A DNA stretch of 61,992 nt, counting the filler, from Candidatus Desantisbacteria bacterium CG1_02_49_89 (lineage in GTDB: Bacteria > Desantisbacteria > UBA1551), in NCBI GenBank assembly GCA_001871075.1. It is 7 parts of 7 records of this genome, joined end to end, with 100 filler letters (N's around TTAATTAATTAA, not from the genome) between each part and the next. Parts side by side here need not be neighbours in the genome. Positions count along the whole stretch, not along the records: positions 39,411 to 49,858 come from MNUP01000074.1; 6 more parts are not named here. One strand, 5' to 3'. Shown piece by piece: positions 1 to 61,992 of the stretch. The notes under the pieces are model-generated. The model made no database searches and was not told the origin of the DNA. It saw only the letters and a list, made by a program, of their open reading frames with translations. Positions within the stretch are counted from its first letter, which is position 1. Every line of letters starts with the position of its first letter. A program made the position numbers and the translations under genes.

Positions 1-168
1 TAGTGTGGTGTCACATAAATCCCTTGACATTTGATTCTGCTTTGAGTTGTCATTGCGAGCGACCAAAGGGAGCGTGGCAATCTCGATTTTTAGGTCGAGA
101 TTGCTTCGTCGTTAACACTCCTCGCAATGACAGCCCAAATGTAAAGATCTGTTAGAGACACCACACTA
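1..168. mobile_element. MITE-like non-autonomous element with an internal inverted pair of GTCATTGCGAG...GCAATCTC repeats
   Basis: Terminal inverted repeat TAGTGTGGTGTC (1-12) / GACACCACACTA (157-168), ending in CTAG. Near-identical reverse copies at 32986-33081 and 56096-56232, both at contig ends. Confidence 0.8.
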
Positions 169-412
169 GTAAGGATCTTTTTTTCCCTATATCACCATAT
201 TTCAAAGGCAAATATGAGTTATGGCTTGAGTCTCCTCGTTGGTGTTCCGGAAAAGATGATTATAGCAAAATAAAAATAAATAGGAGCAATAAAATATCGA
301 TTGAAATTATAAGGTAGGGATAGATTGCCTACCAATAATTAGGGATATAGGCACAACACTACTATTATTTTCTTTTAGGCTACTTTTACAATTTTCACAC
401 GATAGGGTTAAT

Positions 413-688
413 AAAAATCCCTCTCAATCCCCCTTTTATAAAGGGGGAGGAAAGAGGGATTATTTTTTGCTTATATAAATGTGCGACGAAACGCCGCACC
501 GCTACATAGCAGAGCAAGCTCTGCCACTACAATGGGCGGGCAAGCCCGCCCCTACGGTTTTATGCGCTCAACCTTATCAGATTCGGTCCAGCCTTTAAGG
601 CCCTCCTCTTTAAGCCCAACCTCGAACCAGCCCTGATTTTCCCTTAAAACAAGGACTTTCTTTCCCTCAGGAACAATAAACCCGGCTG
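413..688 (-). repeat. Diverged duplicate of the batE 3' end plus its downstream REP run (direct repeat of ~2100-2402)
   Basis: 552-688 aligns with 2266-2402 with 10 mismatches. The flanking REPs and hairpin are also shared. Confidence 0.9.
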
Positions 689-782
689 TGAACATAAAGG
701 GTGCCTGGTCTTGACAAAACAAATGACAAATCGCATTAAAGTTGAATAAAGCAAAGCAAAATTCAATTATAGGTTAGAAAAT

Positions 783-815
783 AAAAAATCCCTTTTTATT
801 TAAAGGGATTTTTTT
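783..815. terminator. Bidirectional intrinsic terminator-like hairpin
   Basis: AAAAAATCCCTTT-ttatt-TAAAGGGATTTTTTT. Confidence 0.6.
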
Positions 816-951
816 AACTAAAAGTCACTTTTTGCTTGCCCCCATGCAAGTTTCTTCCATGTAGATTTGCAGCTGCAAATCTGACTACAGGAACAGGTCG
901 AAACCTAAATGCTGGGGTCTTCATCTCTGGGTTCTCGAGTGATGTTTTTCC

Positions 952-992
952 TTGACAAATCCCCAATGTTATGTTATAATAATAACATAACA
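952..992 (+). promoter_or_regulatory. Sigma70 promoter with overlapping inverted-repeat operator
   Basis: TTGACA(952)-17 bp-TATAAT(975) with extended TG. Perfect 11-bp inverted repeat TGTTATGTTAT(967-977)/ATAACATAACA(982-992) covers the -10 box. Confidence 0.8.
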
Positions 993-1016
993 GCCTGAAT
1001 ATGAGGCAAAATACAT

Positions 1017-1418
1017 ATGGAGGATAGGAATATGGAAAAGGGATTTGGAGAACTTCTGAGGGAATACAGGCTAAAAGCCGGGTATAGCCTGAGGGCATTT
1101 GCTAAGGTGATAAATATGCAGCCGTCCAATCTGAGTTTTATGGAAAGCGGAAAGGTGAACCCGCCAAGAGCCTCTGAAGCACTGGTTAAAATCGCCAATG
1201 CTTTAGGGTTAACAAAAGGATCAAAAGAATGGACGAATTTTTTTGACCTGTCCGCAGGCGAAGCAAGGATACCGGCTGATATAAGGACAGACGAAAATAT
1301 AAGGAACTATCTGCCTATTATGCTGAGGACCGTGGCGAATGCAAGATTGACAAAAAAACAACTGGAGGAGTTGATACAGATGGTAAAAAATTCAAGAAAG
1401 GGAAAGAAAATTGGATAA
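1017..1418 (+). CDS. XRE-family helix-turn-helix regulator
   Basis: FGELLREYRLKAGYSLRAFAKVINMQPSNLSFMESGK is an HTH_3-like pattern; GAGG upstream. Confidence 0.85.
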   Translation: MEDRNMEKGFGELLREYRLKAGYSLRAFAKVINMQPSNLSFMESGKVNPPRASEALVKIANALGLTKGSKEWTNFFDLSAGEARIPADIRTDENIRNYLPIMLRTVANARLTKKQLEELIQMVKNSRKGKKIG

Positions 1419-2079
1419 ATATGAAAGAACTCTTTCCCAGCTTCAAAAAATAGGCGATGAGATATTAGAGAAACACAACAAGAACAATTCCTATTATGAA
1501 GTTGGCATTGAATATATTATTGAAGCAGGATTTGGGATCCATATAGAAGCAGAACCTTTAAAGGAAAGATATGGGGTAGAAGCATTCCCGGCAATAGGAA
1601 AATCCATAATTTATATCGATATCAGCCTTATGGATGACAGCAGGCAGGAAAGAAGATATAGATTTACCCTTGCTGAAGAACTTGCCCATATAATACTCCA
1701 TTCCGATATTTATAAGGAAGTAAAGACTTTTAATGATTATTTCAAAGCAGAAAGGTCAATATCCGAGGATTCGTACCACAGGTTGGACAGAAACGCAAAG
1801 GAGTTAGCGGGAATAATACTTATGCCGCGTTATACTTTTATTAACAGAGCGATAGAAATAAGAAACGATCTTTGCAGGTCAAAGGCAAAGGACAAAAATT
1901 CTTTAACCGACATTGAAAAGAACAAGGCAAGAAATCAGATAGTTAGAATATTAATGGATGATTTTAACGTTAATCAGGAGCCATGCGAAATAAGGCTGGA
2001 AAGAATTGAAAAGGGCCTGAATTGTTCATTATTTGAAATGAGCTTGGATAAAAGTTTCTTAAAGAAGAGGAAACCATAA
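1411..2079 (+). CDS. ImmA/IrrE-family metallopeptidase-like protein
   Basis: RRYRFTLAEELAHIILH and DRNAKELAGIILMP match the family layout; overlaps the XRE gene. Confidence 0.8.
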   Translation: MDKYERTLSQLQKIGDEILEKHNKNNSYYEVGIEYIIEAGFGIHIEAEPLKERYGVEAFPAIGKSIIYIDISLMDDSRQERRYRFTLAEELAHIILHSDIYKEVKTFNDYFKAERSISEDSYHRLDRNAKELAGIILMPRYTFINRAIEIRNDLCRSKAKDKNSLTDIEKNKARNQIVRILMDDFNVNQEPCEIRLERIEKGLNCSLFEMSLDKSFLKKRKP

Positions 2080-2265
2080 AAAGCAGGTGTTGAATATTGA
2101 AAATCCCCCTCATTCCCCCTTTATAAAAGGGGGAAGAAAGGGGGATTATTTTTTACGACCTATATGAATGTGCGACGAAACGCCCTCCATAAAAACTGGC
2201 GGGCAGGTCGCACCGCTACATAGCAGAGCAAGCTCTGCCACTACAATGGGCGGGCAAGCCCGCCC

Positions 2266-3030
2266 CTACGGTTTTATACGCTCAACCTTATCAGATTCGG
2301 TCCAGCCTTTAAGGCCCTCCTCTTTAAGCCCAACCTCGCACCAGCCCCGGTTTTCTCTTAAAACAAGGACCTTCTTTCCTTCGGGAACGATGAACCCGGC
2401 TGAATATTCCATTCCGGGGCCTGACCTTACGCCGCAGTCAGATTTAACAACGATCGCGGATGGCTGGTTCACGTTATAGAGTTTAATACCCCACCAGATC
2501 CCTGAAATAGCTGCGGCGATCAATAGAATACGGATCGCAAGATTAAAGATTGCAGATTTTCTGAAAAACCAGACGCAGATAAAAGCGATTAAAAGAAAAT
2601 AACAGATCGAGAAGATGACCGTGAGCTCGCCTACGCTTAGAAGGTCATAAACGCCCTTAAGTGTTTCCATAACAGGATTTTTCTGTTTTTGCTCTGCCTG
2701 AAGCGTTGATTCCCTGGCGAATTCAAGGTTGAATTTCATATCCTCGTCCCTCGGGTCAAGGACCCTCGCGCGTTCATAGTTGAGGATAGCCGGGCCAGGC
2801 TTGCCTGCTTTGAAATAGGCGTTCCCAAGGTTGTAAAAAAGCTGAGCGGATCGCAGACCCTTTGATAGCAGGTCTTCGTACGAATTTATGGCAGAGCTAT
2901 AACTGCCTGCTTCATACTGCTTGTTCGCCTGCAGGAAAAGCTCATCCGGCCCCTGAGCGCAAGCGAGCTCAAAGCTCAAAGCTGAAAGCTGAAAGGTAAC
3001 AACAAGGAGTAGAAGCAATGCCTTTTTCAT
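2266..3030 (-). CDS. batE: BatE-like TPR + SH3 protein
   Basis: Signal peptide, TPR (LFYNLGNAYFK), two TM helices, C-terminal SH3-like domain (VRSGPG...GW). Start moved to MKKALL. Confidence 0.8.
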   Translation of the reverse strand: MKKALLLLLVVTFQLSALSFELACAQGPDELFLQANKQYEAGSYSSAINSYEDLLSKGLRSAQLFYNLGNAYFKAGKPGPAILNYERARVLDPRDEDMKFNLEFARESTLQAEQKQKNPVMETLKGVYDLLSVGELTVIFSICYFLLIAFICVWFFRKSAIFNLAIRILLIAAAISGIWWGIKLYNVNQPSAIVVKSDCGVRSGPGMEYSAGFIVPEGKKVLVLRENRGWCEVGLKEEGLKGWTESDKVERIKP

Positions 3031-3196
3031 ATTAAATACCTTTTTTGCCACGAATTTCCCCCCGCAGCTGCTGCGCAGCTCAACGCAGGGGCCTGCGCGC
3101 CAGAGCTGAGCGGATGGCGCTGCGGACGAAAGCACGAAATAGATCAGCCACGGATTTTAAACTCTATAAACTCTGTAAACTTGTAAACTTTGTAAA

Positions 3197-4987
3197 CTAT
3201 TTTCTAGTTTTCATGGTTTTTTCGAGCTTGTTGATTATCGCCTTCGTCCGTTCTGCAAGGCCGCGGACTTCCTGCTCCTGCGCCTGCAAAGGAGCGTACC
3301 TGACAAAATCGCACTTCGAGATGATATCAAGCGTTTCCGCGACCGTTTCCTGGTCAGTTCCGCGGTCCAGCAGGTTTTTTTCTATCATTGCCGATGTCAG
3401 GCCCGGAGCCGCGATATTGAGCTTGTCCGCGATGTACTGCGCCAGCACGCCGGAAATGGCGCAGGCGGTCTTAACAGGGTCCTGTTCTTTTATGCCCCTA
3501 AGGTTTTTCTCCGCGGTCCCGAAGGCCCTGTGCAGGCGCATATATTTTATATCGGTAATAAGGCGGTTGTACTGCCTGCTGTAAATGAATGAGACCAGTA
3601 AAGCAAGTAGCGGCAGCAATTGCAGGATAATGAACCAGGGCTGCTCGTAAACCGGGGTGGTTTTCCTTAAAAGCCTGCCGGAAGTTTTCAAATAACGGAT
3701 ATCCCTGCCCAGGAACTTGATGCCCTGGGGTGAAAATGCGGAAGGGAGCTGCGCCGCGGGCTTTGTGCTCGGAAGAGCGGTGATACTTACCGGGTTTGCG
3801 GAGACGGTGCGGTACGACCTGGATGCCGGGTCAAAAAAGCTTATTTCCACCGCGGGTATTGTAAGCTTGCCAGCTGTCTGGGGCACAAGCATTGTCGTGA
3901 AGGCCTTTGAGCCCTGAACAACATAATTTTCCTTTGTCACGTTCATTGACGGTATCGTGTTATATTTCCTGAACCCGGTAAGCCCTTCTATCGCTGGCTC
4001 TGAGATGGTCTTGATGTTGCCCACGCCGGAAATAGTGGCCTTAAGCGTTATTGGCTGGTTTGCCTCTACAGTCTGCTTGTCCGCGCTTGCTTCGATTCTG
4101 TACTGCCCGACCATCCCGGAAAAATTCCGCGGTTTTCCCTGGGGCAGGGGCAGCACCTTTATCTGGATGGGGTTTGTTGTAAGGGTGTGTGTTTTGCCCC
4201 TTGAAAAGAAAGACTGGAAAAAGCTGTCGTCAAAGAAACCGGTGGGGGGGGAGAAATCCTCCACGTTGCACACAAGGTTCGCGCTGCCGATCGTGTAGTT
4301 GCCTGCCGCGGTAGGGAAGAGCCCGGTTTTAAGCTCAACCACAAAATATCTCTGGCCGTTGACGACTTCGTAGTATGTTTTTTGCGGGGGAAGGTCCTCT
4401 ATCCAGAAACCGGTGTATTCCGGCTGTTTATACTGGGGATTGCTCATAAGGTTGATATTGCGGTAGAACTTGAATGAAAAGGTTATCTGCTCGTTAACAT
4501 ACGCGGTCTGCTTGTCAACAGTACCCGTGACGAATATATTGCCCGTGGCTCCTGGGGCAGGTGCCTGCTGCTGCGGAGCCTGGGCCTGGGCAGCTGCCTG
4601 CACGACCTCAATGCTTATGGGGGCTGAGGAAAAGGCCTTTCCCCCGACCTGCACGCTTATGGGCGGGATGGTGAACTTGCCTATCTTTTTCGGCGCGAGC
4701 ACGAAATTAAAGGTGACGGAAGACGAGATCTGGCCGTTCACGATGGAAATGTTCTGGCTCTGCCCGGAAGAATAGATGTTAAAATCAGGCAGGCCTGGTA
4801 TCTGGGGCTGGGGTATCTGGGAAACGTTGCCTGAAACAACGACGCGCAGGGTCACCTGCTGGTCAAGCGAGACCTGCGGCCTGTCAACGGAGGCGGATAT
4901 GCTTATGTCCTGCGCCCAGACAAGGTGAAAGCTCAAAGCTGAAAGCTGAAAGGTAACGACAAGGAGTAAAAGCAATACTTTTTTCAT
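3197..4987 (-). CDS. batD: BatD-family protein
   Basis: Signal peptide, repeated BatD Ig-like modules, C-terminal TM segment, bat operon context. Confidence 0.85.
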   Translation of the reverse strand: MKKVLLLLLVVTFQLSALSFHLVWAQDISISASVDRPQVSLDQQVTLRVVVSGNVSQIPQPQIPGLPDFNIYSSGQSQNISIVNGQISSSVTFNFVLAPKKIGKFTIPPISVQVGGKAFSSAPISIEVVQAAAQAQAPQQQAPAPGATGNIFVTGTVDKQTAYVNEQITFSFKFYRNINLMSNPQYKQPEYTGFWIEDLPPQKTYYEVVNGQRYFVVELKTGLFPTAAGNYTIGSANLVCNVEDFSPPTGFFDDSFFQSFFSRGKTHTLTTNPIQIKVLPLPQGKPRNFSGMVGQYRIEASADKQTVEANQPITLKATISGVGNIKTISEPAIEGLTGFRKYNTIPSMNVTKENYVVQGSKAFTTMLVPQTAGKLTIPAVEISFFDPASRSYRTVSANPVSITALPSTKPAAQLPSAFSPQGIKFLGRDIRYLKTSGRLLRKTTPVYEQPWFIILQLLPLLALLVSFIYSRQYNRLITDIKYMRLHRAFGTAEKNLRGIKEQDPVKTACAISGVLAQYIADKLNIAAPGLTSAMIEKNLLDRGTDQETVAETLDIISKCDFVRYAPLQAQEQEVRGLAERTKAIINKLEKTMKTRK

Positions 4988-5283
4988 CTTAAATACCTTT
5001 TTTACCACGAAAGCACTCCGCCCGTCTTTCAGCGGGCGAGACTTCGCCCACCTAAAAGGATGGGCGAGGAAATCACGAAAAAATACATTTTGTCACTGAA
5101 GGCACTGAACACACTGAGGAAGATGTGTAATATCAGGGCTGAAGCCCTGAGTTACCCCGAAGGGGTCCCTTTGGGACAATAATATCCCTTGCCCTTGCTC
5201 TGACACTTTGACACGCTGATACGTTGACACGTTGATACGCCTTAAACGGTGGACAATCGACCGTGGACTGTGGACTAGAGAGG

Positions 5284-7005
5284 CTACCATTCTTTCTCCA
5301 CCGTGCCCACCTGGACAGGGACCATCTTTTTGCGGTCTTTGGACGCCTTCATTTCGCTTTCCTGGAAAGCATCCAGTATCCTTTTCGCGTCTTCCTTTGA
5401 CATCTGGTCCTTTTTCTCTCCCTGCTGTTGTTCCTGCTGTTCTTTTTTGTCCTGATCAGAGTCTTTATTTTCTTTCTGCTGCTGTTCCTTTTTTTCATTC
5501 TTGTTTTTATCCCCGGTCTTCTGCTGCTGTTCCTTCTGTTTCTGTTCCTGTTTGTCTTTTTCCGGCTTGCAGCATTTAGTATTGGGCGTTTCCTTCATTT
5601 TCTTCATCAGGAGCTCAAGGTTGAATTTCGCGTCCATATCCCTGGGGTTCAGGTCAAGGGCTTTTTTATAGACCTGGATCGCCTCCTGCATCCTATCAGT
5701 CCTGTAAAGGCTGTTCCCGGTGTTGTAATATGCCTTCTGCTGTATGGAGCGGTCTTTTGAATTATTCGCCTTCATGAATTCATCCAGCGCCTGTCCGTAT
5801 TCGCCTGACTTGAAAAGGGCGTCCCCGGAATTAAAAAAGAGCATGTCCGATCCGGGATGGTCAACAAGCGCGTCTTTATACCGGTCAAGCGCCTCTTCGT
5901 ATTGCTCTTTTTCGTAAAGCCGGTTGCCCTTATCGATCTTTCCCTTTAATGACGCCCCGGAAGAGCTTGGGAGCAGTATGGCCAGCAAAAATACGAACCC
6001 GATAAGCACCTTCTTCTTTTCTGACAGCAGAAGCTCAAGCATTATCAATATCAGCGCGATCAATAAGAAATATTGATACCTGTTCTCCTGCTGGGAATAT
6101 ACCTTTGCCTGCAGTTCTTTTTTCTCCATATTCGAAATGTCCTCGTAGATCCGTTCGATCTCTATCTCCCCGTCAGAAGCCCTGTAATACCTGCCCCCGG
6201 TCTCGAGCGCGATCTTCTGCAAAGCCGCCTCGTTAAGGGAACTCATGATCGACTCGCCTTTTTTATCTTTAAGGTATCCGGAAACATTTCCTGTTTCGTC
6301 GCGGACCGGGATGGGTTCGCCTGAAGGATTGCCGAAACCTATCGCGTATATCCTGACGCCTTCCTTTTTGGCTTCAGCCACAACGCTGTCCAGGCTTCCT
6401 TCGTGGCTCTCGCCGTCGCTTAACAGGATAAAAGCCTTGTATTTCTGCTCCTTGCTGACAAAGCCCTTTATCGCGGTCCTTATCGCGGCCGGGATGTTCG
6501 TTCCGGGGCGGGGGATAAGGCCCGGGTCTATAAGGTCAAGGAACATTTTCGCCGCGTTATAATCCAGGGTAAGCGGGCACTGGACGAAAGCGATGCCGGC
6601 GAAGGCTATCACGCCTATCCTGTCACCCTGAAGCTTGCTTACAAAGGACGAAAGCTCATTCTTGGCTTTTGCAAGGCGGCTGGGAGCGATATCCTCAGCC
6701 ATCATGCTCCTGGAACAGTCAATGGCGATGAATATATCCACGCCCCTTCTTTTTATTTCCTGCATTTTTGTCCCGATCTCAGGCCCGGCTGCGGAGATCG
6801 CGATGAGGAGAATAGAAATGACGACAAGCGCCGTTTTGTACGCCTGTTTCTTCCTGCTTGCGGACGCGGAAAGCGCCTCGACCAGTTTCGGGTCGCCGAA
6901 TGCCGCCATCCTCCTTTTCTTTTCCCCCAGGGAAAAGATAAAGAGCATAATAAGCAGCGGCACAGCCCAGATCAGATTGCTCCATAACGGATGAGAAAAC
7001 CCCAT
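5284..7005 (-). CDS. BatB (vWA) - BatC (TPR, Q/K/E-rich tail) fusion
   Basis: DCSRSM MIDAS, QCPLTLD, LSDGE; TPRs; tail QMSKEDAKRILDA...EKEW. Confidence 0.85.
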   Translation of the reverse strand: MGFSHPLWSNLIWAVPLLIMLFIFSLGEKKRRMAAFGDPKLVEALSASASRKKQAYKTALVVISILLIAISAAGPEIGTKMQEIKRRGVDIFIAIDCSRSMMAEDIAPSRLAKAKNELSSFVSKLQGDRIGVIAFAGIAFVQCPLTLDYNAAKMFLDLIDPGLIPRPGTNIPAAIRTAIKGFVSKEQKYKAFILLSDGESHEGSLDSVVAEAKKEGVRIYAIGFGNPSGEPIPVRDETGNVSGYLKDKKGESIMSSLNEAALQKIALETGGRYYRASDGEIEIERIYEDISNMEKKELQAKVYSQQENRYQYFLLIALILIMLELLLSEKKKVLIGFVFLLAILLPSSSGASLKGKIDKGNRLYEKEQYEEALDRYKDALVDHPGSDMLFFNSGDALFKSGEYGQALDEFMKANNSKDRSIQQKAYYNTGNSLYRTDRMQEAIQVYKKALDLNPRDMDAKFNLELLMKKMKETPNTKCCKPEKDKQEQKQKEQQQKTGDKNKNEKKEQQQKENKDSDQDKKEQQEQQQGEKKDQMSKEDAKRILDAFQESEMKASKDRKKMVPVQVGTVEKEW

Positions 7006-7163
7006 TGTTCCTCTTAACTGCGTCGAACGTCGTGCGTCTTACGTCGTGCGTATAAATTCTTAAACGTATGACGTACGACATACGACTTACGACGGTATCT
7101 ACGCACGACCTACGACGTATGACGGTATTTACGCACGACTTACGACGTATGACATACGACGGC

Positions 7164-8156
7164 TTAAGGAATCTTAAGCAGGACCGTGCCGGCAAGTGCC
7201 TGTTCAAGCAAAAGCAGCGCGAAAGCCGGGAGCAGGAAGAAAAGGTAAAGGTCCCTGTATTCCGTGTATTCCTTCACTTTCAGCTTTACTTTTTCCAACC
7301 TGTCAATTCTTCTGAAAATTTCCTCAAGCCCCCCTGTGGAAGCCGCGCGGAAATAAGTCCCGCCTGTCATATCAGCCATTTTTCTTAAGGATACCTCATC
7401 AAGCTCCTGTTCCGGGATCTTAACGTATCTTCTCCCGAAAGCAGGGTCATCCACCGGGTACATCGCCCCGCCGGGGGCTCCGGCGCCTATCGTGTATATT
7501 TTTATGCCAAGCGCCTGCGCTGTTTTCGCGGCCGTGAGCGGGTCTATTTCCCCGTAGTTGTTCCTGCCGTCAGAAAGCAGTATGATCACCTTGCTCTTAG
7601 CCTCGCTTGTGCGCAGCCTGTTTACCGATGTCGCGATGGCTGAGCCGATCGCTGTCATGTCAATAGAGGTCATGCCTATCTCGACCTTGCTGATCAGGTC
7701 CAGCACCGCGCCGTGGTCAAGCGTGAGAGGGCACTGGGTGAAGCTCAGGCCCGCGAAAACCACCACGCCTATCCTGTCGTGTTTCCTGCCCTGGACGAAT
7801 TTTTTGGCGGTTTCCTTCGCGGCATCAAGCCTGTTCCTGGGCTTAAAATCCTCAGCCTGCATGCTGGAGGATGTGTCCAGGCACAGTATGATATCAACGC
7901 CTTCTGTAGAGACTTCCTCGCTGAAGGTCCCTGCCTGTGGCCTTGAAAGCGCCAGCACAATGAGAGCAACGGCCGCAAGCCTGGACCATAGAAGAATAAT
8001 ATCCCTGTTCTTTGTCCAGAAGTCGGCGCTCCTGCCCAGGATGCCGAGGCTTGAATATACCAGTGCCGCGCCTTCCCTGCGGAAATATTTCCGCAGCAGC
8101 AGGTAAACCGGGATGAAAACCAGGAATGTCAGATAATAAGGGTTCGCGAATCGCAT
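7164..8156 (-). CDS. batA: BatA vWA domain protein
   Basis: MRFANP N-terminus, DTSSSM MIDAS, TQCPLTLDH, LSDGRNN. Confidence 0.9.
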   Translation of the reverse strand: MRFANPYYLTFLVFIPVYLLLRKYFRREGAALVYSSLGILGRSADFWTKNRDIILLWSRLAAVALIVLALSRPQAGTFSEEVSTEGVDIILCLDTSSSMQAEDFKPRNRLDAAKETAKKFVQGRKHDRIGVVVFAGLSFTQCPLTLDHGAVLDLISKVEIGMTSIDMTAIGSAIATSVNRLRTSEAKSKVIILLSDGRNNYGEIDPLTAAKTAQALGIKIYTIGAGAPGGAMYPVDDPAFGRRYVKIPEQELDEVSLRKMADMTGGTYFRAASTGGLEEIFRRIDRLEKVKLKVKEYTEYRDLYLFFLLPAFALLLLEQALAGTVLLKIP

Positions 8157-8401
8157 ATCTCACCAAAAACAAGTCAAAAGTCAAATTGTAAAATGTAAAT
8201 TGCAAAAGTGTAAGATTATTACGAAAGCACTCCGCCCGTCTTTCAGCGGGCGAGACTTCGCCCACCTGAAAGGATGGGCGAGGAAAGCACGAAACCTTCG
8301 GTCAGCCACGGATTTCCACGAATTTTTACATTCAGCTTTTAGCATCCAGCATTTAGCAGATTTTACTCTGACACATTGACACGTTGATACGTTGACACGC
8401 A

Positions 8402-9343
8402 TTAAGGAGCAGGCTCAACAGGCACAATTTCTTTCGTAAGGTCGACGATCTCATACGCCATTGCAAGGTCCCGATCAATTTCTGTTTTCTCCGGGATGAA
8501 CCTGGCGAATTTAACCAGGTCGCTTTGGTCAAGCAGTTCTTTCAGCATGCCGCAATGCCTGCGCTCAATGCCTTTTACCCGCATTTCCTGGTAAAGCTCG
8601 GTTGTGGTGCGTTCGGTCGCAAAGACCGAATACCTTTCCTCGATGTAAAGGCGCATTATCTCGGACAGGACGATGTAATATTTTTTTATCTTTCCCCGCA
8701 GCACAAGGTCCATCTCTTCAAGTTTTTTCAGCCTTTCAATTGCGATCTCGTGAGCCGGCCTTGCCAAAGGTTTCTGGGCAGGGAATACAGGTTCACCCTT
8801 CCTTCTCTTCCAGAGGATCCAGAATATTACCAGGCCTGCGGCTATCGCGAGGACGTAAAAGAGCAGGTAGCTCTTTATTGAAAGGGGAGGTTTTATGTCC
8901 CTGATGTCAGCGCCGGCTGTTTCGCCTTTCAGCACGCTTTCAACCAGTATCGGTATCGTGTCCGTTGAGGCAGTCGACGTGTTCCCAGCCAGGTCTTTAT
9001 AGGCAACGAGCAGGGAAGGTATCGCGTAAGAGCCCACGCTGAAAACAGTTATCGTGTACCTGAACTCGGTTATTTCCTTACCGCCTCTCTTTCTGGGTTT
9101 TTCCTGCCGCAGGTCTTTTACCTCGAATATCTCAGAGGCAGGGGACGGGTTGAATGCCGCAAGCTCAGCGCCCGCGGGTTTCTCGACAATAACCGTGTAG
9201 ACGATCCTGTCCCCGACAGTTATCTTCGACCTGTCCACCCGCGACTTTACAGTTACCGCCGCGCTTTCTGCATAAACGACGTGTAACGTGTCACGTGTCA
9301 CGTGTAACGTAAAAACCAGGAGTAAAAGCAATATCTTTTTCAT
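8402..9343 (-). CDS. Bat-operon membrane protein (BatD-like N-terminus, DIRDIK motif, TM helix)
   Basis: DIRDIKPP-TM-...ERTTTE...DLVKFA pattern typical of the gene between DUF58 and batA. Confidence 0.75.
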   Translation of the reverse strand: MKKILLLLLVFTLHVTRDTLHVVYAESAAVTVKSRVDRSKITVGDRIVYTVIVEKPAGAELAAFNPSPASEIFEVKDLRQEKPRKRGGKEITEFRYTITVFSVGSYAIPSLLVAYKDLAGNTSTASTDTIPILVESVLKGETAGADIRDIKPPLSIKSYLLFYVLAIAAGLVIFWILWKRRKGEPVFPAQKPLARPAHEIAIERLKKLEEMDLVLRGKIKKYYIVLSEIMRLYIEERYSVFATERTTTELYQEMRVKGIERRHCGMLKELLDQSDLVKFARFIPEKTEIDRDLAMAYEIVDLTKEIVPVEPAP

Positions 9344-9461
9344 CCTGAACCTTTACCACAGAAGCACGGAGGCACGGAGATTTCTCCGCGAAACCTGAAA
9401 CTCTGAAACCCGAAACAAATGTTTTTGCTAACCACTGACCACTCGCCACTGACCACTGATT

Positions 9462-10340
9462 TTAACGGAATCTTTTGGCCCGCTTCCTGAAAAACGCGGT
9501 AAGCGGCTTAACGTAGGACGAACCGGTTTCCAGGTTCACGAAATCCATGTTTATGGAACCGAAGAACCTGTGCCTCGCATTCAGCCTGTCAAGCGCCTCC
9601 TTTTCAAAGGAGCCCCTTAGGGCCGCGTCGCCGGTGTTTACCAGGGCCGTCTTGCCCGTTTCAGCATCTTGCAGGCTCACAAGGCCGGCAGGAGGCATCC
9701 TTGATTCTCCGGGGTCCGCGATCTCCACGGCTATCATGTCATGGCGCTTGTTGGTTATCCGCAGCATTTTCTCGTAATCCCGGTCAATAAAATCCGATAT
9801 GACGAAAACAATGCATTTTTTCTTTACGACGTCGTTAAGGTATTTCAAAGCCGCGGAAATATCCGTGCCCGTGCCGCGGGGCTTGCCGTAAAGGGCTTCC
9901 CTTATGATCCGCAGGGCGTGCGTCCTTCCTTTCTTGGGCGGTATGTATTTTTCGATAGAGTCCGTGAACAGTATCAGGCCGACCTTGTCGTTGTTTTTCA
10001 TGGCGGAGAAAGCAAGCACCGCGCATACCTCAGCCGCTATTTCCGCCTTCATCCTGCGGGCGGTGCCGAACATGCCGGACGCGCTCCTGTCAACCAGCAG
10101 CATCACGGTCAGCTCCCTTTCCTCCACGAACTTCTTGATATAGGGGTGGCCGAACCGCGCGGTCACGTTCCAGTCTATAAGGCGTACGTCATCCCCGGGC
10201 TGGTACTCACGCACCTCGGAAAATTCCATGCCCCTGCCTTTGAACACGCTCTCGTACTGGCCTGCGAACACCTCGGTCACGAGCCTGCCTGTGGTTATCT
10301 CGATGCGCCGTATAGTTTTTAGTATCTCGCTGGATAACAT
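9462..10340 (-). CDS. DUF58 protein
   Basis: GRGMEFSEVREYQPGDDVRLIDWNVTAR. Confidence 0.92.
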   Translation of the reverse strand: MLSSEILKTIRRIEITTGRLVTEVFAGQYESVFKGRGMEFSEVREYQPGDDVRLIDWNVTARFGHPYIKKFVEERELTVMLLVDRSASGMFGTARRMKAEIAAEVCAVLAFSAMKNNDKVGLILFTDSIEKYIPPKKGRTHALRIIREALYGKPRGTGTDISAALKYLNDVVKKKCIVFVISDFIDRDYEKMLRITNKRHDMIAVEIADPGESRMPPAGLVSLQDAETGKTALVNTGDAALRGSFEKEALDRLNARHRFFGSINMDFVNLETGSSYVKPLTAFFRKRAKRFR

Positions 10341-10425
10341 CTTGCTCCGTCGTAAGTCGTATGTCGTACGTCATACGTTTAAGAATTTATACGCACGACG
10401 TAAGACGCTCGACGCTCGACTGTAT

Positions 10426-11421
10426 CTACGGGACTTCAACCTCGTTCAAAACATGCTTAACGATATCGTCCGTAGTTGTCTCTTCCGCTTCAGCTTCATA
10501 CGTGAGGATTATCCTGTGCCTGAGCACGTCTCCCGCGATGGTCTTTATGTCCTCAGGTGTCACGTACCCTCTTCCCCTCATGAACGCATATGCCTTTCCC
10601 ACCGTTGTCAGGTATATGGTCGCCCTGGGGCTTGCGCCGTATGCTATAAGGGGTTTCAGGTCATCCATTTTATAATCCTGGGGGGACCTTGTGGCGAATA
10701 CGATATCAACTATGTATTTTTTCACCTTTTCATCTATATAGACTTTATTCACCACTTCCCTTGCTTTTACTATGTCTTTTGGGTTCACTACTGGGCTGAC
10801 CTTCGGGTCTGAGCCGGTGGTCATGCGCTCGAGTATCTGCAGTTCCTCTTCTTTTTGGGGATAGGTGATCTTGAGCTTGAGCATGAACCTGTCCACCTGC
10901 GCTTCAGGAAGGGGATATGTGCCTTCCTGCTCTATGGGGTTCTGCGTGGCAAGAACCAGGAAGAGATCTTCAAGTTTAAAGGTTGTTTCCCCCATCGTAA
11001 CCTGGCGTTCCTGCATGGCTTCAAGCAGCGCGCTCTGGACTTTCGCCGGAGCGCGGTTTATTTCGTCCGCGAGGATGAAATTAGAGAAGATCGGGCCCTT
11101 CCTTACGGTGAATTCCTTTCCTTCGGCAGCCCGCGGGTTGTAAATCGTGGTGCCTGTCAGGTCAGCCGGAAGAAGGTCAGGCGTGAACTGTATCCTCTGA
11201 AATTTCGCCTGTATCGACCCGGCAAGGGTTTTTATCGCGAGGGTCTTGGCAAGGCCCGGCACTCCCTCTATAAGGATGTGGCCGTTTGCAAGAAGGCCCA
11301 GCACAAGCCCTTCAAGGATCTGGCGCTGGCCCACGATCACTTTTCCCACCTCGCTGAGGATCTGCTCCACGAACACACTTTCCTTCTTTACCGCCTCGTT
11401 AATTTCCTTTATATCCCACAT
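10426..11421 (-). CDS. moxR: MoxR-family AAA+ ATPase
   Basis: EGVPGLAKT Walker A, RIQFTPDLLPAD, LADEINRAPAKVQSALLEAM, ATQNPIEQEGTYPLPEAQ. Confidence 0.95.
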   Translation of the reverse strand: MWDIKEINEAVKKESVFVEQILSEVGKVIVGQRQILEGLVLGLLANGHILIEGVPGLAKTLAIKTLAGSIQAKFQRIQFTPDLLPADLTGTTIYNPRAAEGKEFTVRKGPIFSNFILADEINRAPAKVQSALLEAMQERQVTMGETTFKLEDLFLVLATQNPIEQEGTYPLPEAQVDRFMLKLKITYPQKEEELQILERMTTGSDPKVSPVVNPKDIVKAREVVNKVYIDEKVKKYIVDIVFATRSPQDYKMDDLKPLIAYGASPRATIYLTTVGKAYAFMRGRGYVTPEDIKTIAGDVLRHRIILTYEAEAEETTTDDIVKHVLNEVEVP

Positions 11422-11703
11422 GTTTTTCCCTCCTTAAAATTATGAGTTATGAATTATGGAATTCGAAAGCATTCAGTAAAACATACGAGAATGTTGCGGA
11501 GCAAAATTATGAATCAACAACAAGGTATCTGTTTAAATAAAATTCCTTCCCTTTCACCTAATCCCTAACCGCATAAAGCGCGTCCCACATTTTGCTTTCA
11601 TAAGAAAGCAGAGGGACATCTTATCCCTGACATCTTATCCCTGTCCCCACTATATAATTATATACCAAAATTTTGACAATTTGTCAAGGAAAAAACATAC
11701 CTT

Positions 11704-11970
11704 TGTGCGGAAATAATCAAAAGTATACCTGGGGAACAATCAGAAGTATACCTATCTGGGGGAAATTGATTTAGGCTGGCTGGTTTAAAAATCAGGTAAT
11801 AATCACCCTCTCCTTTATCCTCTCCCCTCGAGGGAGAGGGGTAGGGTGAGGGGGGTGGGTACTCTCGAAGGCAGAATCTGGAAGGTAGGTCGATTTCCGG
11901 AGCAAGAAGTAACCGTGTGTCTTATCCCCAACAAAAAGATTATTGTGTTAAAAGATGAGCAGAAAATCGG
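11704..11970 (+). mobile_element. Left part of a TGT-ended MITE, truncated by contig end
   Basis: End TGTGCGGAAATAATCAAAAGTATAC with a second AAGTATAC 23 bp later. Interior 11812-11970 is homologous to the reverse complement of 49700-49858. Confidence 0.7.
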
Positions 11971-12070
11971 NNNNNNNNNNNNNNNNNNNNNNNNNNNNNN
12001 NNNNNNNNNNNNNNTTAATTAATTAANNNNNNNNNNNNNNNNNNNNNNNNNNNNNNNNNNNNNNNNNNNN
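11971..12070. other. Artificial contig linker; also at 22976-23075, 32886-32985, 39311-39410, 49859-49958, 55996-56095
   Basis: Identical 100-bp N blocks with a central six-frame stop cassette TTAATTAATTAA. Confidence 0.98.
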
Positions 12071-12071
12071 A

Positions 12072-14642
12072 AGGACGTTTTTGTGCGACCTGGGATCGGG
12101 TTTTGCCTGTTACAGGCAGGGAGAAGATGTTGAGATAAACGTGAAGGCGGTGAACCAGGGGAGTGAAAGCCAAAAACTGCAAGTCAAAATGCAAATTTCA
12201 AATTGCAAAATGCAAAATGTATATGAAGAAACAGAAGAAGAGACGCTGGAAGCGGGAAGGAGCACAAACCTGACGTTCACGTGGAAGGGAGGGAAATTTG
12301 ACAGCGACCTGTATAACATAAAGGTAACGCTTTATTCCGGCAACAAGACAATTGACGCGATGGAAAGCGGATTCACTGTCTGGGACGAGAACATAATAAA
12401 GAACGGTATCCCGGTCACGATGGAAAACAATTATTTCAGGGTTGGAGAAAAACCGTTCTTTGTTTGCGGCACGAATTATACCGGAGTAGTATTCGTTTCA
12501 AACGCTGAAAACCCGTGGGTATTGGAGCAGGATTTCAGGAAGATGCAGGATTCTGGTTTAACCTGCATAAGGGTCCTGCATTTCGGGATAAAGAATTTCT
12601 TCCCGGATTTCCTCAAGCCGAAGGAAAAAGTGATGCGCAGGCTTGACGCGCTTGTCCAGCTGTGCCAGAAGCATAAGGTAACTCTGCTCCAGACAGTGCA
12701 CGACTGGCTTGAGGTGAACGTTTCGGACAAGGACCTCAACGCTCAGAAGGAATTCTGCAGAATGCTTTCCGAACGCTACAAGGGTGTTCCCGGGATACGC
12801 TGGGACATACAGAACGAACCGTCCTGGAGCTCATATGATCCCAGGCCCACACCCGACATAAACCGCGAATACAACACTTTCTTGGCTGAAAAATATACTA
12901 CAGCGGAAAACTGGCAGGAAAAATGGGGGGATGAAGCAAAAGGGGAGTTCGGCAGCCTGAAATTCGACGCGAAATGCGGCCAGAACTGGGACAATATCAA
13001 GGCGTATGACCTGCGGCTTTTTCGAAGACGGCTGTTCCAGCGGTGGATAGACGGTAATTTCCAGGGGCTTACGGCATCCAGAAGGTATAACATAGACGTT
13101 AGCGGGGCAGAGGCATATGACCAGGTCCTGTGGGAGAACATTGACGCCACCGCCATCCATTTCTACGATTCGTGGAAGGATTTCCCCCAGCGCCTGAAAT
13201 ACGCTGACCAGCGTTACAGGGGCATCCCGTTCGGGGACGAGGAATTCGGGCAGAAGGTGCACCCGGCATGGGGCGGCAGCGGTCCAGCGACCCCGAAAGT
13301 TTTTCCTCCGGCGATAGACCACTTCCTGGCGCTGGGGCATTACACCCTGGGCTTGGGCGGTTACGGGCTTCTGAACTGGGACTGGAAAGATATGCAGGAA
13401 TGCCTGTTCCTTTGGGGTTTGAACTTCAACGACAGGCTTGTTTCAAAGCCAACGCTTACCGCGTTCAGGAATATGAGCCTGCTATTCAGGACCTTGCAAC
13501 CCGTATATGAAGCGCCTGAGGTTTATTTTGTAATACCTGACAGCCACAGGCTTGGCGCAAAGGCGGAGATCATAGAGCGGGTAATACTGAACGGGCTGAA
13601 ACTTCTTATAAGCACGCACCTGGATTTCGGCGTGATAAACGAATTCAACCTGAGCAGGCTGCCGAAAACCGCTAAGGTCCTTATGTACCCGGTCCCGTTC
13701 TGCCCTGAAGACACGGCATACAGCCTTGTCAGGGATTTTGTGAAGAAAGGCGGGACGCTCTATGTCTCCGGGGATATTTCCTTTGATGACCGTAGGCGGC
13801 GCACCCGGACCCAAAGGCTGTCTGAGCTATGCGGGGTGGAGTTCCAGGAAGAGAACTACCAGAATATAAGTTATTCCACGGGAAGCGCGGAGCAGGTAAG
13901 CGGGGCAGGCCTTGTTTCGTATCAGGGGTACCCCTGTATAAAGGTGAAACCCAAAACCGCAAGGAATTTGGGCGGCAGCGTTATTTTTGAAAATAAATTA
14001 GGTTCAGGCAGGGTTTTGTACGTGACTGATCCCTATGAACTGCACGCCAGGGAAAACAGCCTGTATAAGTTCTTTTTGAAATGGGCAGGGGTGCAGAGGA
14101 ATGAAATTACTCCTGACAATCCAAAAATACACTTTTTCAGGGTTCCGCTTACGGACGGCGGAACAGCTTATGTAATGATGAACGCGGATGAGGCGACACA
14201 GGATATTTCTTTCAAGCACGGCGATATAAATCTTGCGATGACGCTTGGCAGGTACAAATCCGGGCTTGTGGCGATCGCGAAAGACGGAAAAATATTCGCT
14301 TTGGAAACATCGGGTAAAATAAAGGCGGGTAATGATATAATAGCGGATTTCACTGGCCAGGGTATGGCGTTCTCCCTTGACAGCGAAGACATCCGCTCAA
14401 GTTCAGCAGTCGTGCTTATGCCTGTCCAGGCAGGAAAATTCTCCCTGAAATGCAAAGAAAACCTTACCGTTGAATTCGGAGAAGTCCGTTCCGGCAAATG
14501 GCAGGTTTTTAATGTAGCGGCAGGGCTTGTCCCTGCCTTATCCATTTCCCCTGACCAAACCGACTGCCACTTTCTGTTTTGCGCGGGATCCGAACAGGCC
14601 AAATGGCGTGCTGCGTTCGAAAAATTCGTCAACCTTGAATGA
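12072..14642 (+). CDS. Putative clan GH-A glycoside hydrolase (GH5/GH42-like) with trimerisation-like domain; 5' truncated
   Basis: GTNY, DFRKMQDSGLTCIRV, WDIQNEP, IHFY, EEFG; FVKKGGTLYV and NKLGSGRVLYV. Confidence 0.65.
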   Translation, partial: RTFLCDLGSGFACYRQGEDVEINVKAVNQGSESQKLQVKMQISNCKMQNVYEETEEETLEAGRSTNLTFTWKGGKFDSDLYNIKVTLYSGNKTIDAMESGFTVWDENIIKNGIPVTMENNYFRVGEKPFFVCGTNYTGVVFVSNAENPWVLEQDFRKMQDSGLTCIRVLHFGIKNFFPDFLKPKEKVMRRLDALVQLCQKHKVTLLQTVHDWLEVNVSDKDLNAQKEFCRMLSERYKGVPGIRWDIQNEPSWSSYDPRPTPDINREYNTFLAEKYTTAENWQEKWGDEAKGEFGSLKFDAKCGQNWDNIKAYDLRLFRRRLFQRWIDGNFQGLTASRRYNIDVSGAEAYDQVLWENIDATAIHFYDSWKDFPQRLKYADQRYRGIPFGDEEFGQKVHPAWGGSGPATPKVFPPAIDHFLALGHYTLGLGGYGLLNWDWKDMQECLFLWGLNFNDRLVSKPTLTAFRNMSLLFRTLQPVYEAPEVYFVIPDSHRLGAKAEIIERVILNGLKLLISTHLDFGVINEFNLSRLPKTAKVLMYPVPFCPEDTAYSLVRDFVKKGGTLYVSGDISFDDRRRRTRTQRLSELCGVEFQEENYQNISYSTGSAEQVSGAGLVSYQGYPCIKVKPKTARNLGGSVIFENKLGSGRVLYVTDPYELHARENSLYKFFLKWAGVQRNEITPDNPKIHFFRVPLTDGGTAYVMMNADEATQDISFKHGDINLAMTLGRYKSGLVAIAKDGKIFALETSGKIKAGNDIIADFTGQGMAFSLDSEDIRSSSAVVLMPVQAGKFSLKCKENLTVEFGEVRSGKWQVFNVAAGLVPALSISPDQTDCHFLFCAGSEQAKWRAAFEKFVNLE

Positions 14643-14664
14643 TTTCCCCTCCGCCCGCCCATTT

Positions 14665-14864
14665 GTAGGGGCTCAATTTATTGAGCCCGCGTAGGGGCGA
14701 CCATGGTCGCCCAATCTTTCGTAGGGCAAACCTTTCCGAAGGTCCGCCAATTTTGTTAGGCGGAAGGTTTGCGGGTAGTCGCAGGCTTTAGCCTGCGTGA
14801 TATGTAGCGGTCCCGATTTATCGGGACAATTCTCCCTTTTATAAAGGGAGACGATAGAGGGATT
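14665..14864 (+). repeat. Run of five different GTAG-REP palindromes followed by a CCC/GGG hairpin repeat
   Basis: GTAG starts at 14665, 14691, 14721, 14775 and 14804, each followed by its own palindrome. Confidence 0.85.
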
Positions 14865-14895
14865 TACTTCTCGAATTTCATAGAAAAATAAGAGG

Positions 14896-14985
14896 AATAA
14901 GAACCTTCGTTCCACTCAGAACCTTGTTTTTCGTTGGTGAAGTCGTGGGAATGTCAAAATAAAAAATGGTGGCTGTCCCTATTTT
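14896..14985 (+). repeat. ~90-bp dispersed repeat, direct copy at 22850-22948
   Basis: AATAAGAACCTTCGTTYCACTCAGAACCTTGTTTTTCGTTGGTGAAGTCGTGGGAATGTCAAAATAA...GGCTGTCCCTATTTT in both. Confidence 0.85.
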
Positions 14986-15092
14986 TAAAAGAATATATAG
15001 GTTAAAATAAACTTGTGCCATAAAAGTTGCGAGTAGGTTGCGAGTAGGTTGCGAGTAGTATTGAGATTGATTATTTTTAAACCGGAGGCAAA

Positions 15093-18000
15093 ATGCTGAA
15101 AGCATATTTTGCAGAAATATTTAAGACTGCAAATCAAGGAGACGCAAGAGAAGAAAGTTTTTATCCTACTCTCAAGAAGCTACTTGAGGCATATGCTAAT
15201 TCAGTCAAAAAATCGGGTATTCAGGTAACATCCTTGCCAAAAAAGACAGAAGCCGGAAATCCAGACTTCAGAATATGGGATGGTAAACAGCATATAGTAG
15301 GATATATTGAAGCAAAAGCGCCAAATATTGAATATCTGGACCAAGTAGAAAGCTCAGAACAACTGGAGAGATATTTAAGAATATTTCCTAACGTAATCCT
15401 CACCAATTTTTTTGAATTCAGGCTTTACAGAAACGGAATTTTAACAGACAGAGTTCTTGTGGCAAGGTCGAATAACCTTTTTAAGCTTAAAACTATTCCG
15501 CCCGTTGAAAAGGAAACAGAATTCTTAAATTTGCTTGAAAAATTCTTTTCTTTTTCTTTACCTCAGGTTTATAACGCCAAAACACTGGCTGTGGAACTTG
15601 CAAAGAGGACACGATTTTTAAGAGATGAGGTAATCGCAGAGCAGTTGAAAGAAGAAGAATTCTCAGAAGATAATTATATTTTTGGTTTTTACAAAGCATT
15701 TAAGAAATATCTCATAAGCGGTCTTTCAAAAGAGGATTTTGCCGATCTTTATTCCCAAACTATTACTTATGGTCTTTTTGCGGCTCGCACTCGTACAGAA
15801 AATACATTCAATAGAAAGCTTGCTTATGACAATATACCATCAACCATCGGAATTTTACGAGATCTTTTCAAATTTATTTCCCTTGGAAATATACCGCAAC
15901 AAATGGAGTGGATAATTGACGATATCTCAGAAGTTTTATCAGTTACTGACGTCAAAAAAATACTCCATCAATATTTTCACGAAGGCAAAGGTAAAGATCC
16001 TATAGTTCATTTCTATGAAACTTTTCTTACTGAATATGACCCAAAAACAAGAGAAAAAAGAGGCGTTTATTACACACCGGAACCGGTTGTTTCCTATATC
16101 GTTCGTTCTTTGCATAAGGTTTTAAAAGAAAAATTTAATAGAGCAGAGGGTCTTGCAAACGAAAAAGTTACTATTTTAGACCCTGCAGCAGGAACACTTA
16201 CGTTTTTAACAGAAACAGCTAAAGTTGCATTGGAAGAATTTATTTCTAAATACGGTGAAGGAGGAAAAAGTAAATTTATAAAGGAGCATATACTTAAAAA
16301 CTTCTTTGCTTTTGAATTAATGATGGCTCCTTATGCTATAGGGCATTTAAAAATGTCTTTTCTATTAGAGGAACTCGGTTATAAATTGCAAAAAGATGAC
16401 AGGTTCAAACTTTACCTAACCAATACATTAGAAATGGAAGAGTTATCAGAGACTGCACTTCCTGGTATGGCTTCTCTTTCTGAAGAATCCCACCTTGCAG
16501 GAAAAGTAAAAAAAGAACAACCAATTCTTGTTATTCTCGGGAATCCTCCGTATCATGGTCATTCTTCCAATGTCGGAAAATGGATTTCTGATGAAATCAA
16601 GGTATATTATCAGGTAGACAGGAAACCTCTTAATGAAAGAAATTCTAAATGGCTTCGAGATGACTACGTGAAATTTATTCGTTTTGCTCAATGGAAGATA
16701 GAACAGGCAGGAGAAGGTATTTTGGGATTCATTACAAATCATAACTATCTTGATGCTCCCACCTTTAGAGGAATGCGTCAATCATTAATAAATAGTTTTA
16801 ATGAAATTTATATTTTAGACTTACATGGAAGTAGTCAGAAAAAATTAAAAGGTAGTTCTAAAGACGAAAATATTTTTAAAATTGAACAAGGAGTAGCAAT
16901 TGCTATTTATATAAAGAAAAAAAATTCAAAAGAATCTAATGTCTATCATTCAGAGCTCTGGGGATTAAGGAATGAAAAATTCGAATTGCTTTCTAATAAT
17001 GACATTTATAAAACGAAATGGAAGAAATTATCTCCAAAATCCGAATCTTATCTTTTTATCCCAAGAAATGAGAAGCTTTTAGGAAAATATGAAGATTATT
17101 TGAAAATAACTGACATTTTTCCTACAAATAGCGTGGGTATAGTTACTGCAAGAGACGAGTTTGTTGTTAATTTTGACAAAGAGAAGCTCAAACGCAACAT
17201 AAATCTTTTTTGTGATGAAAAAATGACTGACGAGATTATAGCTAAAACTTTTCACTTTGAAAATAAAATGGATTGGTTAAAACAAGCAAGGCAGGAACTA
17301 AGGAAAGATGAAGATTGGAAAGATACAGTTACTCAAATTTTATATCGTCCATTTGATATTCGCTGGATTTTATATCACGATTCAGTGGTTGAACGTTCTC
17401 GTAAAGATATAATGGGACATATGTTACAGGAAAATTTGGGATTAATAACTTGTCGTCAACAAAATCAAATAGGATTTTGTCACGCATTAATTGCAAAAGA
17501 TATAATAGAAGCATGCGTTGTTTCAAATAAAACAAGAGAAATAAATTATCTTTTTCCACTTTATCTATATCCCAAAAAAGAGAGTTTCAAGAAGCGAGCT
17601 TCAAGTAATATTATGATGCTTTTTGAACCCGATGTAGGTTATGGAGAAAAGAAATCAAATTTATCTTCAGTGTTGATTGAGCAATTAATAAAAGATTACA
17701 AAAAGACACCAGAGCCAGAACAGATTTTATATTATATTTACGCAGTGCTATATTCAGAAATTTACCGCAAGAAATACGCCGAATTTTTAAAAATGGATTT
17801 TCCAAGGATTCCATTTACAAAAGAATATAAAGTATTTGAGAAAATGTCTAAGATGGGTGAAAAACTTGTTGATATGCATCTGCTCAAATCAAAAGAACTT
17901 GATTCACCGGTTGCCAGATTACAAGGCAAGAATGATAATAAAATTGAGAAAGTTAAATATGACGAGAAAGAAAATAGAGTTTATTTTAATAACCTTCAAT

Positions 18001-18206
18001 ATTTTGAAGGAGTTAAAAAAGAAATCTGGGAATATCAGATAGGCGGTTATCAAGTTTGCGACAAATGGTTGAAGGACAGAAAAGAAAAGTCTTTATCACT
18101 TGAAGAGATAAAATACTATTGCAAAATAGTGACATCTCTGGAAAAGACAATAAAAATCCAGGAAGATATTGATGAAATTTATCCAGAAATAGAAAAAAGC
18201 CTTTAG
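15093..18206 (+). CDS. Single-chain restriction-modification enzyme (type IIG / helicase-less type ISP-like N6-adenine methyltransferase)
   Basis: N-terminal PD...EAK nuclease-like motif (GNPDF...YIEAK), GVYYTP, LDPAAGTLTFL, GNPPY; C-terminal YRPFD, FPRIP and YQIGGYQVCDKWLKDR; visibly AT-rich. Confidence 0.88.
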   Translation: MLKAYFAEIFKTANQGDAREESFYPTLKKLLEAYANSVKKSGIQVTSLPKKTEAGNPDFRIWDGKQHIVGYIEAKAPNIEYLDQVESSEQLERYLRIFPNVILTNFFEFRLYRNGILTDRVLVARSNNLFKLKTIPPVEKETEFLNLLEKFFSFSLPQVYNAKTLAVELAKRTRFLRDEVIAEQLKEEEFSEDNYIFGFYKAFKKYLISGLSKEDFADLYSQTITYGLFAARTRTENTFNRKLAYDNIPSTIGILRDLFKFISLGNIPQQMEWIIDDISEVLSVTDVKKILHQYFHEGKGKDPIVHFYETFLTEYDPKTREKRGVYYTPEPVVSYIVRSLHKVLKEKFNRAEGLANEKVTILDPAAGTLTFLTETAKVALEEFISKYGEGGKSKFIKEHILKNFFAFELMMAPYAIGHLKMSFLLEELGYKLQKDDRFKLYLTNTLEMEELSETALPGMASLSEESHLAGKVKKEQPILVILGNPPYHGHSSNVGKWISDEIKVYYQVDRKPLNERNSKWLRDDYVKFIRFAQWKIEQAGEGILGFITNHNYLDAPTFRGMRQSLINSFNEIYILDLHGSSQKKLKGSSKDENIFKIEQGVAIAIYIKKKNSKESNVYHSELWGLRNEKFELLSNNDIYKTKWKKLSPKSESYLFIPRNEKLLGKYEDYLKITDIFPTNSVGIVTARDEFVVNFDKEKLKRNINLFCDEKMTDEIIAKTFHFENKMDWLKQARQELRKDEDWKDTVTQILYRPFDIRWILYHDSVVERSRKDIMGHMLQENLGLITCRQQNQIGFCHALIAKDIIEACVVSNKTREINYLFPLYLYPKKESFKKRASSNIMMLFEPDVGYGEKKSNLSSVLIEQLIKDYKKTPEPEQILYYIYAVLYSEIYRKKYAEFLKMDFPRIPFTKEYKVFEKMSKMGEKLVDMHLLKSKELDSPVARLQGKNDNKIEKVKYDEKENRVYFNNLQYFEGVKKEIWEYQIGGYQVCDKWLKDRKEKSLSLEEIKYYCKIVTSLEKTIKIQEDIDEIYPEIEKSL

Positions 18207-18223
18207 AAATAAAAGGGGGATGA

Positions 18224-21200
18224 ATGAAGAAAATAATTTTATCGGCAGTACTGGTTTTGCTATTGCCCATTATGGCATTAGGAGGGGAAGTGGTGACCAA
18301 CGGCAAGGTAAGCGTGCAGTCTGTTGACGGCAAGAAGGGGATTGCCGGGTTTGACATTTTCGTGGACGGGAAACTCCTGTGCCCTGTGCGGCTCAGCTCC
18401 CAGGAAGGCATTGTTGCGAAGAACGTCAAAAAGGATGGCAGCATCCTGGTTTTTTCAGACCTGTCAGGCCAGGGTGTGACTTTCGGGAAAGGTTCGTTTG
18501 TCAAGGTTGAGGTGAAAGCGAACCATCCTTATCCGGAGATCTCATTCCGGCTGGAACTTGACAAGTTCGACGAAGGCGCGTGGGGTTCTGTTTTTGGGAA
18601 TTCACCGTTTCACTTTCTAATAATGAAACAGGAGAACGCGGAGGCTTTGCACCACCGCGGCTGGCTTGTCGCGACCCCGGTGCTTGACCCATATCCTTTA
18701 AAGGTCGGAAGGCAGGGGATAGTGTGTTCAAAATGGTCCCGCGAATGGATGTGGGCCCCGCCTTTCGGCGCCTGCCCGATCCCGGTTGCCGCGTTATGGA
18801 GCCCGAAAGAAAAGAAATACGTCGGCCTTGATTTTACTCACGCACGCCTTACAGACCACTCTGACAAATATATCGCGTCTTCATACTGCTGGACGTCCGG
18901 CCCGGACAAGAATTTCGTGACGCTGGTCTACCCGCACGCGAAGGGATACGTGAACGCGGTAAGGTACCCGAATAACGGGGATATGATCGCGTCGCACTGC
19001 GAGCTTATTTATAACCTTGAACTTCCTTACTGGAAAGACCCAAATACATTTTATTTTGATTACATCTGGTCCAGGTATAAGGACCTGCTTCCCGCGGGTC
19101 CTGTACTGAACGACCTTTCATACATCCCGGGCGATTCACAGATACGCGCGTTCCCTATGCCTGGCGGAGTGGGCCTGACGTATAAAGTGCCCGCGAACGA
19201 CGGCTGGGAGAGCATGTTCATGGAAGAAGGCACGATAGTCCCTGTCGGGGATGTCTGGACCCTTCCGAGCATTGATTATCTTTACCTTATGGCAGGCGGT
19301 AAAACCGATAACGCCCAGATCACGGGTATCAAGAACCAGCTTTCATATATGGAAAGCAAGGCAAAAAAGTTCAAGGTTGAGGGAGATGACTGCGTTTTCT
19401 GGGAAAAGCCGCTGGAAGGCCCGCCGAAAATAAAATACGCTGGCGACGTGACAACCCTGCGCGAGGTCCATGGCTGGTCAACAGCCCAGACATTCCTGGA
19501 CGTTTACAGAAATGAGAAAAACTCGATGTCCGAGGAACAGAAGAAGGCTTACCTGGAGATAATCGACGGGGCATTGAACTGGACGAAATACAATATCTGC
19601 ACCCGCAACGACATCTCTGATGTGCCTGAGGCGATGTTCCTGATAGGGCAGCCCGGAGTTTCGTTCTGCCTCAGTTATTATTACACGTTCCGCGACACGC
19701 CTGAACGGAAGAAGAACGCGGAGCTCGCGTATGAAATGGCGCGCAGCCTTATGCTGCGCTACCTTACGATATTTATCGCTGACACGGACGAGGAGGATAA
19801 TATTGAGGGCACTTTCCTTATAGAGCCTAATTCAGGCCAGCCCTGGACAGGCGCTGCGTGCGCGAATGAGTGCTGCCTGATACCAACCGAAATGATAGAC
19901 GTGTACGTGGCAACCGGGGATCCGCTCCTAAAATACTTCGTCCAGGGAATGCTTGAAAGGTGGTCATTGATGTACCAGCCCATCCTTTACCCGTCAATTA
20001 AAAAGTCAAAAGGCAAATTTACCGAGTGCTACGGATTGTTCGATGACTGCGCTATCGGCGGCAGGGGCAAAAGGGCGCTTTACGGCAGTTTCAGCAGCTA
20101 TAACCAGGTGGCTTATCCTCCCGGAGCGGCAAAAGCAAGGATAGTGTGCGGCGAGAAAGCCGCGATCGTTTTCAACAAGGACGGAGTTCACACGGATATT
20201 TCCGAGTACCGCTCGGCGAAGAACGGGGAGAATTTTTCCTTCAGGGTGAATTCTACCCTGAAGGAGCCGTTTGAAATAGCGGTTTCATACCAGTGGCCCT
20301 ATCCCAACCTTATGGAGAAAGATATTTTCATTAAAAGGAAGGGCGAGATAAAAAAGCTGAGCCTGGAAGGGGATAACCCGGATTACAAGAAACCAGCAAA
20401 GCGTTCTTTCTGGTGCCTGCAGATCTTTAAGGTTCAGGACGGGGACGTGATCGCTGTGGGAAAATTAGACGAAAAACTTCCTGTGCTGAAAAGCGAATCA
20501 ATAAAGACCCTGACCCTCAATCCGAAAAATTATGAAAACGAAGGATTTAAGATCATAGATCTGGCCAAAACCTGCAATGAGGCACCGAGCCTGAACTGGG
20601 ATGACAACGCCTCCTACGCCCCGTATTTCCCCGGTGAACACTACTGCTTCAAGGTTCCGTATTACCTGGTTCCCGCTGCGCTTAATAACGGGAAGATATG
20701 CGTCTCAAGCGGCGAAATACCAGTTAACCTTTCCGTCCCGTACCTCTGTTTCTTTATAAGCGAGGTTAAGGACAGTTCAAAACTCACAATAAATTATGAT
20801 GACGGCAGCAAAGAACCGGTTTCGTTCAAGGGAAGCTATCTCGCCTGGCAGGGATGGCCTTCGCTTTTCCAGTGCAGGACAGATATGGTGGCGCATAAAT
20901 GTGGCGCAAAGGCAGTGAAATCAGTAACCGTTGAGAATATGTGGGTATGGGCGGTTACTGTAGCAACACCCGCAAGCGGCGCTGCGAAAGTGGAATGGGC
21001 TTTACAGAAGATCTCCGGGATCCAGAAAGCCGAAGCTGAAGAAAAAGAAAGAGATAGGAAGCGGCAGGAAAGCCTGAAAACCGGGTTTGCCCTGTGCCTG
21101 AAATCGGATTATGCCGAAGCAAAGTCCTATGAGTTCACCTATATGGTCGTGACTGACGAGGAACAGGAAATACCTGCGAATTCCTTCCTTGAATATGACA

Positions 21201-21604
21201 TCCATATTTCCAAGGATAGCTCAGGCATAAACGGAGGGTGCGAGCTCACAGGCGGGACTGTCGGGAATATAAGGGACAAGGTAGGCGGCACGCATCCGGG
21301 CCAGAAGATAGACGAAAGCAAAAAAGGCCAGTGGGTGCACAGGAAGAACGACCTGACAGACGTGGCAGGCCAGACGTTCCAATATACCACGATCGCGGTG
21401 GACGGCAACGATCACAAGGCAGGCACGTACATCGCTTATTATAAGAACATCTATATTACTGACGGAAAGGACAAGATATTTTTAAAGCTCTACAACAACG
21501 AGAATGCCATTCCATGCGGGGAAGCAAGTGTCGCGCCCAACGGCGGTGTGAAGGAAATGACCAATTTTGCAGTTGAAGTTGTCCCGGCCGCCAACGTTAA
21601 ATAA
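18224..21604 (+). CDS. Large secreted protein of unknown function (possibly carbohydrate-active)
   Basis: 1126-aa ORF with SD and signal peptide; aromatic-rich; no motif recognised with certainty. Confidence 0.7.
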   Translation: MKKIILSAVLVLLLPIMALGGEVVTNGKVSVQSVDGKKGIAGFDIFVDGKLLCPVRLSSQEGIVAKNVKKDGSILVFSDLSGQGVTFGKGSFVKVEVKANHPYPEISFRLELDKFDEGAWGSVFGNSPFHFLIMKQENAEALHHRGWLVATPVLDPYPLKVGRQGIVCSKWSREWMWAPPFGACPIPVAALWSPKEKKYVGLDFTHARLTDHSDKYIASSYCWTSGPDKNFVTLVYPHAKGYVNAVRYPNNGDMIASHCELIYNLELPYWKDPNTFYFDYIWSRYKDLLPAGPVLNDLSYIPGDSQIRAFPMPGGVGLTYKVPANDGWESMFMEEGTIVPVGDVWTLPSIDYLYLMAGGKTDNAQITGIKNQLSYMESKAKKFKVEGDDCVFWEKPLEGPPKIKYAGDVTTLREVHGWSTAQTFLDVYRNEKNSMSEEQKKAYLEIIDGALNWTKYNICTRNDISDVPEAMFLIGQPGVSFCLSYYYTFRDTPERKKNAELAYEMARSLMLRYLTIFIADTDEEDNIEGTFLIEPNSGQPWTGAACANECCLIPTEMIDVYVATGDPLLKYFVQGMLERWSLMYQPILYPSIKKSKGKFTECYGLFDDCAIGGRGKRALYGSFSSYNQVAYPPGAAKARIVCGEKAAIVFNKDGVHTDISEYRSAKNGENFSFRVNSTLKEPFEIAVSYQWPYPNLMEKDIFIKRKGEIKKLSLEGDNPDYKKPAKRSFWCLQIFKVQDGDVIAVGKLDEKLPVLKSESIKTLTLNPKNYENEGFKIIDLAKTCNEAPSLNWDDNASYAPYFPGEHYCFKVPYYLVPAALNNGKICVSSGEIPVNLSVPYLCFFISEVKDSSKLTINYDDGSKEPVSFKGSYLAWQGWPSLFQCRTDMVAHKCGAKAVKSVTVENMWVWAVTVATPASGAAKVEWALQKISGIQKAEAEEKERDRKRQESLKTGFALCLKSDYAEAKSYEFTYMVVTDEEQEIPANSFLEYDIHISKDSSGINGGCELTGGTVGNIRDKVGGTHPGQKIDESKKGQWVHRKNDLTDVAGQTFQYTTIAVDGNDHKAGTYIAYYKNIYITDGKDKIFLKLYNNENAIPCGEASVAPNGGVKEMTNFAVEVVPAANVK

Positions 21605-21647
21605 CGTTCATCGTGCATCGTTCATCGTACGTCGTAACATCGTATTT

Positions 21648-22018
21648 GTAGCGGTCGGATTCATCCGACAGCTTGCAATTTGTAACTCAGGGCTTCAGCC
21701 CTGATGATGTTAGGATTCAATTCATTGAGCCCGAGTGTTTCGCCCGCCCCTTTGGGGCGAGGTCTCGCCCCGATGTGATATCGGGGCGGATAGGGCAAAC
21801 CTTTCCGAAGGTCCGCCAATTTTGTTGGGCGGAAGGCTTGCGAGCCTGCCCTGCTTTGCCCGCCTTTGTCCGCCAATTTTCTAAGGAGGAAATCTTTAAG
21901 GTGGGAACCTGCTGTGTCCGCCAAGTTTGTTAGGTGGAAGCGGAGCGAATGGTTTAGGGTAGCGGTCGCATTTATGCGACAATTCCCACTTTGGAAAAGG
22001 GGGATTAAGGGGGATTTT
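21648..22018 (+). repeat. Mosaic REP/micro-element cluster
   Basis: Several GTAG/GTAA palindromes, a twin-hairpin element, CCGCCAA...GG(C/A/T)GG inserts and a terminal CCC/GGG hairpin. Confidence 0.8.
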
Positions 22019-22046
22019 AACCCATGCATGCAAAAAATAACATTTA

Positions 22047-22097
22047 CAAGCTAAAATTAACTTTTAGCTTGACAAATCAAAATAAATCTTGTATAAT
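22047..22097 (+). promoter_or_regulatory. Sigma70 promoter and operator of the TA operon
   Basis: TTGACA(22069)-17 bp-TATAAT(22092). Inverted repeat CAAGCTAAAA-N5-TTTTAGCTTG (22047-22071) overlaps the -35 box. Confidence 0.8.
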
Positions 22098-22117
22098 ATA
22101 GTATGGAGGTGATTGAT

Positions 22118-22366
22118 ATGCAGACTACTGTGACGGTTCGCGGACAGACGGCGGTTCCCGCAGAGATCCGCCGTAAACACCATATAAAAGAGCGTATGAA
22201 GCTTGAGTGGATAGATGACGGAAAGGTCATCACGGTTATCCCTGTGTCAGAGAACCCGGTTCAATACGCGCGCGGAATGCTGAAGGGAGCGGGATTGACG
22301 AAATCGCTGTTGAAAGCAAGAGCCGAAGAAAGGAAATTAGAGGAAAGGCGGGATGGCAGAAAATAA
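22118..22366 (+). CDS. AbrB/MazE-family antitoxin
   Basis: TTVTVRGQTAVPAEIRRK; SD GGAGGTGA. Confidence 0.88.
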   Translation: MQTTVTVRGQTAVPAEIRRKHHIKERMKLEWIDDGKVITVIPVSENPVQYARGMLKGAGLTKSLLKARAEERKLEERRDGRK

Positions 22367-22775
22367 CGGCAGTTCCTATGTTCTTGACACTTCGGCGATA
22401 CTTGCTTTTCTTGAAGACGAGCCAGGAGCGGATGTTGTGGAACGGCTTCTGAAACAGGCGGGTTCAAGAAAATTCAGGGTCTTCGCTTCATTTATGAGTT
22501 TTATGGAATGTTTTTATCATGTGTATATGGAACAGGGCGAGGAGTCAGCAAAAAAGGTCTATATGAACCTGAAAACCCTGCCCATTCACAGAGTTGACGC
22601 GGACGAAGAGCTTATCCTCATCGCTGGAAGCATAAAGGCGAATTTCCGCCTGTCTGTGGCTGATTCCTGGATTATCGCCACCGCAAAAAAGAAAAACGCC
22701 AAACTTGTCCACAAGGACCCCGAATTCGAACAGGTCGGCAAGGAAGTCATTCTCCTGTCTCTTCCTTATAAGTAG
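22353..22775 (+). CDS. VapC-like PIN-domain toxin
   Basis: YVLDTSA, E, LSVADSWIIATA, LVHKDPEF. Confidence 0.9.
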   Translation: MAENNGSSYVLDTSAILAFLEDEPGADVVERLLKQAGSRKFRVFASFMSFMECFYHVYMEQGEESAKKVYMNLKTLPIHRVDADEELILIAGSIKANFRLSVADSWIIATAKKKNAKLVHKDPEFEQVGKEVILLSLPYK

Positions 22776-23075
22776 GGGCGGGCTTGCCCGCCCTTTGTCA
22801 TTGCGAGTTCCCGTTTGTCGGGACGAAGCAATCTCAATTTCCATTGAAAAATAAGAACCTTCGTTTCACTCAGAACCTTGTTTTTCGTTGGTGAAGTCGT
22901 GGGAATGTCAAAATAAGGAAAATAAAAAATAGGGGCTGTCCCTATTTTGTCACTCGCCCCTTAAGGGAGAGGTCCNNNNNNNNNNNNNNNNNNNNNNNNN
23001 NNNNNNNNNNNNNNNNNNNTTAATTAATTAANNNNNNNNNNNNNNNNNNNNNNNNNNNNNNNNNNNNNNNNNNNN

Positions 23076-24383
23076 TGGGATGAAGGACCCGAGAAAGGCG
23101 GAAGCTTCGGCCCGTACTTCCAGTCCCAGCGCCTTGACAGATATAAGAAGGCGCTCGATGCCCTGAAACAAAAAGGACTTGTTTACGGCTGTTACTGCTC
23201 TCCGGAAGAGCTTGAGGAAAGGCGCAAGGCCGCGATGGCAAAGCACCAGGTCCCGGGTTATGACGGAAGGTGCGGGAAACTGACGGATGACGAGAGGAAG
23301 AAGTTCGAAAAGGAAGGCAGGACGCCCGTATTAAGGTTCAGGGTCCCGGATTCAGGAGAAACAAGATTCCTCGATCTTGTAAGGGGATACGAAGTCTCTT
23401 TTGAGAATAAGCTCCTGTGTGATTTCGTGATCTTCAAGTCCGACGGGATGCCCACTTTCCTTTTTTCAAATTCGGTAGATGACGCGGACATGGGGATCAC
23501 CCATGTGATCAGGGGGGACGACCATATTTCCAACACGCCGCGCCAGCTCCTTATATCCCGCGCCCTTCAGGCCGCGGACCCTGTTTACGCGCACGTCCCT
23601 TTGATATTCGGAAAATCGGGTTCCCCGCTGAGCAAGAGGGATGGCGCGGTCTCGGTTGACTGGTACAGAGAAAACGGCTTTTTGCCCCAGGCGCTTGTCA
23701 ACTACCTGGTGCTGCTGGGCTGGGCGCCTGACGGGGTGCGCCAGGTGCTTACGGCTGAGGAAATGATAAAGGAATTCAACGGGGAGCGCGTATCAAAGAA
23801 CCCCGCGATATTTGACATAGAGAAGCTGACCTGGATGAACGGCGAATATCTGAAGAACCTTGACCTTGACAAAAAAACAGATTTAGTCATAGATTATCTC
23901 GTTTCAAAGGGTTTCGTAGGGCAAGCCTTTTCGAAGACCCGCCAAGGTATTAATGGAGGGAGCCTTGCAGAAAAAAGTAGTGGCAGAGCTTGCTCTGCAG
24001 AAGAACGAAGCAAGATCAAGGAGATCGTAAACATTATCGGGGACAGATTTAAAACTATCCCGGACATAGAAACATACGGTTCGTTCTTTTTCACCGACGA
24101 CATAAAATACGACGATAATGAATTATCGCTGAAACTCGGGAATGAGAGCGTGCGAAAAGGCCTTGCGGCATTGAAAGAAAAATTTGCCGCGGGTTCTTTT
24201 GACCACCAGAGCATAGAACAGGAAGTGCGCGGCGTTTCTGAAAGTTTGGGTTTAAAGGCAAAGGAATTAATCCATCCATTAAGGTATGTGCTTACGGGTA
24301 AGACCGTAGGTCCCAGTCTTTTTGAGGCCATGGCTCTTTTAGGCCGCGACAAGGTCATTACCCGCCTTTCCAAAGTTTTATGA
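23076..24383 (+). CDS. gltX: Glutamate--tRNA ligase (5' truncated)
   Basis: WDEGP...GPYFQSQR, VDDADMGITHVIRGDDHISNTPRQ, LSKR, anticodon-binding C-terminus. Confidence 0.95.
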   Translation, partial: WDEGPEKGGSFGPYFQSQRLDRYKKALDALKQKGLVYGCYCSPEELEERRKAAMAKHQVPGYDGRCGKLTDDERKKFEKEGRTPVLRFRVPDSGETRFLDLVRGYEVSFENKLLCDFVIFKSDGMPTFLFSNSVDDADMGITHVIRGDDHISNTPRQLLISRALQAADPVYAHVPLIFGKSGSPLSKRDGAVSVDWYRENGFLPQALVNYLVLLGWAPDGVRQVLTAEEMIKEFNGERVSKNPAIFDIEKLTWMNGEYLKNLDLDKKTDLVIDYLVSKGFVGQAFSKTRQGINGGSLAEKSSGRACSAEERSKIKEIVNIIGDRFKTIPDIETYGSFFFTDDIKYDDNELSLKLGNESVRKGLAALKEKFAAGSFDHQSIEQEVRGVSESLGLKAKELIHPLRYVLTGKTVGPSLFEAMALLGRDKVITRLSKVL

Positions 24384-24434
24384 TTTGTTTATGCGACGCG
24401 CGACGTACGACGCACGACGGACGACTGTAGTTGT

Positions 24435-24506
24435 TGGGGAGTGGCCTAACGGTAAGGCACATGCCTCTGGAGCATGGGATTGAAGGTTCGAGTCCTTCCT
24501 CCCCAG
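24435..24506 (+). tRNA. tRNA-Gln(CTG), CCA not encoded
   Basis: TGGGGAG/CTCCCCA acceptor; anticodon arm CATGC-CTCTGGA-GCATG; GGTTCGAGTCC T-arm. Confidence 0.95.
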
Positions 24507-24711
24507 ATTTTTCGCGTAGCGAAAAATCAGAGTCCCGATGTAACATCGGGACGGTCTATTTTCCATTTTCTATTTTCAGGCAGATAACTTCCAGTTTGAA
24601 ATCNNNNNNNNGGACGGTCTATTTTCCATTTTCTATTTTCAGGCAGATAACTTCCAGTTTGAAATCAACAGAGTCCCGATGTAACATCGGGACAAATAAC
24701 AGGAGGAAGAA

Positions 24712-24876
24712 ATGAACAAATATAGCATAGAAAAAGAGGTAAAAAGGGTATTGGGCACAAAATTCAAGAGTCTGAGTAAAGAAGACAAGGTCACATTAAA
24801 GAAGTATGATAAATATGACCAGAGCAAAGGTCCTGTTGTCAAAAACATAGTTCAGGAAGAATGTTGGTATAAATAA
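24712..24876 (+). CDS. Small 54-aa protein (possible antitoxin partner)
   Basis: AGGAGG SD; ORF MNKYSIEKEV...WYK abuts the start of the PIN pseudogene. Confidence 0.5.
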   Translation: MNKYSIEKEVKRVLGTKFKSLSKEDKVTLKKYDKYDQSKGPVVKNIVQEECWYK

Positions 24877-25524
24877 ATGGAAAAATATCTTCTGGATGCT
24901 TCAGTTACGGCTGATTTCTTCAGGCCCAAAAGTGCCTGGAGTACGTATTCAAGGCCATATAAGGCCTATAGAAAACTTTATTCAAAATTATTATCTGAAA
25001 CATTGAATAAAAAATCTATTATTTTCATACCTTCTTTTTGTATAGCCTAAGTTAAAAATACTTTAGCTAAATGGTACCATAGGGGCAAAATAATTTCTAA
25101 GGAGCAACTGGAAACTGGTGTAAATTTATTTTTAAATTGTGTCCAAGATCGTAAATATTTCTATTCATATGATTTAAACCGCTATCATAATATTAATAGC
25201 GACATCGTTATTCCTATTGAGCACACAACGAATACTGAATTTCAAGTTTCGGGATTACCAATTGGTGCCCCTCAAGCTGATGTTGAAAGAGCATTAAGAA
25301 CTATAGACCCACATGATTCAATTAGCAGGCATTATTTGAGCACTTTCGATATTTTAATATTATCAATGGGGATTGAATTAAAGAAAATTCATGGCACTGA
25401 GATAAATTTATTGACATGCGATAAAAGATTAATTTTAGTATGCCAGCAGAAACCAGACATATTTCCCAGACCTTTCAACTGCACTTGGTTTGAGGTTGGG
25501 AAAACCTTAAAAAAATTGCCTTAA
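24877..25524 (+). pseudogene. PIN-domain protein interrupted by one in-frame TAA (25048-25050)
   Basis: MEKYLLDASV...IPSFCIA*VK...LSTFDILIL...LLTCDKRL all in one frame. Confidence 0.75.
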
Positions 25525-25533
25525 AAAATTTCT

Positions 25534-25608
25534 GGCGCGTTAGTCTAACGGTTAGGACGCCGCCCTCTCAAGGCGGTGATACGAGTTCGACTCTCGTACG
25601 CGCTACCA
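25534..25608 (+). tRNA. tRNA-Glu(CTC)
   Basis: Anticodon arm CCGCC-CTCTCAA-GGCGG; GTTCGA T-loop; CCA end. Confidence 0.95.
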
Positions 25609-25721
25609 TAAATACAGTGAGTAGTGAGAAGTCAAAAAAGATAGTTAGACACAGATTTTTTGCTTCGCAACATTCATTGTGGGCTACGTCGATAAACGAC
25701 GAATTCCACTGATGGCCACAG

Positions 25722-26099
25722 ATGAAAGAAAAATATCTTTACTCTGAAATAACAAAAGAGATAATTGGCGGAGCATATGAAGTATTTAATAATTTAGGAT
25801 TTGGATTCCTGGAAAAGGTATATGAAAATGCGCTTGTATTGGAATTGAAGAAACGAAAATTAAATGTTAATCAGCAATTTCCGATAAACGTTTATTATAA
25901 AAATGAAATCGTGGGGGAATATATCGCTGATTTGATTATTGAGAAAAAGGTTATAGCTGAAATAAAAGCAATAAGTAAATTAGAGGAAATTCAGGAGGTA
26001 CAGCTGGTGAATTACCTGAAAGCAACCAAAATAGAGATCGGATTACTTGTTAATTTTGGAAAAAGATTGGAAATTAAAAGAAGAATATTTAACAAGTGA
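25722..26099 (+). CDS. GxxExxY protein (PD-(D/E)xK-like)
   Basis: GFGFLEKVYENAL, ADLIIEKKVIAEIKA, QLVNYLKA, GLLVNFG. Confidence 0.93.
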   Translation: MKEKYLYSEITKEIIGGAYEVFNNLGFGFLEKVYENALVLELKKRKLNVNQQFPINVYYKNEIVGEYIADLIIEKKVIAEIKAISKLEEIQEVQLVNYLKATKIEIGLLVNFGKRLEIKRRIFNK

Positions 26100-26146
26100 A
26101 TATCAGTGGAAATCTGTGTCGAAAATTTAAATAGAGGTGGTGCGAT

Positions 26147-27526
26147 ATGGAGAAAAAAGAATTTCTGAAGAGCGTAAGTTTATTTTCGGACCTGAACGAC
26201 GCGCAGCTGGAACAGGTGGCCGGCGTTGTCAAAGAAAAAACCTGTAAAATAAACGAGGTGATCTTTGAGGAGGGAACGCCGGGGGACGCCCTCTATCTGG
26301 TAACCGACGGTTCGGTCAGGATAGCGCAGAGGGTGACCAAGAAAAGGGAGGCGCTTTCTTTTTTGAGGAAGGGGGACTTCTTCGGGGAAATGGCGCTTTT
26401 CGAGGATGCCCCGCGTTCGGCCACGGTTACGGCGGTCGAGAATTCGGCTTTCCTTGTTTTTTCGAAGGATGATTTCAACGCCGTTCTGGATTCCAGCCCG
26501 GACGTCGCCGCAAGGATCCTGAGGGCAATGATAAAGATCATGTCCTCGAGGCTGCGCATAACAGACAGGCAGGTCAGGCGCAACCTTATACTCTCAAGGG
26601 GCTATATCTGGTCTTCTCCGGTGATAGTCGGGGGCACCATTTACCTGGGTTCAGACGACCATTTTGTTTACGCCCTTGATACCGGCACGGGCCGCCTTAA
26701 CTGGAAAGTCGAAACCGGCAATGACGTATGCTCAACGGTATGCTACGCCAACGATATGGCTTACGTCGGTTCGGATGACCATCACATGTACGCGCTTGAT
26801 TCGAAAAGCGGGCTCATACTGTGGAAGTTTCCCACAGAAGGAAGGGTCCGTTCATCGCCATGGGTGAAGGGCAACTCAGTGTTTTTCGGTTCAGAGGACA
26901 GGAATATCTACGCGGTTGACGTGTCAGGCAAGCTTGTGTGGAAATACGAGACAGGCGATAAAGTGCTTTCCTCGCCGATAGTGAGCACTCATTACCTTTA
27001 TATAGGTTCAACCGACCATCACATCTACGCACTCGACATCACCAACGGGGTCCTGATATGGAAGTTTTCAACCGGCGGGGATATACTTTCATCCCCGACG
27101 ATCGGGGGAGAAACAATATACATAGGTTCGGATGACAGCAGCCTGTACGCGCTGGACGCGGCAGGCGGCGGCCTGAGGTGGAAGTTCAAGACCGACGACA
27201 AGATCACGGCGACGCCCGCTTATGCCAAGGGGAAAGTTTATGTCGGTTCGCACGACCATTTCATATATGCCCTCAACGGGGAGAACGGGAACCTGCTATG
27301 GAGGTACGAGACCGGGGACAGCATAACGACCTCGGCCACCGTGATAAGCGACAAGGTCTTTTTCGGTTCTTTTGACGGAAGCGTTTACGTGCTGAGCGCC
27401 GCGAAAGGGGAGCTTATCAAGAAATACCAGACCGAGGATTTTGTTTCAACGACACCCGCGATATTCGGCGGCCAGATATATGTCATTTCGTTTGATCACA
27501 ACATGTATGTGTTCGAAGTCCCTTAA
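26147..27526 (+). CDS. Cyclic-nucleotide-binding domain + PQQ-like beta-propeller protein
   Basis: GDFFGEMALF...PRSATV followed by ~8 repeats of SSP..YxGSDD..YALD..G..W. Confidence 0.88.
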   Translation: MEKKEFLKSVSLFSDLNDAQLEQVAGVVKEKTCKINEVIFEEGTPGDALYLVTDGSVRIAQRVTKKREALSFLRKGDFFGEMALFEDAPRSATVTAVENSAFLVFSKDDFNAVLDSSPDVAARILRAMIKIMSSRLRITDRQVRRNLILSRGYIWSSPVIVGGTIYLGSDDHFVYALDTGTGRLNWKVETGNDVCSTVCYANDMAYVGSDDHHMYALDSKSGLILWKFPTEGRVRSSPWVKGNSVFFGSEDRNIYAVDVSGKLVWKYETGDKVLSSPIVSTHYLYIGSTDHHIYALDITNGVLIWKFSTGGDILSSPTIGGETIYIGSDDSSLYALDAAGGGLRWKFKTDDKITATPAYAKGKVYVGSHDHFIYALNGENGNLLWRYETGDSITTSATVISDKVFFGSFDGSVYVLSAAKGELIKKYQTEDFVSTTPAIFGGQIYVISFDHNMYVFEVP

Positions 27527-27702
27527 AAAGATGATTACACAGATTACGAAAAACGATTACCCCTGCCGCTTTCTCATGAAAGCAAGAGGCAGGGGTCCTT
27601 TAGGGACACAGATTAGAATGGCAGCAAGATCCCATAGGTTTTAATCGGTGTAATCTCGAAGTTGAAATCGGTGTAATCATGTTTCACATAAGAGGAGAAA
27701 GA

Positions 27703-28170
27703 ATGATAATCAAGACACCAACGAAGTTTTTTCTGGTTTCCGGGATCGGTGAAGGGAACACCCCGCTGACGGCTTTTGACAAAGCGCTTCTCAACGCGGG
27801 GGTAGCGAATACGAACCTGCTCAAGGTTACGAGCATCCTGCCGCCCTCCTGCAAAGAGGTCAGGCCCTTCAGGCTGCCTTTCGGAGCCATTGTGCCGGTG
27901 GTCTACGCGCTGAAAATAAGTTCCACGAAAGACGAGCTTATAACAGCCACGGTGGGCATGGGAATACCCCAGGATGGGAAAAAACCGGGATTGATCATGG
28001 AATATTCGTGCATAGGCGGCAGGAAGGAATCGGAAAGGATCCTGTGCGAAATGGTCGAAGAAGGATTCGCGAACAGGAAAGAAAAACTGAAGAAGATCAA
28101 GCTGGCGTCAGCTGAATGCAGGGTGAAAAGGACCGGCGCCGCATGCGCTGTAGTAGTCCTGTGGGATTGA
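27703..28170 (+). CDS. Pyruvoyl-dependent arginine decarboxylase
   Basis: AFDKALLNAGVANTNLLKVTSILPP, GLIMEY; lies upstream of speE and speB. Confidence 0.88.
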   Translation: MIIKTPTKFFLVSGIGEGNTPLTAFDKALLNAGVANTNLLKVTSILPPSCKEVRPFRLPFGAIVPVVYALKISSTKDELITATVGMGIPQDGKKPGLIMEYSCIGGRKESERILCEMVEEGFANRKEKLKKIKLASAECRVKRTGAACAVVVLWD

Positions 28171-28339
28171 TGTCATAAATATACAAGTCAAAAGTCAAAA
28201 TGCATCCCCCCTTGCCCTGAATGGGCAAGCAGGGGGGATTTCGCTACCAGCTCAAAAAGTCAAAATTAAGGAATTTTCTTCTGAAATTTTAGTTTGAAAC
28301 TCTGATACTATGATACTATGACACTATGACACTTTTATC

Positions 28340-29188
28340 ATGGAGGACTGGATGGACTTGTGGTTTTACGAGAAACACATACCCGGAACAGGCATTACGC
28401 TGAATGTCAAGGATATCCTTTACCATAAGAGGAGCAGGTATCAGGACGTAGCGATCGTGGATACCGCGGATTTCGGCAGGATGATGGTCATAGACGGCAT
28501 GGTTATGCTGACCGAAAGAGATGAGTTTGTCTATCACGACATGCTTACCCACGTTCCGCTTTTTGTGCACCCGAAGGCGGAAAACGTGCTTGTCATAGGA
28601 GGGGGGGACGGGGGAACTGTAAGGGAACTGGTCAAACACAGGAATATAAAAAAAATAACAATGGTGGAGATTGACAGAGATGTCATAAAAGCATCCCTGA
28701 AATATCTTCCTTCCCTGAGCCGCAGTCTTAAGAACCGCCGGGTCCGCCTTATAATAGATGACGGGCTCAAATACGTCCGTAGGCACAGGAACAGCTTTGA
28801 CGTGATAATACTTGATTCTTCAGACCCCGTTGGCCCGGCAAAAGGGCTTTTTTCCCTGAAATTCTTCAGGGACATCTACAAATGCCTTAAGAAGGACGGG
28901 ATAATGGTAGCTCAGACCGAATCCCCCTTCATGTATGAAAAAGTGATAAGGGAAACATACCGCGTGCTGAGAAGGGTTTTTCCGGTAGCGCGTATGTATT
29001 ACGCCCCCATACCCACATATCCGTCAGGAGTCTGGAGTTTCGCCTTTGCAGGCAAAAGGTATGATCCGGTCATGAATTTTGACATTAAGCGGGCGGTAAA
29101 AAGGGGTTTCAAGACAAAGTATTACAACGAAGACGTGCACAGGGGCGCGTTCATGCTCCCCGAATTCATGAAAAATCTTATAAGATAA
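28340..29188 (+). CDS. speE: Polyamine aminopropyltransferase (spermidine synthase)
   Basis: VLVIGGGDGG, MVEID, DVIILDSSDPVGP, IPTYPSG. Confidence 0.95.
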   Translation: MEDWMDLWFYEKHIPGTGITLNVKDILYHKRSRYQDVAIVDTADFGRMMVIDGMVMLTERDEFVYHDMLTHVPLFVHPKAENVLVIGGGDGGTVRELVKHRNIKKITMVEIDRDVIKASLKYLPSLSRSLKNRRVRLIIDDGLKYVRRHRNSFDVIILDSSDPVGPAKGLFSLKFFRDIYKCLKKDGIMVAQTESPFMYEKVIRETYRVLRRVFPVARMYYAPIPTYPSGVWSFAFAGKRYDPVMNFDIKRAVKRGFKTKYYNEDVHRGAFMLPEFMKNLIR

Positions 29189-29349
29189 ACCACGGAGGCA
29201 CGGAGACACAGAGAATTGCTTTAAATATATTCCTTGCTTTTGATTCATAACTCATAATTCATAATTTTGCCCTTTGGGCAACATTCTCGTGCTGTTTTAC
29301 CGAGTGTTTTCGAATTCCATAATTCTTAAATTAACATCGAGAGCAAACA

Positions 29350-30150
29350 GTGAAAAAGATAACTATATTCGGGTGTCCTTTTGACAGGACATCATCATGT
29401 AAAAAAGGTTCGCGTTTTGCCCCCCGTGAAATAAGGCGGATCATGAATGACGTTGAAGATTATTCGCCTTATTTTGACCGGGATCTGAGGGATATAAAGT
29501 TCCGGGATGACGGGGACCTTGATATTTCAAGAATGCCTATGGAAAAAGCGCTGCAGGTTATAGAAAGCAAGGCCAGGGATATTCTAAAGGAAGGGGGCCT
29601 GCCTTTCGCGCTGGGAGGAGAGCATACTGTCAGCGTGGGTGCCGTAAGGGCGCTTAAAAGCAGGCACGCGGACCTGAAGGTTATCTGCCTGGACGCGCAC
29701 TGCGACCTTAAGGATTCTTACTACGGCCAGAAAATGTGCCATGCGACAGCCTCAAGGCGGATGATGGACCTGGTCGGCGAGAGATCGCTTTTCATTTTCG
29801 GCGCAAGGTCAGGCGTAAGGGAGGAGTTTGAATTCGCAAGGAAAAGGAAAATGGCCTTTGATTTTTCCGCGGCACTGCTGGGGAAAGTCGTCAGATCTGT
29901 TTCCGGAAGTCCCGTGTATATTTCGGTTGACCTGGATGTTTTTGACCCGGGTGTTTTCCCCGGGACAGGCGTTGCCGAGCCGGGAGGCATAGGCCTGCCG
30001 GACTTCATCAAGGCACTAAAGCTTTTTTCGGATTTGAATATTGCGGGGATGGACGCGGTGGAACTCTCGCCTCCCTGCGACCCAAGCGAAGCTTCAACTT
30101 TTCTTGCCGCGACCGCTGTAAGGGAAATGCTGCTGATGGCAGGCAGCTGA
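29350..30150 (+). CDS. speB: Agmatinase
   Basis: GGEHTVS, DAHCDL, SVDLDVFDP, PGTGVAEPGG. Confidence 0.92.
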   Translation: MKKITIFGCPFDRTSSCKKGSRFAPREIRRIMNDVEDYSPYFDRDLRDIKFRDDGDLDISRMPMEKALQVIESKARDILKEGGLPFALGGEHTVSVGAVRALKSRHADLKVICLDAHCDLKDSYYGQKMCHATASRRMMDLVGERSLFIFGARSGVREEFEFARKRKMAFDFSAALLGKVVRSVSGSPVYISVDLDVFDPGVFPGTGVAEPGGIGLPDFIKALKLFSDLNIAGMDAVELSPPCDPSEASTFLAATAVREMLLMAGS

Positions 30151-30410
30151 TTACCTGAAAACAGTATCAAGAGTCAAGTATCAAGTTTAGCCTCAATTAT
30201 GAATTATGAGTTATGAATTATGAATCAACAGCATAGATTTTTATTGTCCCGAAGGGATCCCTTTGGGATAACTCAGGGCTTCAGCCCTGATGTATCTAAA
30301 CAGTGTTCACCTGTGTTCACCCGTGGTTTATTAAAGTAGCTTAAATAAACCTTTTAAAGAATAATAGCATCTAACTATATAGGAGCCGATTTCTTCTCGA
30401 AGGAGGTAAA

Positions 30411-31955
30411 ATGAGAAAATTAGCGGGTATCCTGGTTTTATCCGGTATCATGTTGTTATGCATATTGGCAAATGCCGCGGAAAGGGCCGCCGTGATCACG
30501 CTGGTCAAAGGGACCGTTGAAGTGCAGAAATCTGGGGAAAACTCCTGGAAAAAAGCCGCGGTCAAAATGGAGTTGAAAGTAAACGACAAGGTATCCACGA
30601 AAAAAGGTTCCAGGTGCGAGCTTGCCCTTGATGATGGGACCGTGTTAAAACTGCGCGAGAATTCACTAATGCAGATCAACGAGATGAGTGAGGAAAATGA
30701 GACCAGGAAAAAATCATCCGTGCTCAAGCTGATAACAGGCAAGCTCTGGGCTAAAGCTGAGCCTCAGGGCGGTTCAAAATTTGAAGTTGTTACGCCTGCT
30801 GCCATAGTGGGCATCCGCGGGACGGAATTCGCGATAATCGTTCTTCTGGACGGGGGCAGCGAAGTGCTCGTGTTCAAGGGAAGCGTTGAGATAAAGACTT
30901 TGCAAGAAGCCATACAGGAGATAAAAACAACCCTTGTGGAAGCCGGAAAGGCACTCGGCATCAAAGCCAGCGGTGAAGAAGGCTTTGTCAGGGAACTGAC
31001 CCCGCAGGAACAGCAGGACTGGCAGAAGTTTATAGAGGGCAAGAAGATCTACATCATTAACCCGGTCACAGATGACGAAAGGGACGGCCTTAAAAAGGAC
31101 ATAGCCAAGGCGAAAAAGAATTTCTTTGAGAACCGCAAGTTCGCCTACGCGGTAAGGGACGCGGACCTTTCAGCGGGCAAAACTGTTCTTGACCACGAGA
31201 AAAGGGTGACAAGGGTCCAGCAGTACCTTATGCGGCCTTCCCCGACAATCTTAAGATTTTTAAACCTGAATTTCAGGCCGGGCCAGACCGAGCAATGGGC
31301 ATTCCATTACTGGCAGAACGACTGGTATTTCACGAACCCGCTGCCACCATCGCTTATTGGTATGATAGCGTCCTTAGCGGATCCCAGGGCTAATATCCTT
31401 ATTAAGAGAGAGTCGCTTTTTGCCAATAACGCGCCTGACAAGAGCAGGGACGAATTACTTATCGGATGGGATGTTAATTACAACCAGAATGAGGGCAACT
31501 ATTTTAAATTCAACAAAACGCCTATTAGTTTTGACGTGAACCATATAAGCACTGAGGGAGAACCGCAGATAGACCTGGTTTTGGAAATGTCTGATCAAAG
31601 GTTTTCCAGCATAGGCAGAGTGTATTTTACTGACGGCACAGCAGGTACCGGCGTAGCTGGAACGATGGATTTAGGGATGTATATAATAAACAACGCGGGA
31701 AACGTCCTGGGAGCGGGTAATTTTCAAAGCGCGGATGCCTCTAAACTATTTGAATGGAGGAACAACATCAACTTTGAAATGGTTCTGGACCTCAGGAGCA
31801 TGTCCAACATTAAGGCGCTTAAGAACGGCGGGGTCATAGACGTTGTGATAATTCCGGACATCATTTACGCCGGCATTGATAAAATTTTGGGTGATATAGG
31901 GCAGATAATGATCCAGTTCGAGAACCAGAACACCGGCGGGCCGTCGGGCAGTTGA
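30411..31955 (+). CDS. Secreted FecR-domain protein
   Basis: Signal peptide; DDGTVLKLRENS...FEVVTPAAIVGIRGTEF. Confidence 0.8.
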   Translation: MRKLAGILVLSGIMLLCILANAAERAAVITLVKGTVEVQKSGENSWKKAAVKMELKVNDKVSTKKGSRCELALDDGTVLKLRENSLMQINEMSEENETRKKSSVLKLITGKLWAKAEPQGGSKFEVVTPAAIVGIRGTEFAIIVLLDGGSEVLVFKGSVEIKTLQEAIQEIKTTLVEAGKALGIKASGEEGFVRELTPQEQQDWQKFIEGKKIYIINPVTDDERDGLKKDIAKAKKNFFENRKFAYAVRDADLSAGKTVLDHEKRVTRVQQYLMRPSPTILRFLNLNFRPGQTEQWAFHYWQNDWYFTNPLPPSLIGMIASLADPRANILIKRESLFANNAPDKSRDELLIGWDVNYNQNEGNYFKFNKTPISFDVNHISTEGEPQIDLVLEMSDQRFSSIGRVYFTDGTAGTGVAGTMDLGMYIINNAGNVLGAGNFQSADASKLFEWRNNINFEMVLDLRSMSNIKALKNGGVIDVVIIPDIIYAGIDKILGDIGQIMIQFENQNTGGPSGS

Positions 31956-32066
31956 TGATTCAGTGTCAAGTGTCAAGTGTCAAGAGTCAAGTTTGAAGCT
32001 AAAATATTTCTCTGTGTCTCCGTGTCTCTGTGGTAATTTTTATAGAAATTTAATATGGAGAAAGAT

Positions 32067-32831
32067 ATGAGAAGAAATTTAACAGCGTGCTTTTTCCTTT
32101 TTGTTTTATTATTGTTGCCGGCCGGAAGGCTGGGGGCGCAGGATATGAGTTCAATACCATCCTGGGCTATAGAGCTTCTTTCTGACATGGCCCTATATCC
32201 TGACCAGTATGTGATGGGCATCGGCAACGCGGCCACGCCGACCCCCATCGTTGTCTCTCCTGAAAAAAGGTTCCAGGCAAACGTTATTTTCTGCCCGCTC
32301 GTCGGTTTTATACCCGCTGTCGGAGCTGTCGGTTTCGATATGAAGTTCAATCTTATACCTGAAGAGGAAGTAATGCCGGAACTGACCCTTGGCGGAGGGT
32401 ACTGGAACTGGTACCTTTTAAGCGCGGTGAAAGCGGCAAGCAAAGGCCAGATCGATATGACCATGTGGGGGTATAACCTCAGCGCCATGATCACCAAGAC
32501 CACGGCGGAGAAGATACGCTACCATATCGGCGTCCAGTACAGCAAGACAGACGGAGGCGTTGCCGTAAATATGTCAGGCGGGGGCACAATCCCCATGCCT
32601 TTTCCTACCTCCATTTCTATGAAGACCGAGAAATTCGACCTGCTTACCGGCGTCAGCTACGCGCTCACGGACAAGAACAACGCGTATTTTCTGATAGGTT
32701 ACGATTGTATGCGTTCCGAAGTTTTCGAAAGGATCGGTTTTGTTTTCGGAGGGTTCGTCGTGCAGGTTGGTATGTATCCCAGCAGCAAGTTCGCGATAAT
32801 ACCGTCGCTTGAGTGGGCGATCATCTTTTAA
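32067..32831 (+). CDS. Putative outer-membrane beta-barrel protein
   Basis: Signal peptide, alternating amphipathic strands, C-terminal Phe. Confidence 0.6.
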   Translation: MRRNLTACFFLFVLLLLPAGRLGAQDMSSIPSWAIELLSDMALYPDQYVMGIGNAATPTPIVVSPEKRFQANVIFCPLVGFIPAVGAVGFDMKFNLIPEEEVMPELTLGGGYWNWYLLSAVKAASKGQIDMTMWGYNLSAMITKTTAEKIRYHIGVQYSKTDGGVAVNMSGGGTIPMPFPTSISMKTEKFDLLTGVSYALTDKNNAYFLIGYDCMRSEVFERIGFVFGGFVVQVGMYPSSKFAIIPSLEWAIIF

Positions 32832-32985
32832 AACAGTGTCAAAGTATCAGAGTATCGTAGGGCAAGCCTTTAGGCTTGCGATCAGNNNNNNNNNNNNNNN
32901 NNNNNNNNNNNNNNNNNNNNNNNNNNNNNTTAATTAATTAANNNNNNNNNNNNNNNNNNNNNNNNNNNNNNNNNNNNNNNNNNNN

Positions 32986-33081
32986 ACCTAAAAATCGAGA
33001 TTGCCACGCTCCCTTTGGTCGCTCGCAATGACAACTCAAAGCAGAATCAAATGTCAAGGGATTTATGCGACACCATACTAG
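32986..33081 (-). mobile_element. Partial copy of the 1-168 MITE
   Basis: Reverse complement of ~1-95, ending GACACCATACTAG. Confidence 0.8.
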
Positions 33082-33169
33082 ATCAAGGATTTATTTGAAT
33101 AAAATTCCTTCATCCAGGATCCAGGATCCAGGATCCAGTATCCAGCATCTTTTTGGAGTTGGGACAGAG

Positions 33170-34432
33170 ATGGAAGAATTTAGAAACGCCTTAAAAAGAT
33201 ATATGGCAGTCAGGCTGATCGTGACCACGGTTATACTGCTGGTGGCTGTTTTTACCGTGGATTCCAGCGTCAGGGTGCCTTTTATCGCCCTGGTGGGCAT
33301 CGCGTATGCAGCCGGGATCGTATACACCATTCTGCTTAAGCGGGGGAAGCACCTTAAGGTGCTTGCCTACCTGCAGATAATTGTGGATGTCGTGATCGTC
33401 AGCGCCTTCGTGTCGATCACGCAGAGCGTTTACAGCACCTTTACTTTCCTTTACGTGCTCTGTATACTGGCAGCAGGGGTCCTGCTGACATTCCAGGGCT
33501 GCATAATGACCGCAACCCTTTCAAGCGTTCTGTACAGCGGCATTATCTTCCTGGAATACCGGGGGCTTTTTAACCCGCCTCCGTTCACGGGCCTGGAAGG
33601 CAAAGATTTTTATAATATTTTTTTCTCGGTATATGCGAAGATATGCGCTTTTTACTTTGTGGCATTCCTAAGCGCGTCTCTTGCGGTGGGTTCCAAGAAA
33701 AGGAGCGAAAGGTTTGAGAAGGACATGATGAGGGCTGATAAACTTTCGTCCCTGGGCCAGCTTTCCGCTTCGCTTATCCACGAGGTTAAAAATCCGCTTT
33801 CCGCAATAAAGTCTTCAGCCGAATACCTTCAGAAGGAACACAGGGGTGATATTTACACAAGCAAACTACTGGAGATAATAGCGCAGGAAACAAGAAGGCT
33901 TGATCAGCTGATCTCCCAGTTCCTGAATTTTACGCGTTCGGGCACCGAGATCAATGATTCCTGCCGGCTTACCAAGATCCTTGAGGACACACTGCTGTTG
34001 CTCAAAGGCCCTATTTCCAAAAACATAAAGATCACAAAGGATGTCGGGCTGGATCTGAAAATAAAAGGGAGCCCGGAACAGATAAAGCAGGTTTTTCTCA
34101 ATATTATGCTCAACGGGCTGCAGGCAATGCCTTCCGGTGGTGAGATGAAGATCAGGGCAAGCCTGACCAACGGCCAGGCCAGCCCGGGCAGGAAAACGGT
34201 CAGGATAGATTTCAGCGATACGGGATGCGGTATCCCGGGCGGGGACCTTCGGAAAATATTCGAGCCATTCTATACGACGCGCGATAACGGAACGGGCCTG
34301 GGGCTTGCGATCGTCAAGCGTATAGTGGAACAGAACGGCGGCACCATAGATGCCGCCAGCGAAGTGGGCAGGGGAACGACATTCAGCATATGCATTCCCC
34401 TGGCAGATGAAAGCGCGGGAGCGGTTAACTGA
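33170..34432 (+). CDS. PilS-like membrane sensor histidine kinase
   Basis: Multiple TM helices; HEVKNPL H-box, QVFLNIMLNG, DTGCGI, GTGLGL. Confidence 0.88.
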   Translation: MEEFRNALKRYMAVRLIVTTVILLVAVFTVDSSVRVPFIALVGIAYAAGIVYTILLKRGKHLKVLAYLQIIVDVVIVSAFVSITQSVYSTFTFLYVLCILAAGVLLTFQGCIMTATLSSVLYSGIIFLEYRGLFNPPPFTGLEGKDFYNIFFSVYAKICAFYFVAFLSASLAVGSKKRSERFEKDMMRADKLSSLGQLSASLIHEVKNPLSAIKSSAEYLQKEHRGDIYTSKLLEIIAQETRRLDQLISQFLNFTRSGTEINDSCRLTKILEDTLLLLKGPISKNIKITKDVGLDLKIKGSPEQIKQVFLNIMLNGLQAMPSGGEMKIRASLTNGQASPGRKTVRIDFSDTGCGIPGGDLRKIFEPFYTTRDNGTGLGLAIVKRIVEQNGGTIDAASEVGRGTTFSICIPLADESAGAVN

Positions 34433-35847
34433 TGAAGGACAGGGTGCTTGTTCTTGATGATAATGAGGGCATAAGGAATTTGCTTACGCTGATCCTGGGA
34501 AAGAACGGCTATGAAGTTTCGGCCGCGGAGAACGGGAAAAAAGGCATTGATATAATGTCAAGGGACGGCGCCGATATAGTTGTTACCGACCTGCACATGC
34601 CGGAGATGGACGGCCTTCAGACCCTGAAAGAAATACTGAAAATTAATCCCGAAGCTGTCGTTATAATGATGACGGTTGACAAGTCGATAAAAAAAGCAGT
34701 AGAGGCTATGAAAGAAGGCGCATACGATTACATTGCCAAAGACGGTGAAGACGGGATAGACCCGGAAGAGATGATGCTGGTCATTGAAAGGGGATTGAAG
34801 GAAGCAAGGCTCAGGCAGGAGAATGTTTTTTTAAGGGAAGAACTGCGTAAAAAAGCTGATTTTTCGAAAATAATAGGCAACAGCCCCGAGATAAAAGAGC
34901 TGTTCCGGACCGTGAAAAGGATCGCGGATATAGATTCGACGGTGCTTATTTCAGGCGAGAGCGGAACGGGCAAGGAGCTTATCGCTCAGGCGATCCATTA
35001 CAGCGGCATAAGAACGGCGCACCCTTTCGTTACCATAAACTGCAGCGCCCTGCCGGAAACCCTGCTTGAAAGCGAATTATTCGGGCACGAGAGGGGGGCG
35101 TTTACCGGGGCGGCGGATTCCAAAAAAGGGCTTTTCGAGATCGGGGATAAAGGCACTGTTTTCATGGATGAGATCGGCGAGATGCCGCTTTCGATACAAT
35201 CAAAGGTCCTGAGGGTCCTTGAGGAAAAAGAGTTCAGGAAGGTCGGCGGCACCAAGAATATCAAGGTCGATGCCAGGGTGGTGGCGGCTACCAACAGGAA
35301 TTTGCAGCAGCTCATAAAAGAGGGAAAGTTCAGGGAGGACCTTTTTTACCGCCTGAACGTGATCCCGATAAGCCTTACCCCGCTGAGGCAAAAGACCGGG
35401 GACATACCCCTGCTTATCAGGCACTTTATAGAAAAACATAACAAGCTCCTTCACAAGAAGATCAGGGGGATCCGCGAAGAAGCAGTCATGGTATTGGAAG
35501 AATACCCCTGGCCGGGTAACGTAAGGGAGCTTGAAAACCTTATCGAACGCATAATCACGCTGATAGACGAAGGTAAAGAATTTATAGCCGTTGAAGACCT
35601 GCCTTCTGAGTTCAGGGCAGCCGAGAATCCCCGTGGTGTCCTTGATGGGGGGGCGGCAGTTCCTGGACCGGAAGGAGCGATCGATTTCAAAGCCCTTGTG
35701 GGCAGCTACGAAAAGAAGATCATAAGCGCGGTGCTTGGCAGGACGCGCAGGAAAAAAGAAGCGGCAAAAATGCTTGGGCTGAACCCGCGCATGCTCCGTT
35801 ACCTTGTCAAGAAATATGGACTGGGAAATGAAGGCAAACCTGGCTAA
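34432..35847 (+). CDS. Sigma54-dependent response regulator (PilR/NtrC family)
   Basis: Receiver domain, GESGTGKE, GAFTGA, WPGNVREL, C-terminal HTH. Confidence 0.93.
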   Translation: MKDRVLVLDDNEGIRNLLTLILGKNGYEVSAAENGKKGIDIMSRDGADIVVTDLHMPEMDGLQTLKEILKINPEAVVIMMTVDKSIKKAVEAMKEGAYDYIAKDGEDGIDPEEMMLVIERGLKEARLRQENVFLREELRKKADFSKIIGNSPEIKELFRTVKRIADIDSTVLISGESGTGKELIAQAIHYSGIRTAHPFVTINCSALPETLLESELFGHERGAFTGAADSKKGLFEIGDKGTVFMDEIGEMPLSIQSKVLRVLEEKEFRKVGGTKNIKVDARVVAATNRNLQQLIKEGKFREDLFYRLNVIPISLTPLRQKTGDIPLLIRHFIEKHNKLLHKKIRGIREEAVMVLEEYPWPGNVRELENLIERIITLIDEGKEFIAVEDLPSEFRAAENPRGVLDGGAAVPGPEGAIDFKALVGSYEKKIISAVLGRTRRKKEAAKMLGLNPRMLRYLVKKYGLGNEGKPG

Positions 35848-36352
35848 TATCCTCACATTCTCAAGGATGATGCTTGCAGTCCCCGCGGTGTTCTTTCTCC
35901 TGAAAGACGGTCCGCATTACCACCTGCTGGCCCTTCTTTTTTTCTCGGCGGCTTCCGTTACTGATTTTCTTGACGGATACGCAGCCAGGGTCCAGGGAAC
36001 GGTTTCCGAGTTCGGAGGCAAGCTTGACCCTTTCGCGGACAAAGTCCTTGTTATTTCCGCGATGCTGGGATTCGCCGTTCTGGGGCAGGTTCCCCTGTGG
36101 ATGGTCATTGTGATGATCGCAAGGGACGTGGTAGTGACAATTCTAAGGTCAAGAAGCGCGCGCAAATTTGCGCCCGGAATTCTGGCCAAGTCCAAAACAG
36201 CCCTGCAGATGTCAGCGGTAGTTTTTCTGATGCTGATGAGGTGGCTGGGAGCAGGGAACGGCACGTTCCGGGGAATCATATATCCCGTGATGCTGGGCGT
36301 TACGGTAATTACCGTTGCTTCAGGCCTGGAATATGTTTTCAGGAGAAGCTGA
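35828..36352 (+). CDS. pgsA: CDP-diacylglycerol--glycerol-3-phosphate 3-phosphatidyltransferase
   Basis: TDFLDGYAAR...FGGKLDPFADK. Confidence 0.9.
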   Translation: MKANLANILTFSRMMLAVPAVFFLLKDGPHYHLLALLFFSAASVTDFLDGYAARVQGTVSEFGGKLDPFADKVLVISAMLGFAVLGQVPLWMVIVMIARDVVVTILRSRSARKFAPGILAKSKTALQMSAVVFLMLMRWLGAGNGTFRGIIYPVMLGVTVITVASGLEYVFRRS

Positions 36353-37581
36353 TGCAGGCATCTCTCATAGTGACAGGCAATGAAATCCTGCTTGGCGGCG
36401 CAGTGGATACAAACGGCGCGTTTATCGGAAGAAGGCTGCACCAGTCAGGTATCGAACCGGTCTTAAAGATCTCTGTTCCTGATACTGAAAAAGAAATAGC
36501 GGGCGCCATCGGTAAGGCGTTCAGGAAAACATCGCTTATCCTGGTTACGGGAGGCCTGGGTCCCACAAGAGACGATGTAACCAGGGAGGCGGTCGCGGGT
36601 TTTACCGGGAAAAGGCTTGTGTTTCGCAGAGAATTGTTGAAAAATATAAAAGCGTTCTTTAACAAAAGAGGTATGGAGATGCCGCCCATAAGCAGCAGGC
36701 AGGCTTTTCTTCCTGCAGGGGCCGCAGCTGTCCGCAACAGGTTCGGGACCGCGCCCGGTTTCATACTCAGGCACAAGGGAAGGATCATTGTGGTCCTGCC
36801 CGGACCGCCCAGGGAAATGAAACCCATGCTGGAAAGCCTTGTGCCTTTTTTCCGCAGCATTGCAGGCCGGAAATACGCATACAGGGTCCTGAAAACATAC
36901 GGGATAGGGGAATCGGTTATCGAGGAAACTCTCGCAGACATAAAAAACAGCAGGGATCTCGAAATAGGGTTTCAGGCGCATCCCGGGCAGGTAGACATCA
37001 AGATCACAGCAAGGGCGGCGAACGCCGGCCTTGCCGATAAAAAAGTAGATGAGGTTAAACGCCTGATCTCGGGCAGGCTGGGAAGGAACATAATGGGCAG
37101 CGGTGATATCAGCTTTGAGGGGATCGCCGGCTCGCTGCTTAAAAGAAAAAGAAAAACCCTGGCGGTCGCGGAGTCATGCACCGGCGGGCTGGTCTCAAAC
37201 CTTATAACAAATGTCCCCGGGTCTTCGGACTATTTTCAGGGCGGTGTTGTGAGCTACAGCAATGAAATGAAGATGAAAATACTGGGCGTGCCGCAGCCCA
37301 TCCTGAAAAAATTTGGCGCGGTAAGCGGTCAGGCAGCGGGGAAAATGGCAGAAGGCATTAGGAGGGTCGCGGGTACTGATTACGGCCTGGGTATAACAGG
37401 TATTGCCGGGCCTTCAGGCGCGACCAGGAACAAGCCGGCAGGCCTTGTTTATATAGCGCTTGCATCAGCGGGCAGGCTTAACGCTGAGAAACACAATTTT
37501 TACGGGGAAAGAGCAGAGGTTAAGGAAAGAACCGCGCGTGCCGCGCTTCTGATGCTGATAAACCATCTTAAAAATTTGTAA
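36352..37581 (+). CDS. cinA: Competence/damage-inducible protein CinA
   Basis: GNEILLG, TGGLGPTRDD, LPGPPREM, AESCTGG, ITGIAGP. Confidence 0.93.
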   Translation: MQASLIVTGNEILLGGAVDTNGAFIGRRLHQSGIEPVLKISVPDTEKEIAGAIGKAFRKTSLILVTGGLGPTRDDVTREAVAGFTGKRLVFRRELLKNIKAFFNKRGMEMPPISSRQAFLPAGAAAVRNRFGTAPGFILRHKGRIIVVLPGPPREMKPMLESLVPFFRSIAGRKYAYRVLKTYGIGESVIEETLADIKNSRDLEIGFQAHPGQVDIKITARAANAGLADKKVDEVKRLISGRLGRNIMGSGDISFEGIAGSLLKRKRKTLAVAESCTGGLVSNLITNVPGSSDYFQGGVVSYSNEMKMKILGVPQPILKKFGAVSGQAAGKMAEGIRRVAGTDYGLGITGIAGPSGATRNKPAGLVYIALASAGRLNAEKHNFYGERAEVKERTARAALLMLINHLKNL

Positions 37582-37637
37582 TTTATCCCAAAGGGATCTC
37601 TTCGGGACAATCTGAAATGAAGGAATAGAAACCTGAA

Positions 37638-39089
37638 ATGAAAGTTACTCATAAATTCGAAATTTACCTTTTAATCATATGCCTGCCAGCGTTATTGCTG
37701 GGTTCCTGCACGATGAAAGACGGAGAAGGGCCGCTGACAGGGCAGGATAAGATCGTGCCCCCGGCGCAGGTGCTTGACTTGCAGAATTCCTTTATCCGGG
37801 TTGCAGAAAGCGTAAAACCGTCAGTTGTGAACATTTCGGCCACAAGGGTTGAGAAGAGCAGTTTTTCCTTTAAATTCCGCAGCCCGTTCGGCGAGGACCC
37901 TTTCGAGGAATTCTTTAAGTACTTTTTTCCCCAGGAACCTGACGAAAGGAAACTGCGCAGCGTGGGTACCGGGGTCATAATAGACGCCGGCGGATACATA
38001 CTTACCAATTATCACGTTGTGGAGGGCGCCAAAGACATACAGGTAGCGATAAGCGACGGAAAGGACAGGAAGACTTTTGCGGGCAGGCTTGTCGGAAAGG
38101 ACGGCCAGATAGACCTTGCGGTGGTGAAGATCGACGGGAAACCGCTGAAGGGTTTCAGGTTCCCGGTCGCAAGGCTGGGTGACTCTGACAGGATACGGGT
38201 CGGCGAGTGGGCTGTTGCCATAGGCAGCCCTTTCGGGCTGGAGCATACCGTAACCGTCGGCGTGATCAGCGCCAAAAGACAGAATGTGTCCGTGGAGGGC
38301 AGGAATTACGCTGACCTGATCCAGACGGACGCTTCGATAAACCCGGGCAACAGCGGCGGGCCGCTCGTGAACGTATACGGTGAAGTGATAGGCATCAATG
38401 TCGCTATTTTTACCCCCAGCGGCGGATTTGTCGGTGTCGGGTTTGCCATACCGATAAACAAAGCGAAGGAAGTACTTGCGGACCTTATTACCCGGGGTGG
38501 CGTGGAAAGGGGATGGCTGGGCATAAAAATACAGGAATTAAACCCTGATCTTGCGAAGGCGTTCAAGCTCTCGAAACAGGATGGAGTTGTCGTCAGCGAG
38601 ATCCTCCAGGGTAGCCCGGCGCAGGAAGGCGGGATGAAGAACGGGGATGTTATAACCGGTTTCAACGGTTACGCAGTGAAAAACACAGGTGACCTGCACC
38701 AGATGGTTTCTAAGGCAAAGCCGGGTACCGTGGCCAATATCGATGTAATCAGGGAAGGAAAGAAACAAAATATTTCGGTGAAGATCGGCCGCGTGCCGCA
38801 GGAGGAACAGGACCTTGCTCCGGCCGGCAGTGAAGAAAAGATCAGCCTGAGAATTTTAGGGCTCACGCTCCAGAACCATTCTGAAGGAGTTCTGGTGGCA
38901 GGGGTTGAGTCCGGCAGCATTGCCGAAAACGCGGGTATACTGGAAGGCGATGTTATAAAAGAAATCAACAAGGCCCCGGTCAGGAACACGCAGGACCTGC
39001 AAAAAGCCTTAAAGAGCGCCGGAAAAAATATCCTCTTCCTGATAAAAAGAGGGGATGCGACCGTATACATCGCGATGAACGCAGAATGA
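37638..39089 (+). CDS. degP: DegP/HtrA serine protease with two PDZ domains
   Basis: TNYHVV, DLAVVK, INPGNSGGPL, two PDZ domains. Confidence 0.92.
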   Translation: MKVTHKFEIYLLIICLPALLLGSCTMKDGEGPLTGQDKIVPPAQVLDLQNSFIRVAESVKPSVVNISATRVEKSSFSFKFRSPFGEDPFEEFFKYFFPQEPDERKLRSVGTGVIIDAGGYILTNYHVVEGAKDIQVAISDGKDRKTFAGRLVGKDGQIDLAVVKIDGKPLKGFRFPVARLGDSDRIRVGEWAVAIGSPFGLEHTVTVGVISAKRQNVSVEGRNYADLIQTDASINPGNSGGPLVNVYGEVIGINVAIFTPSGGFVGVGFAIPINKAKEVLADLITRGGVERGWLGIKIQELNPDLAKAFKLSKQDGVVVSEILQGSPAQEGGMKNGDVITGFNGYAVKNTGDLHQMVSKAKPGTVANIDVIREGKKQNISVKIGRVPQEEQDLAPAGSEEKISLRILGLTLQNHSEGVLVAGVESGSIAENAGILEGDVIKEINKAPVRNTQDLQKALKSAGKNILFLIKRGDATVYIAMNAE

Positions 39090-39310
39090 AGAAACAGGAA
39101 ATAAGAAAAAAAATGCTTGGGATAAGGAGGCTTCAGCCCAAAGAAACCAGGAGGAAGCTGAGCCTCATGATCTGGAAGAGGTTAAAGAGCCTGGATGAGT
39201 TCTCGGGTGCGGAATCAGTTCTTTTTTACCTTTCGCTTCCGGATGAAGTTGATACGGAAAAAATGATCAAAGAATCGATCAGGATAGGAAAAAAAGTTTT
39301 AGTTCCCGTG
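39086..39310 (+). CDS. 5-formyltetrahydrofolate cyclo-ligase (3' truncated)
   Basis: KQEIRKKML...YLSLPDEVDT...GKKVLVP. Confidence 0.85.
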
Positions 39311-39410
39311 NNNNNNNNNNNNNNNNNNNNNNNNNNNNNNNNNNNNNNNNNNNNTTAATTAATTAANNNNNNNNNNNNNNNNNNNNNNNNNNNNNNNNNN
39401 NNNNNNNNNN

Positions 39411-39755
39411 CACGACTATCCTTCTTCTATATTCATTGTTCCTCGTATATCCGGTTGCATCAATAACCCTTCCTTCTATGCTGGTTGGCGGAGTGGTGAT
39501 ATTGACAACAAAGTGCCCGTCTCCGAGGGTTTCACTGAAAGTAACGGGTGAGAGCCCGCTGGTGCAGTTCAACCGCCAGATGCCGTAGTCCACTCCTGCC
39601 TCTGCAAGATTGGTCGCCACCTTGTCAAGCCTGCTCCTCTTGCCCAGCCTGTACTGGGTAGTCGTGGTGAGAATCAGAGCTGTGCTTATCATTGCGATCA
39701 GCACTATTATTATTAAACCTGTGATGAGGGCGACCCCTTTTTCGCCAAGTTTCAT
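39411..39755 (-). CDS. PilX-like minor pilin (3' truncated)
   Basis: EKG|VALI hydrophobic helix without E5; A.NLAEAGV motif. Confidence 0.8.
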
Positions 39756-39763
39756 ACAACCCC

Positions 39764-40363
39764 CTAATTGCGCTTGTTGCGCAGCCTGACTGACGTAGAT
39801 ATAATTCCTTTCTGGAATTTACCGAAGCTGGCATGCCTGCGTATCCTGAGCGTTACCGTGCATTCCGTAATAAGAGATGTTGTTTCGCTGTTATAGGAAA
39901 ATATCGGCCTGGGATCCTCTGAACTGTGGTTATCTATGTAGGTACAAAGGGTCCAAAGAGAATTGGTGTCATTACCGCTCACCTTATCGCCCCAGCCGCG
40001 CCTCCTGCTTCCAGTTCCTTTTACCAGCCTCATTTTCAACTTCGCGGGATTTACTCCTGTATCCACAAAATACGTTATCGTATCACACCAGTAAATGGGA
40101 ATGCTGCCGTAGGTGTCCATATTGGGCAGAGACATCACCAGGGTATTCGGCGATGCGTATAACACGGCCTTTGCTTCTTTTATGTCTATGGTCATTTCCT
40201 GAATGACCGCCCTTAGATCCTGGTTTACCTTGGACTGCGTGTCTATCCATGAATATTGCCGATAGCTGAAGTTTATAAAAGTATACGCTCCCACAAGGAT
40301 TATGGAAAGGACCGCGAAAACTATCATCATTTCAAGTAAACTCATGCCTTTTTGGTCTGACAT
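39764..40363 (-). CDS. PilW/PulJ-like prepilin
   Basis: QKG|MSLLEMMIVFAV prepilin cleavage motif. Confidence 0.82.
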   Translation of the reverse strand: MSDQKGMSLLEMMIVFAVLSIILVGAYTFINFSYRQYSWIDTQSKVNQDLRAVIQEMTIDIKEAKAVLYASPNTLVMSLPNMDTYGSIPIYWCDTITYFVDTGVNPAKLKMRLVKGTGSRRRGWGDKVSGNDTNSLWTLCTYIDNHSSEDPRPIFSYNSETTSLITECTVTLRIRRHASFGKFQKGIISTSVRLRNKRN

Positions 40364-40377
40364 AGCTGCTTTCCTTG

Positions 40378-40773
40378 TCAGGGATTTATCCCCTGCCGTG
40401 TAATATATGTGACTATCGTATCGTGCATTATTATGTCGCTGGACCACTTTTTCCAGGACATATTTATAACAACCAGCTTCAGCCATCCCGAATCGGGGTC
40501 GACTTCAGTAATGGTCACAGTCCCTGCCGCATCCCGCAACTCCGGTTCGTTGGCCGTGAAAGTTTCGTTTGTTATAAGATAAAAACTCTCATCCCGTATG
40601 CTTTCCATTTTTTTATGCATTATCTCCGTTGCTATATCGTTCTCTTTCCCTCTCTGCCCGACAATGCCGCTCTGTTTCATCAGCTCCCCCACGCTCCAGA
40701 GCGCTATTGTAACAATAAGTATAGTCATCATAAGTTCTACCAAAGACATACCGCTTGAACTGTTTTTTTGCAT
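40378..40773 (-). CDS. PilV/PulI-like prepilin
   Basis: SG|MSLVELMMTILIV; SD GAGGAG. Confidence 0.82.
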   Translation of the reverse strand: MQKNSSSGMSLVELMMTILIVTIALWSVGELMKQSGIVGQRGKENDIATEIMHKKMESIRDESFYLITNETFTANEPELRDAAGTVTITEVDPDSGWLKLVVINMSWKKWSSDIIMHDTIVTYITRQGINP

Positions 40774-40857
40774 TTTCTCCTCAATAAAAAAGCCCATCTA
40801 CCGCGAATGGCGAGTTGCCAGCAGCAAATGGGCGAATATTCACATTTTCTATATGCG

Positions 40858-40972
40858 CTTTAGGCGGCCTGGCAACCCACCCCCTGTCTGTTCCGATCTT
40901 ATATCGTAGCAAGGGGGATTGGATCCATAACTTTGCGAGCCTCGGTTTCCCGGGGTTTGCTCTTTTCTAAAC
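40858..40972 (-). ncRNA. GEMM-I cyclic dinucleotide riboswitch (A20 variant)
   Basis: TTTAG-AAAAG-AGCAAACC-CCGG-GAAA-CCGA-GG-CTC-GCAAAG...GGATCCAA...GGTTGCCAGGCCGC-CTAAA; lies in the 5' UTR of the pilin genes. Confidence 0.75.
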
Positions 40973-40998
40973 AGGTTTCTTTTACCTTTTCACATACT

Positions 40999-41027
40999 AT
41001 TATAGCACAAATCCGCTTAAAAGTCAA
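40999..41027 (-). promoter_or_regulatory. Sigma70 promoter for the riboswitch-pilin transcript
   Basis: TTGACT-17 bp-TATAAT with extended TG. Confidence 0.75.
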
Positions 41028-41149
41028 GTGAAAAGTGAATGCTGGCATGCCCAGAACTGATTTCTACGAATTGAAAGAACGGATTCCTGCGGATCAAGAG
41101 ATCGAATTTAGACAGATAAGCAGTCTGTAACTCAGGCCTTTAGGCCTGA

Positions 41150-41632
41150 CTACAGCTCTTCTATCCGATACATCATGGAACCGGAAAATGAATACTCCTT
41201 GAAAGTATTAACCAATCTTTTTCTGACAGGATTATTAAATATGTATTTCGCGGTCTCAAGCAGCTCTTCTTCTTTTCTGAGGATATGGTCATAGTAACTT
41301 AAATGCCATAACTTTTTCTTAAATTGCCTGATAAACATAAAACCGCTTTTTTGCTTAAAATCCTTTATAACCCTTTTAAGATCTGATTTTGGGGATTTGC
41401 TTAAAAGCAACAAATGGAGATGGTCCGGCATAAAACAATAAGCAGCAATATTGAAATCGGGCAGAATGGTTTCTCCTAAAATTGATAAAACTTTATTCAC
41501 CGCCTCAAAAGAAGTAAAAACTTCTTGTCTTTTGCAGGTCAAAATAGTAATAAAATAAGCATGGGTTCCTTTATAATCAAATCCTTTGAGCCGGGGACGT
41601 TTTGGAAAAGGTTCAACGTGTTTTAGAGGCAT
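41150..41632 (-). CDS. REP-associated tyrosine transposase (RAYT, Y1 HUH), copy 1
   Basis: RLKGFDY..YFITILT, YCFMPDHLHLL (HUH), LW..SYYDHILR, YIFNNPVRK; flanked by REPs. Confidence 0.92.
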   Translation of the reverse strand: MPLKHVEPFPKRPRLKGFDYKGTHAYFITILTCKRQEVFTSFEAVNKVLSILGETILPDFNIAAYCFMPDHLHLLLLSKSPKSDLKRVIKDFKQKSGFMFIRQFKKKLWHLSYYDHILRKEEELLETAKYIFNNPVRKRLVNTFKEYSFSGSMMYRIEEL

Positions 41633-41641
41633 AGTATTTAA

Positions 41642-41814
41642 TCAGACCTGAAGGTCTGAGTTACGGTCAAACCTAAAGGTTTGAGTTACGATCAGACCTG
41701 AAGGTCTGAGTTACGGTCAAACCTAAAGGTTTGAGTTACGATCAGACCTGAAGGTCTGAGTTACGGTCAAACCTAAAGGTTTGAGTTACGGTCAAACCTG
41801 AAGGTCTGAGTTAC
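41642..41814 (-). repeat. Seven tandem REPs at 25-bp period, two alternating variants
   Basis: TCAGACCTGAAGGTCTGAGTTAC alternates with TCAAACCTAAAGGTTTGAGTTAC; the last unit is a hybrid. Confidence 0.93.
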
Positions 41815-41835
41815 GCACGACGCACGACTAATGAA

Positions 41836-42993
41836 TCAGCGCTTGCGTACGCGCCGCACGGCGGAAGCCACCGCGGGAACAACTCTTCTGTCCAGCGGAT
41901 TAGGAATTATATAATCGGGACGCAAATCCCTTTTGGATATCAGGCCGGCTATCGCGCGGCTTGCCGCCATCTTCATTTCCTCGGTTATCGCTTTTGCCCT
42001 TGAGTCAAGCGCGCCGCGGAAGATGCCCGGGAAACCAAGCGCGTTGTTTATCTGGTTAGGGAGGTTTGACCTGCCTGTTGCAACAACCCTTGCGCCTGCC
42101 TTTTTTGCTTCATCAGGCATTATCTCGGGAACCGGGTTTGCCAGCGCGAACACTATAGGCCCGGGCGCCATCGACCTGACCATTTCCCAGCTGACAAGCC
42201 CTGCCGCCGAAAGCCCTATAAAAATATCTTTGCCCCTGATCACCCTGCCAAGAGCGCCCTTCTCAAGGCGCAGGTTTGAGATCTCGGCGATCTCCTGTTT
42301 CGCGAAATTCATATGCTCGAACCTGCCCCTGTAAACAGCGCCCGCGCGGTCGCACAGCACTATGTTCTTAACGCCCGCGCTTATCAGGAACCGCGAAACC
42401 GCAATGGCGCCCGCTCCCGCGCCGTTGACCGCTATGCTGACCTCGGATATCTTCCTTCCCGTGATCTTCAGGGCATTCAGCAGGCCCGCAAGCACCACCA
42501 CGGCGGTGCCGTGCTGGTCATCGTGGAAAACAGGGATATCAAGCTGTTCTTTCAGTTTCCTTTCTATCTCAAAGCACCTGGGTCCAGAAATATCCTCCAG
42601 GTTTATTCCGCCGAACCCCGGCGAGATCATTTTTACGGTCTCGACTATTTTTTCAATATCGGTTGTCGCAAGACAGAGAGGATAAGCATCCACTCCGGCA
42701 AGGACCTTGAAAAGCACCGCCTTCCCTTCCATTACAGGCAGAGCTGCTTCAGCGCCTATATCTCCAAGCCCTAATACCGCTGTGCCGTCCGTAACGATCG
42801 CGACTGAGTTCCATTTATTGGTGTATTTATAGACATTGCCGCGGTCCTTATGGATCTCCTCGCAGGGAAACGCGACGCCCGGCGTGTACGCAAGCGCGAG
42901 GTCATGGCCGGTCTTCATCCTGACACGGCTCCTGATCTCTATGACACCGCGGTATTTTTTCCGATAAGCTAAGGATTCTTGTTTTAATGACAT
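41836..42993 (-). CDS. NAD(P)-dependent malic enzyme
   Basis: LAYTPGVA, DGTAVLGLGDIG, PVMEGKA, NLEDI, FHDDQHGTA, ALANPVPEI. Start set at MSLKQ because upstream sequence is REP DNA. Confidence 0.93.
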   Translation of the reverse strand: MSLKQESLAYRKKYRGVIEIRSRVRMKTGHDLALAYTPGVAFPCEEIHKDRGNVYKYTNKWNSVAIVTDGTAVLGLGDIGAEAALPVMEGKAVLFKVLAGVDAYPLCLATTDIEKIVETVKMISPGFGGINLEDISGPRCFEIERKLKEQLDIPVFHDDQHGTAVVVLAGLLNALKITGRKISEVSIAVNGAGAGAIAVSRFLISAGVKNIVLCDRAGAVYRGRFEHMNFAKQEIAEISNLRLEKGALGRVIRGKDIFIGLSAAGLVSWEMVRSMAPGPIVFALANPVPEIMPDEAKKAGARVVATGRSNLPNQINNALGFPGIFRGALDSRAKAITEEMKMAASRAIAGLISKRDLRPDYIIPNPLDRRVVPAVASAVRRVRKR

Positions 42994-42997
42994 ATAC

Positions 42998-43179
42998 TCA
43001 AACCTGAAGGTTTGAGTTACGTAACTCAGGGCTTTAGCCCTGATATTTCTCAAACCTTCCTCCTTTAAGATTGGCGGATCTTCGAAAAGGTTTGAGTTAC
43101 GTAACTCAGGGCTTTAGCCCTGATGGTTTCAGGCCTCCCTCCTTAAAGATTGGCGGATCTTCGAGAAGACCTGAGTTAC
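42998..43179. repeat. BIME-like cluster of inverted GTAA-REPs, two carrying loop insertions
   Basis: TCAAACC..GGTTTGAGTTAC / GTAACTCAGGGCTTTAGCCCTGA pairs. Confidence 0.88.
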
Positions 43180-43658
43180 AGCTTGTCTATTTGAAACATC
43201 ATGGAACCGGAAAATGGATATTCTTTAAATGAATTAACTAATCCTTTTCTGACAGGATTATTAAATATGTATTTCGCGGTCTCAAGCAGCTCTTCTTCTT
43301 TTCTGAGGATATGGTCATAATAACTTATATGCCATAACTTTTTCTTAAATTGCCTGATAAACATAAAACCGCTTTTTTGATTAAAATCCTTTATAACCCT
43401 TTTAAGATCTGATTTTGGGGATTTGCTTAAAAGCAACAAATGGAGATGGTCCGGCATAAAACAATAAGCAGCAATATTAAAATCCTGAAGGATAGTTTCT
43501 TTCAGAATAGATAAGACATTATTTACTGTTTCGGGTGAGATAAAAATTTCTTTTCTTTCATGTGTTAAAATAGTAATAAAATAAGCATGGGTTCCCGTAT
43601 AATCAAATCCTTTAAGACGCGGACGTTTAGGAAAAGGTTTATCGTGTTTTAGAGGCAT
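43176..43658 (-). CDS. REP-associated tyrosine transposase (RAYT), copy 2
   Basis: Paralog of 41150-41632 with the same motifs. Confidence 0.92.
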   Translation of the reverse strand: MPLKHDKPFPKRPRLKGFDYTGTHAYFITILTHERKEIFISPETVNNVLSILKETILQDFNIAAYCFMPDHLHLLLLSKSPKSDLKRVIKDFNQKSGFMFIRQFKKKLWHISYYDHILRKEEELLETAKYIFNNPVRKGLVNSFKEYPFSGSMMFQIDKL

Positions 43659-43667
43659 ATTATTTAG

Positions 43668-43924
43668 TCAAACCTGAAGGTTTGAGTTACGGAGACTGCG
43701 TAACTCAGGGCTAAAGCCCTGAAGTTTTCAAACCTGAAGGTTTGAGTTACGGAGACTGCGTAACTCAGGGCTAAAGCCCTGAAGTTTTCAAACCTGAAGG
43801 TTTGAGTTACGTATACTGCGTAACTCAGGGCTAAAGCCCTGAAGTTTTCAAACCTGAAGGTTTGAGTTACGTATCAGGGCTCCCTCCATAATGACTGGCG
43901 GGTCTTCGAAAAGCCCTGAGTTAC
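43668..43924. repeat. BIME-like array with 60-bp period (3 full units plus partial)
   Basis: TCAAACCTGAAGGTTTGAGTTAC-N9-GTAACTCAGGGCTAAAGCCCTGA-AGTTT repeated. Confidence 0.93.
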
Positions 43925-44985
43925 ATAATTTTGCTTATGATCGCGTCACCCATTTCCTTTGTGCCGACCGCGGAGGGGTCGTCGGGATCAGGCTTGAAAT
44001 CGTAGGTGAGATATTTTCCCTCCTCGATCACCCCGGCGACCGCGGTTTCAAGCTTACTTGCCGCTTCCTTCTCGCCCAGGTACTCAAGCATCATTGCCCC
44101 TGACAGGACAAGCGCCGCGGGGTCAACTTTATTCATGCCTTTGTATTTAGGGGCGCTGCCGTGTATTGCCTCGAAAATAGCCCCGTTCTCGCCGAAGTTC
44201 GCGCCTGGCGCGACTCCCAGCCCTCCCACAAGGCCCGCGCACAGATCGGAAATTATATCACCGTAAAGATTGGGCAGGAGAAGCACGTCGTACTGGACCG
44301 GCTTCTGCACTAATTGCATGCACATATTATCCACGAGGCGCTCTTCAAACAGGATACCGGGATATTTCTTCGCGACTTCCCTTGATACTTCAAGAAAGAG
44401 CCCGTCGGTGAATTTCATTATGTTCGCCTTCGTGACAGCGGTAACTTTTTTACGCCCGTTTTTGCGCGCGTATTCAAACGCAAATCTTGCGATGCGCTCC
44501 GTCCCTGTGCGGGATATCGGTTTTACAGAAATATTGGCGTCAGGGAATATTTTACCTTCAGCCCACTGGATGATCTCCTTCGCCTCTTTTGAGCCGGCGG
44601 CGAATTCAACGCCCGCGTACAGGTCTTCCGTGTTCTCCCTGATCACAACAAGGTCTATGTCCCTGAACAGCGACTTTACTCCCTTGTATGTCCTGCAGGG
44701 ACGCACGCAGGCGTAAAGGTTGAACAGCTTGCGCAGTTCAACGTTAACGCTCCTGAAACCTTTTCCTACGGGAGTGGTTATAGGTCCCTTAAGCGCCACT
44801 TTATTCTTTGTTATGGATTGCAGCAGGGTTTCCGGCAGGAGCGTGCCGTACTTTTTAAGGGCTTCCTCACCGGCCTGGTGAACATCCCAGTTGATCTGCA
44901 CCCCGGTGGCTTCTATGCACTTCCTTGCTACGTCGGTGACTTCCGGCCCGACCCCGTCCCCCGGGATCAATGTGATATTATACAT
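43921..44985 (-). CDS. Isocitrate/isopropylmalate dehydrogenase family (IDH-like)
   Basis: [59 protein letters not shown]. Confidence 0.9.
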
Positions 44986-45080
44986 TACAACTCCTTATTA
45001 AAGTATCAAAGTAAAAAGGTTTACAAGTTTACAGAGTTTAAAATTCGTGGAAATCCGTGTAAATTCGTGGTTAAATGTTT

Positions 45081-45572
45081 TTAAAAACTTCCGTGTTTTC
45101 GCAGATAGTTCGCAAGGCCGCCGGCGTTGAATATCCTGAGCATTATTTCTGGCAGCGGGTGCGCCCGCAGAATAACATTCCTCGTTTTATCAAAGATGAT
45201 CCCTTTTTTCAGGTCTATCTCAAGCGCGTCGCCCTGTTTTATTTTATCCGTTTCGCACTCAAGCAGCGGAAGGCCGATATTGACGGCGTTCCGAAAAAAA
45301 ATGCGCGCGAAGGATTTCGCGAGCACCGCTCCCACCCCCGCGTGTTTTACCGCGAGCGGGGCCTGTTCCCTCGAGGAACCGCACCCGAAATTGGAACCGG
45401 CGACCATAAAATCTCCCGGTTTCAGGTTTTTATAGAAATCCGGGCAAATGTCCTCCATTATGTGCTTTGCGAGCTCCTTCAGATCCAGGGTCTTGAACTT
45501 GTATTTCCCCGATATGATGTAATCCGTGTTTATGTCGTCCCCGAACTTGTGCGCTCGCCCTTTCAACAACAT
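45081..45572 (-). CDS. LeuD/HacB-type dehydratase small subunit
   Basis: GDDINTDYII, NFGCGSSREQA, SFARIFFRNAVNIG. Confidence 0.92.
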   Translation of the reverse strand: MLLKGRAHKFGDDINTDYIISGKYKFKTLDLKELAKHIMEDICPDFYKNLKPGDFMVAGSNFGCGSSREQAPLAVKHAGVGAVLAKSFARIFFRNAVNIGLPLLECETDKIKQGDALEIDLKKGIIFDKTRNVILRAHPLPEIMLRIFNAGGLANYLRKHGSF

Positions 45573-45865
45573 TACAGCTCCTTGTGCAGATGCAAACGGA
45601 TTAGAAGATCAGATTCATACAGATAAATCAGACCTGAAGGTCTGAGTTACAAATAGGACTTAATAAATCTCGCCCTTACTCCTAAAACACGCAAACCTTC
45701 CTCCACCAAGATTGGCGGATCTACGAAAAGGTTTGCCCTATCCGCCCCGACGTCCATCGGGGCGAAACCTCGCCCCAAAGGGGCGGGCGATAAAATTCCT
45801 TGCTGTTGCGTTGACACGTTGATACGCTGATACGCTGACACGTTTTTGAACTGGCTGCGCATCCA

Positions 45866-47470
45866 TCATTTCTGGATCGTGATCTCGACGCGGCGGTTCT
45901 TCGCCCTGCCTTCCTCTGTCGTGTTGGGTGCCGCGGGATTCTTGTCTCCGTAGCCTTTCCTGACAAGCCTTTCGCCGGGTATGCCCAGTTTGACAAAATA
46001 TTCCGCGACGCTCTCAGCCCTTGCCTGTGAAAGCTCCAGGTTGTTCTTATATTTTGATTTAAGCCTGCTGCTTATCGGCACGTTGTCAGTGTGCCCGTCG
46101 ATCCTGACAACGGTATTGGGATAAACGCCAAGGGCTTTTGCTATCTGTTCAAGAGTGCCGTAGCTTTCCTTTACTATTTCCGGGCTTCCGGAAGCGAACT
46201 GTATGGCGGTTTCCGTCGCAACGATTATGATCTTCTCCCTGTCTTCCTTTAAGGTTATCCCGCGCAGTTTCTTTAATTCATCCATGGCGTTGCGCTGCGC
46301 TTCCTCAAGCCTGCGCTTTTCTTCCTCAAGCCGCCTTTTTTCGTCTTCAAGCCTCTGCCTGTCCTCTTCCCACTTTTTCTTCTCGCTTTCAAACTTGCCC
46401 TTCTCGGCAAGCAGCCTTTCCATCTCGTCCTTTATGCGCCTTTCCTCCTCAAACCTTGTGCGCTCCTGTTTTTCCCACTTATACGCGTCCCCGAACAGGA
46501 AAGAAAGCGAAACCCACAGCCCGCCGCTCAGGTACTTGCTGGAAGTATGATATGGGATCACGACCGCGCAGTCGAGCTTCCAGTCTGTTTTTTCAACGCG
46601 GTTTGACTTTATGCCGCCGCCGAACGCGAACGTGAAATCGCCGTTGTCGCCGAACTTCATGCCGGCCCTCACGCCGACCAGGTTATCCTTCATCGCCTTT
46701 TTAAGCTCTTCGGTCTGTTTCAGCCAGGCTTCTCCCCCGAGGCTGAACTTGAACCCGTCTGACCTGGCTATGAAATCCGCGGAACCCGTTATGTCGTTGA
46801 ATATATTGAACTCATTTATCCTGTAGGTCAGGCCGCCCCTGAATCCCATTGCTCCCGCTCCTATGTCAATGAACGCGAGGGCAAAGCTCAGCCTTTCCAT
46901 TTTCGGTATATTGTCAAAATATATGGCTATGTCCGCGTTTATTCCCTGCGGGAACCTGTCGGTGAAAAACCTGCTGTCGCAGGCATTCGAGATCGTAGCC
47001 GTGTTGTCCGGATACTCCTTTGAACACATCTTGACCGTTAAACCGATAGAGGAATAAAAGTTCAGGAGCCTGCTGTAAGAAACACCCAGGGTATTTTCCC
47101 TGTACCTGCTGGAAATATCTACGCCCCTGCCCATGTATCCGATGCCAAGGTGCCCGAGGTTCTGTATGGGATGGACGTAACTGAAAAAGCCGTAAAGGCT
47201 TTCTCCGGATTCGACGGGATTATCCGAATTATGTGAAAACGAGGCGCCGGTGATCATGATCTCCGGCCTTTTGAGTTTTACAAGGCCCGCGGAGTTGAAA
47301 AAAATCGCGCTTGCGTCGTCTGACACGCCCATAAAAGCGCCGCCCATGCCCATAGCGCGCGCGCCGAAGCTGAAATCTTCGAAAGACGCGTAACAAACGT
47401 GTAACGTGTCACGTGTAACGTGTAAGGCAAGCAGTAATAAAAGAATTGATAAGATTTTTTTATATTTCAT
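45866..47470 (-). CDS. Outer-membrane barrel (PorV/FadL-like N-terminus) + coiled coil + OmpA C-terminal domain
   Basis: GARAMGMGGAF..DDASAIFFN; IDGHTDN, LSQARAESV, GRAKNRRVEI. Confidence 0.85.
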   Translation of the reverse strand: MKYKKILSILLLLLALHVTRDTLHVCYASFEDFSFGARAMGMGGAFMGVSDDASAIFFNSAGLVKLKRPEIMITGASFSHNSDNPVESGESLYGFFSYVHPIQNLGHLGIGYMGRGVDISSRYRENTLGVSYSRLLNFYSSIGLTVKMCSKEYPDNTATISNACDSRFFTDRFPQGINADIAIYFDNIPKMERLSFALAFIDIGAGAMGFRGGLTYRINEFNIFNDITGSADFIARSDGFKFSLGGEAWLKQTEELKKAMKDNLVGVRAGMKFGDNGDFTFAFGGGIKSNRVEKTDWKLDCAVVIPYHTSSKYLSGGLWVSLSFLFGDAYKWEKQERTRFEEERRIKDEMERLLAEKGKFESEKKKWEEDRQRLEDEKRRLEEEKRRLEEAQRNAMDELKKLRGITLKEDREKIIIVATETAIQFASGSPEIVKESYGTLEQIAKALGVYPNTVVRIDGHTDNVPISSRLKSKYKNNLELSQARAESVAEYFVKLGIPGERLVRKGYGDKNPAAPNTTEEGRAKNRRVEITIQK

Positions 47471-47837
47471 TGTTCCTCCCTCTGAAAACACTTATCAATT
47501 TACCAAGCATACTGCATATCCTGACACATTTTTCCCTTAATGAATCATGTTTTTCAACATCTATCTCATGCTGTTTAAGACATAAAGTAAGCATCGGGAT
47601 GCATTCTCTTGCCGAGTTAATAGCAAAGCCGTAAAATTGTATTTTTTCCTTGGGGGTTGCTTTACCGCTTCCTTCGGCAATATTGTTGGTTATCGACAGC
47701 GATGCTCTTCTCAGCTGGTCGCTAACTGAAAACTGGATATCGCGGGATGCCTTCTTCAGGATGGTAAAAATCTCATCTACAAATTCAAGCGCCAGTTGAT
47801 ATACCTCAAGTCTTTCAAAATCAAATTCGTATTTCAT
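47460..47837 (-). CDS. Four-helix-bundle protein (23S rRNA-IVP / Avd-like family)
   Basis: FERLEVYQLA, DQLRRASLSITNNIAEG, AINSAREC. Confidence 0.92.
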   Translation of the reverse strand: MKYEFDFERLEVYQLALEFVDEIFTILKKASRDIQFSVSDQLRRASLSITNNIAEGSGKATPKEKIQFYGFAINSARECIPMLTLCLKQHEIDVEKHDSLREKCVRICSMLGKLISVFRGRNNEI

Positions 47838-47875
47838 AGGTTTTCGAATTCCGCATTTCCTATTTTCTTCTTTTC

Positions 47876-47961
47876 CGTTACACGTTACACGTTTTGCATT
47901 TCCCGTTACACGTTACACGTTTTGCATTTCCCGTTACACGTTACACGTGACACGTTACACG
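47876..47961. repeat. Heptamer array (CGTTACA)n with 28-bp higher-order period; inverse array at 47398-47425
   Basis: Read directly; the two arrays are reverse complements bracketing the four-helix-bundle gene. Confidence 0.9.
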
Positions 47962-47965
47962 GTAT

Positions 47966-49366
47966 TTAAAGGAAGCTCCTCGGGTCCGTTATCCTGCCGG
48001 TGACGGCCGACGCTGCGGCAGTCGCCGGGGAAGAAAGATAAATGAACGCTCTGGGATTCGCCATCCTGCCCTTGAAATTGCGGTTTGCCGTGGAGAGAAC
48101 GACCTCCCCGTCCGCCGGAATGCCCTGGTGAGTTCCAACGCAGGGGCCGCATCCGGGATTAAGGACCGCGCCTCCCGACTTTACAAAGGCCTCGATGATC
48201 CCCTCTTTGAGGGCCCGCAAGAAGATCCCGCGCGATGCCGGAACGATAATAAGCTTAAGCTTCGGGTGTATTTTTCTATTCCTGAGGATCGCGGCCGCGA
48301 TCTTCAGGTCCTCAAATCTGCCGTTGGTACAGGTCCCTATGACAACCTGGTCTATTTTTGTCCCTTCAACACTGCCCAAAGGAACAACATTATCCACGGT
48401 ATGCGGTTTCGCTATCATCGGCCCTATCTTGCCCGCGTCAAACGTCAGTATCTTTTCGTATCTCGCATCTGCATCTGCTTTTACACCAGCAAGCCTACCC
48501 GCCCTGCACAAGGGCAGGGCGAGGTCTCGCCCCGACGTCCATCGGGGCGGAAAGGCTTGCCCTGCATTCTGCGCAGGCTGAAGCCTGCGGCTACCGTTGA
48601 CACGTTGACACGTTGCCTGCCCGCCAACGCTTTTTGGGTGGGACACGTTGACACGGTTTTTGTTCAGCCATGCCGCCGTTTTGCCGTCCGCTTCCATCAG
48701 GCCCGCCTTGGCTCCCATTTCAACAGCCATATTAGAAACGGTCAGCCTTGAATCAACGCTCAGAGAACTAATGGCAGAACCCGCGAATTCCACTGCCCGG
48801 TAGTTTGCGCCGTCCGCGCCGATCTTGCCTATGAGATAAAGGATCAGGTCCTTGCCAAACACTCCTTTTTTCAGCCTGCCGTTCATGACTATTTTTATTG
48901 TTTCGGGAATTTTCAGCCATATCCTGCCCGATATCATAGCGGCAGCAAGGTCAGTTGAACCGACGCCTGTCGAGAAGGCATTCAGCGCACCGTATGTGGT
49001 TGTGTGGGAATCAGCCCCTATGACCAGCATTCCGGGCAGAACGTTGTCTTCAGCCATGACCTGGTGGCATACGCCGCAGCCCACGTCATAAAGTTTGATC
49101 TTATGCCTGAGCGCGAACTCCCTCATCATGATATGCAGCCTTGAAACATCAATGCTGGGCGACGGGCTGTTGTGGTCAATGACCATGGCTATCCTGCCGG
49201 GGGAAAAAACTTTCTTTCCGCGCATTTCCTCAAACGCCTTTATGGCAAGCGGCGAAGTCCCATCCTGGCCCATAAGGAAATCCACCCTGCACACGGCTAT
49301 CCGGCCGGCAGAAACATCTATTCCCGAATGAGCACCCAATATTTTTTCCGCGATCGTCTTTCCCAT
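47966..49366 (-). CDS. LeuC/HacA-type dehydratase large subunit with ~55-aa repeat-derived insertion
   Basis: GKTIAEKIL, GADSHTTT, IGTCTNGR, GCGPCVG, STANRNFKGRM. Confidence 0.92.
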   Translation of the reverse strand: MGKTIAEKILGAHSGIDVSAGRIAVCRVDFLMGQDGTSPLAIKAFEEMRGKKVFSPGRIAMVIDHNSPSPSIDVSRLHIMMREFALRHKIKLYDVGCGVCHQVMAEDNVLPGMLVIGADSHTTTYGALNAFSTGVGSTDLAAAMISGRIWLKIPETIKIVMNGRLKKGVFGKDLILYLIGKIGADGANYRAVEFAGSAISSLSVDSRLTVSNMAVEMGAKAGLMEADGKTAAWLNKNRVNVSHPKSVGGQATCQRVNGSRRLQPAQNAGQAFPPRWTSGRDLALPLCRAGRLAGVKADADARYEKILTFDAGKIGPMIAKPHTVDNVVPLGSVEGTKIDQVVIGTCTNGRFEDLKIAAAILRNRKIHPKLKLIIVPASRGIFLRALKEGIIEAFVKSGGAVLNPGCGPCVGTHQGIPADGEVVLSTANRNFKGRMANPRAFIYLSSPATAAASAVTGRITDPRSFL

Positions 49367-49587
49367 TTTAAATGCAGTCATTTGTCATTAGTCATTAGTC
49401 ATTTGTCATTAGTAAAATCTAAATATTATCTAACGCTTTCCAACGATTCTCAACGATTTTATCGGAATGTAGTGGCAGACCTTGGTTTGCTTTATGTCGA
49501 GCAAGCTCGACCACTACAATAATCTGGCTTCATGCGGCAGGAATTAATGTCACGGGGTAGCAGTCCTATCATAAATTTCTTAAATAT

Positions 49588-49615
49588 ATAGTATCAGAAA
49601 TTTTAAAAATGTCAA
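49588..49615 (-). promoter_or_regulatory. Sigma70 promoter upstream of the leuC-like gene
   Basis: TTGACA-16 bp-TACTAT with extended TG. Confidence 0.65.
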
Positions 49616-49631
49616 TAAAAAAACGGGCTGG

Positions 49632-49858
49632 TGTTCCGCAACATTCAAAAGTATACTTTTGGGAACCTTAAAAGTATACTTTCTCATAAATGATATTCCC
49701 CGATTTTCTGCTCATCTTTTAACACAATAATCTTTTTGTTGGGGATAAGACACACGGTTACTTCCTGCTCTGGGAATCGCCCTACTTTCCAGATTCTGCC
49801 TTCGAGAGTACCCACCCCCCTCACCCTACCCCTCTCCCTCGAGGGGAGAGGATAAAGG
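49632..49858 (-). mobile_element. Right part of the TGT-ended MITE, truncated by contig end
   Basis: TGTTCCGCAACATTCAAAAGTATAC with a second AAAGTATAC 23 bp later; interior homologous to 11812-11970. Confidence 0.7.
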
Positions 49859-50059
49859 NNNNNNNNNNNNNNNNNNNNNNNNNNNNNNNNNNNNNNNNNN
49901 NNTTAATTAATTAANNNNNNNNNNNNNNNNNNNNNNNNNNNNNNNNNNNNNNNNNNNNGAGTGAAAAAAGTTAATTATTTAAATAAAATCCCGTCTTCTC
50001 AATCTCTCAATCTTAAATCTTACAATCTTACAATTTATTTTATTGCCTCGCCGCCCGGA

Positions 50060-50377
50060 CTAAAACTCTTCTTCCACGGCCGATGTTTTTTCTTTAGGCG
50101 CGGGCCCTTCTTTCACCTTTGCCTCATATCCCTCCAGCACCTTCTTCTCAAGATACTCCCTTGTCTGCGCGTTTATCGGATGGGCGATATCCCTGCGCGT
50201 GCCGTCAGGAAGTTTCCTGGAAGGCATGGCGACAAACAATCCCTTGTCCCCGCTTACGATCCTAAGGCTGCGCACCACAAAAGCGTTGTCGAACGTAACT
50301 GTGGCGAAGGCCTTCAGCTTCTCTTCCGGCTTCCCCGCGTTGTCTCTTAGGAAAATCCTTACCTCAGTTATCTCCAT
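50060..50377 (-). CDS. spoVG: SpoVG-family protein
   Basis: MEITEVRI..LKAFATVTFDNAFVV..GLFVAMPSRK..DIAHPIN. Confidence 0.93.
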   Translation of the reverse strand: MEITEVRIFLRDNAGKPEEKLKAFATVTFDNAFVVRSLRIVSGDKGLFVAMPSRKLPDGTRRDIAHPINAQTREYLEKKVLEGYEAKVKEGPAPKEKTSAVEEEF

Positions 50378-51269
50378 TCCTGAGCCCTCCTCGTGTTGCT
50401 GCAAGATGCGCGCTTCCGGCTCTCTTGCCCGCAATTCTATATGCTCTTTGCGCCTCCCCCCTTTCATTATAGATTCCGTAAACAACAGACCCGCTTCCGG
50501 TCATAAGCGTCCCTGCCGCTCCGGTGGTTTCCAGCATTTCTTTGACGCCCTTAATGTAACCCTTGTATTTCATATCAACCGCTTTTTCGAATATATTATA
50601 TAAATTATCCGCGAGCCGCCCGACGTTCCCGGTCCTGAGGCAGTCAAGCACTATTTTAACGCGTGAAAATCCTTTTGCCGGAAGGTTCCTGCGGTCCAGG
50701 CTTTCGTAAGCGGACCTTGTTGAGAAGGAAAATCCCGGATCAACCAGAATAACCCAGAAACGGGCTCTGGACAGGACCGGGGTAACAACGTCCCCCCTGC
50801 CTGTTGCCAGCGCTGTCCCTCCCCTGATGAAAAAAGGCACGTCCATTCCTATGCGCGCGCCCATCTTTGCCAGATCGCTGTCTGAAAATCCGGCCTTCCA
50901 CAGCTTGTTCAGCCCTTTCAGAACAGCGGCCGCGTCGCTTGACCCGCCGCCAAGCCCTGCCCCCGCGGGGATCCTTTTTTCAAGGCGTATGCTTATTCCC
51001 TTCTTTATTCCCGATCCTTCCATGAACAGCTTTGCCGCCCTGCACGCAAGGTTCTTCGGGCCGGTTTCCAGGCACGGCAGTTTGTTCTTTTTTCCCGGAC
51101 CCGGCATTAAATAGATCCCGCGGGTTCCCTGCTCAGAAATTGTAATTGTGTCATGCAGGTCTATCTCCTGCATTACGGTCACTATGTCGTGGTACCCGTC
51201 TCCGCGCTTTCCCAGCACGTCCAGGAAAAGGTTTATCTTCCCCGCCGCCCTTATCGTTATTCTGGCCAA
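50364..51269 (-). CDS. ispE: 4-diphosphocytidyl-2-C-methyl-D-erythritol kinase
   Basis: KINLFLDVLGKRGDGYH, KRIPAGAGLGGGSSDAA, MTGSGS. Confidence 0.95.
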   Translation of the reverse strand: MARITIRAAGKINLFLDVLGKRGDGYHDIVTVMQEIDLHDTITISEQGTRGIYLMPGPGKKNKLPCLETGPKNLACRAAKLFMEGSGIKKGISIRLEKRIPAGAGLGGGSSDAAAVLKGLNKLWKAGFSDSDLAKMGARIGMDVPFFIRGGTALATGRGDVVTPVLSRARFWVILVDPGFSFSTRSAYESLDRRNLPAKGFSRVKIVLDCLRTGNVGRLADNLYNIFEKAVDMKYKGYIKGVKEMLETTGAAGTLMTGSGSVVYGIYNERGEAQRAYRIAGKRAGSAHLAATRGGLRNGDN

Positions 51270-51383
51270 TATCTCCTCACAAGTATCGTTAATATTTAGT
51301 CAAGGTAAATTGGTTCATGTCGCAGTTGTCGGTTGTCGGTTGAGGGTTGTCTGTAAACTCACAACTGACAACTCACAACTGCT

Positions 51384-52448
51384 TCAGGCGAGTTGTTTCT
51401 TTAGCTCTTCGATCCTTTTAACCGGCGTGGGGTCCGCGCCGTTTAGAAACGCGAGGTAAACGCTCGTTAAGTCCCCGAGAAGTATGATCGAATAGAGCCT
51501 TGCCATTATGGATTTTCCCCTTGTGTGGTATTCCAGGACCTCAGAGGCAGCGCCCTTAAGCAGGTTCCCGGTGATCTCAAACCTTTTTTTCACCTGCGGG
51601 TTCTCCTTTTTATCCCTTATCATAACGACCACCATGTCTTTAAGCATGTGCGCCGGAAATTCCCACCCCACGATCTCGTTATGGTTTAGTTCGGGGAACA
51701 CGTTGTTGAACGCGAACGCCTTGCTGTTCTCATTGAACTGGTCCTTCCACCTCAGCGCCGCGACGTCTGTCAGGTCCTGGCTCGCGTAGATGACCGGTAT
51801 CTTGCCCTGCAGCTTCATCGCCAGTTTCTTTGCCGGGTTCTTGTCCGCGGGCACGCTCCTCTTCATCTCGTCCCTTACTGACCCAAGCACCTCAACCGAC
51901 TCGCTTATCTCGGCGGTTTTGTCCTTGACAAGACCGAGTTTCACGAGTATACCCATCAGGCCGATCGCCTGGTAACCCAGGCTTGCGCGCGGAGAACCTC
52001 CGCCCGGGATCTGCAGGAACGGGATCCCGTCCGCCTTGCAGTATTCGGTGAGTTTTCCGCCTGTGGTAAGGCCCACTATTTTCGCCTTCCTTTCCTTCGC
52101 TTCCGCGTAGGCTGAAAGCGTTTCCTCCGTGTTCCCGGAATAGCTGACAGCTACGACCAGGGTCTTTTTCCTTACGAACTTCGGCAGGTGGTAGAACCTG
52201 TTCACGATTACCGGGATCTTCAGCTCGTTCAGCAGGCAGGTCCTTACAAGATCCCCGCCTATAGCTGACCCTCCCAGGCCCGTAACTAATATGTTCGAGA
52301 TCTTTCCTTTTCCCAGGTAGCTTTTATCCAGCTTGAAAGCCGCCGCGATCTCTGCGGCTTTTCCGCACTGCTGCGGCAGGCCCTCGACCAGGCCCAGCAT
52401 GTCGGACGGGTCCGCCTTCCTTATCTCTTCCAGATTGTCCAGATCCAT
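51384..52448 (-). CDS. Bifunctional phosphoglucose/phosphomannose isomerase (SIS)
   Basis: GLGGSAIGGD, SYSGNTEET, RWKDQFNENSK, PELNHNEI, DPTPV. Confidence 0.92.
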   Translation of the reverse strand: MDLDNLEEIRKADPSDMLGLVEGLPQQCGKAAEIAAAFKLDKSYLGKGKISNILVTGLGGSAIGGDLVRTCLLNELKIPVIVNRFYHLPKFVRKKTLVVAVSYSGNTEETLSAYAEAKERKAKIVGLTTGGKLTEYCKADGIPFLQIPGGGSPRASLGYQAIGLMGILVKLGLVKDKTAEISESVEVLGSVRDEMKRSVPADKNPAKKLAMKLQGKIPVIYASQDLTDVAALRWKDQFNENSKAFAFNNVFPELNHNEIVGWEFPAHMLKDMVVVMIRDKKENPQVKKRFEITGNLLKGAASEVLEYHTRGKSIMARLYSIILLGDLTSVYLAFLNGADPTPVKRIEELKKQLA

Positions 52449-52748
52449 TCATCCTCCTTTTTCTATAATGATTACAGTGATTTTTCGAAGATGATTACGG
52501 TGATTATTTTTAGTATCAGGTGCCAAGTAGAAGATTAATCTGTGCTAATCCGTGGAAATCCGTGGTTGCAAACGTAGTTTATCCCGAAGGGATCCCTTTG
52601 GGACAAAGTTTATAGAGTTTACAAGTTTACAGAGTAAAAATCTCAGTGGACTCAGTGCCTTCAGTGGCAAAATGTATTTCTCTGTGCCTCCGTGCCTCAA
52701 TGGTAATTTTTCGTGCTTTCGTGATACTTTCGTGTTTTCGTGGAAATT

Positions 52749-53894
52749 TTAAGGTTTTATCCTGTGCGCTTCTGTCGGTTTGAAGTCCGGCTCCACCTCC
52801 GGGTTTGCCCACGCGGTCTTGAAATACACAACTGCATCCTCAATTCTTTTTATGCCTTTGCCCAGCTTTATATCGATCTCCTTCAGGTCGTTCGGCCCAA
52901 GGCCCAGGTCGCGCGCGATCCTGAGGTAATTCTGGCAGTTCACAAAAGGCGGGCTGGGGTATTCTGCTGCCGGGTTGTGACCCATAAGAAAAGCACCTAC
53001 CGCGTCCACCGCGACCGCGTTCTTCCCTACCACGATGACGCGCAACGCCTTCCTTTCAGCGCCCGGTATCCAGAAACCCTCCCCTCCCTCCATCCCGATG
53101 ATCCCGTCTATCATCGCAAGGTTTATTGGGTTTGCCGCGTTTATGTCGTTGATGACCATTGATATGTCGTGCCTTGAGAGGCCGTGCAGCATGCTCTTTG
53201 AGGTCCCCTCAGGGGCGTAAACGTCCCGGGGCGGCGATCCGAACTGATTTTTAAGCGTGAGCGTTATGCCGGCCGAGGAGTGCATCTTCATTTTCGCTAC
53301 GGATATAAAAACATCCGCTTTCTCGATTTCCTTGTTAAGCCTGAGGCTTTTGAAATAAAGGCCTTCCCCGGGGACTGCGTACGTCTCGAAGTCCGTATGC
53401 GGAAACGGGTGGTTCAGGTCCAGGAGCCGGCATCCTTTTTTCGTAAGATCCTTCCAGCCCATATCCCTGAAGCAGTCGATCGTTGGGCTGGCGCCTGTCC
53501 CTTCCATTATCGTTATTTCGCTATCGGTTATTTTTCTTATGTGCTCTATAAGGGCGATCGCCAGGTTAACATGAGTGGTTACGCCCCATTCCGCGGGCGT
53601 GTTGTCGCACAGGTTCGGCTTTATGGCGACAGCGTCCTTCGGTTTTATAACATCCCCCAGACCCCCTATCAGGCCTATCGCCTCGGCAACCGCGCGCCTT
53701 ACTTCCTGCAGATCATAACTGCCGCATTTGACCACGGCGACTACAGGCGGGCCCAGCAGCCAGCCTTCCGTGTACCGGAACGACCTTGCGCCCGTTTTCA
53801 GGTTAAGGGGGATCGTCTCCTGCTCAAACGAACCAGCGTTGAAGCAGATAAGCAGTATCAGCCCGATTAATGATGCTAAATGGCTTTTTTTCAT
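52749..53894 (-). CDS. DUF362-domain protein with signal peptide
   Basis: IKPNL, TTH, KMKMH..AGITLTLKNQFG, DGIIGMEG, AVAVDAV. Confidence 0.85.
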   Translation of the reverse strand: MKKSHLASLIGLILLICFNAGSFEQETIPLNLKTGARSFRYTEGWLLGPPVVAVVKCGSYDLQEVRRAVAEAIGLIGGLGDVIKPKDAVAIKPNLCDNTPAEWGVTTHVNLAIALIEHIRKITDSEITIMEGTGASPTIDCFRDMGWKDLTKKGCRLLDLNHPFPHTDFETYAVPGEGLYFKSLRLNKEIEKADVFISVAKMKMHSSAGITLTLKNQFGSPPRDVYAPEGTSKSMLHGLSRHDISMVINDINAANPINLAMIDGIIGMEGGEGFWIPGAERKALRVIVVGKNAVAVDAVGAFLMGHNPAAEYPSPPFVNCQNYLRIARDLGLGPNDLKEIDIKLGKGIKRIEDAVVYFKTAWANPEVEPDFKPTEAHRIKP

Positions 53895-53996
53895 TTAAAT
53901 TCAAACCAAATTTATCTGTAATTAAAATAGGATAGGGATTCGGGTATGGGGATTAGGTTTAGGGTTAATCGCGTGGAATCGTGTGTAATCGTGTGG

Positions 53997-55157
53997 TTAA
54001 GGTTTCAATCTGCTGACTTTTTCCAGTTTGAATTCAGCCGGAATATCAGCCCTGGAATAGGAAATACTGAAAGGGCTCGCGGCGTCCGAAAGCTTTCTTA
54101 TCCCTTTTCCCAGCCTTATATCTATTTTTTTCAGATCCGTGGGCCCCAGGCCCAGGTCCCGCGCGATCCTCAGGTGATTCTCGGCGGCTTCAAAGGGCGG
54201 GTCGGGATAATCCGCTTCAGGATCATAGCCCATAAGAACGGTTCCTACCGCGTCTACCGCGACTGCGTTCTTCCCGATTATTATCAAGCCGGTGTTCTTT
54301 GCCCTTGCCGCGGGATTCCATAATCCGGCTCCCCCTTCAAGCCCTATTACCCCGTCCACCACCGCAAGGTTTATCGGGTTACAGGCATTGATGTCGTTGA
54401 TGGCGCAAGGCATGCTCCTCCAGGGATCATCCTTGTGCAGCTGCCATTTAGCCCTTTCCATGTTACCGTAAGCGTCCATGGGCACCGAACCGAACTGGTT
54501 TTTTACCGTGAGAGTAATACCCGCAAGCTCGTGGACCTTTAATTTCGCAACTGAAACAAAAACATCAATATCCTTGAAAGCCCTGTTGAACGTAAGCTCC
54601 CGGAATGCCAGGCCGCCTCCCGGGATCCTGCACACAACGAAAGTGGGGTAAGGAACAGGATGGTTCAGGTCCACCAGCCTGCAGTTCTTGTTCTTGCTTA
54701 ATTCAACCCATCCCTGGTCTTTAAACGCGTCTGCTGTGTTGGCTCCGCCCGCCCCTTCCATTATCGTTATCTTGCCGCTGGTGATCTTCCTGAAGCAGTC
54801 GATCAGCGCGGAAACTACTGCGGGGTGCGTTGTCACCCCTGCTTCGCCGGAATGGTTCGTGGTAAGGTTGGGTTTTATGCCTATCCTGTCGCCGGATTTC
54901 ACTACATCGTTCAACCCGCCTATCAGGCTTATTGCTTCTTCCACCGCTCTTTTTACTTCCGCGGCATCATAGTTGCTGCACTTCACTACCGCAACGACCG
55001 GCGGGCCGAGAAGCCAGCCTTCCGTATACGCGAAAGGGCGCAGGCCTTCTGAAATATCCTCTGCTTTTGTTTCCGGCGTTCTGCTGGCTTTAAACGCAAA
55101 AAATCCCGCGGCTGCGGCTATCAGTATCCCGATAACTACTAAATATTTCTTTTTTAT
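53997..55157 (-). CDS. DUF362-domain paralog with N-terminal anchor; apparent ATA start
   Basis: Same motifs. Homology to the paralog (YTEGWLLGPPVVAVVKC) extends upstream of the GTG at 54986; frame open to ATA at 55157. Confidence 0.8.
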   Translation of the reverse strand: MKKKYLVVIGILIAAAAGFFAFKASRTPETKAEDISEGLRPFAYTEGWLLGPPVVAVVKCSNYDAAEVKRAVEEAISLIGGLNDVVKSGDRIGIKPNLTTNHSGEAGVTTHPAVVSALIDCFRKITSGKITIMEGAGGANTADAFKDQGWVELSKNKNCRLVDLNHPVPYPTFVVCRIPGGGLAFRELTFNRAFKDIDVFVSVAKLKVHELAGITLTVKNQFGSVPMDAYGNMERAKWQLHKDDPWRSMPCAINDINACNPINLAVVDGVIGLEGGAGLWNPAARAKNTGLIIIGKNAVAVDAVGTVLMGYDPEADYPDPPFEAAENHLRIARDLGLGPTDLKKIDIRLGKGIRKLSDAASPFSISYSRADIPAEFKLEKVSRLKP

Positions 55158-55247
55158 TGTGATTTATATCCTGCTGAAAATGGAGAATAGAAAATAGACC
55201 GTCCCGATGTTACATCGGGACTCTATTTTCCCCGTGAGGGGAAAATA

Positions 55248-55335
55248 CGGAGGGAGAGGGATTCGAACCCACGACTCGCTTTAGGCGAGTAATCGCTTTC
55301 GAGACGATCCCCTTCAACCACTCGGGCATCCCTCC
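55248..55335 (-). tRNA. tRNA-Ser(CGA), CCA not encoded
   Basis: GGAGGGA/TCCCTCC acceptor; ATCGT-CTCGAAA-GCGAT anticodon arm; long variable arm; GGTTCGAATCC. Confidence 0.95.
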
Positions 55336-55584
55336 CGCCTCGACGGCGGGTCGCCGAAGTGGCGACCATACCATCGTAGTTTTATATATCGCTTTAATTA
55401 GTCGCCTGCCGGCCTGTCCGCCGAAGTTTAAATGAGCCTTTTCCGAATAGGAAAGTTTTGGGCTCATTTAGTTTAACGCAGGCGGAAGAGGCATGGTGAC
55501 AGTATTGTTAAGTTTGAATGATGCGGTTCCTTGGGAATTAATAATATATATCACTTTATATAGAATATATATACCTCAAAGTCC

Positions 55585-55613
55585 ATTATATACCAGATTA
55601 ATGAAAAAGTCAA
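55585..55613 (-). promoter_or_regulatory. Sigma70 promoter upstream of tRNA-Ser
   Basis: TTGACT-17 bp-TATAAT. Confidence 0.65.
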
Positions 55614-55749
55614 CTTTTTTGATTCGGCGGATACAGATTTAAAAAATTGTTATAAAAAATCAAGAGGGTACGCCCTAAAAAATAAAAAAGACCCACTTTG
55701 CTATTCATACGTGAGTCTAATTTATAAAGATTTTACTTATCGCGGTTAC

Positions 55750-55983
55750 TTAGAGATGTTTCTTGAGTTCTGAAACAGAAATATTAACATCCTTCAGGAT
55801 TTTTCGCAACAACCCCCGTCCTATTGTTTTACCTTTGTGAACCGGAACTGTTGTTTTTCGTCCATCAGGATGACAATAACGAAAATGGCTGCCTTTAGAC
55901 TTTCTGGTATTTTCAAATCCTATTCTTTCAAGAGCATTAATAAGTTCAAGTGGCCGCAGAATTGGCAGTTTTTCATCATTCAT
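55750..55983 (-). CDS. hicA: HicA-family toxin
   Basis: LERIGF..KGSHFRY.HPDGRKTTVPVH..IGRGLLRKILK. An upstream ...EVAV* end at the contig edge resembles a HicB C-terminus. Confidence 0.9.
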   Translation of the reverse strand: MNDEKLPILRPLELINALERIGFENTRKSKGSHFRYCHPDGRKTTVPVHKGKTIGRGLLRKILKDVNISVSELKKHL

Positions 55984-56095
55984 ACTGCGACCTCANNNNN
56001 NNNNNNNNNNNNNNNNNNNNNNNNNNNNNNNNNNNNNNNTTAATTAATTAANNNNNNNNNNNNNNNNNNNNNNNNNNNNNNNNNNNNNNNNNNNN

Positions 56096-56232
56096 GGGCT
56101 GTCATTGCGAGGAGTGTTAACGACGAAGCAATCTCGACCTAAAAATCGAGATTGCCACGCTCCCTTTGGTCGCTCGCAATGACAACTCAAAGCAAAATCA
56201 AATGTCAAGGGATTTATGCGACACCACATTAG
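56096..56232 (-). mobile_element. Partial copy of the 1-168 MITE
   Basis: Reverse complement of ~1-136. Confidence 0.8.
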
Positions 56233-56259
56233 GTAGTATTTATTATATAGGGAGTTGTA

Positions 56260-59200
56260 ATGGAGCACTGCGGGTTTGTGCATCTGCACACGCATACGGA
56301 ATACAGTCTTCTTGACGGTGCCTGCAAGATAGAGGCGTTGATGAAAAGGGCGAGTGAATTTAAGATGCCGGCGCTTGCGATCACCGATCACGGCAACCTT
56401 TTCGGAGCCATAGAGTTTTACCAGGCGGGATTGAAATACGGGGTCAAACCGGTGATAGGCTGCGAAATGTATATGGCGCCCGGAAGCAGGCACGAAAAGG
56501 CAGTCGACGCTGCAACCGGGGAAACCGCGCACCACCTGACAGTCCTTGTAAAAAACGAGAAGGGGTATAAGAATTTAATTAAGCTGATAAACCTGAGTTA
56601 TGCCGAAGGTTTCTATTACAAGCCCAGGATCGACCGGGAGATCCTTTTTTCTCACGCCGAAGGCCTGGTTATCCTTTCCGGATGCCTGAAAGGCGAGATA
56701 TCAAACCTTCTGCTGAAGGGCAGGATCGACGATGTAAGGAAAACGATAGGGGAATTCAGGGATAAGTTCGGCAAAGACTATTACATAGAAATACAGGACA
56801 ACGGGCTTACCGAGCAAAAAACCGTGCTGAAGCATCTCCTGGAACTGAGCAGGGATTTCTCGGTTCCGCCGGTCGCTACCAGCGACATACACTACCTGAA
56901 AAAGGAAGACAGCTATTCGCATGAAGTGCTCCTTTGCATACAGACCGTCACAAGCATGAACGACCCAAACAGGCTCAGGTTCTCAACACCTGAATTTTAT
57001 TTCAGGAGCGCCGAGGAAATGAAGGAAGTTTTTAAAGAATGCCCGGAAGCCATAACCAACACGGTGGCTGTCGCGGAATCCTGTAACCTTGCCTTTGATT
57101 TTTCGAAAACCTATCTTCCGCCTTATAATATACCGCAGGGTTATAAAGATGCGGACGATTATCTTGGGCACCTGTGCATGGACGGCCTGAAAAAAAGGTA
57201 CGGGGAAGTAACCGCAGAGATCGGATCAAGGGCAAAGAAAGAACTCGAAATAATTAAAACCACCGGTTTTGCCGGTTATTTTCTCATAGTTTGGGATTTC
57301 GTAAAATACGCGAAAGAGAACGGCATTTTTGTGGGCCCGGGAAGAGGGTCGGCTGTGGGCAGTATTGTTGTTTATTCCCTGGGTATCACCAACCTGGACC
57401 CGATTGAATACGGCCTGATCTTTGAAAGGTTCCTGAACCCGGAAAGGGTGAGCCCTCCGGACATAGACATGGATTTCGGCGACGACAGGAGGGACGAAGT
57501 CGTCCGGTATATCATCAACAGGTTCGGGGCGGATAAGGTTTCGCAGATCATAACCTTCGGCACAATGAAGCCGCGCCTTGCCATAAGGGATGTGGCAAGG
57601 GCGCTGGACATACCGCTTAACGAGGTAGACAAGTTGGCGAAGCTGATCCCTCTTGACGCGCCCAGCATTGAGGAAGCCCTGGAAAAAACGCCGGAACTCA
57701 GGAATATGGTCGATGGGGACAGCAGGTACGGGGAGCTCATCAAACTATCGTCAAAACTGCAGGGTCTGGTGCGCCACGCGGGGACACATGCCGCAGGCCT
57801 GGTCATCACACCGGAGAGCCTTGACAATTACACTCCTTTCTACAGGGACAGCAAGGGGCAGATAGCGACTCAGTATGACATGAATTACCTGGGTAAACTC
57901 GGGCTGATAAAGATAGATATACTCGGGTTGCGGAACCTGACGATCATAAAAGACGCTCTCGCGCTGATCAAGCAGAACAGGGGGGAGGATATAGGCATAG
58001 ACAGGATTCCGCTTGACGACCCCCGCACTTACAGACTGCTGCAGGATGCGAAGACCCTGGGAGTGTTCCAGATCGAATCCAGCGGTTTCCGGAGCCTGCT
58101 AAAGAAGTTCAAGATAGAAAAGTTCGATGACCTGATCGCCATACTTTCGCTGCACAGGCCCGGGCCGCTTGAGAGCGGCATGGTGGATGATTACATAAAC
58201 CGCAAGTACGGAAAGACTCCGATAGACTACATGCACCCTATGCTTGAAGATGTGCTTAAGGAAACATACGGCGTGATCGTTTACCAGGAGCAGGTAATGA
58301 AGATCGCGAACATCCTGGCGAACTTCAGCCTCGGTAAAGCTGACATTCTCCGAAAGGCCATGGGAAAAAAGATACCCGAGGAGATGGAAAGACAGCGCGA
58401 AGAGTTCGTGAAAGGGGCAAAGTCGAACAAAATATCAGAGGAAAAATCTAATAAGATCTTTAACCTTATTGCCAAATTCGCGGGATACGGCTTCAATAAA
58501 TCGCATTCAGCCGCGTATTCCCTTATTTCCTACCAGACTGCTTTTTTAAAGGCGAATTATCCGCTTGAATACATGACAAGCCTGCTGTCGAACGAAATGG
58601 GCAACACGGACAAGCTTGTAAAATATATCAACGAGACCAAGAACATGGGAATGGAATTGCTGCCCCCGGATTTGCAAAAAAGCGTGTTCAGGTTCGCGAC
58701 AGAAGGGGGCTCCGTGCGTTTCGGGCTGGGAGCGGTAAAAAATGTGGGAGAAGGAGCGGTTGAATCGATAGTGGGCGCAAGGCGTGAAGGAGGCATTTTT
58801 AAATCTCTTACTGATTTCTGTTCACGAGTGGATACAAGGCTCGTTAACAAAAAGGTCATAGAAAGCCTGGTCAAGTGCGGTGCTTTCGATCCCCTTGGGC
58901 TTTCAAGGGCAAGGCTTGTGGCTGAGATCGAGCCTGCCATGGGCGTGGGAGCGCGGGTGCAGAACGACAGGGTAAAAGGCCAGTATTCCCTGTTTGGGGA
59001 AGAGCCTTCATCTTCAGCTAACCCCGCCCCGACGTTACATCGGGGCGAGGTCTCGCCCGCCGCAGAGGCGGGCGGACAATCGTTTAATAATTCATCAGAA
59101 GAGGAGTGGAACGAGTCCAAGACGCTCGCCTGCGAAAAAGAGGTGCTTGGTTTTTACGTGAGCAGTCATCCTCTTGCGGATTACGAAGAGCAGATAAAAA

Positions 59201-59766
59201 GATACACTAACGCTTCGAGTTCTTCGCTGGCCGAAATGCTTTCCGGGAATGTTTCTTCTTTCAGGCGGAACACAGAGGTTAAAATAGCAGGCATTATAGT
59301 TTCCATCAAGAAACACACGGACCGCAAGGGGAACAGGATGGCTTTCCTGACGCTTGAGGATATGTGCGGGTCTGTGGAAGTGATCGTTTTTTCAGACATC
59401 TATGAAAAATACAGCCTTTATATCAGAAAAGATAATCCTGTGCTTGTCAGGGGGGAAGCAGACCTGACCCACGACATACCAAAGATACTCGCGAAGGAAT
59501 TCGTGTTGCTTGACGAGGCGCGGGAAAAATTCACGAAATCAGTGCGTATAAATCTGGGTTCGGCTGTCCTGGACGAAAAAGCAATAGGCGAGCTGAAGAA
59601 GATAATGCAGGAAAACAAGGGCAGCTGCCCGGTTTCCATACTTATGAGGTCAAAAGATGAAGACGTGACCATGTCTGTGGACGCCGATCTCTGCGTAAAC
59701 CCGTCCCGGCAGCTTATAGACGGGATCGACCGGCTGTTCGGCGGAAATGTCGTTACCCTCGAATAA
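56260..59766 (+). CDS. dnaE: DNA polymerase III alpha subunit
   Basis: FVHLHTHTEYSLLDG, GPGRGSA, FERFLNPERVSPPDIDMDF, YGFNKSH. Confidence 0.97.
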   Translation: MEHCGFVHLHTHTEYSLLDGACKIEALMKRASEFKMPALAITDHGNLFGAIEFYQAGLKYGVKPVIGCEMYMAPGSRHEKAVDAATGETAHHLTVLVKNEKGYKNLIKLINLSYAEGFYYKPRIDREILFSHAEGLVILSGCLKGEISNLLLKGRIDDVRKTIGEFRDKFGKDYYIEIQDNGLTEQKTVLKHLLELSRDFSVPPVATSDIHYLKKEDSYSHEVLLCIQTVTSMNDPNRLRFSTPEFYFRSAEEMKEVFKECPEAITNTVAVAESCNLAFDFSKTYLPPYNIPQGYKDADDYLGHLCMDGLKKRYGEVTAEIGSRAKKELEIIKTTGFAGYFLIVWDFVKYAKENGIFVGPGRGSAVGSIVVYSLGITNLDPIEYGLIFERFLNPERVSPPDIDMDFGDDRRDEVVRYIINRFGADKVSQIITFGTMKPRLAIRDVARALDIPLNEVDKLAKLIPLDAPSIEEALEKTPELRNMVDGDSRYGELIKLSSKLQGLVRHAGTHAAGLVITPESLDNYTPFYRDSKGQIATQYDMNYLGKLGLIKIDILGLRNLTIIKDALALIKQNRGEDIGIDRIPLDDPRTYRLLQDAKTLGVFQIESSGFRSLLKKFKIEKFDDLIAILSLHRPGPLESGMVDDYINRKYGKTPIDYMHPMLEDVLKETYGVIVYQEQVMKIANILANFSLGKADILRKAMGKKIPEEMERQREEFVKGAKSNKISEEKSNKIFNLIAKFAGYGFNKSHSAAYSLISYQTAFLKANYPLEYMTSLLSNEMGNTDKLVKYINETKNMGMELLPPDLQKSVFRFATEGGSVRFGLGAVKNVGEGAVESIVGARREGGIFKSLTDFCSRVDTRLVNKKVIESLVKCGAFDPLGLSRARLVAEIEPAMGVGARVQNDRVKGQYSLFGEEPSSSANPAPTLHRGEVSPAAEAGGQSFNNSSEEEWNESKTLACEKEVLGFYVSSHPLADYEEQIKRYTNASSSSLAEMLSGNVSSFRRNTEVKIAGIIVSIKKHTDRKGNRMAFLTLEDMCGSVEVIVFSDIYEKYSLYIRKDNPVLVRGEADLTHDIPKILAKEFVLLDEAREKFTKSVRINLGSAVLDEKAIGELKKIMQENKGSCPVSILMRSKDEDVTMSVDADLCVNPSRQLIDGIDRLFGGNVVTLE

Positions 59767-59913
59767 TATTAACCACAGATGAATACGGGTGAACACAGTT
59801 GTAATTCAAGGCTTTAGCCTTGATATCAAAACTAAAGTTTTGAGTTACTTTAACCTGGAAAAAACAATGTTCACCTGTGGTAAAAATATATATTGTTCCG
59901 GGAGGAGAATTAT

Positions 59914-60627
59914 ATGAAGAAAACCGGATTTGTATTAATTGCTTTACTTTTATTCGTTCCTGTGGTGGTATTTGGTCAGATGGGGCTGCCTTCTGAGTTG
60001 ATCGACATCCCGACTGCCTACGCGATGCAGAGAGGCGACCTTTCCCTGGATTTCCGCGTGTATGACGGCGGAGGCGTCCTGACAAAAGTGCAGCTTGGCA
60101 TAGTTGACATGCTTTCCCTTGGGCTTTCTTTAAGCGTGGACGGGTTGATAGGCTCCGGGCAGCTGGGTATTCCTATGGGAAGGCCCGGCATAATCGCAAA
60201 GATCAGGATCGTTGACGAGATGACCATGAAAGCCTGGCCCACGATCGCGATAGGCTATGATGATTCAGAATACGGCAATTTTTTCGGAAAAGGCGTTTAC
60301 GGCATGGTCAGCAAGGAATTCGCAATGGGCAAGATGTTCTTTCACGCGCACGGCGGCCTGAACAAGCCGCTTGGCGGGGGCACGGAAAGCATCGTGGCGG
60401 GAATATTCCTGGGAGCTGACTTCTTCTTTATACCGCAATTCTCCCTGATAGCGGAGATCGAGCCTGCTTCCCGGAGGGACGGGGCACAGTTTATCAGCTA
60501 TAATTTTGGGTTCCAGTACATGCCTATACCCAATTTCAGGGCCGGGTTCTTCACGAAAACACGCATCGGTACCGTGAACAGCTTCATAAAGGAGATCCAT
60601 GTCGGTTACATCACCAAGCTATTTTAA
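59914..60627 (+). CDS. Putative outer-membrane protein (YjbH-like)
   Basis: Signal peptide, LIDIPTA motif, beta-strand pattern, terminal Phe. Confidence 0.6.
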   Translation: MKKTGFVLIALLLFVPVVVFGQMGLPSELIDIPTAYAMQRGDLSLDFRVYDGGGVLTKVQLGIVDMLSLGLSLSVDGLIGSGQLGIPMGRPGIIAKIRIVDEMTMKAWPTIAIGYDDSEYGNFFGKGVYGMVSKEFAMGKMFFHAHGGLNKPLGGGTESIVAGIFLGADFFFIPQFSLIAEIEPASRRDGAQFISYNFGFQYMPIPNFRAGFFTKTRIGTVNSFIKEIHVGYITKLF

Positions 60628-60747
60628 ATACGATTACAGTGATTCCAAAAGAGATTACAGTGATTATTTTAAATTACCGTGATTAACTTTTTAATAATCA
60701 CCGTAATCATCAGTTGAAAATCACCGTAATCGTTCCTAAGGAAAAAG

Positions 60748-61704
60748 ATGAACAACGAGCTGGATTTTGAAAAACCTATTGCCGATATCGAGAAGCGCAT
60801 ACTGGAGCTTAAGAGTTTCGCCAGAGAAAAAAAGGTAGATTTTACCAAAGAGATAGGCGAGCTCGAAAAGAAAGCGCGCGAACTGAAAAAAGAGGTTTTC
60901 ACCGGCCTTACGGCCTGGCAGAGGACCCTTCTCGCGCGCCACATAAAAAAGCCCACGATGCTTGATTACATTGAGATGATATTCTCGGATTTCGTTGAGC
61001 TGCACGGTGACAGATATTTCGGTGATGACAGGGCGCTTATCGGGGGCCTGGGGAAACTTGAAGGCGAGAGCGTCGTGCTCATAGGCTACCAGAAAGGCAG
61101 GGATACGAAAGAAAACCTTCAGAGGAACTTCGGGATGGCGCACCCCGAGGGTTTCAGGAAATCGCTGAGACTGCTGAAGCTTGCTGAGAAGTTCAGGAAA
61201 CCCGTAATAAGTTTTATAGACACACCCGGGGCTTATCCGGGGCTTGAAGCTGAGGAAAGGGGGCAATTCGAGGCGATTGCAAGAAATTTAAGGGAAATGT
61301 CAAGTATAGCCACCCCTATTGTAGTTGTTGTGATAGGTGAGGGAGGAAGCGGCGGCGCGCTGGCGATAGGGATCGGGGACAGGGTCCTGATGATGGAGAA
61401 TGCGGTTTATTTTGTCTGCACTCCCGAGGCCTGCAGCGCGATACTATGGCGGGATTCCGCGAAGGCGGGTATCGCCGCCGAAGCGTCCAAGATCACGGCG
61501 CAATCTCTCATTGAACTCGGTGTTATCGACGGAATAATCCCGGAGCCGCTTGGGGGCGCGCACAGGGACCCGGCTGTTGCGGCAGAAGGGCTGAAAAAGG
61601 CGCTGGTGAAAGCCGTTTCTGAGCTTAAAGGCATACCTGCCGAGGAACTCGTCAGGCAGAGATACGGAAAATTCCGCAAAATGGGAGTCTTTACAGAAAC
61701 CTAA
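60748..61704 (+). CDS. accA: Acetyl-CoA carboxylase carboxyltransferase alpha
   Basis: LDFEKPI, ELHGDR, NFGM, DTPGAYPG, GEGGSGGA. Confidence 0.96.
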   Translation: MNNELDFEKPIADIEKRILELKSFAREKKVDFTKEIGELEKKARELKKEVFTGLTAWQRTLLARHIKKPTMLDYIEMIFSDFVELHGDRYFGDDRALIGGLGKLEGESVVLIGYQKGRDTKENLQRNFGMAHPEGFRKSLRLLKLAEKFRKPVISFIDTPGAYPGLEAEERGQFEAIARNLREMSSIATPIVVVVIGEGGSGGALAIGIGDRVLMMENAVYFVCTPEACSAILWRDSAKAGIAAEASKITAQSLIELGVIDGIIPEPLGGAHRDPAVAAEGLKKALVKAVSELKGIPAEELVRQRYGKFRKMGVFTET

Positions 61705-61811
61705 TAAAAGCGTGTCAACGTGTCAGCGTGTCAGCGTGTCCCGCCCCGATTTATCATCGGGGCGAGGCTCGCCCAGTTTTAACTGGGCGGCAGCGTGTCA
61801 GAGTAAAAGAA

Positions 61812-61992
61812 ATGAGCAATAATAAAGGATACAAGAAGCTCAAAATATGGGAAAGAGCTCATGTCCTGGCAACAGAAGTTTATAAAGTCACAATGGGTTT
61901 TCCGAAAGAGGAATTATACGGCATTACATCTCAGATCAGGCGGGCTGCTTTTTCAGTCCCCCTCAATATAACAGAAGGGCAGGCAATCAGCA
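61812..61992 (+). CDS. Second four-helix-bundle (IVP/Avd-like) protein, 3' truncated
   Basis: MSNNKGYKKLKIWERAH...FPKEELYGITSQIRRAAFSVPLNITEG; preceded by a (CGTGTCAR)n array. Confidence 0.9.
   Translation, partial: MSNNKGYKKLKIWERAHVLATEVYKVTMGFPKEELYGITSQIRRAAFSVPLNITEGQAIS

Follow-up and report, generated by a model that had tools for sequence, protein, structure and literature searches.

The window analysed here, a stretch of 61,992 nucleotides (filler included) joined from seven parts of the genome of Candidatus Desantisbacteria bacterium CG1_02_49_89, contains a leucine operon with the gene order leuC, cassette, ompA-like, leuD, leuB (Table 1). The cassette lies in sense orientation in the intercistronic spacer and consists of a gene for a 125-amino-acid four-helix-bundle protein of the IVP/S23p family (IVP gene), bracketed by heptamer arrays. 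The protein matched PF05635 with 95.5 bits (cut-off 33.8) and TIGR02436 with 89.4 bits (cut-off 24). It also matched the PDB entries 2gsc (E 7e-7, residues 7-121) and 2rld (E 0.0056), which have five chains each, and this sequence match makes it a relative of solved pentameric four-helix bundles. When compared with the conserved family motif GxxRxxxSxxxNxxE (PMC3936711), the segment RASLSITNNIAE was found to fit RxxxSxxxNxxE, with Q replacing the leading G. PF05635 was the sole Pfam match of the ORF, in which no catalytic, nuclease, recombinase or transposase domain was found.

Table 1. Features of the leucine operon locus and of other parts of the window
Feature	Position	Strand	Remarks
leuC-like gene (3-isopropylmalate dehydratase large subunit, aconitase family), upstream neighbour	47966..49381	-	PF00330, E 2e-98
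In-frame insert of 48 aa within the leuC-like gene	48485-48628	-	delimited by comparison with LeuC of locus L065
5' arm region, heptamer array (TGTAACG on the coding strand) with 28-nt higher-order repeat	47876..47961	-	distal 28 nt (47934-47961) are the exact partner of the 3' arm
Spacer between 5' arm and IVP start codon	47838..47875	-	contains GGAATTCGAAA at 47842-47852
IVP/S23p four-helix-bundle gene, 125 aa, in the hairpin loop	47460..47837	-	PF05635, TIGR02436, PDB 2gsc and 2rld matches
3' arm, heptamer array	47398..47425	-	reverse complement of 47934-47961; translated as LHVTRDTLHV in the OmpA-like signal peptide
OmpA-like outer-membrane protein gene	45866..47470	-	PF00691, E 3.5e-21
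leuD-like gene	45081..45572	-	2393 nt from leuC
BatD-like gene	8402..9343	-	signal peptide also has LHVTRDTLHV; contains the third arm copy
Third arm copy, 1 mismatch in 28	9280..9307	-	located in the BatD-like signal peptide; without an adjoining IVP gene
Second IVP gene with upstream array	61709..61991	+	ATG at 61812; cut by the window end
REP-associated tyrosine transposase (RAYT) gene 1	41150-41632		
REP-associated tyrosine transposase (RAYT) gene 2	43176-43658		

The two arrays are inverted relative to each other. Their 28-nt cores, 47398-47425 (+) and 47934-47961 (-), matched without a mismatch, where 0.00 such repeats were expected (100 shuffles), and a variant unit, TGTCACG, occupies the same position in both. 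An inverted-repeat search extended the arms to 47391-47425 and 47934-47968 (35 nt, 91%). TRF described one arm as (AACGTGT)x4.3 at 47396-47425 and the other as (CGTTACA)x12.3 at 47876-47961, the latter with a higher-order unit of 28 nt repeated 2.8 times; a repeat search found no direct repeats at the IVP locus other than these heptamer arrays. The termini are complementary at 28 of 28 nt, enough for a long stem around the insert, and the predicted RNA fold pairs both arms (z = -5.85; none of 20 shuffles was equally stable). The 5' array ends 5 nt past the leuC stop codon. At the opposite end the ATG of the OmpA-like gene overlaps the end of the IVP gene by 11 nt, and the 3' arm supplies residues 16-25 of the OmpA-like protein. 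A promoter search of the cassette gave nothing beyond weak consensus matches. The bracketing of the gene by inverted heptamer arrays, the start of one arm just after the leuC-like stop, the coding of LHVTRDTLHV by the other and the overlapping ATG had all been described in the original prediction, and were confirmed.

The OmpA-like protein is composed of an N-terminal barrel-like part, a coiled coil and a C-terminal OmpA domain. Orthologues with 87% and 48% identity carry a repeat-like peptide at the same place, and in both of them the stretch corresponding to the array is also 10 residues long. In the orthologue P0003 the signal-peptide array reads LHLTPYTLHR. The distance between leuC and leuD was at most 200 nt in 60/75 other loci, as against 2393 nt in the window, and no IVP gene was present between the two genes in the 80 other loci fetched. 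In ten other loci the gap was about 1 kb; the one examined (L065) contains an ORF which, by sequence, reads as a PilT-like ATPase and is not an IVP gene. Close relatives of the locus were not found: a LeuC search of genome contigs gave no match above 58% identity, the matches listed in a metagenome scan with the OmpA-like alignment included only distant relatives (at most 55% identity, short segments), and in 401 genomes of the phylum to which genome G001 (see below) belongs the OmpA-like protein matched only with its C-terminal OmpA domain.

Repeat arrays are abundant in the window. TRF returned 89 rows in 62 kb, with an array in nearly every spacer, and about 40 arrays have a period of 7 or 8 and many different units, as against two IVP genes; the family HMM detected no further IVP remnants in the window. 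The second IVP gene is preceded, as predicted, by an octamer array, (AGCGTGTC)x4 at 61709-61740, together with two GC-rich hairpins and one more unit. The arm sequence within the OmpA-like and BatD-like signal peptides is oriented so as to be complementary to the 5' arm of the cassette. Four exported proteins in the window have arrays in their signal peptides, three of them with no adjoining IVP gene. These three arrays, and the repeat-like peptides of the OmpA-like orthologues, show that the suggested remodelling of gene 5' ends is not specific to the cassette. The sequence GGAATTCGAAA, which had been said to recur in arrays elsewhere, was found in three exact copies (11458 +, 29308 -, 47842 -) compared with 0.13 expected, a number reached in 0/100 shuffles, but with one mismatch allowed the count was not above chance. 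The exact copies at 11458 and 29308 are part of a different small repeat, some 60-90 nt long. A few ordinary genes, among them speB (29350-30150) and leuD in locus L067, are likewise enclosed by inverted arrays.

IVP genes of other genomes were examined for arms, defined by an inverted flank score of at least 12. The first set (n = 24) comprised 23 of 24 matches in four genomes and the window gene. Inverted scores reached the threshold in 16/24, and a direct repeat in 1/24, compared with 8/127 control genes and 3/150 non-cognate arm pairs within the same genome. The second set, drawn from 29 genomes of one phylum, contained 27 loci with both flanks of at least 150 nt and yielded inverted arms in 24/27 and a direct repeat in 1/27. 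When the IVP genes of other genomes were pooled, as far as both flanks were available, inverted heptamer arms were present in 37/48 (the remaining 11/48 scored below 12), whereas neighbouring genes used as control gave 1/62. Of the periodic flanks, 21/24 upstream and 24/26 downstream had a period of 7. All five IVP genes on cyanobacterial plasmids had inverted heptamer arms, with scores of 17-27. Operon-borne cassettes are present, for instance, in Nostoc punctiforme PCC 73102 (pNPUN01, L251) and Nostoc sp. ATCC 53789 (L246). The difference between 37/48 and the two gene controls (8/127 and 1/62) indicates that the bracket is not a by-product of an array-rich window; inverted heptamer arms are a specific and general property of the IVP family in several bacterial phyla.

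Arm sequences vary among cassettes, yet they are complementary within each. Among related cassettes, cognate arms beat non-cognate ones in 436/488 comparisons; the arms co-evolve within each cassette. Neighbouring genes were co-oriented with the IVP cassette in 46/50 cases upstream and 43/48 downstream, the median spacers being 52 and 44 nt. None of the 53 IVP loci obtained from genome searches was located in rRNA, and the window contains no rRNA. Mismatches in the arms comprised 61 G.U and 47 A.C pairs (p = 0.21), no clear excess; these counts do not distinguish pairing in the sense RNA from a role at the DNA level. At random places nine arrays were counted in 139.8 kb of IVP-rich genomes (4/10 genomes) and one in 167.8 kb of IVP-free genomes (1/10), a difference in the expected direction but based on few genomes. 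The IVP proteins are basic, with a median pI of 9.2 and a pI above 9 in 31/48.

Arm similarity followed IVP identity. Similar arms were found in 9/25 pairs with at least 60% protein identity, 17/107 pairs with 50-60%, 3/283 with 40-50% and 1/713 below 40%, which shows that arms and ORF are inherited together. Arms in the flanks of the family and their co-variation with the protein had both been proposed for testing in the original prediction. No common flanking ORF was found in 144/150 pairs with at least 50% IVP identity, and 6/150 shared one. The cassettes are mostly 30-60% identical and thus old paralogues, not recent copies. In G001 the unit of cassette L100 (TGTGTYA) had 58 matches at about 35 places (reversed-pattern control, 0), of which at least five are ORF-less hairpins with a shared loop. 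Altogether three cassette units were tested in this genome; two recur at many other places and one is confined to its own contig. At another locus, L086, the gene following the cassette has the unit of the cassette in its signal peptide.

The site in the window was filled in all four aquifer runs; in the samples examined, four in number, the cassette is fixed. The 3' arm and signal-peptide tract (47398-47425) was unchanged and of the same length in the bridging contigs of the four runs, contigs being assemblies that drop rare variants. In one of the four runs (X9) one 28-nt unit was missing from the 5' arm array. Candidate empty-site joints had skip-joint sides of 21-38 nt lying inside arrays (likeness threshold 85) and were read as other array-bearing loci. 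Inspection by eye of the arm ends, whose borders are fuzzy, revealed no target-site duplication. The proposal of a mobile cassette is partly supported, by the specific and general occurrence of the arms, the joint inheritance of arms and ORF, the scattered sites, the lack of an IVP gene between leuC and leuD elsewhere and the ORF-less hairpins, but not as present-day movement; of the excision that was also proposed there was no sign in the four runs, in which no empty-site joint with good sides was found.

The closest known system is the ORF-bearing rRNA intervening sequence (IVS). The anatomy of the cassette is that of IVSs of 23S rRNA, and the system is therefore not undescribed in kind, contrary to the original suggestion of a candidate undescribed one. 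[quoted passage not shown] A mobile-element hypothesis already exists for rRNA IVSs. For the IVS of Leptospira, PMC4990558 cites Ralph and McClelland 1993. The copy on plasmid AZO_p2 of Azospirillum lipoferum 4B (L250) proved to be a genuine rRNA IVS: it is inside LSU rRNA (2131.7 bits), and its arms, with the heptamers CAGAGGA and CGGATGA, fold into a stem. The window cassette resembles the Coxiella and Azospirillum elements in having a sense PF05635 ORF in the loop of a long stem of about 25-28 bp with tandem-heptamer termini. Unlike them, it is located between protein-coding genes of an operon (leuC and OmpA-like) and not in a 23S rRNA helix, and one of its arms is translated within the next gene.

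Intergenic heptamer repeats, of which the cyanobacterial STRR is one, offer a further comparison. TAACTGA heptamers occur in Beggiatoaceae, Cyanobacteria and Bacteroidetes (PMC4679880) and GGGAATC or GGGGAYT heptamers in Xanthomonas and Nostoc (PMC4692102). As far as the accessible portions of these two papers go, the likeness consists in short 7-nt arrays in spacers near gene ends and length steps of 7 nt; IVP genes and paired inverted arrays are not mentioned in those portions, and the window differs in that many different units coexist in it. No reverse transcriptase was found among the 47 window ORFs scanned with Pfam, in agreement with the original prediction, and no template/variable repeat pair was seen in the window, which sets the locus apart from diversity-generating retroelements (DGRs). 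Avd of DGRs belongs to a related four-helix-bundle fold family and is basic and oligomeric; PF05635 is reportedly mentioned in PMC10053308. The prediction that recombinases, too, are absent from the window did not hold, as two RAYT genes are present, 4-6 kb from the cassette and with REP arrays of their own; nothing was found to connect either of them with the cassette.

Terminal inverted repeats are shared with IS and MITE transposons, and the ORF-less hairpins of G001, which have arms in common with an ORF-bearing element, recall MITE/IS pairs. In contrast to these, the cassettes encode no transposase, their arms are tandem heptamers differing from cassette to cassette, and no target duplication was seen. 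The RPEs of Rickettsia are in-frame palindromic elements, and here also repeats are tolerated in coding regions (signal peptides, leuC insert). Neisseria opa genes have a phase-variable repeat tract in the signal peptide, to which the coding heptamers in codons 16-25, with a unit that is not a multiple of 3, can be likened. The rule that IVP genes are heptamer-hairpin cassettes was stated nowhere in the literature searched, subscription journals and supplements aside.

We consider it probable that the locus represents an IVS-type hairpin cassette in an operon, which is co-transcribed, probably cut by RNase III and moves as a unit over evolution. The cassette appears to leave no space for its own promoter and would be transcribed with the host operon. 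In the RNA the arms would pair into a stem of at least 28 bp, and RNase III would cut it by analogy with rRNA IVSs, releasing the IVP message and separating the flanking cistrons. Arms and ORF would move or be transferred as a whole over evolutionary time. At this locus cleavage of the 3' arm would hit codons 16-25 of the OmpA-like gene, and the OmpA-like message could be full-length only if the stem were unpaired or there were a start within the cassette. This is an argument against the RNase III model, since such a cut would leave no intact OmpA-like message, a difficulty unless there is an internal start. It also counts against a model based on an RNA stem that the stem alone leaves the tandem-heptamer form of the arms unexplained. 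Further points against it are the 11/48 cassettes with scores below 12, the few ordinary genes enclosed by inverted arrays and the lack of a clear G.U excess in the arms.

Alternatively, the cassette could be an element moving at the DNA level, with the arrays as terminal inverted repeats and the IVP as specificity factor, a putative binder of the cognate arrays; host enzymes would cut and join, and the ORF-less array hairpins would be MITE-like derivatives. The parallel between arm similarity and IVP identity, the presence of related cassettes at unrelated sites, the dispersal of the L100 unit in G001, ORF-less hairpins included, the third arm copy at 9280, the basic nature of the IVP proteins and the lack of an IVP gene between leuC and leuD in 80 other loci are consistent with such an element. 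However, nuclease, recombinase and transposase domains are lacking from the family, target-site duplications were not apparent by eye at the fuzzy arm borders, the site was filled in 4/4 runs without a credible empty-site joint, the cassettes are old paralogues (mostly 30-60% identity), and of the three units tested in G001 one is restricted to its own contig. The strong sense bias would also be unexpected for cut-and-paste movement unless imposed by selection. We regard DNA-level movement of this kind as a possibility, though a rather unlikely one.

The basic character of the proteins would equally suit a regulatory module, as opposed to a selfish element, in which the IVP would bind arrays, or the RNA of the 5' arm would pair with complementary arrays in other messages, the arms serving for autoregulation and the dispersed arrays of the same unit, in 5' leaders and signal-peptide codons, forming a regulon. 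This is suggested by the 28-nt arm in signal-peptide codons of the OmpA-like and BatD-like genes, complementary to the 5' arm, by the downstream gene of L086 with the cassette unit in its signal peptide, and by the wide recurrence of two of the three cassette units in G001. But about 40 arrays with many units face only two IVP genes in the window, and IVP-rich genomes are not clearly array-rich (9 in 139.8 kb vs 1 in 167.8 kb); a module of this type seems very unlikely. A chance flanking of a small gene by two ordinary arrays of a common unit, with the signal-peptide tract as a phase-variation tract like others in the window, would agree with the 89 TRF rows in 62 kb and arrays in nearly every spacer, with the arrays in signal peptides of four exported proteins, with the frame shift that gain or loss of a heptamer unit causes, and with the 28-nt length variant of the upstream array in 1/4 runs. 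It is nevertheless highly improbable: the two arms agree in all 28 nt and have the variant unit at the same place, the tract had the same length in all bridging contigs of the four runs, the 10 array-coded residues have counterparts in the 87% and 48% orthologues, and the family-wide arm counts (37/48 vs 8/127 and 1/62), which extend to array-poor genomes and cyanobacteria, contradict a chance arrangement.

Structures have been solved for PF05635/TIGR02436, a large and widespread family for which, DGR Avd aside, no function is known. Genomes usually list its members as stray "four helix bundle" or "S23 ribosomal" genes. IVP genes have been read as functional partners of host operons, e.g. of cas loci (PMC3936711). 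Hairpin cassettes with private heptamer arms, lying in sense orientation between cistrons and built like those in rRNA IVSs, provide one frame for rRNA and non-rRNA copies. Seen as cassettes, IVP genes call for caution with annotation by guilt of association, and the family becomes tied to the long-unexplained heptamer repeats. It can further be speculated, although we think it quite unlikely, that the IVP is a sequence-specific binder of heptamer arrays and that each cassette, with its private unit, is the hub of a network of dispersed cognate arrays (ORF-less hairpins, 5' leaders and signal-peptide codons), which the protein or the arm RNA released by RNase III would process, regulate or mobilise. 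If this were true, it would explain what this protein family, an orphan since 1993, does, and would likewise assign a function to the STRR of cyanobacteria, the TAACTGA repeats of Beggiatoaceae and the GGGAATC repeats of Xanthomonas.

All genes of the locus lie on the minus strand of the window (see the table). Judged by its sequence, the 125-aa product is a member of PF05635 (IVP/S23p): it matched this family with 95.5 bits (cut-off 33.8) and TIGR02436 with 89.4 bits, it also matched two pentameric bundles of known structure, 2gsc (E 7e-7) and 2rld, and it carries the family motif RxxxSxxxNxxE as quoted in a passage of PMC3936711. In 60 of 75 other loci leuD was found downstream of leuC at a spacing of less than 200 nt; the two genes are 2393 nt apart in the window. 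None of 80 other loci contained an IVP gene between leuC and leuD.

The gene is bracketed, as the original prediction had it, by inverted heptamer arrays. Tandem Repeats Finder (TRF) identified (AACGTGT)x4.3 on the 3' side and (CGTTACA)x12.3, with a 28-nt higher-order unit, on the 5' side. Complementarity between the arms extends over 35 nt (91%), and a 28-nt core is exact in both, including the position of the variant unit TGTCACG (expected 0.00). In the predicted RNA fold of the coding strand the arms pair around the ORF (z = -5.85). TRF also detected the array said to precede the second IVP gene (ATG at 61812). The reported recurrence of GGAATTCGAAA holds with exactly three copies (0.13 expected), two of which belong to another small repeat. 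The statement that no recombinase is visible was incorrect, since two genes for REP-associated tyrosine transposases (RAYT) with REP arrays are present at 41.1-43.9 kb, flanking a malic-enzyme gene. No connection between them and the cassette was found.

Features of the window and of one comparison locus
Feature	Coordinates	Strand	Remarks
leuC-like	49381..47966	-	aconitase family, E 2e-98
heptamer array (5' arm)	47961..47876	-	between leuC-like and 125-aa gene
125-aa IVP gene	47837..47460	-	PF05635, TIGR02436
OmpA-like gene	47470..45866	-	
spacer		 	GC-rich hairpins and octamers; between OmpA-like and leuD-like genes
leuD-like	45572..45081	-	
leuB-like	44985..43921	-	
signal-peptide array (3' arm)	47396-47425		OmpA-like gene; LHVTRDTLHV
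signal-peptide array	2966-2995		gene 2266-3135; TFQLSALSF
signal-peptide array	4922-4952		gene 3197-5008; TFQLSALSF
signal-peptide array	9279-9310		gene 8402-9343; LHVTRDTLHV
ORF-less array hairpins	51322-51382, 7021-7161		
agmatinase-like gene	29350-30150		arrays 29243-29266 and 30195-30225; score 24
leuD in L067 (another genome)			arrays 11315-11333 and 11862-11886; score 22
RAYT genes	41150-41632, 43176-43658		NF047646 94.7 bits (copy scanned); Y1_Tnp (Pfam) in both
RAYT-adjoining tandem arrays	41642-41815, 43668-43871		palindromic REP-like units of 25/50/60 nt
GC-rich hairpin core sites	48485-48628 (inside leuC), 45744-45763, 21767-21787, 59026-59046, 61743-61763		
c-di-GMP-I riboswitch	40860-40971	-	46.4 bits; gathering score 35
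pilin-like genes	39764-40486, 39363-39755		downstream of riboswitch
Type ISP gene, then 1126-aa ORF	15093-18206, 18224-21604		
filler joins	11971-12070, 22976-23075, 32886-32985, 39311-39410, 49859-49958, 55996-56095		44 N + 12 nt + 44 N; all in spacers; not genome
8-N block	24604-24611		

The window is exceptionally rich in arrays: TRF gave 89 rows, the arrays of period 7 or 8 number about 40, and nearly all spacers contain one. To score the arms, the 300 nt upstream of each gene were aligned with the 300 nt downstream, and the best ungapped complementary stretch (+1/-2) was taken, with a threshold of 12. Set 1 comprised the window gene and 23 of 24 PF05635 matches from four genomes, reached via leuC loci; the omitted locus, L104, carries the remaining half of the L101 gene. 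Inverted scores of at least 12 were obtained for 16 of 24 genes and direct repeats for 1 of 24. The corresponding values for control genes of the same loci and the window were 8/127 and 9/127, and non-cognate arm pairs within one genome reached the threshold inverted in 3 of 150 cases. Set 2 came from 29 genomes of one phylum, each represented by its best PF05635 match; the family is present in 98 of 151 genomes sampled. Among the 27 loci with both flanks of at least 150 nt, 24 scored inverted and one direct; neighbour genes in IVP loci gave 1/62 and 5/62. The flank comparison proposed with the original prediction thus came out positive, with 37 of 48 pooled loci (both flanks at least 150 nt) against 8/127 and 1/62 in the controls. 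The rule also holds in genomes with few arrays at random places. The distance from the end of the upstream arm to the ATG is 3-106 nt in set 2, and the start of the downstream arm ranges from 20 nt ahead of the stop to 93 nt beyond it. Among all clearly periodic flanks, period 7 was found in 21 of 24 upstream and 24 of 26 downstream. A few ordinary genes, such as the agmatinase-like gene and leuD in L067, are also bracketed by inverted heptamer arrays.

In 46 of 50 cases the cassette points the same way as its upstream neighbour, and in 43 of 48 the same way as its downstream neighbour. Median spacers are 52 nt upstream and 44 nt downstream and are mostly filled by the arms, so that a promoter of the cassette's own would hardly fit. 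The repeat unit is private to each cassette. As the proposed co-variation of arm and protein would have it, arm similarity follows protein identity: upstream flanks of two cassettes scored at least 12 in 9/25 pairs at ≥60% identity, 17/107 at 50-60%, 3/283 at 40-50% and 1/713 below 40%. Among related cassettes cognate arms paired better than non-cognate ones in 436 of 488 comparisons, so complementarity is preserved during sequence drift. Related cassettes occupy unrelated sites: any flanking ORF was shared by 6 of 150 cassette pairs at ≥50% identity. The window stretch is present in 24 groundwater or aquifer runs, 0 of them recorded as RNA. In four runs contigs with 0-1 differences lead from the 3' arm through the IVP gene into the beginning of the 5' array; in one run a contig extended from the IVP gene through the entire 5' array into leuC, minus one 28-nt array unit. 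The suggested search for filled and empty sites yielded no empty-site joint with adequate sides in these four runs. The cassette is fixed there, and the arrays change by whole units.

The 3' arm was also said to encode LHVTRDTLHV of the OmpA-like protein, whose ATG would overlap the bundle gene. It does encode residues 16-25 of the precursor (MKYKKILSILLLLLA-LHVTRDTLHV-CYA|SFEDF), and the overlap is 11 nt. Because the mature parts of orthologues start at the conserved AFEDLS..GARAMGMGGAF, a signal peptide is needed at this place and the arm is truly coding; two orthologues have LHLTPYTLHR (87% identity) and LHLTLFTFHF (48%) there. A signal-peptide arm is a habit of this genome and not a cassette-specific mark, since four exported proteins of the window have a heptamer array directly behind the hydrophobic MKK..LLLLL core, and the copy at 9280-9307, with one mismatch to the arms in 28 nt, has no IVP gene nearby. 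Sense-strand stops in all three frames were found in 16/37 5' arms and 3/37 3' arms; the scarcity in 3' arms fits their toleration in coding starts.

Several side observations concern the same stretch. The window LeuC has a 48-aa in-frame insert (residues 252-299), missing from LeuC of locus L065 in another genome and composed of GC-rich hairpins and CGTTGACA octamers. The hairpin core GCCCCGA..TCGGGGC occurs five times in the window (expected 0.00), one copy lying within the dnaE ORF near residue 922 and another upstream of the second IVP gene. In four metagenomes the contigs were ~20-60x as deep at these sites as in the flanks. The pattern suggests an abundant palindromic element that essential genes tolerate in-frame. 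GC content is low around the Type ISP restriction-modification gene (0.31 at 16-18 kb), and the 1126-aa ORF that follows had no Pfam or NCBIfam match.

A protein search of a plasmid collection gave seven IVP records, of which six were examined. Five are cyanobacterial (Nostoc x2, Calothrix x2, Geminocystis), and each of these five has inverted heptamer arms, such as (GGGGTGT)n ... (ACACCCT)n, with scores of 17-27. The Azospirillum lipoferum copy sits within a large-subunit rRNA gene (RF02541, 2131.7 bits) and is therefore a true intervening sequence (IVS) of 23S rRNA; its termini are heptamers (CAGAGGA/CGGATGA) folding into an enclosing stem. According to passages of PMC4990558, terminal inverted repeats give the Coxiella IVS a stem of 28 bp; tandem heptamers GACAGAT, whose copy number varies between strains, precede the S23p ORF, and RNase III cleaves at the first of these repeats. 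The passages also cite an older proposal of the IVS as a mobile element, with an ORF that acts in its mobility. The cassette has the same anatomy, inverted termini and tandem heptamers around an S23p-family ORF. Unlike an IVS, the window cassette lacks the defining location, and the 53 IVP loci from genome searches are all outside rRNA. The cassette matches neither a DGR nor a classical IS or MITE.

rRNA IVSs occur both with and without an ORF, and ORF-less heptamer-array hairpins were likewise found in the window and in G001, another genome carrying IVP cassettes. The unit of one of these cassettes (L100), TGTGTYA, gave 58 matches at roughly 35 places in G001 (reversed-pattern control, 0). 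At least five places are small hairpins of inverted array pairs around a 13-28-nt loop. Four intergenic loci (L252, L253, L255 and L258) form a family, (TGTGTYA)3-5, loop, (TRACACA)3-5, with the same unit as the L100 cassette; the loop tgattgtccRaca or a one-base variant occurs in three of the four, and L255 has it in reverse orientation. A second cassette unit was found at about ten places in G001 and a third on its own contig only.

The best-supported reading is an IVS-type hairpin cassette outside rRNA; by analogy, it would work like an rRNA IVS while lacking the IVS-defining location. It would be co-transcribed with the host operon and its stem cut by RNase III. Cleavage of the 3' arm would leave a break within the OmpA-like coding start, and either the stem would repress the OmpA-like gene or a start inside the cassette would bypass it; the consensus promoter matches inside the cassette were weak ones (47557-47528). 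An RNA stem alone does not explain why the 7-nt periodicity is universal, and explanations in which IVP may itself recognise the heptamer arrays therefore remain beside the IVS-type reading. The arm mismatches (G.U 61 vs A.C 47, p = 0.21) do not favour an RNA over a DNA role and do not separate the two. Most IVP proteins are basic (median pI 9.2; window IVP 7.65).

Intergenic heptamer repeats of bacteria (PMC4679880, PMC4692102), IVP genes within cas loci (PMC3936711) and rRNA insertions with IVP ORFs in CPR bacteria (preprint 10.1101/2024.02.27.582315) have been described. Inverted heptamer arrays bracketing non-rRNA IVP genes are stated in none of the abstracts and passages of these four sources, and to this extent the arrangement may be new. 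The cassette is characterized by its anatomy, its family specificity, the co-evolution of its arms, its sense orientation in operons and its scattered sites, and as a whole unit it would move rarely.

Follow-up and report, generated by a model that had tools for sequence, protein, structure and literature searches.

The locus examined here raises the question of how the gene of a conserved iron–sulphur enzyme can carry, in frame, a stretch made of dispersed repeats, and whether that stretch is a genuine part of the gene. The window is the whole stretch of DNA that was analysed, 61,992 nucleotides long, and it belongs to a Desantisbacteria-like assembly of 2.48 Mb, from a groundwater bacterium that has not been cultivated. 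A first-pass annotation had described an insertion of about 55 residues in a LeuC-like protein, composed of five nested elements, and had proposed that a permissive linker collects all the repeat families of the window. The reading favoured here, to which a probability of roughly 0.8 is given, is that small non-coding mobile repeats have genuinely accumulated, in frame and tolerated, in a surface linker between the two conserved halves of LeuC, step by step. The core of the earlier proposal, a permissive linker filled with selfish repeats which now form part of the reading frame, is supported.

The host gene encodes a LeuC/HacA-type large subunit of the aconitase superfamily. Membership at the family level follows from scores above the curated cut-offs, namely 330.8 bits for PF00330 (cut-off 28.7, E 2e-98), 552.4 bits for NF001614 (cut-off 385) and 536 for TIGR01343 (cut-off 386), and the PDB entries 4kp2 and 4kp1 are matched at E 1e-112 to 1e-114. 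The equivalog levels of isopropylmalate isomerase (TIGR02083, LEU2; 463 vs 611) and of homoaconitase (NF040615, HacA_Meth; 467 vs 550) are not reached, both scores being lowered by a split alignment. The HMM matches end at residue 243–245 and restart at 300–305, and the repeat linker lies between. The open reading frame comprises 471 codons without stop or frameshift; translation likely starts at the ATG at 49366, which would give 466 residues, and one NCBI-sourced database record of the protein has this length. The claim that the frame and the Fe-S cysteines are intact was borne out: C351, C411 and C414 (C...CxxC), the cysteines that bind the 4Fe-4S cluster, do not vary among the 11 sequences aligned, and many residues of the catalytic core are likewise invariant in the alignment.

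The first-pass annotation had named misassembly or a frameshift as outcomes that would speak against it. The genome is repeat-rich, with contigs that end in repeats, and in runs X3 and X8 the Logan contigs are interrupted within the array; both observations would suit an artefact in which short-read assemblers joined foreign repeat copies into the LeuC contig. Such an artefact is nevertheless extremely unlikely. A 751-nt contig from an independent run of another study (X2) covers 48066–48816 and bridges the whole insert with 0 differences, while for X3 and X8 the contigs on either side of the break share 29 nt of overlap and show 0–1 differences each. Of two further metagenome contigs, one (L023) carries an identical LeuC gene and the other (L024) differs from it at 2 of 1416 bases, both differences being synonymous. 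The insert peptide is identical in all eight database cluster proteins that cover the linker, which come from several sources, and the stitched result is in frame. Sampled words are present at a fraction of at least 0.79 in 20 DNA runs. A search of four runs for joints skipping B, E or other elements listed three, none of which coincided with an element boundary, in contigs that drop rare variants.

Table 1. Features of the LeuC contig and components of the repeat stack, in window coordinates.
Feature	Position	Strand	Evidence
LeuC/HacA-type large subunit gene (aconitase superfamily)	47966..49381	-	471-codon ORF, profile and PDB matches
LeuD-type small subunit, likely partner of LeuC	45081..45572	-	PF00694 match at C23:5860-6024, ORF
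REP-associated tyrosine transposase (RAYT) gene	43176..43658	-	NF047646 99.7 bits vs cut-off 80
Second RAYT gene	41150..41632	-	NF047646 94.7 bits vs cut-off 80; PF01797 match
Whole repeat-encoded linker of LeuC	48489..48655	-	167 nt, codons 243-298
Left arm of (CGTGTCAA)n octamer array, reads CGTGTCAACGTGTC	48642..48655	-	array 16-mer matches
Hairpin element B, 27 nt, in array without target duplication	48615..48641	-	11 genome copies; excision restores period
Right arm of octamer array	48597..48614	-	array 16-mer matches
REP C, GTAGCCGCAGGCTTCAGCCTGCG: GTAG head, 7-bp stem, TTCA loop	48572..48594	-	copies and predicted stem
REP D left arm	48552..48565	-	head GCAG here, GTAG in other copies
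Twin-hairpin element E, 54 nt, in REP D loop	48498..48551	-	copies, predicted stems, P0002
REP D right arm	48489..48497	-	pairs with 48552-48565

All five parts of the stack were found on the minus strand where the first-pass annotation had placed them (Table 1). The linker holds an octamer array together with two GTAG-type REPs, the tag and palindrome of a REP being present in C and, for D, recognisable from other copies; an unsplit copy of D on contig C31 reads GTAGGGCAAGCCTTCAGGCTTGC. The proposed size holds for the DNA, since 167 nt (about 56 codons) are repeat-encoded, and not for the net gain, which is only 47–50 residues relative to insert-free orthologues because the repeats replace an original linker of about 9–13 residues. 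Similarly, the description as five nested elements applies to only two of them, B lying within the array and E within REP D. B leaves the 8-nt period of the array undisturbed: on its excision the two arms fuse into exactly four CGTGTCAA units. Folded as single-stranded DNA, the stretch reaches -50.2 kcal/mol (z = -4.82; 0 of 200 shuffles as good), with predicted stems that correspond to C, D and E. An open frame is by itself unremarkable here, 22% of the shuffles of the insert being open in the frame used. An intein, an intron or a programmed frameshift seems an unlikely reading of an insert that is composed entirely of dispersed repeats and keeps the frame.

The element matches are not due to chance. 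In the window, the C pattern is matched twice against 0 expected, the array 16-mer 12 times against 0.02 and the D head six times against 0.55, and CGTGTCAA-type arrays lie at five further loci. Every part of the stack recurs elsewhere in the assembly; the genome-wide blastn-short depth is 1 in the LeuC flanks, 11 in B, 18 in C, up to 96 in the array and 63–114 in the first hairpin of E. Nine of the 11 genome copies of B are bordered by a CGTGTCAA-type array on one side or both, none of the other good copies lying within the window. That the linker collects all the window's repeat families was an overstatement, as the GTAAC-headed REPs near the RAYT genes and the GTAGGGGCG-type hairpins do not occur in the insert. 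At a coverage of at least 80%, blastn-short gives 21 copies of REP C in the genome, two of them in long open frames, and a short-word search gave a handful of copies of D. These numbers are far under the more than 100 copies per genome given for classical REPs in the available part of PMC2817692, although the genome holds many small families.

The content of the linker varies among orthologues. Different repeats fill it in six of eight clade orthologues and in both genes of the paralogue lineage, while the insert is absent from the remaining two clade members (P0004 and P0007) and from 7 of 7 outgroup proteins. With the frame kept and insert-free orthologues at hand, the stretch has the properties of an in-frame intragenic insertion, and the linker of LeuC accepts foreign sequence in this lineage, as the notion of a permissive linker had anticipated. 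The search for intermediate states suggested by the first-pass annotation led to P0002, the closest relative, whose sequence beyond the linker agrees at 380 of 405 aligned positions (94%). Its REP D is unsplit and exactly 18 codons, the length of E, are missing: P0002 has ..VGQAF|RLAV.. where the window LeuC has ..AGQAF, 18 residues and RLAGV... Consequently, P0002 shows the empty site of E and the pre-insertion state of REP D, as read from a protein record rather than from DNA. On this comparison E appears to be later than REP D and to have entered its loop. No empty site for B was seen within LeuC, the P0002 array having a different unit, inferred from the peptide as AGAGTCAA vs CGTGTCAA here. 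A metagenome search for the DNA of P0002, P0003 and P0005 returned, among the best 80 loci, the window's own allele twice and a 65% relative (L025); the genome scan gave no close relative of the LeuC locus among its best 80 loci.

The protein model agrees with a linker that tolerates such additions. The AF2 model has a mean pLDDT of 82, and residues 240–291, which fall below 50, are flanked by confidently folded halves; Foldseek gives a TM-score (target-length normalisation) of 0.93 against the solved LeuC/HacA structures 4kp1 and 4kp2. The insert is thus predicted to be disordered and the rest of the LeuC fold to be intact, which answers the structural check proposed earlier, and the location of the linker agrees with a fold-compatible surface loop. 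It could be argued that the insert is instead an adaptive feature of the protein or mRNA, either a docking or regulatory loop or a set of ribosome-pausing hairpins at a domain boundary, given that the same linker has been occupied repeatedly in two paralogous lineages and that its predicted secondary structure is strong (z = -4.8). This is very improbable, for the content is wholly different among close relatives, two of eight clade orthologues have no insert at all, and the peptide is predicted to be disordered. Moreover, the frame and orientation in which these DNA elements are read vary from gene to gene, and therefore it is the DNA that is conserved, not the peptide.

A decaying pseudogene would tolerate insertions as well. 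The genome has a second LeuC/LeuD pair, on contig C29, so that loss of function of the window LeuC need not be lethal, and two unrelated genes part LeuC from its likely partner LeuD, which lies 2.4 kb downstream on the same contig and strand and accounts for one of the two PF00694 matches genome-wide. Decay, with the C29 pair doing the work, is highly doubtful all the same. The frame is open throughout and the cluster cysteines and catalytic core are invariant; the terminal branch of the window LeuC (0.024) is shorter than that of its sister P0002, which is without B and E (0.047); and both differences between the population alleles are synonymous. Furthermore, the paralogue itself bears a heptamer array in the same linker, and such inserts are also found in many clearly essential genes of the genome, LeuS, ValS, CarAB, PurL and Ddl among them. 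The sole RNA run contained a fraction of 0.04 of the sampled words; its nine short pieces, none at 99% identity or above, therefore derive from relatives.

The preferred reading, a tolerated pile-up built stepwise, leaves the means of entry to be considered, and here the permissive linker holds as an explanation but is incomplete, since B and E sit in earlier repeats and the stack would therefore grow also because repeats act as landing pads. The REPs would have been spread by the RAYT-type single-strand transposases of the genome, which has 10 matches to PF01797; both RAYT genes on the LeuC contig exceed the NCBIfam equivalog cut-off. Of the 10, the two on this contig had their flanks covered. 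Both have REPs of other, GTAAC-headed families beside them, and those around the gene at 43176–43658 are unlike C and D in sequence, so no REPtron with a C- or D-family REP is formed there. No RAYT gene was tied to C or D, nor any Y1 gene to B or E. Single-strand "peel and paste" systems of the IS200/IS605 type and RAYT/REP systems have hairpin-bearing ends and produce no target duplication. B and E resemble IS200/IS605 elements in having hairpins and no target duplication, in a genome with Y1 (HUH) transposase genes, but a defined tetra- or pentanucleotide target was found for neither; E shows no more than a loose preference, with A^C in 8 of 11 copies. Their ends complement each other (CCGCCC...GGGCGG), as in a MITE, but the target duplication of a MITE is missing from the copies checked by eye (about eight of B and six of E), in all of which the array period continues through the element. 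B and E may enter single-stranded or hairpin-prone DNA, such as arrays and REP loops, without target duplication.

Alternatively, B and E may owe their presence to gene conversion. In this account the nested pieces arose by conversion among dispersed REP and array copies, with a D+E composite on contig C7 as donor for the D copy in LeuC, and neither B nor E would need an enzyme of its own. This is possible but on balance unlikely. The D+E combination recurs, with identical junctions, at C7:25259-25332, and the two D-embedded copies of E share a ..ACGTCGGGG loop variant that is missing from the array-embedded ones; gene conversion or joint movement would explain the variant as readily as independent insertion would. 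The array unit CGTGTCAA, set against the peptide-inferred AGAGTCAA of the sister, suggests homogenisation. The two composites are, however, just 89% alike, and E occurs in at least four unrelated array types (8 of its 11 copies lie within heptamer or octamer arrays) with the period kept at the junctions, which would need many separate donors or true insertion. By either route, earlier repeats would serve as landing pads.

Under stepwise growth of this kind, selection would discard insertions that shift the frame or bear stops, and the survivors would be only stop-free combinations, 3n long, in dispensable loops. The 56 encoded residues would then be a disordered loop without a function of its own. 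B (27 nt) and E (54 nt) are open in all six frames. With crude element boundaries and small numbers, all eight twin-hairpin copies within long open frames were 3n long, and none of the 10 non-3n copies lay within long open frames (hypergeometric p about 0.035). The twin-hairpin superfamily was tested in place of hairpins interrupting 7–8-nt arrays, whose arms are too short and degenerate: a strict search gave nine candidates, none usable for a 3n test, and a laxer one 13, mostly from one tandem locus on contig C66.

A bolder proposal is that B and E represent an undescribed class of hairpin elements of 27–54 nt, without target duplication, whose preferred sites are single-stranded and prone to slippage, as in short tandem arrays and REP loops. 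Being 3n long and open in six frames, they would be able to enter coding sequence, so that in this Desantisbacteria lineage linkers would grow routinely as repeats recruit repeats. The proposal is put forward tentatively and is rather unlikely to hold; if true, it would amount to a self-reinforcing source of new protein sequence, disordered at first. The first-hairpin module of E was searched for in G001, a genome of the same order that is 87% complete, where 0 were found vs 57 in G000. Dispersed tandem arrays of 7–8 nt, some inside genes, are known from the STRR heptamers of cyanobacteria; those described here differ in unit and lineage and in hosting hairpin elements.

In-gene repeats of this kind have already been published, as intragenic REPs and as the RPEs of Rickettsia, and the gain from the LeuC locus is therefore a good example rather than a new principle. 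According to the available text of Di Nocera et al. (2013, PMC3733652), GTAG/CGTC-tagged REPs lie in frame in conserved genes, with clusters that encode 43 to 82 amino acids, and recB of two Xanthomonas species carries different REPs at about one site. The LeuC insert agrees with that description in its GTAG-headed palindromes in frame in a conserved gene and in the RAYT genes of the genome. Set against the same text, it differs in mixing four or five unrelated families (the array, two REPs and two untagged hairpins), in having two elements nested in others, in its series of alternative states in orthologues and a paralogue, and in its host, a candidate phylum. The RPEs, as the accessible parts of PMC10969869 and PMC1779305 describe them, are selfish palindromes in frame in unrelated metabolic genes, thought to be compatible with fold and function, and abundant both inside genes and between them. 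They share with the LeuC insert the in-frame selfish palindrome in a metabolic gene; they are single units of 100–150 bp with a conserved peptide, unlike the LeuC units of 23–54 nt, which are read in several frames and orientations, stacked and nested. The use of a REP as landing site by E has its counterpart in IS1397, ISKpn1, IS621, ISPpu9 and ISPpu10, which land in REPs always at the same point according to the available text of PMC1525189. Each of those is a complete insertion sequence that encodes its own transposase, and one is described there as producing a direct repeat at the break point, whereas E is a 54-nt non-coding hairpin pair without duplication. A literature search on Desantisbacteria gave, among the matches listed, no paper on genomic repeats as judged by title or the start of the abstract.

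The LeuC locus shows the stepwise growth of a linker from selfish DNA unusually clearly, through the empty site in the sister, the alternative fillings and the order of nesting. It may offer a natural series for studying how far an Fe-S dehydratase tolerates foreign disordered sequence and how tiny hairpins choose their targets. For annotation, it serves as a warning that length differences and split HMM hits in the conserved enzymes of this lineage often reflect inserted repeats rather than errors. Internal repeat stretches occur in 120 of the 1645 long ORFs of the genome, and 20 of 20 ORFs picked from these are conserved enzymes by Pfam.

The repeat-filled linker lies within a gene for a LeuC/HacA-type large subunit, whose product matches PF00330 at E 2e-98, scores 552 bits on NF001614 against a cut-off of 385, and aligns at E 1e-112 to 1e-114 with two solved Methanocaldococcus structures, 4kp2 and 4kp1. 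It falls below both the isopropylmalate isomerase and the homoaconitase equivalog models and is therefore assigned at the LeuC/HacA-type level. Proteins in a cluster 66% identical to it bear the NCBI name Candidatus Desantisbacteria. All profile matches are split in two, covering residues ~5-245 and 297-470, and the gap between the matched blocks comprises ~60 residues, compared with 14-20 in the solved homologues. The first-pass annotation had described the frame and the Fe-S cysteines as intact, which agrees with a reading frame that is open throughout and with the invariance in the alignment of C351, C411, C414 and many further core residues. A structure model, proposed there as a check, was obtained with AlphaFold from a 36-row alignment: the mean pLDDT is 82, the TM-score to 4kp1 and 4kp2 is 0.93 (normalised by target), and the insert (model residues 240-291) has pLDDT below 50.

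Features of the insert, its gene and its contig (window coordinates)
Feature	Position	Strand	Remarks
Contig C23	39411-49858		10,448 bp; carries the insert-bearing LeuC
LeuC/HacA-type large subunit, aconitase superfamily	47966-49381	-	471-codon ORF
Array arms, unit CGTGTCAA	48655-48642 and 48614-48597	-	
Hairpin element B	48641-48615	-	27 nt; between the array arms
REP C	48594-48572	-	GTAG, 7-bp stem, TTCA loop; two bases after the array
REP D	48565-48552 and 48497-48489	-	six bases after REP C
Twin hairpin E	48551-48498	-	54 nt; within the loop of REP D
LeuD-type small subunit	45081-45572	-	same contig and strand as LeuC

The anatomy of the insert corresponds to what had been read from the sequence, namely an array split by an insert and two REPs, the second split by a twin hairpin. 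When B is removed, the arms join as exactly four octamer units. All five elements previously described as nested are present, and only B and E are nested in others. The claimed insertion of ~55 residues holds for the repeat-encoded stretch (167 nt, codons 243-298); relative to orthologues without an insert, the protein has a net gain of 47-50 residues. Folded as single-stranded DNA, the insert reaches -50.2 kcal/mol (z = -4.82; 0 of 200 shuffles equally stable), and the predicted stems are those of C, D and E. An open frame across the insert is by itself unremarkable, since it also appears in 22% of shuffles when the same frame is read.

Misassembly or a frameshift in reads had been named as grounds for refutation; the assembled contigs compared here show neither in the insert. 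Run X2, which belongs to another study, yields a Logan contig of 751 nt that spans 48066-48816 with 0 differences; X3 and X8 each yield two contigs that overlap by 29 nt within the array, with 0-1 differences per contig. Metagenome contig L023 carries the gene unchanged, and L024 carries it with two synonymous differences in 1416 bases. An identical insert occurs in 8/8 linker-covering members of a 90% protein cluster, one sequence of which is found on 15 contigs, and sampled words are present at a fraction of at least 0.79 in 20 metagenomic DNA runs of groundwater or aquifer origin. Because independent contigs, metagenome alleles and protein records agree, misassembly is excluded for practical purposes. 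Outside the insert, one public assembly splits the gene near residue 55-65 into products of 54 and 406 residues (P0125/P0126), and in another (P0127) it runs into unrelated sequence beyond ~residue 365; these breaks reflect faulty assembly or else alleles that are broken in nature.

The relatives compared include a clade of eight sequences around the window protein, placed on a tree that omits the linker columns. The closest relative, P0002 (441 aa), has 380 of the 405 non-linker positions in common with the window protein, and its terminal branch is longer (0.047 versus 0.024). Its linker peptide, ..NRVKESKSQRVKVE NCSGRIHATSF VGQAF RLAV.., reads as an octamer array with another unit, then a REP, then an unsplit REP D; it is missing exactly the 18 codons of E and also the 9 codons of B. 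At the protein level, this is an intermediate state of the kind that an ortholog alignment was to look for, and it places REP D before E in the succession within the linker. Elsewhere in the clade, the linker holds an array and another hairpin (P0003), an array of GCACGAC heptamers accompanied by a B-like hairpin (L025, read from DNA) or REPs (P0005, P0006). No linker insert is present in clade members P0004 and P0007 or in any of 7 outgroup proteins. The second LeuC of the source genome has six AAATTGW heptamers at the homologous linker (C29 ~17434-17480; L021:672-715; peptide KLKIVNCKLKIVNL), and the orthologue of this paralogue in G001, which belongs to the same order, has a REP, two copies of a 30-nt hairpin and one more hairpin at that site. 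These differing contents indicate that the linker was filled many times with different material, which upholds the core of the proposal of a permissive linker gathering repeats. Judged by sequence, the window allele is the richest state among the relatives compared.

The source assembly comprises 150 contigs (2.48 Mb, 48.9% G+C). The blastn-short depth against it is 1 for the gene flanks, 11 for B, 18 for C, up to 96 for the array and 63-114 for the first hairpin of E. Counting only matches with coverage of 80% or higher, B has 11 copies, C 21 and E 11. The module formed by that first hairpin was counted 57 times in this genome, and 0 times both in G001 and in a reversed-pattern control. B and E are strongly biased towards arrays and REP loops: an array of the CGTGTCAA type borders 9/11 B copies on one or both sides, 8/11 E copies are embedded in arrays of heptamers or octamers (four or more different units), and a second REP D-with-E composite (C7:25259-25332) is 89% alike to the one in LeuC. 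By eye, the array period continues across the element in ~8 B and 6 E copies; nesting thus takes place without target duplication. Two B-core copies (C100:8298 and C100:12386) adjoin a GTAGGGCAAGCC REP head with no octamer array, and B is thus not confined to arrays.

The GTAG REPs would be dispersed by RAYT-type Y1 transposases (RAYT, REP-associated tyrosine transposase). The genome has 10 PF01797 matches, and two RAYT genes on C23, farther downstream than LeuC and LeuD, exceed the NCBIfam equivalog cut-off. The sole RAYT with flanks read (43176-43658) is bordered by REPs other than C and D: four tandem 60-nt units upstream, each with two REPs, GTAACTCAAACCTTCAGGTTTGA and TTCAGGGCTTTAGCCCTGAGTTAC (43660-43930), and related REPs after the gene (43040-43175). 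At a distance of 2 kb, beyond a malic-enzyme gene, lies a near-duplicate of this gene and its flank (88% over 528 bp). The first ~20 codons of the malic-enzyme ORF (41836-43053; ..ALSYVTQTFRFEY..) look REP-derived, and its true start may lie downstream of them. For B and E, two routes may be considered, namely genuine insertion, with single-stranded or hairpin DNA as the target, and gene conversion among dispersed repeat copies, the latter suggested by a loop variant shared by the two D-embedded E copies. Selection would then filter the outcomes.

Among 34 twin-hairpin superfamily copies, 33 were measurable and 23 of these are a multiple of three long. The 8 copies within long open frames are all of such a length (8/8), and 0/10 copies of other lengths lie in frames of this kind (hypergeometric p ~0.035, calculated by hand with crude element boundaries). 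B and E are both multiples of three and open in all six frames; other subfamilies measure 47-55 nt, so this length is not a superfamily-wide property. Within ORFs, E is read in at least four combinations of frame and orientation. Consequently, the conserved unit is the DNA, not the peptide.

Repeat stretches, defined as 14-mers occurring at least 6 times, occupy 5.4% of the assembly. The assembly has 2142 such stretches of at least 20 nt and 1645 non-overlapping ORFs of at least 150 codons; 172 of the stretches, spread over 120 of the ORFs, sit 40 or more codons inside an ORF. These figures are upper bounds, as they also include a multi-copy family of proteins and a number of doubtful ORFs. 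Pfam domains were found in 20/20 repeat-bearing ORFs chosen for recognisable enzyme context from 60 listed, including PurL, Lpd, Ddl, fumarase, LeuS, ValS, CarA, CarB, ThrC-like, UvrA, IspG, HisF, MurF-like and ArgS. The phenomenon behind the LeuC insert is ordinary, but its form here is unusually clear and extreme. As a specimen it stands out for a single linker holding five elements from several families, a readable order of events and parallel filling of that linker in a paralogue. Intragenic GTAG and CGTC REPs are described by Di Nocera et al. 2013 (PMC3733652), who report clusters that encode 43-82 residues and, in two Xanthomonas species, different REPs at about the same position in recB; Rickettsia RPEs lie in frame within many genes (MITE review PMC10969869; PMC1779305), and REPs are documented as insertion-sequence targets (PMC1525189). 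Among the listed papers on Desantisbacteria and repeats, none concerns genomic repeats, judging by title and the opening of the abstract.

The window chains separate contigs through spacers (N44-TTAATTAATTAA-N44 at 11971-12070, 22976-23075, 32886-32985, 39311-39410, 49859-49958 and 55996-56095), so neighbourhood arguments across them are invalid. Within C23, an isopropylmalate/isocitrate-dehydrogenase-like gene also lies downstream on the strand of LeuC and LeuD. Between LeuC and LeuD (45866-47837) are a TIGR02436 four-helix-bundle gene and a 541-aa OmpA-like gene whose product has a long charged coiled-coil-like stretch, unlike G001 and G026, where LeuD directly follows LeuC. In G001, a sister-family genome, LeuD has an N-terminal extension with tandem SGRVSAPGLC x2, and the gene upstream of LeuC carries QDLPGR x4 (L002:824-1492 and 2867-3697); repeat-derived coding sequence is thus common there too, from other families.
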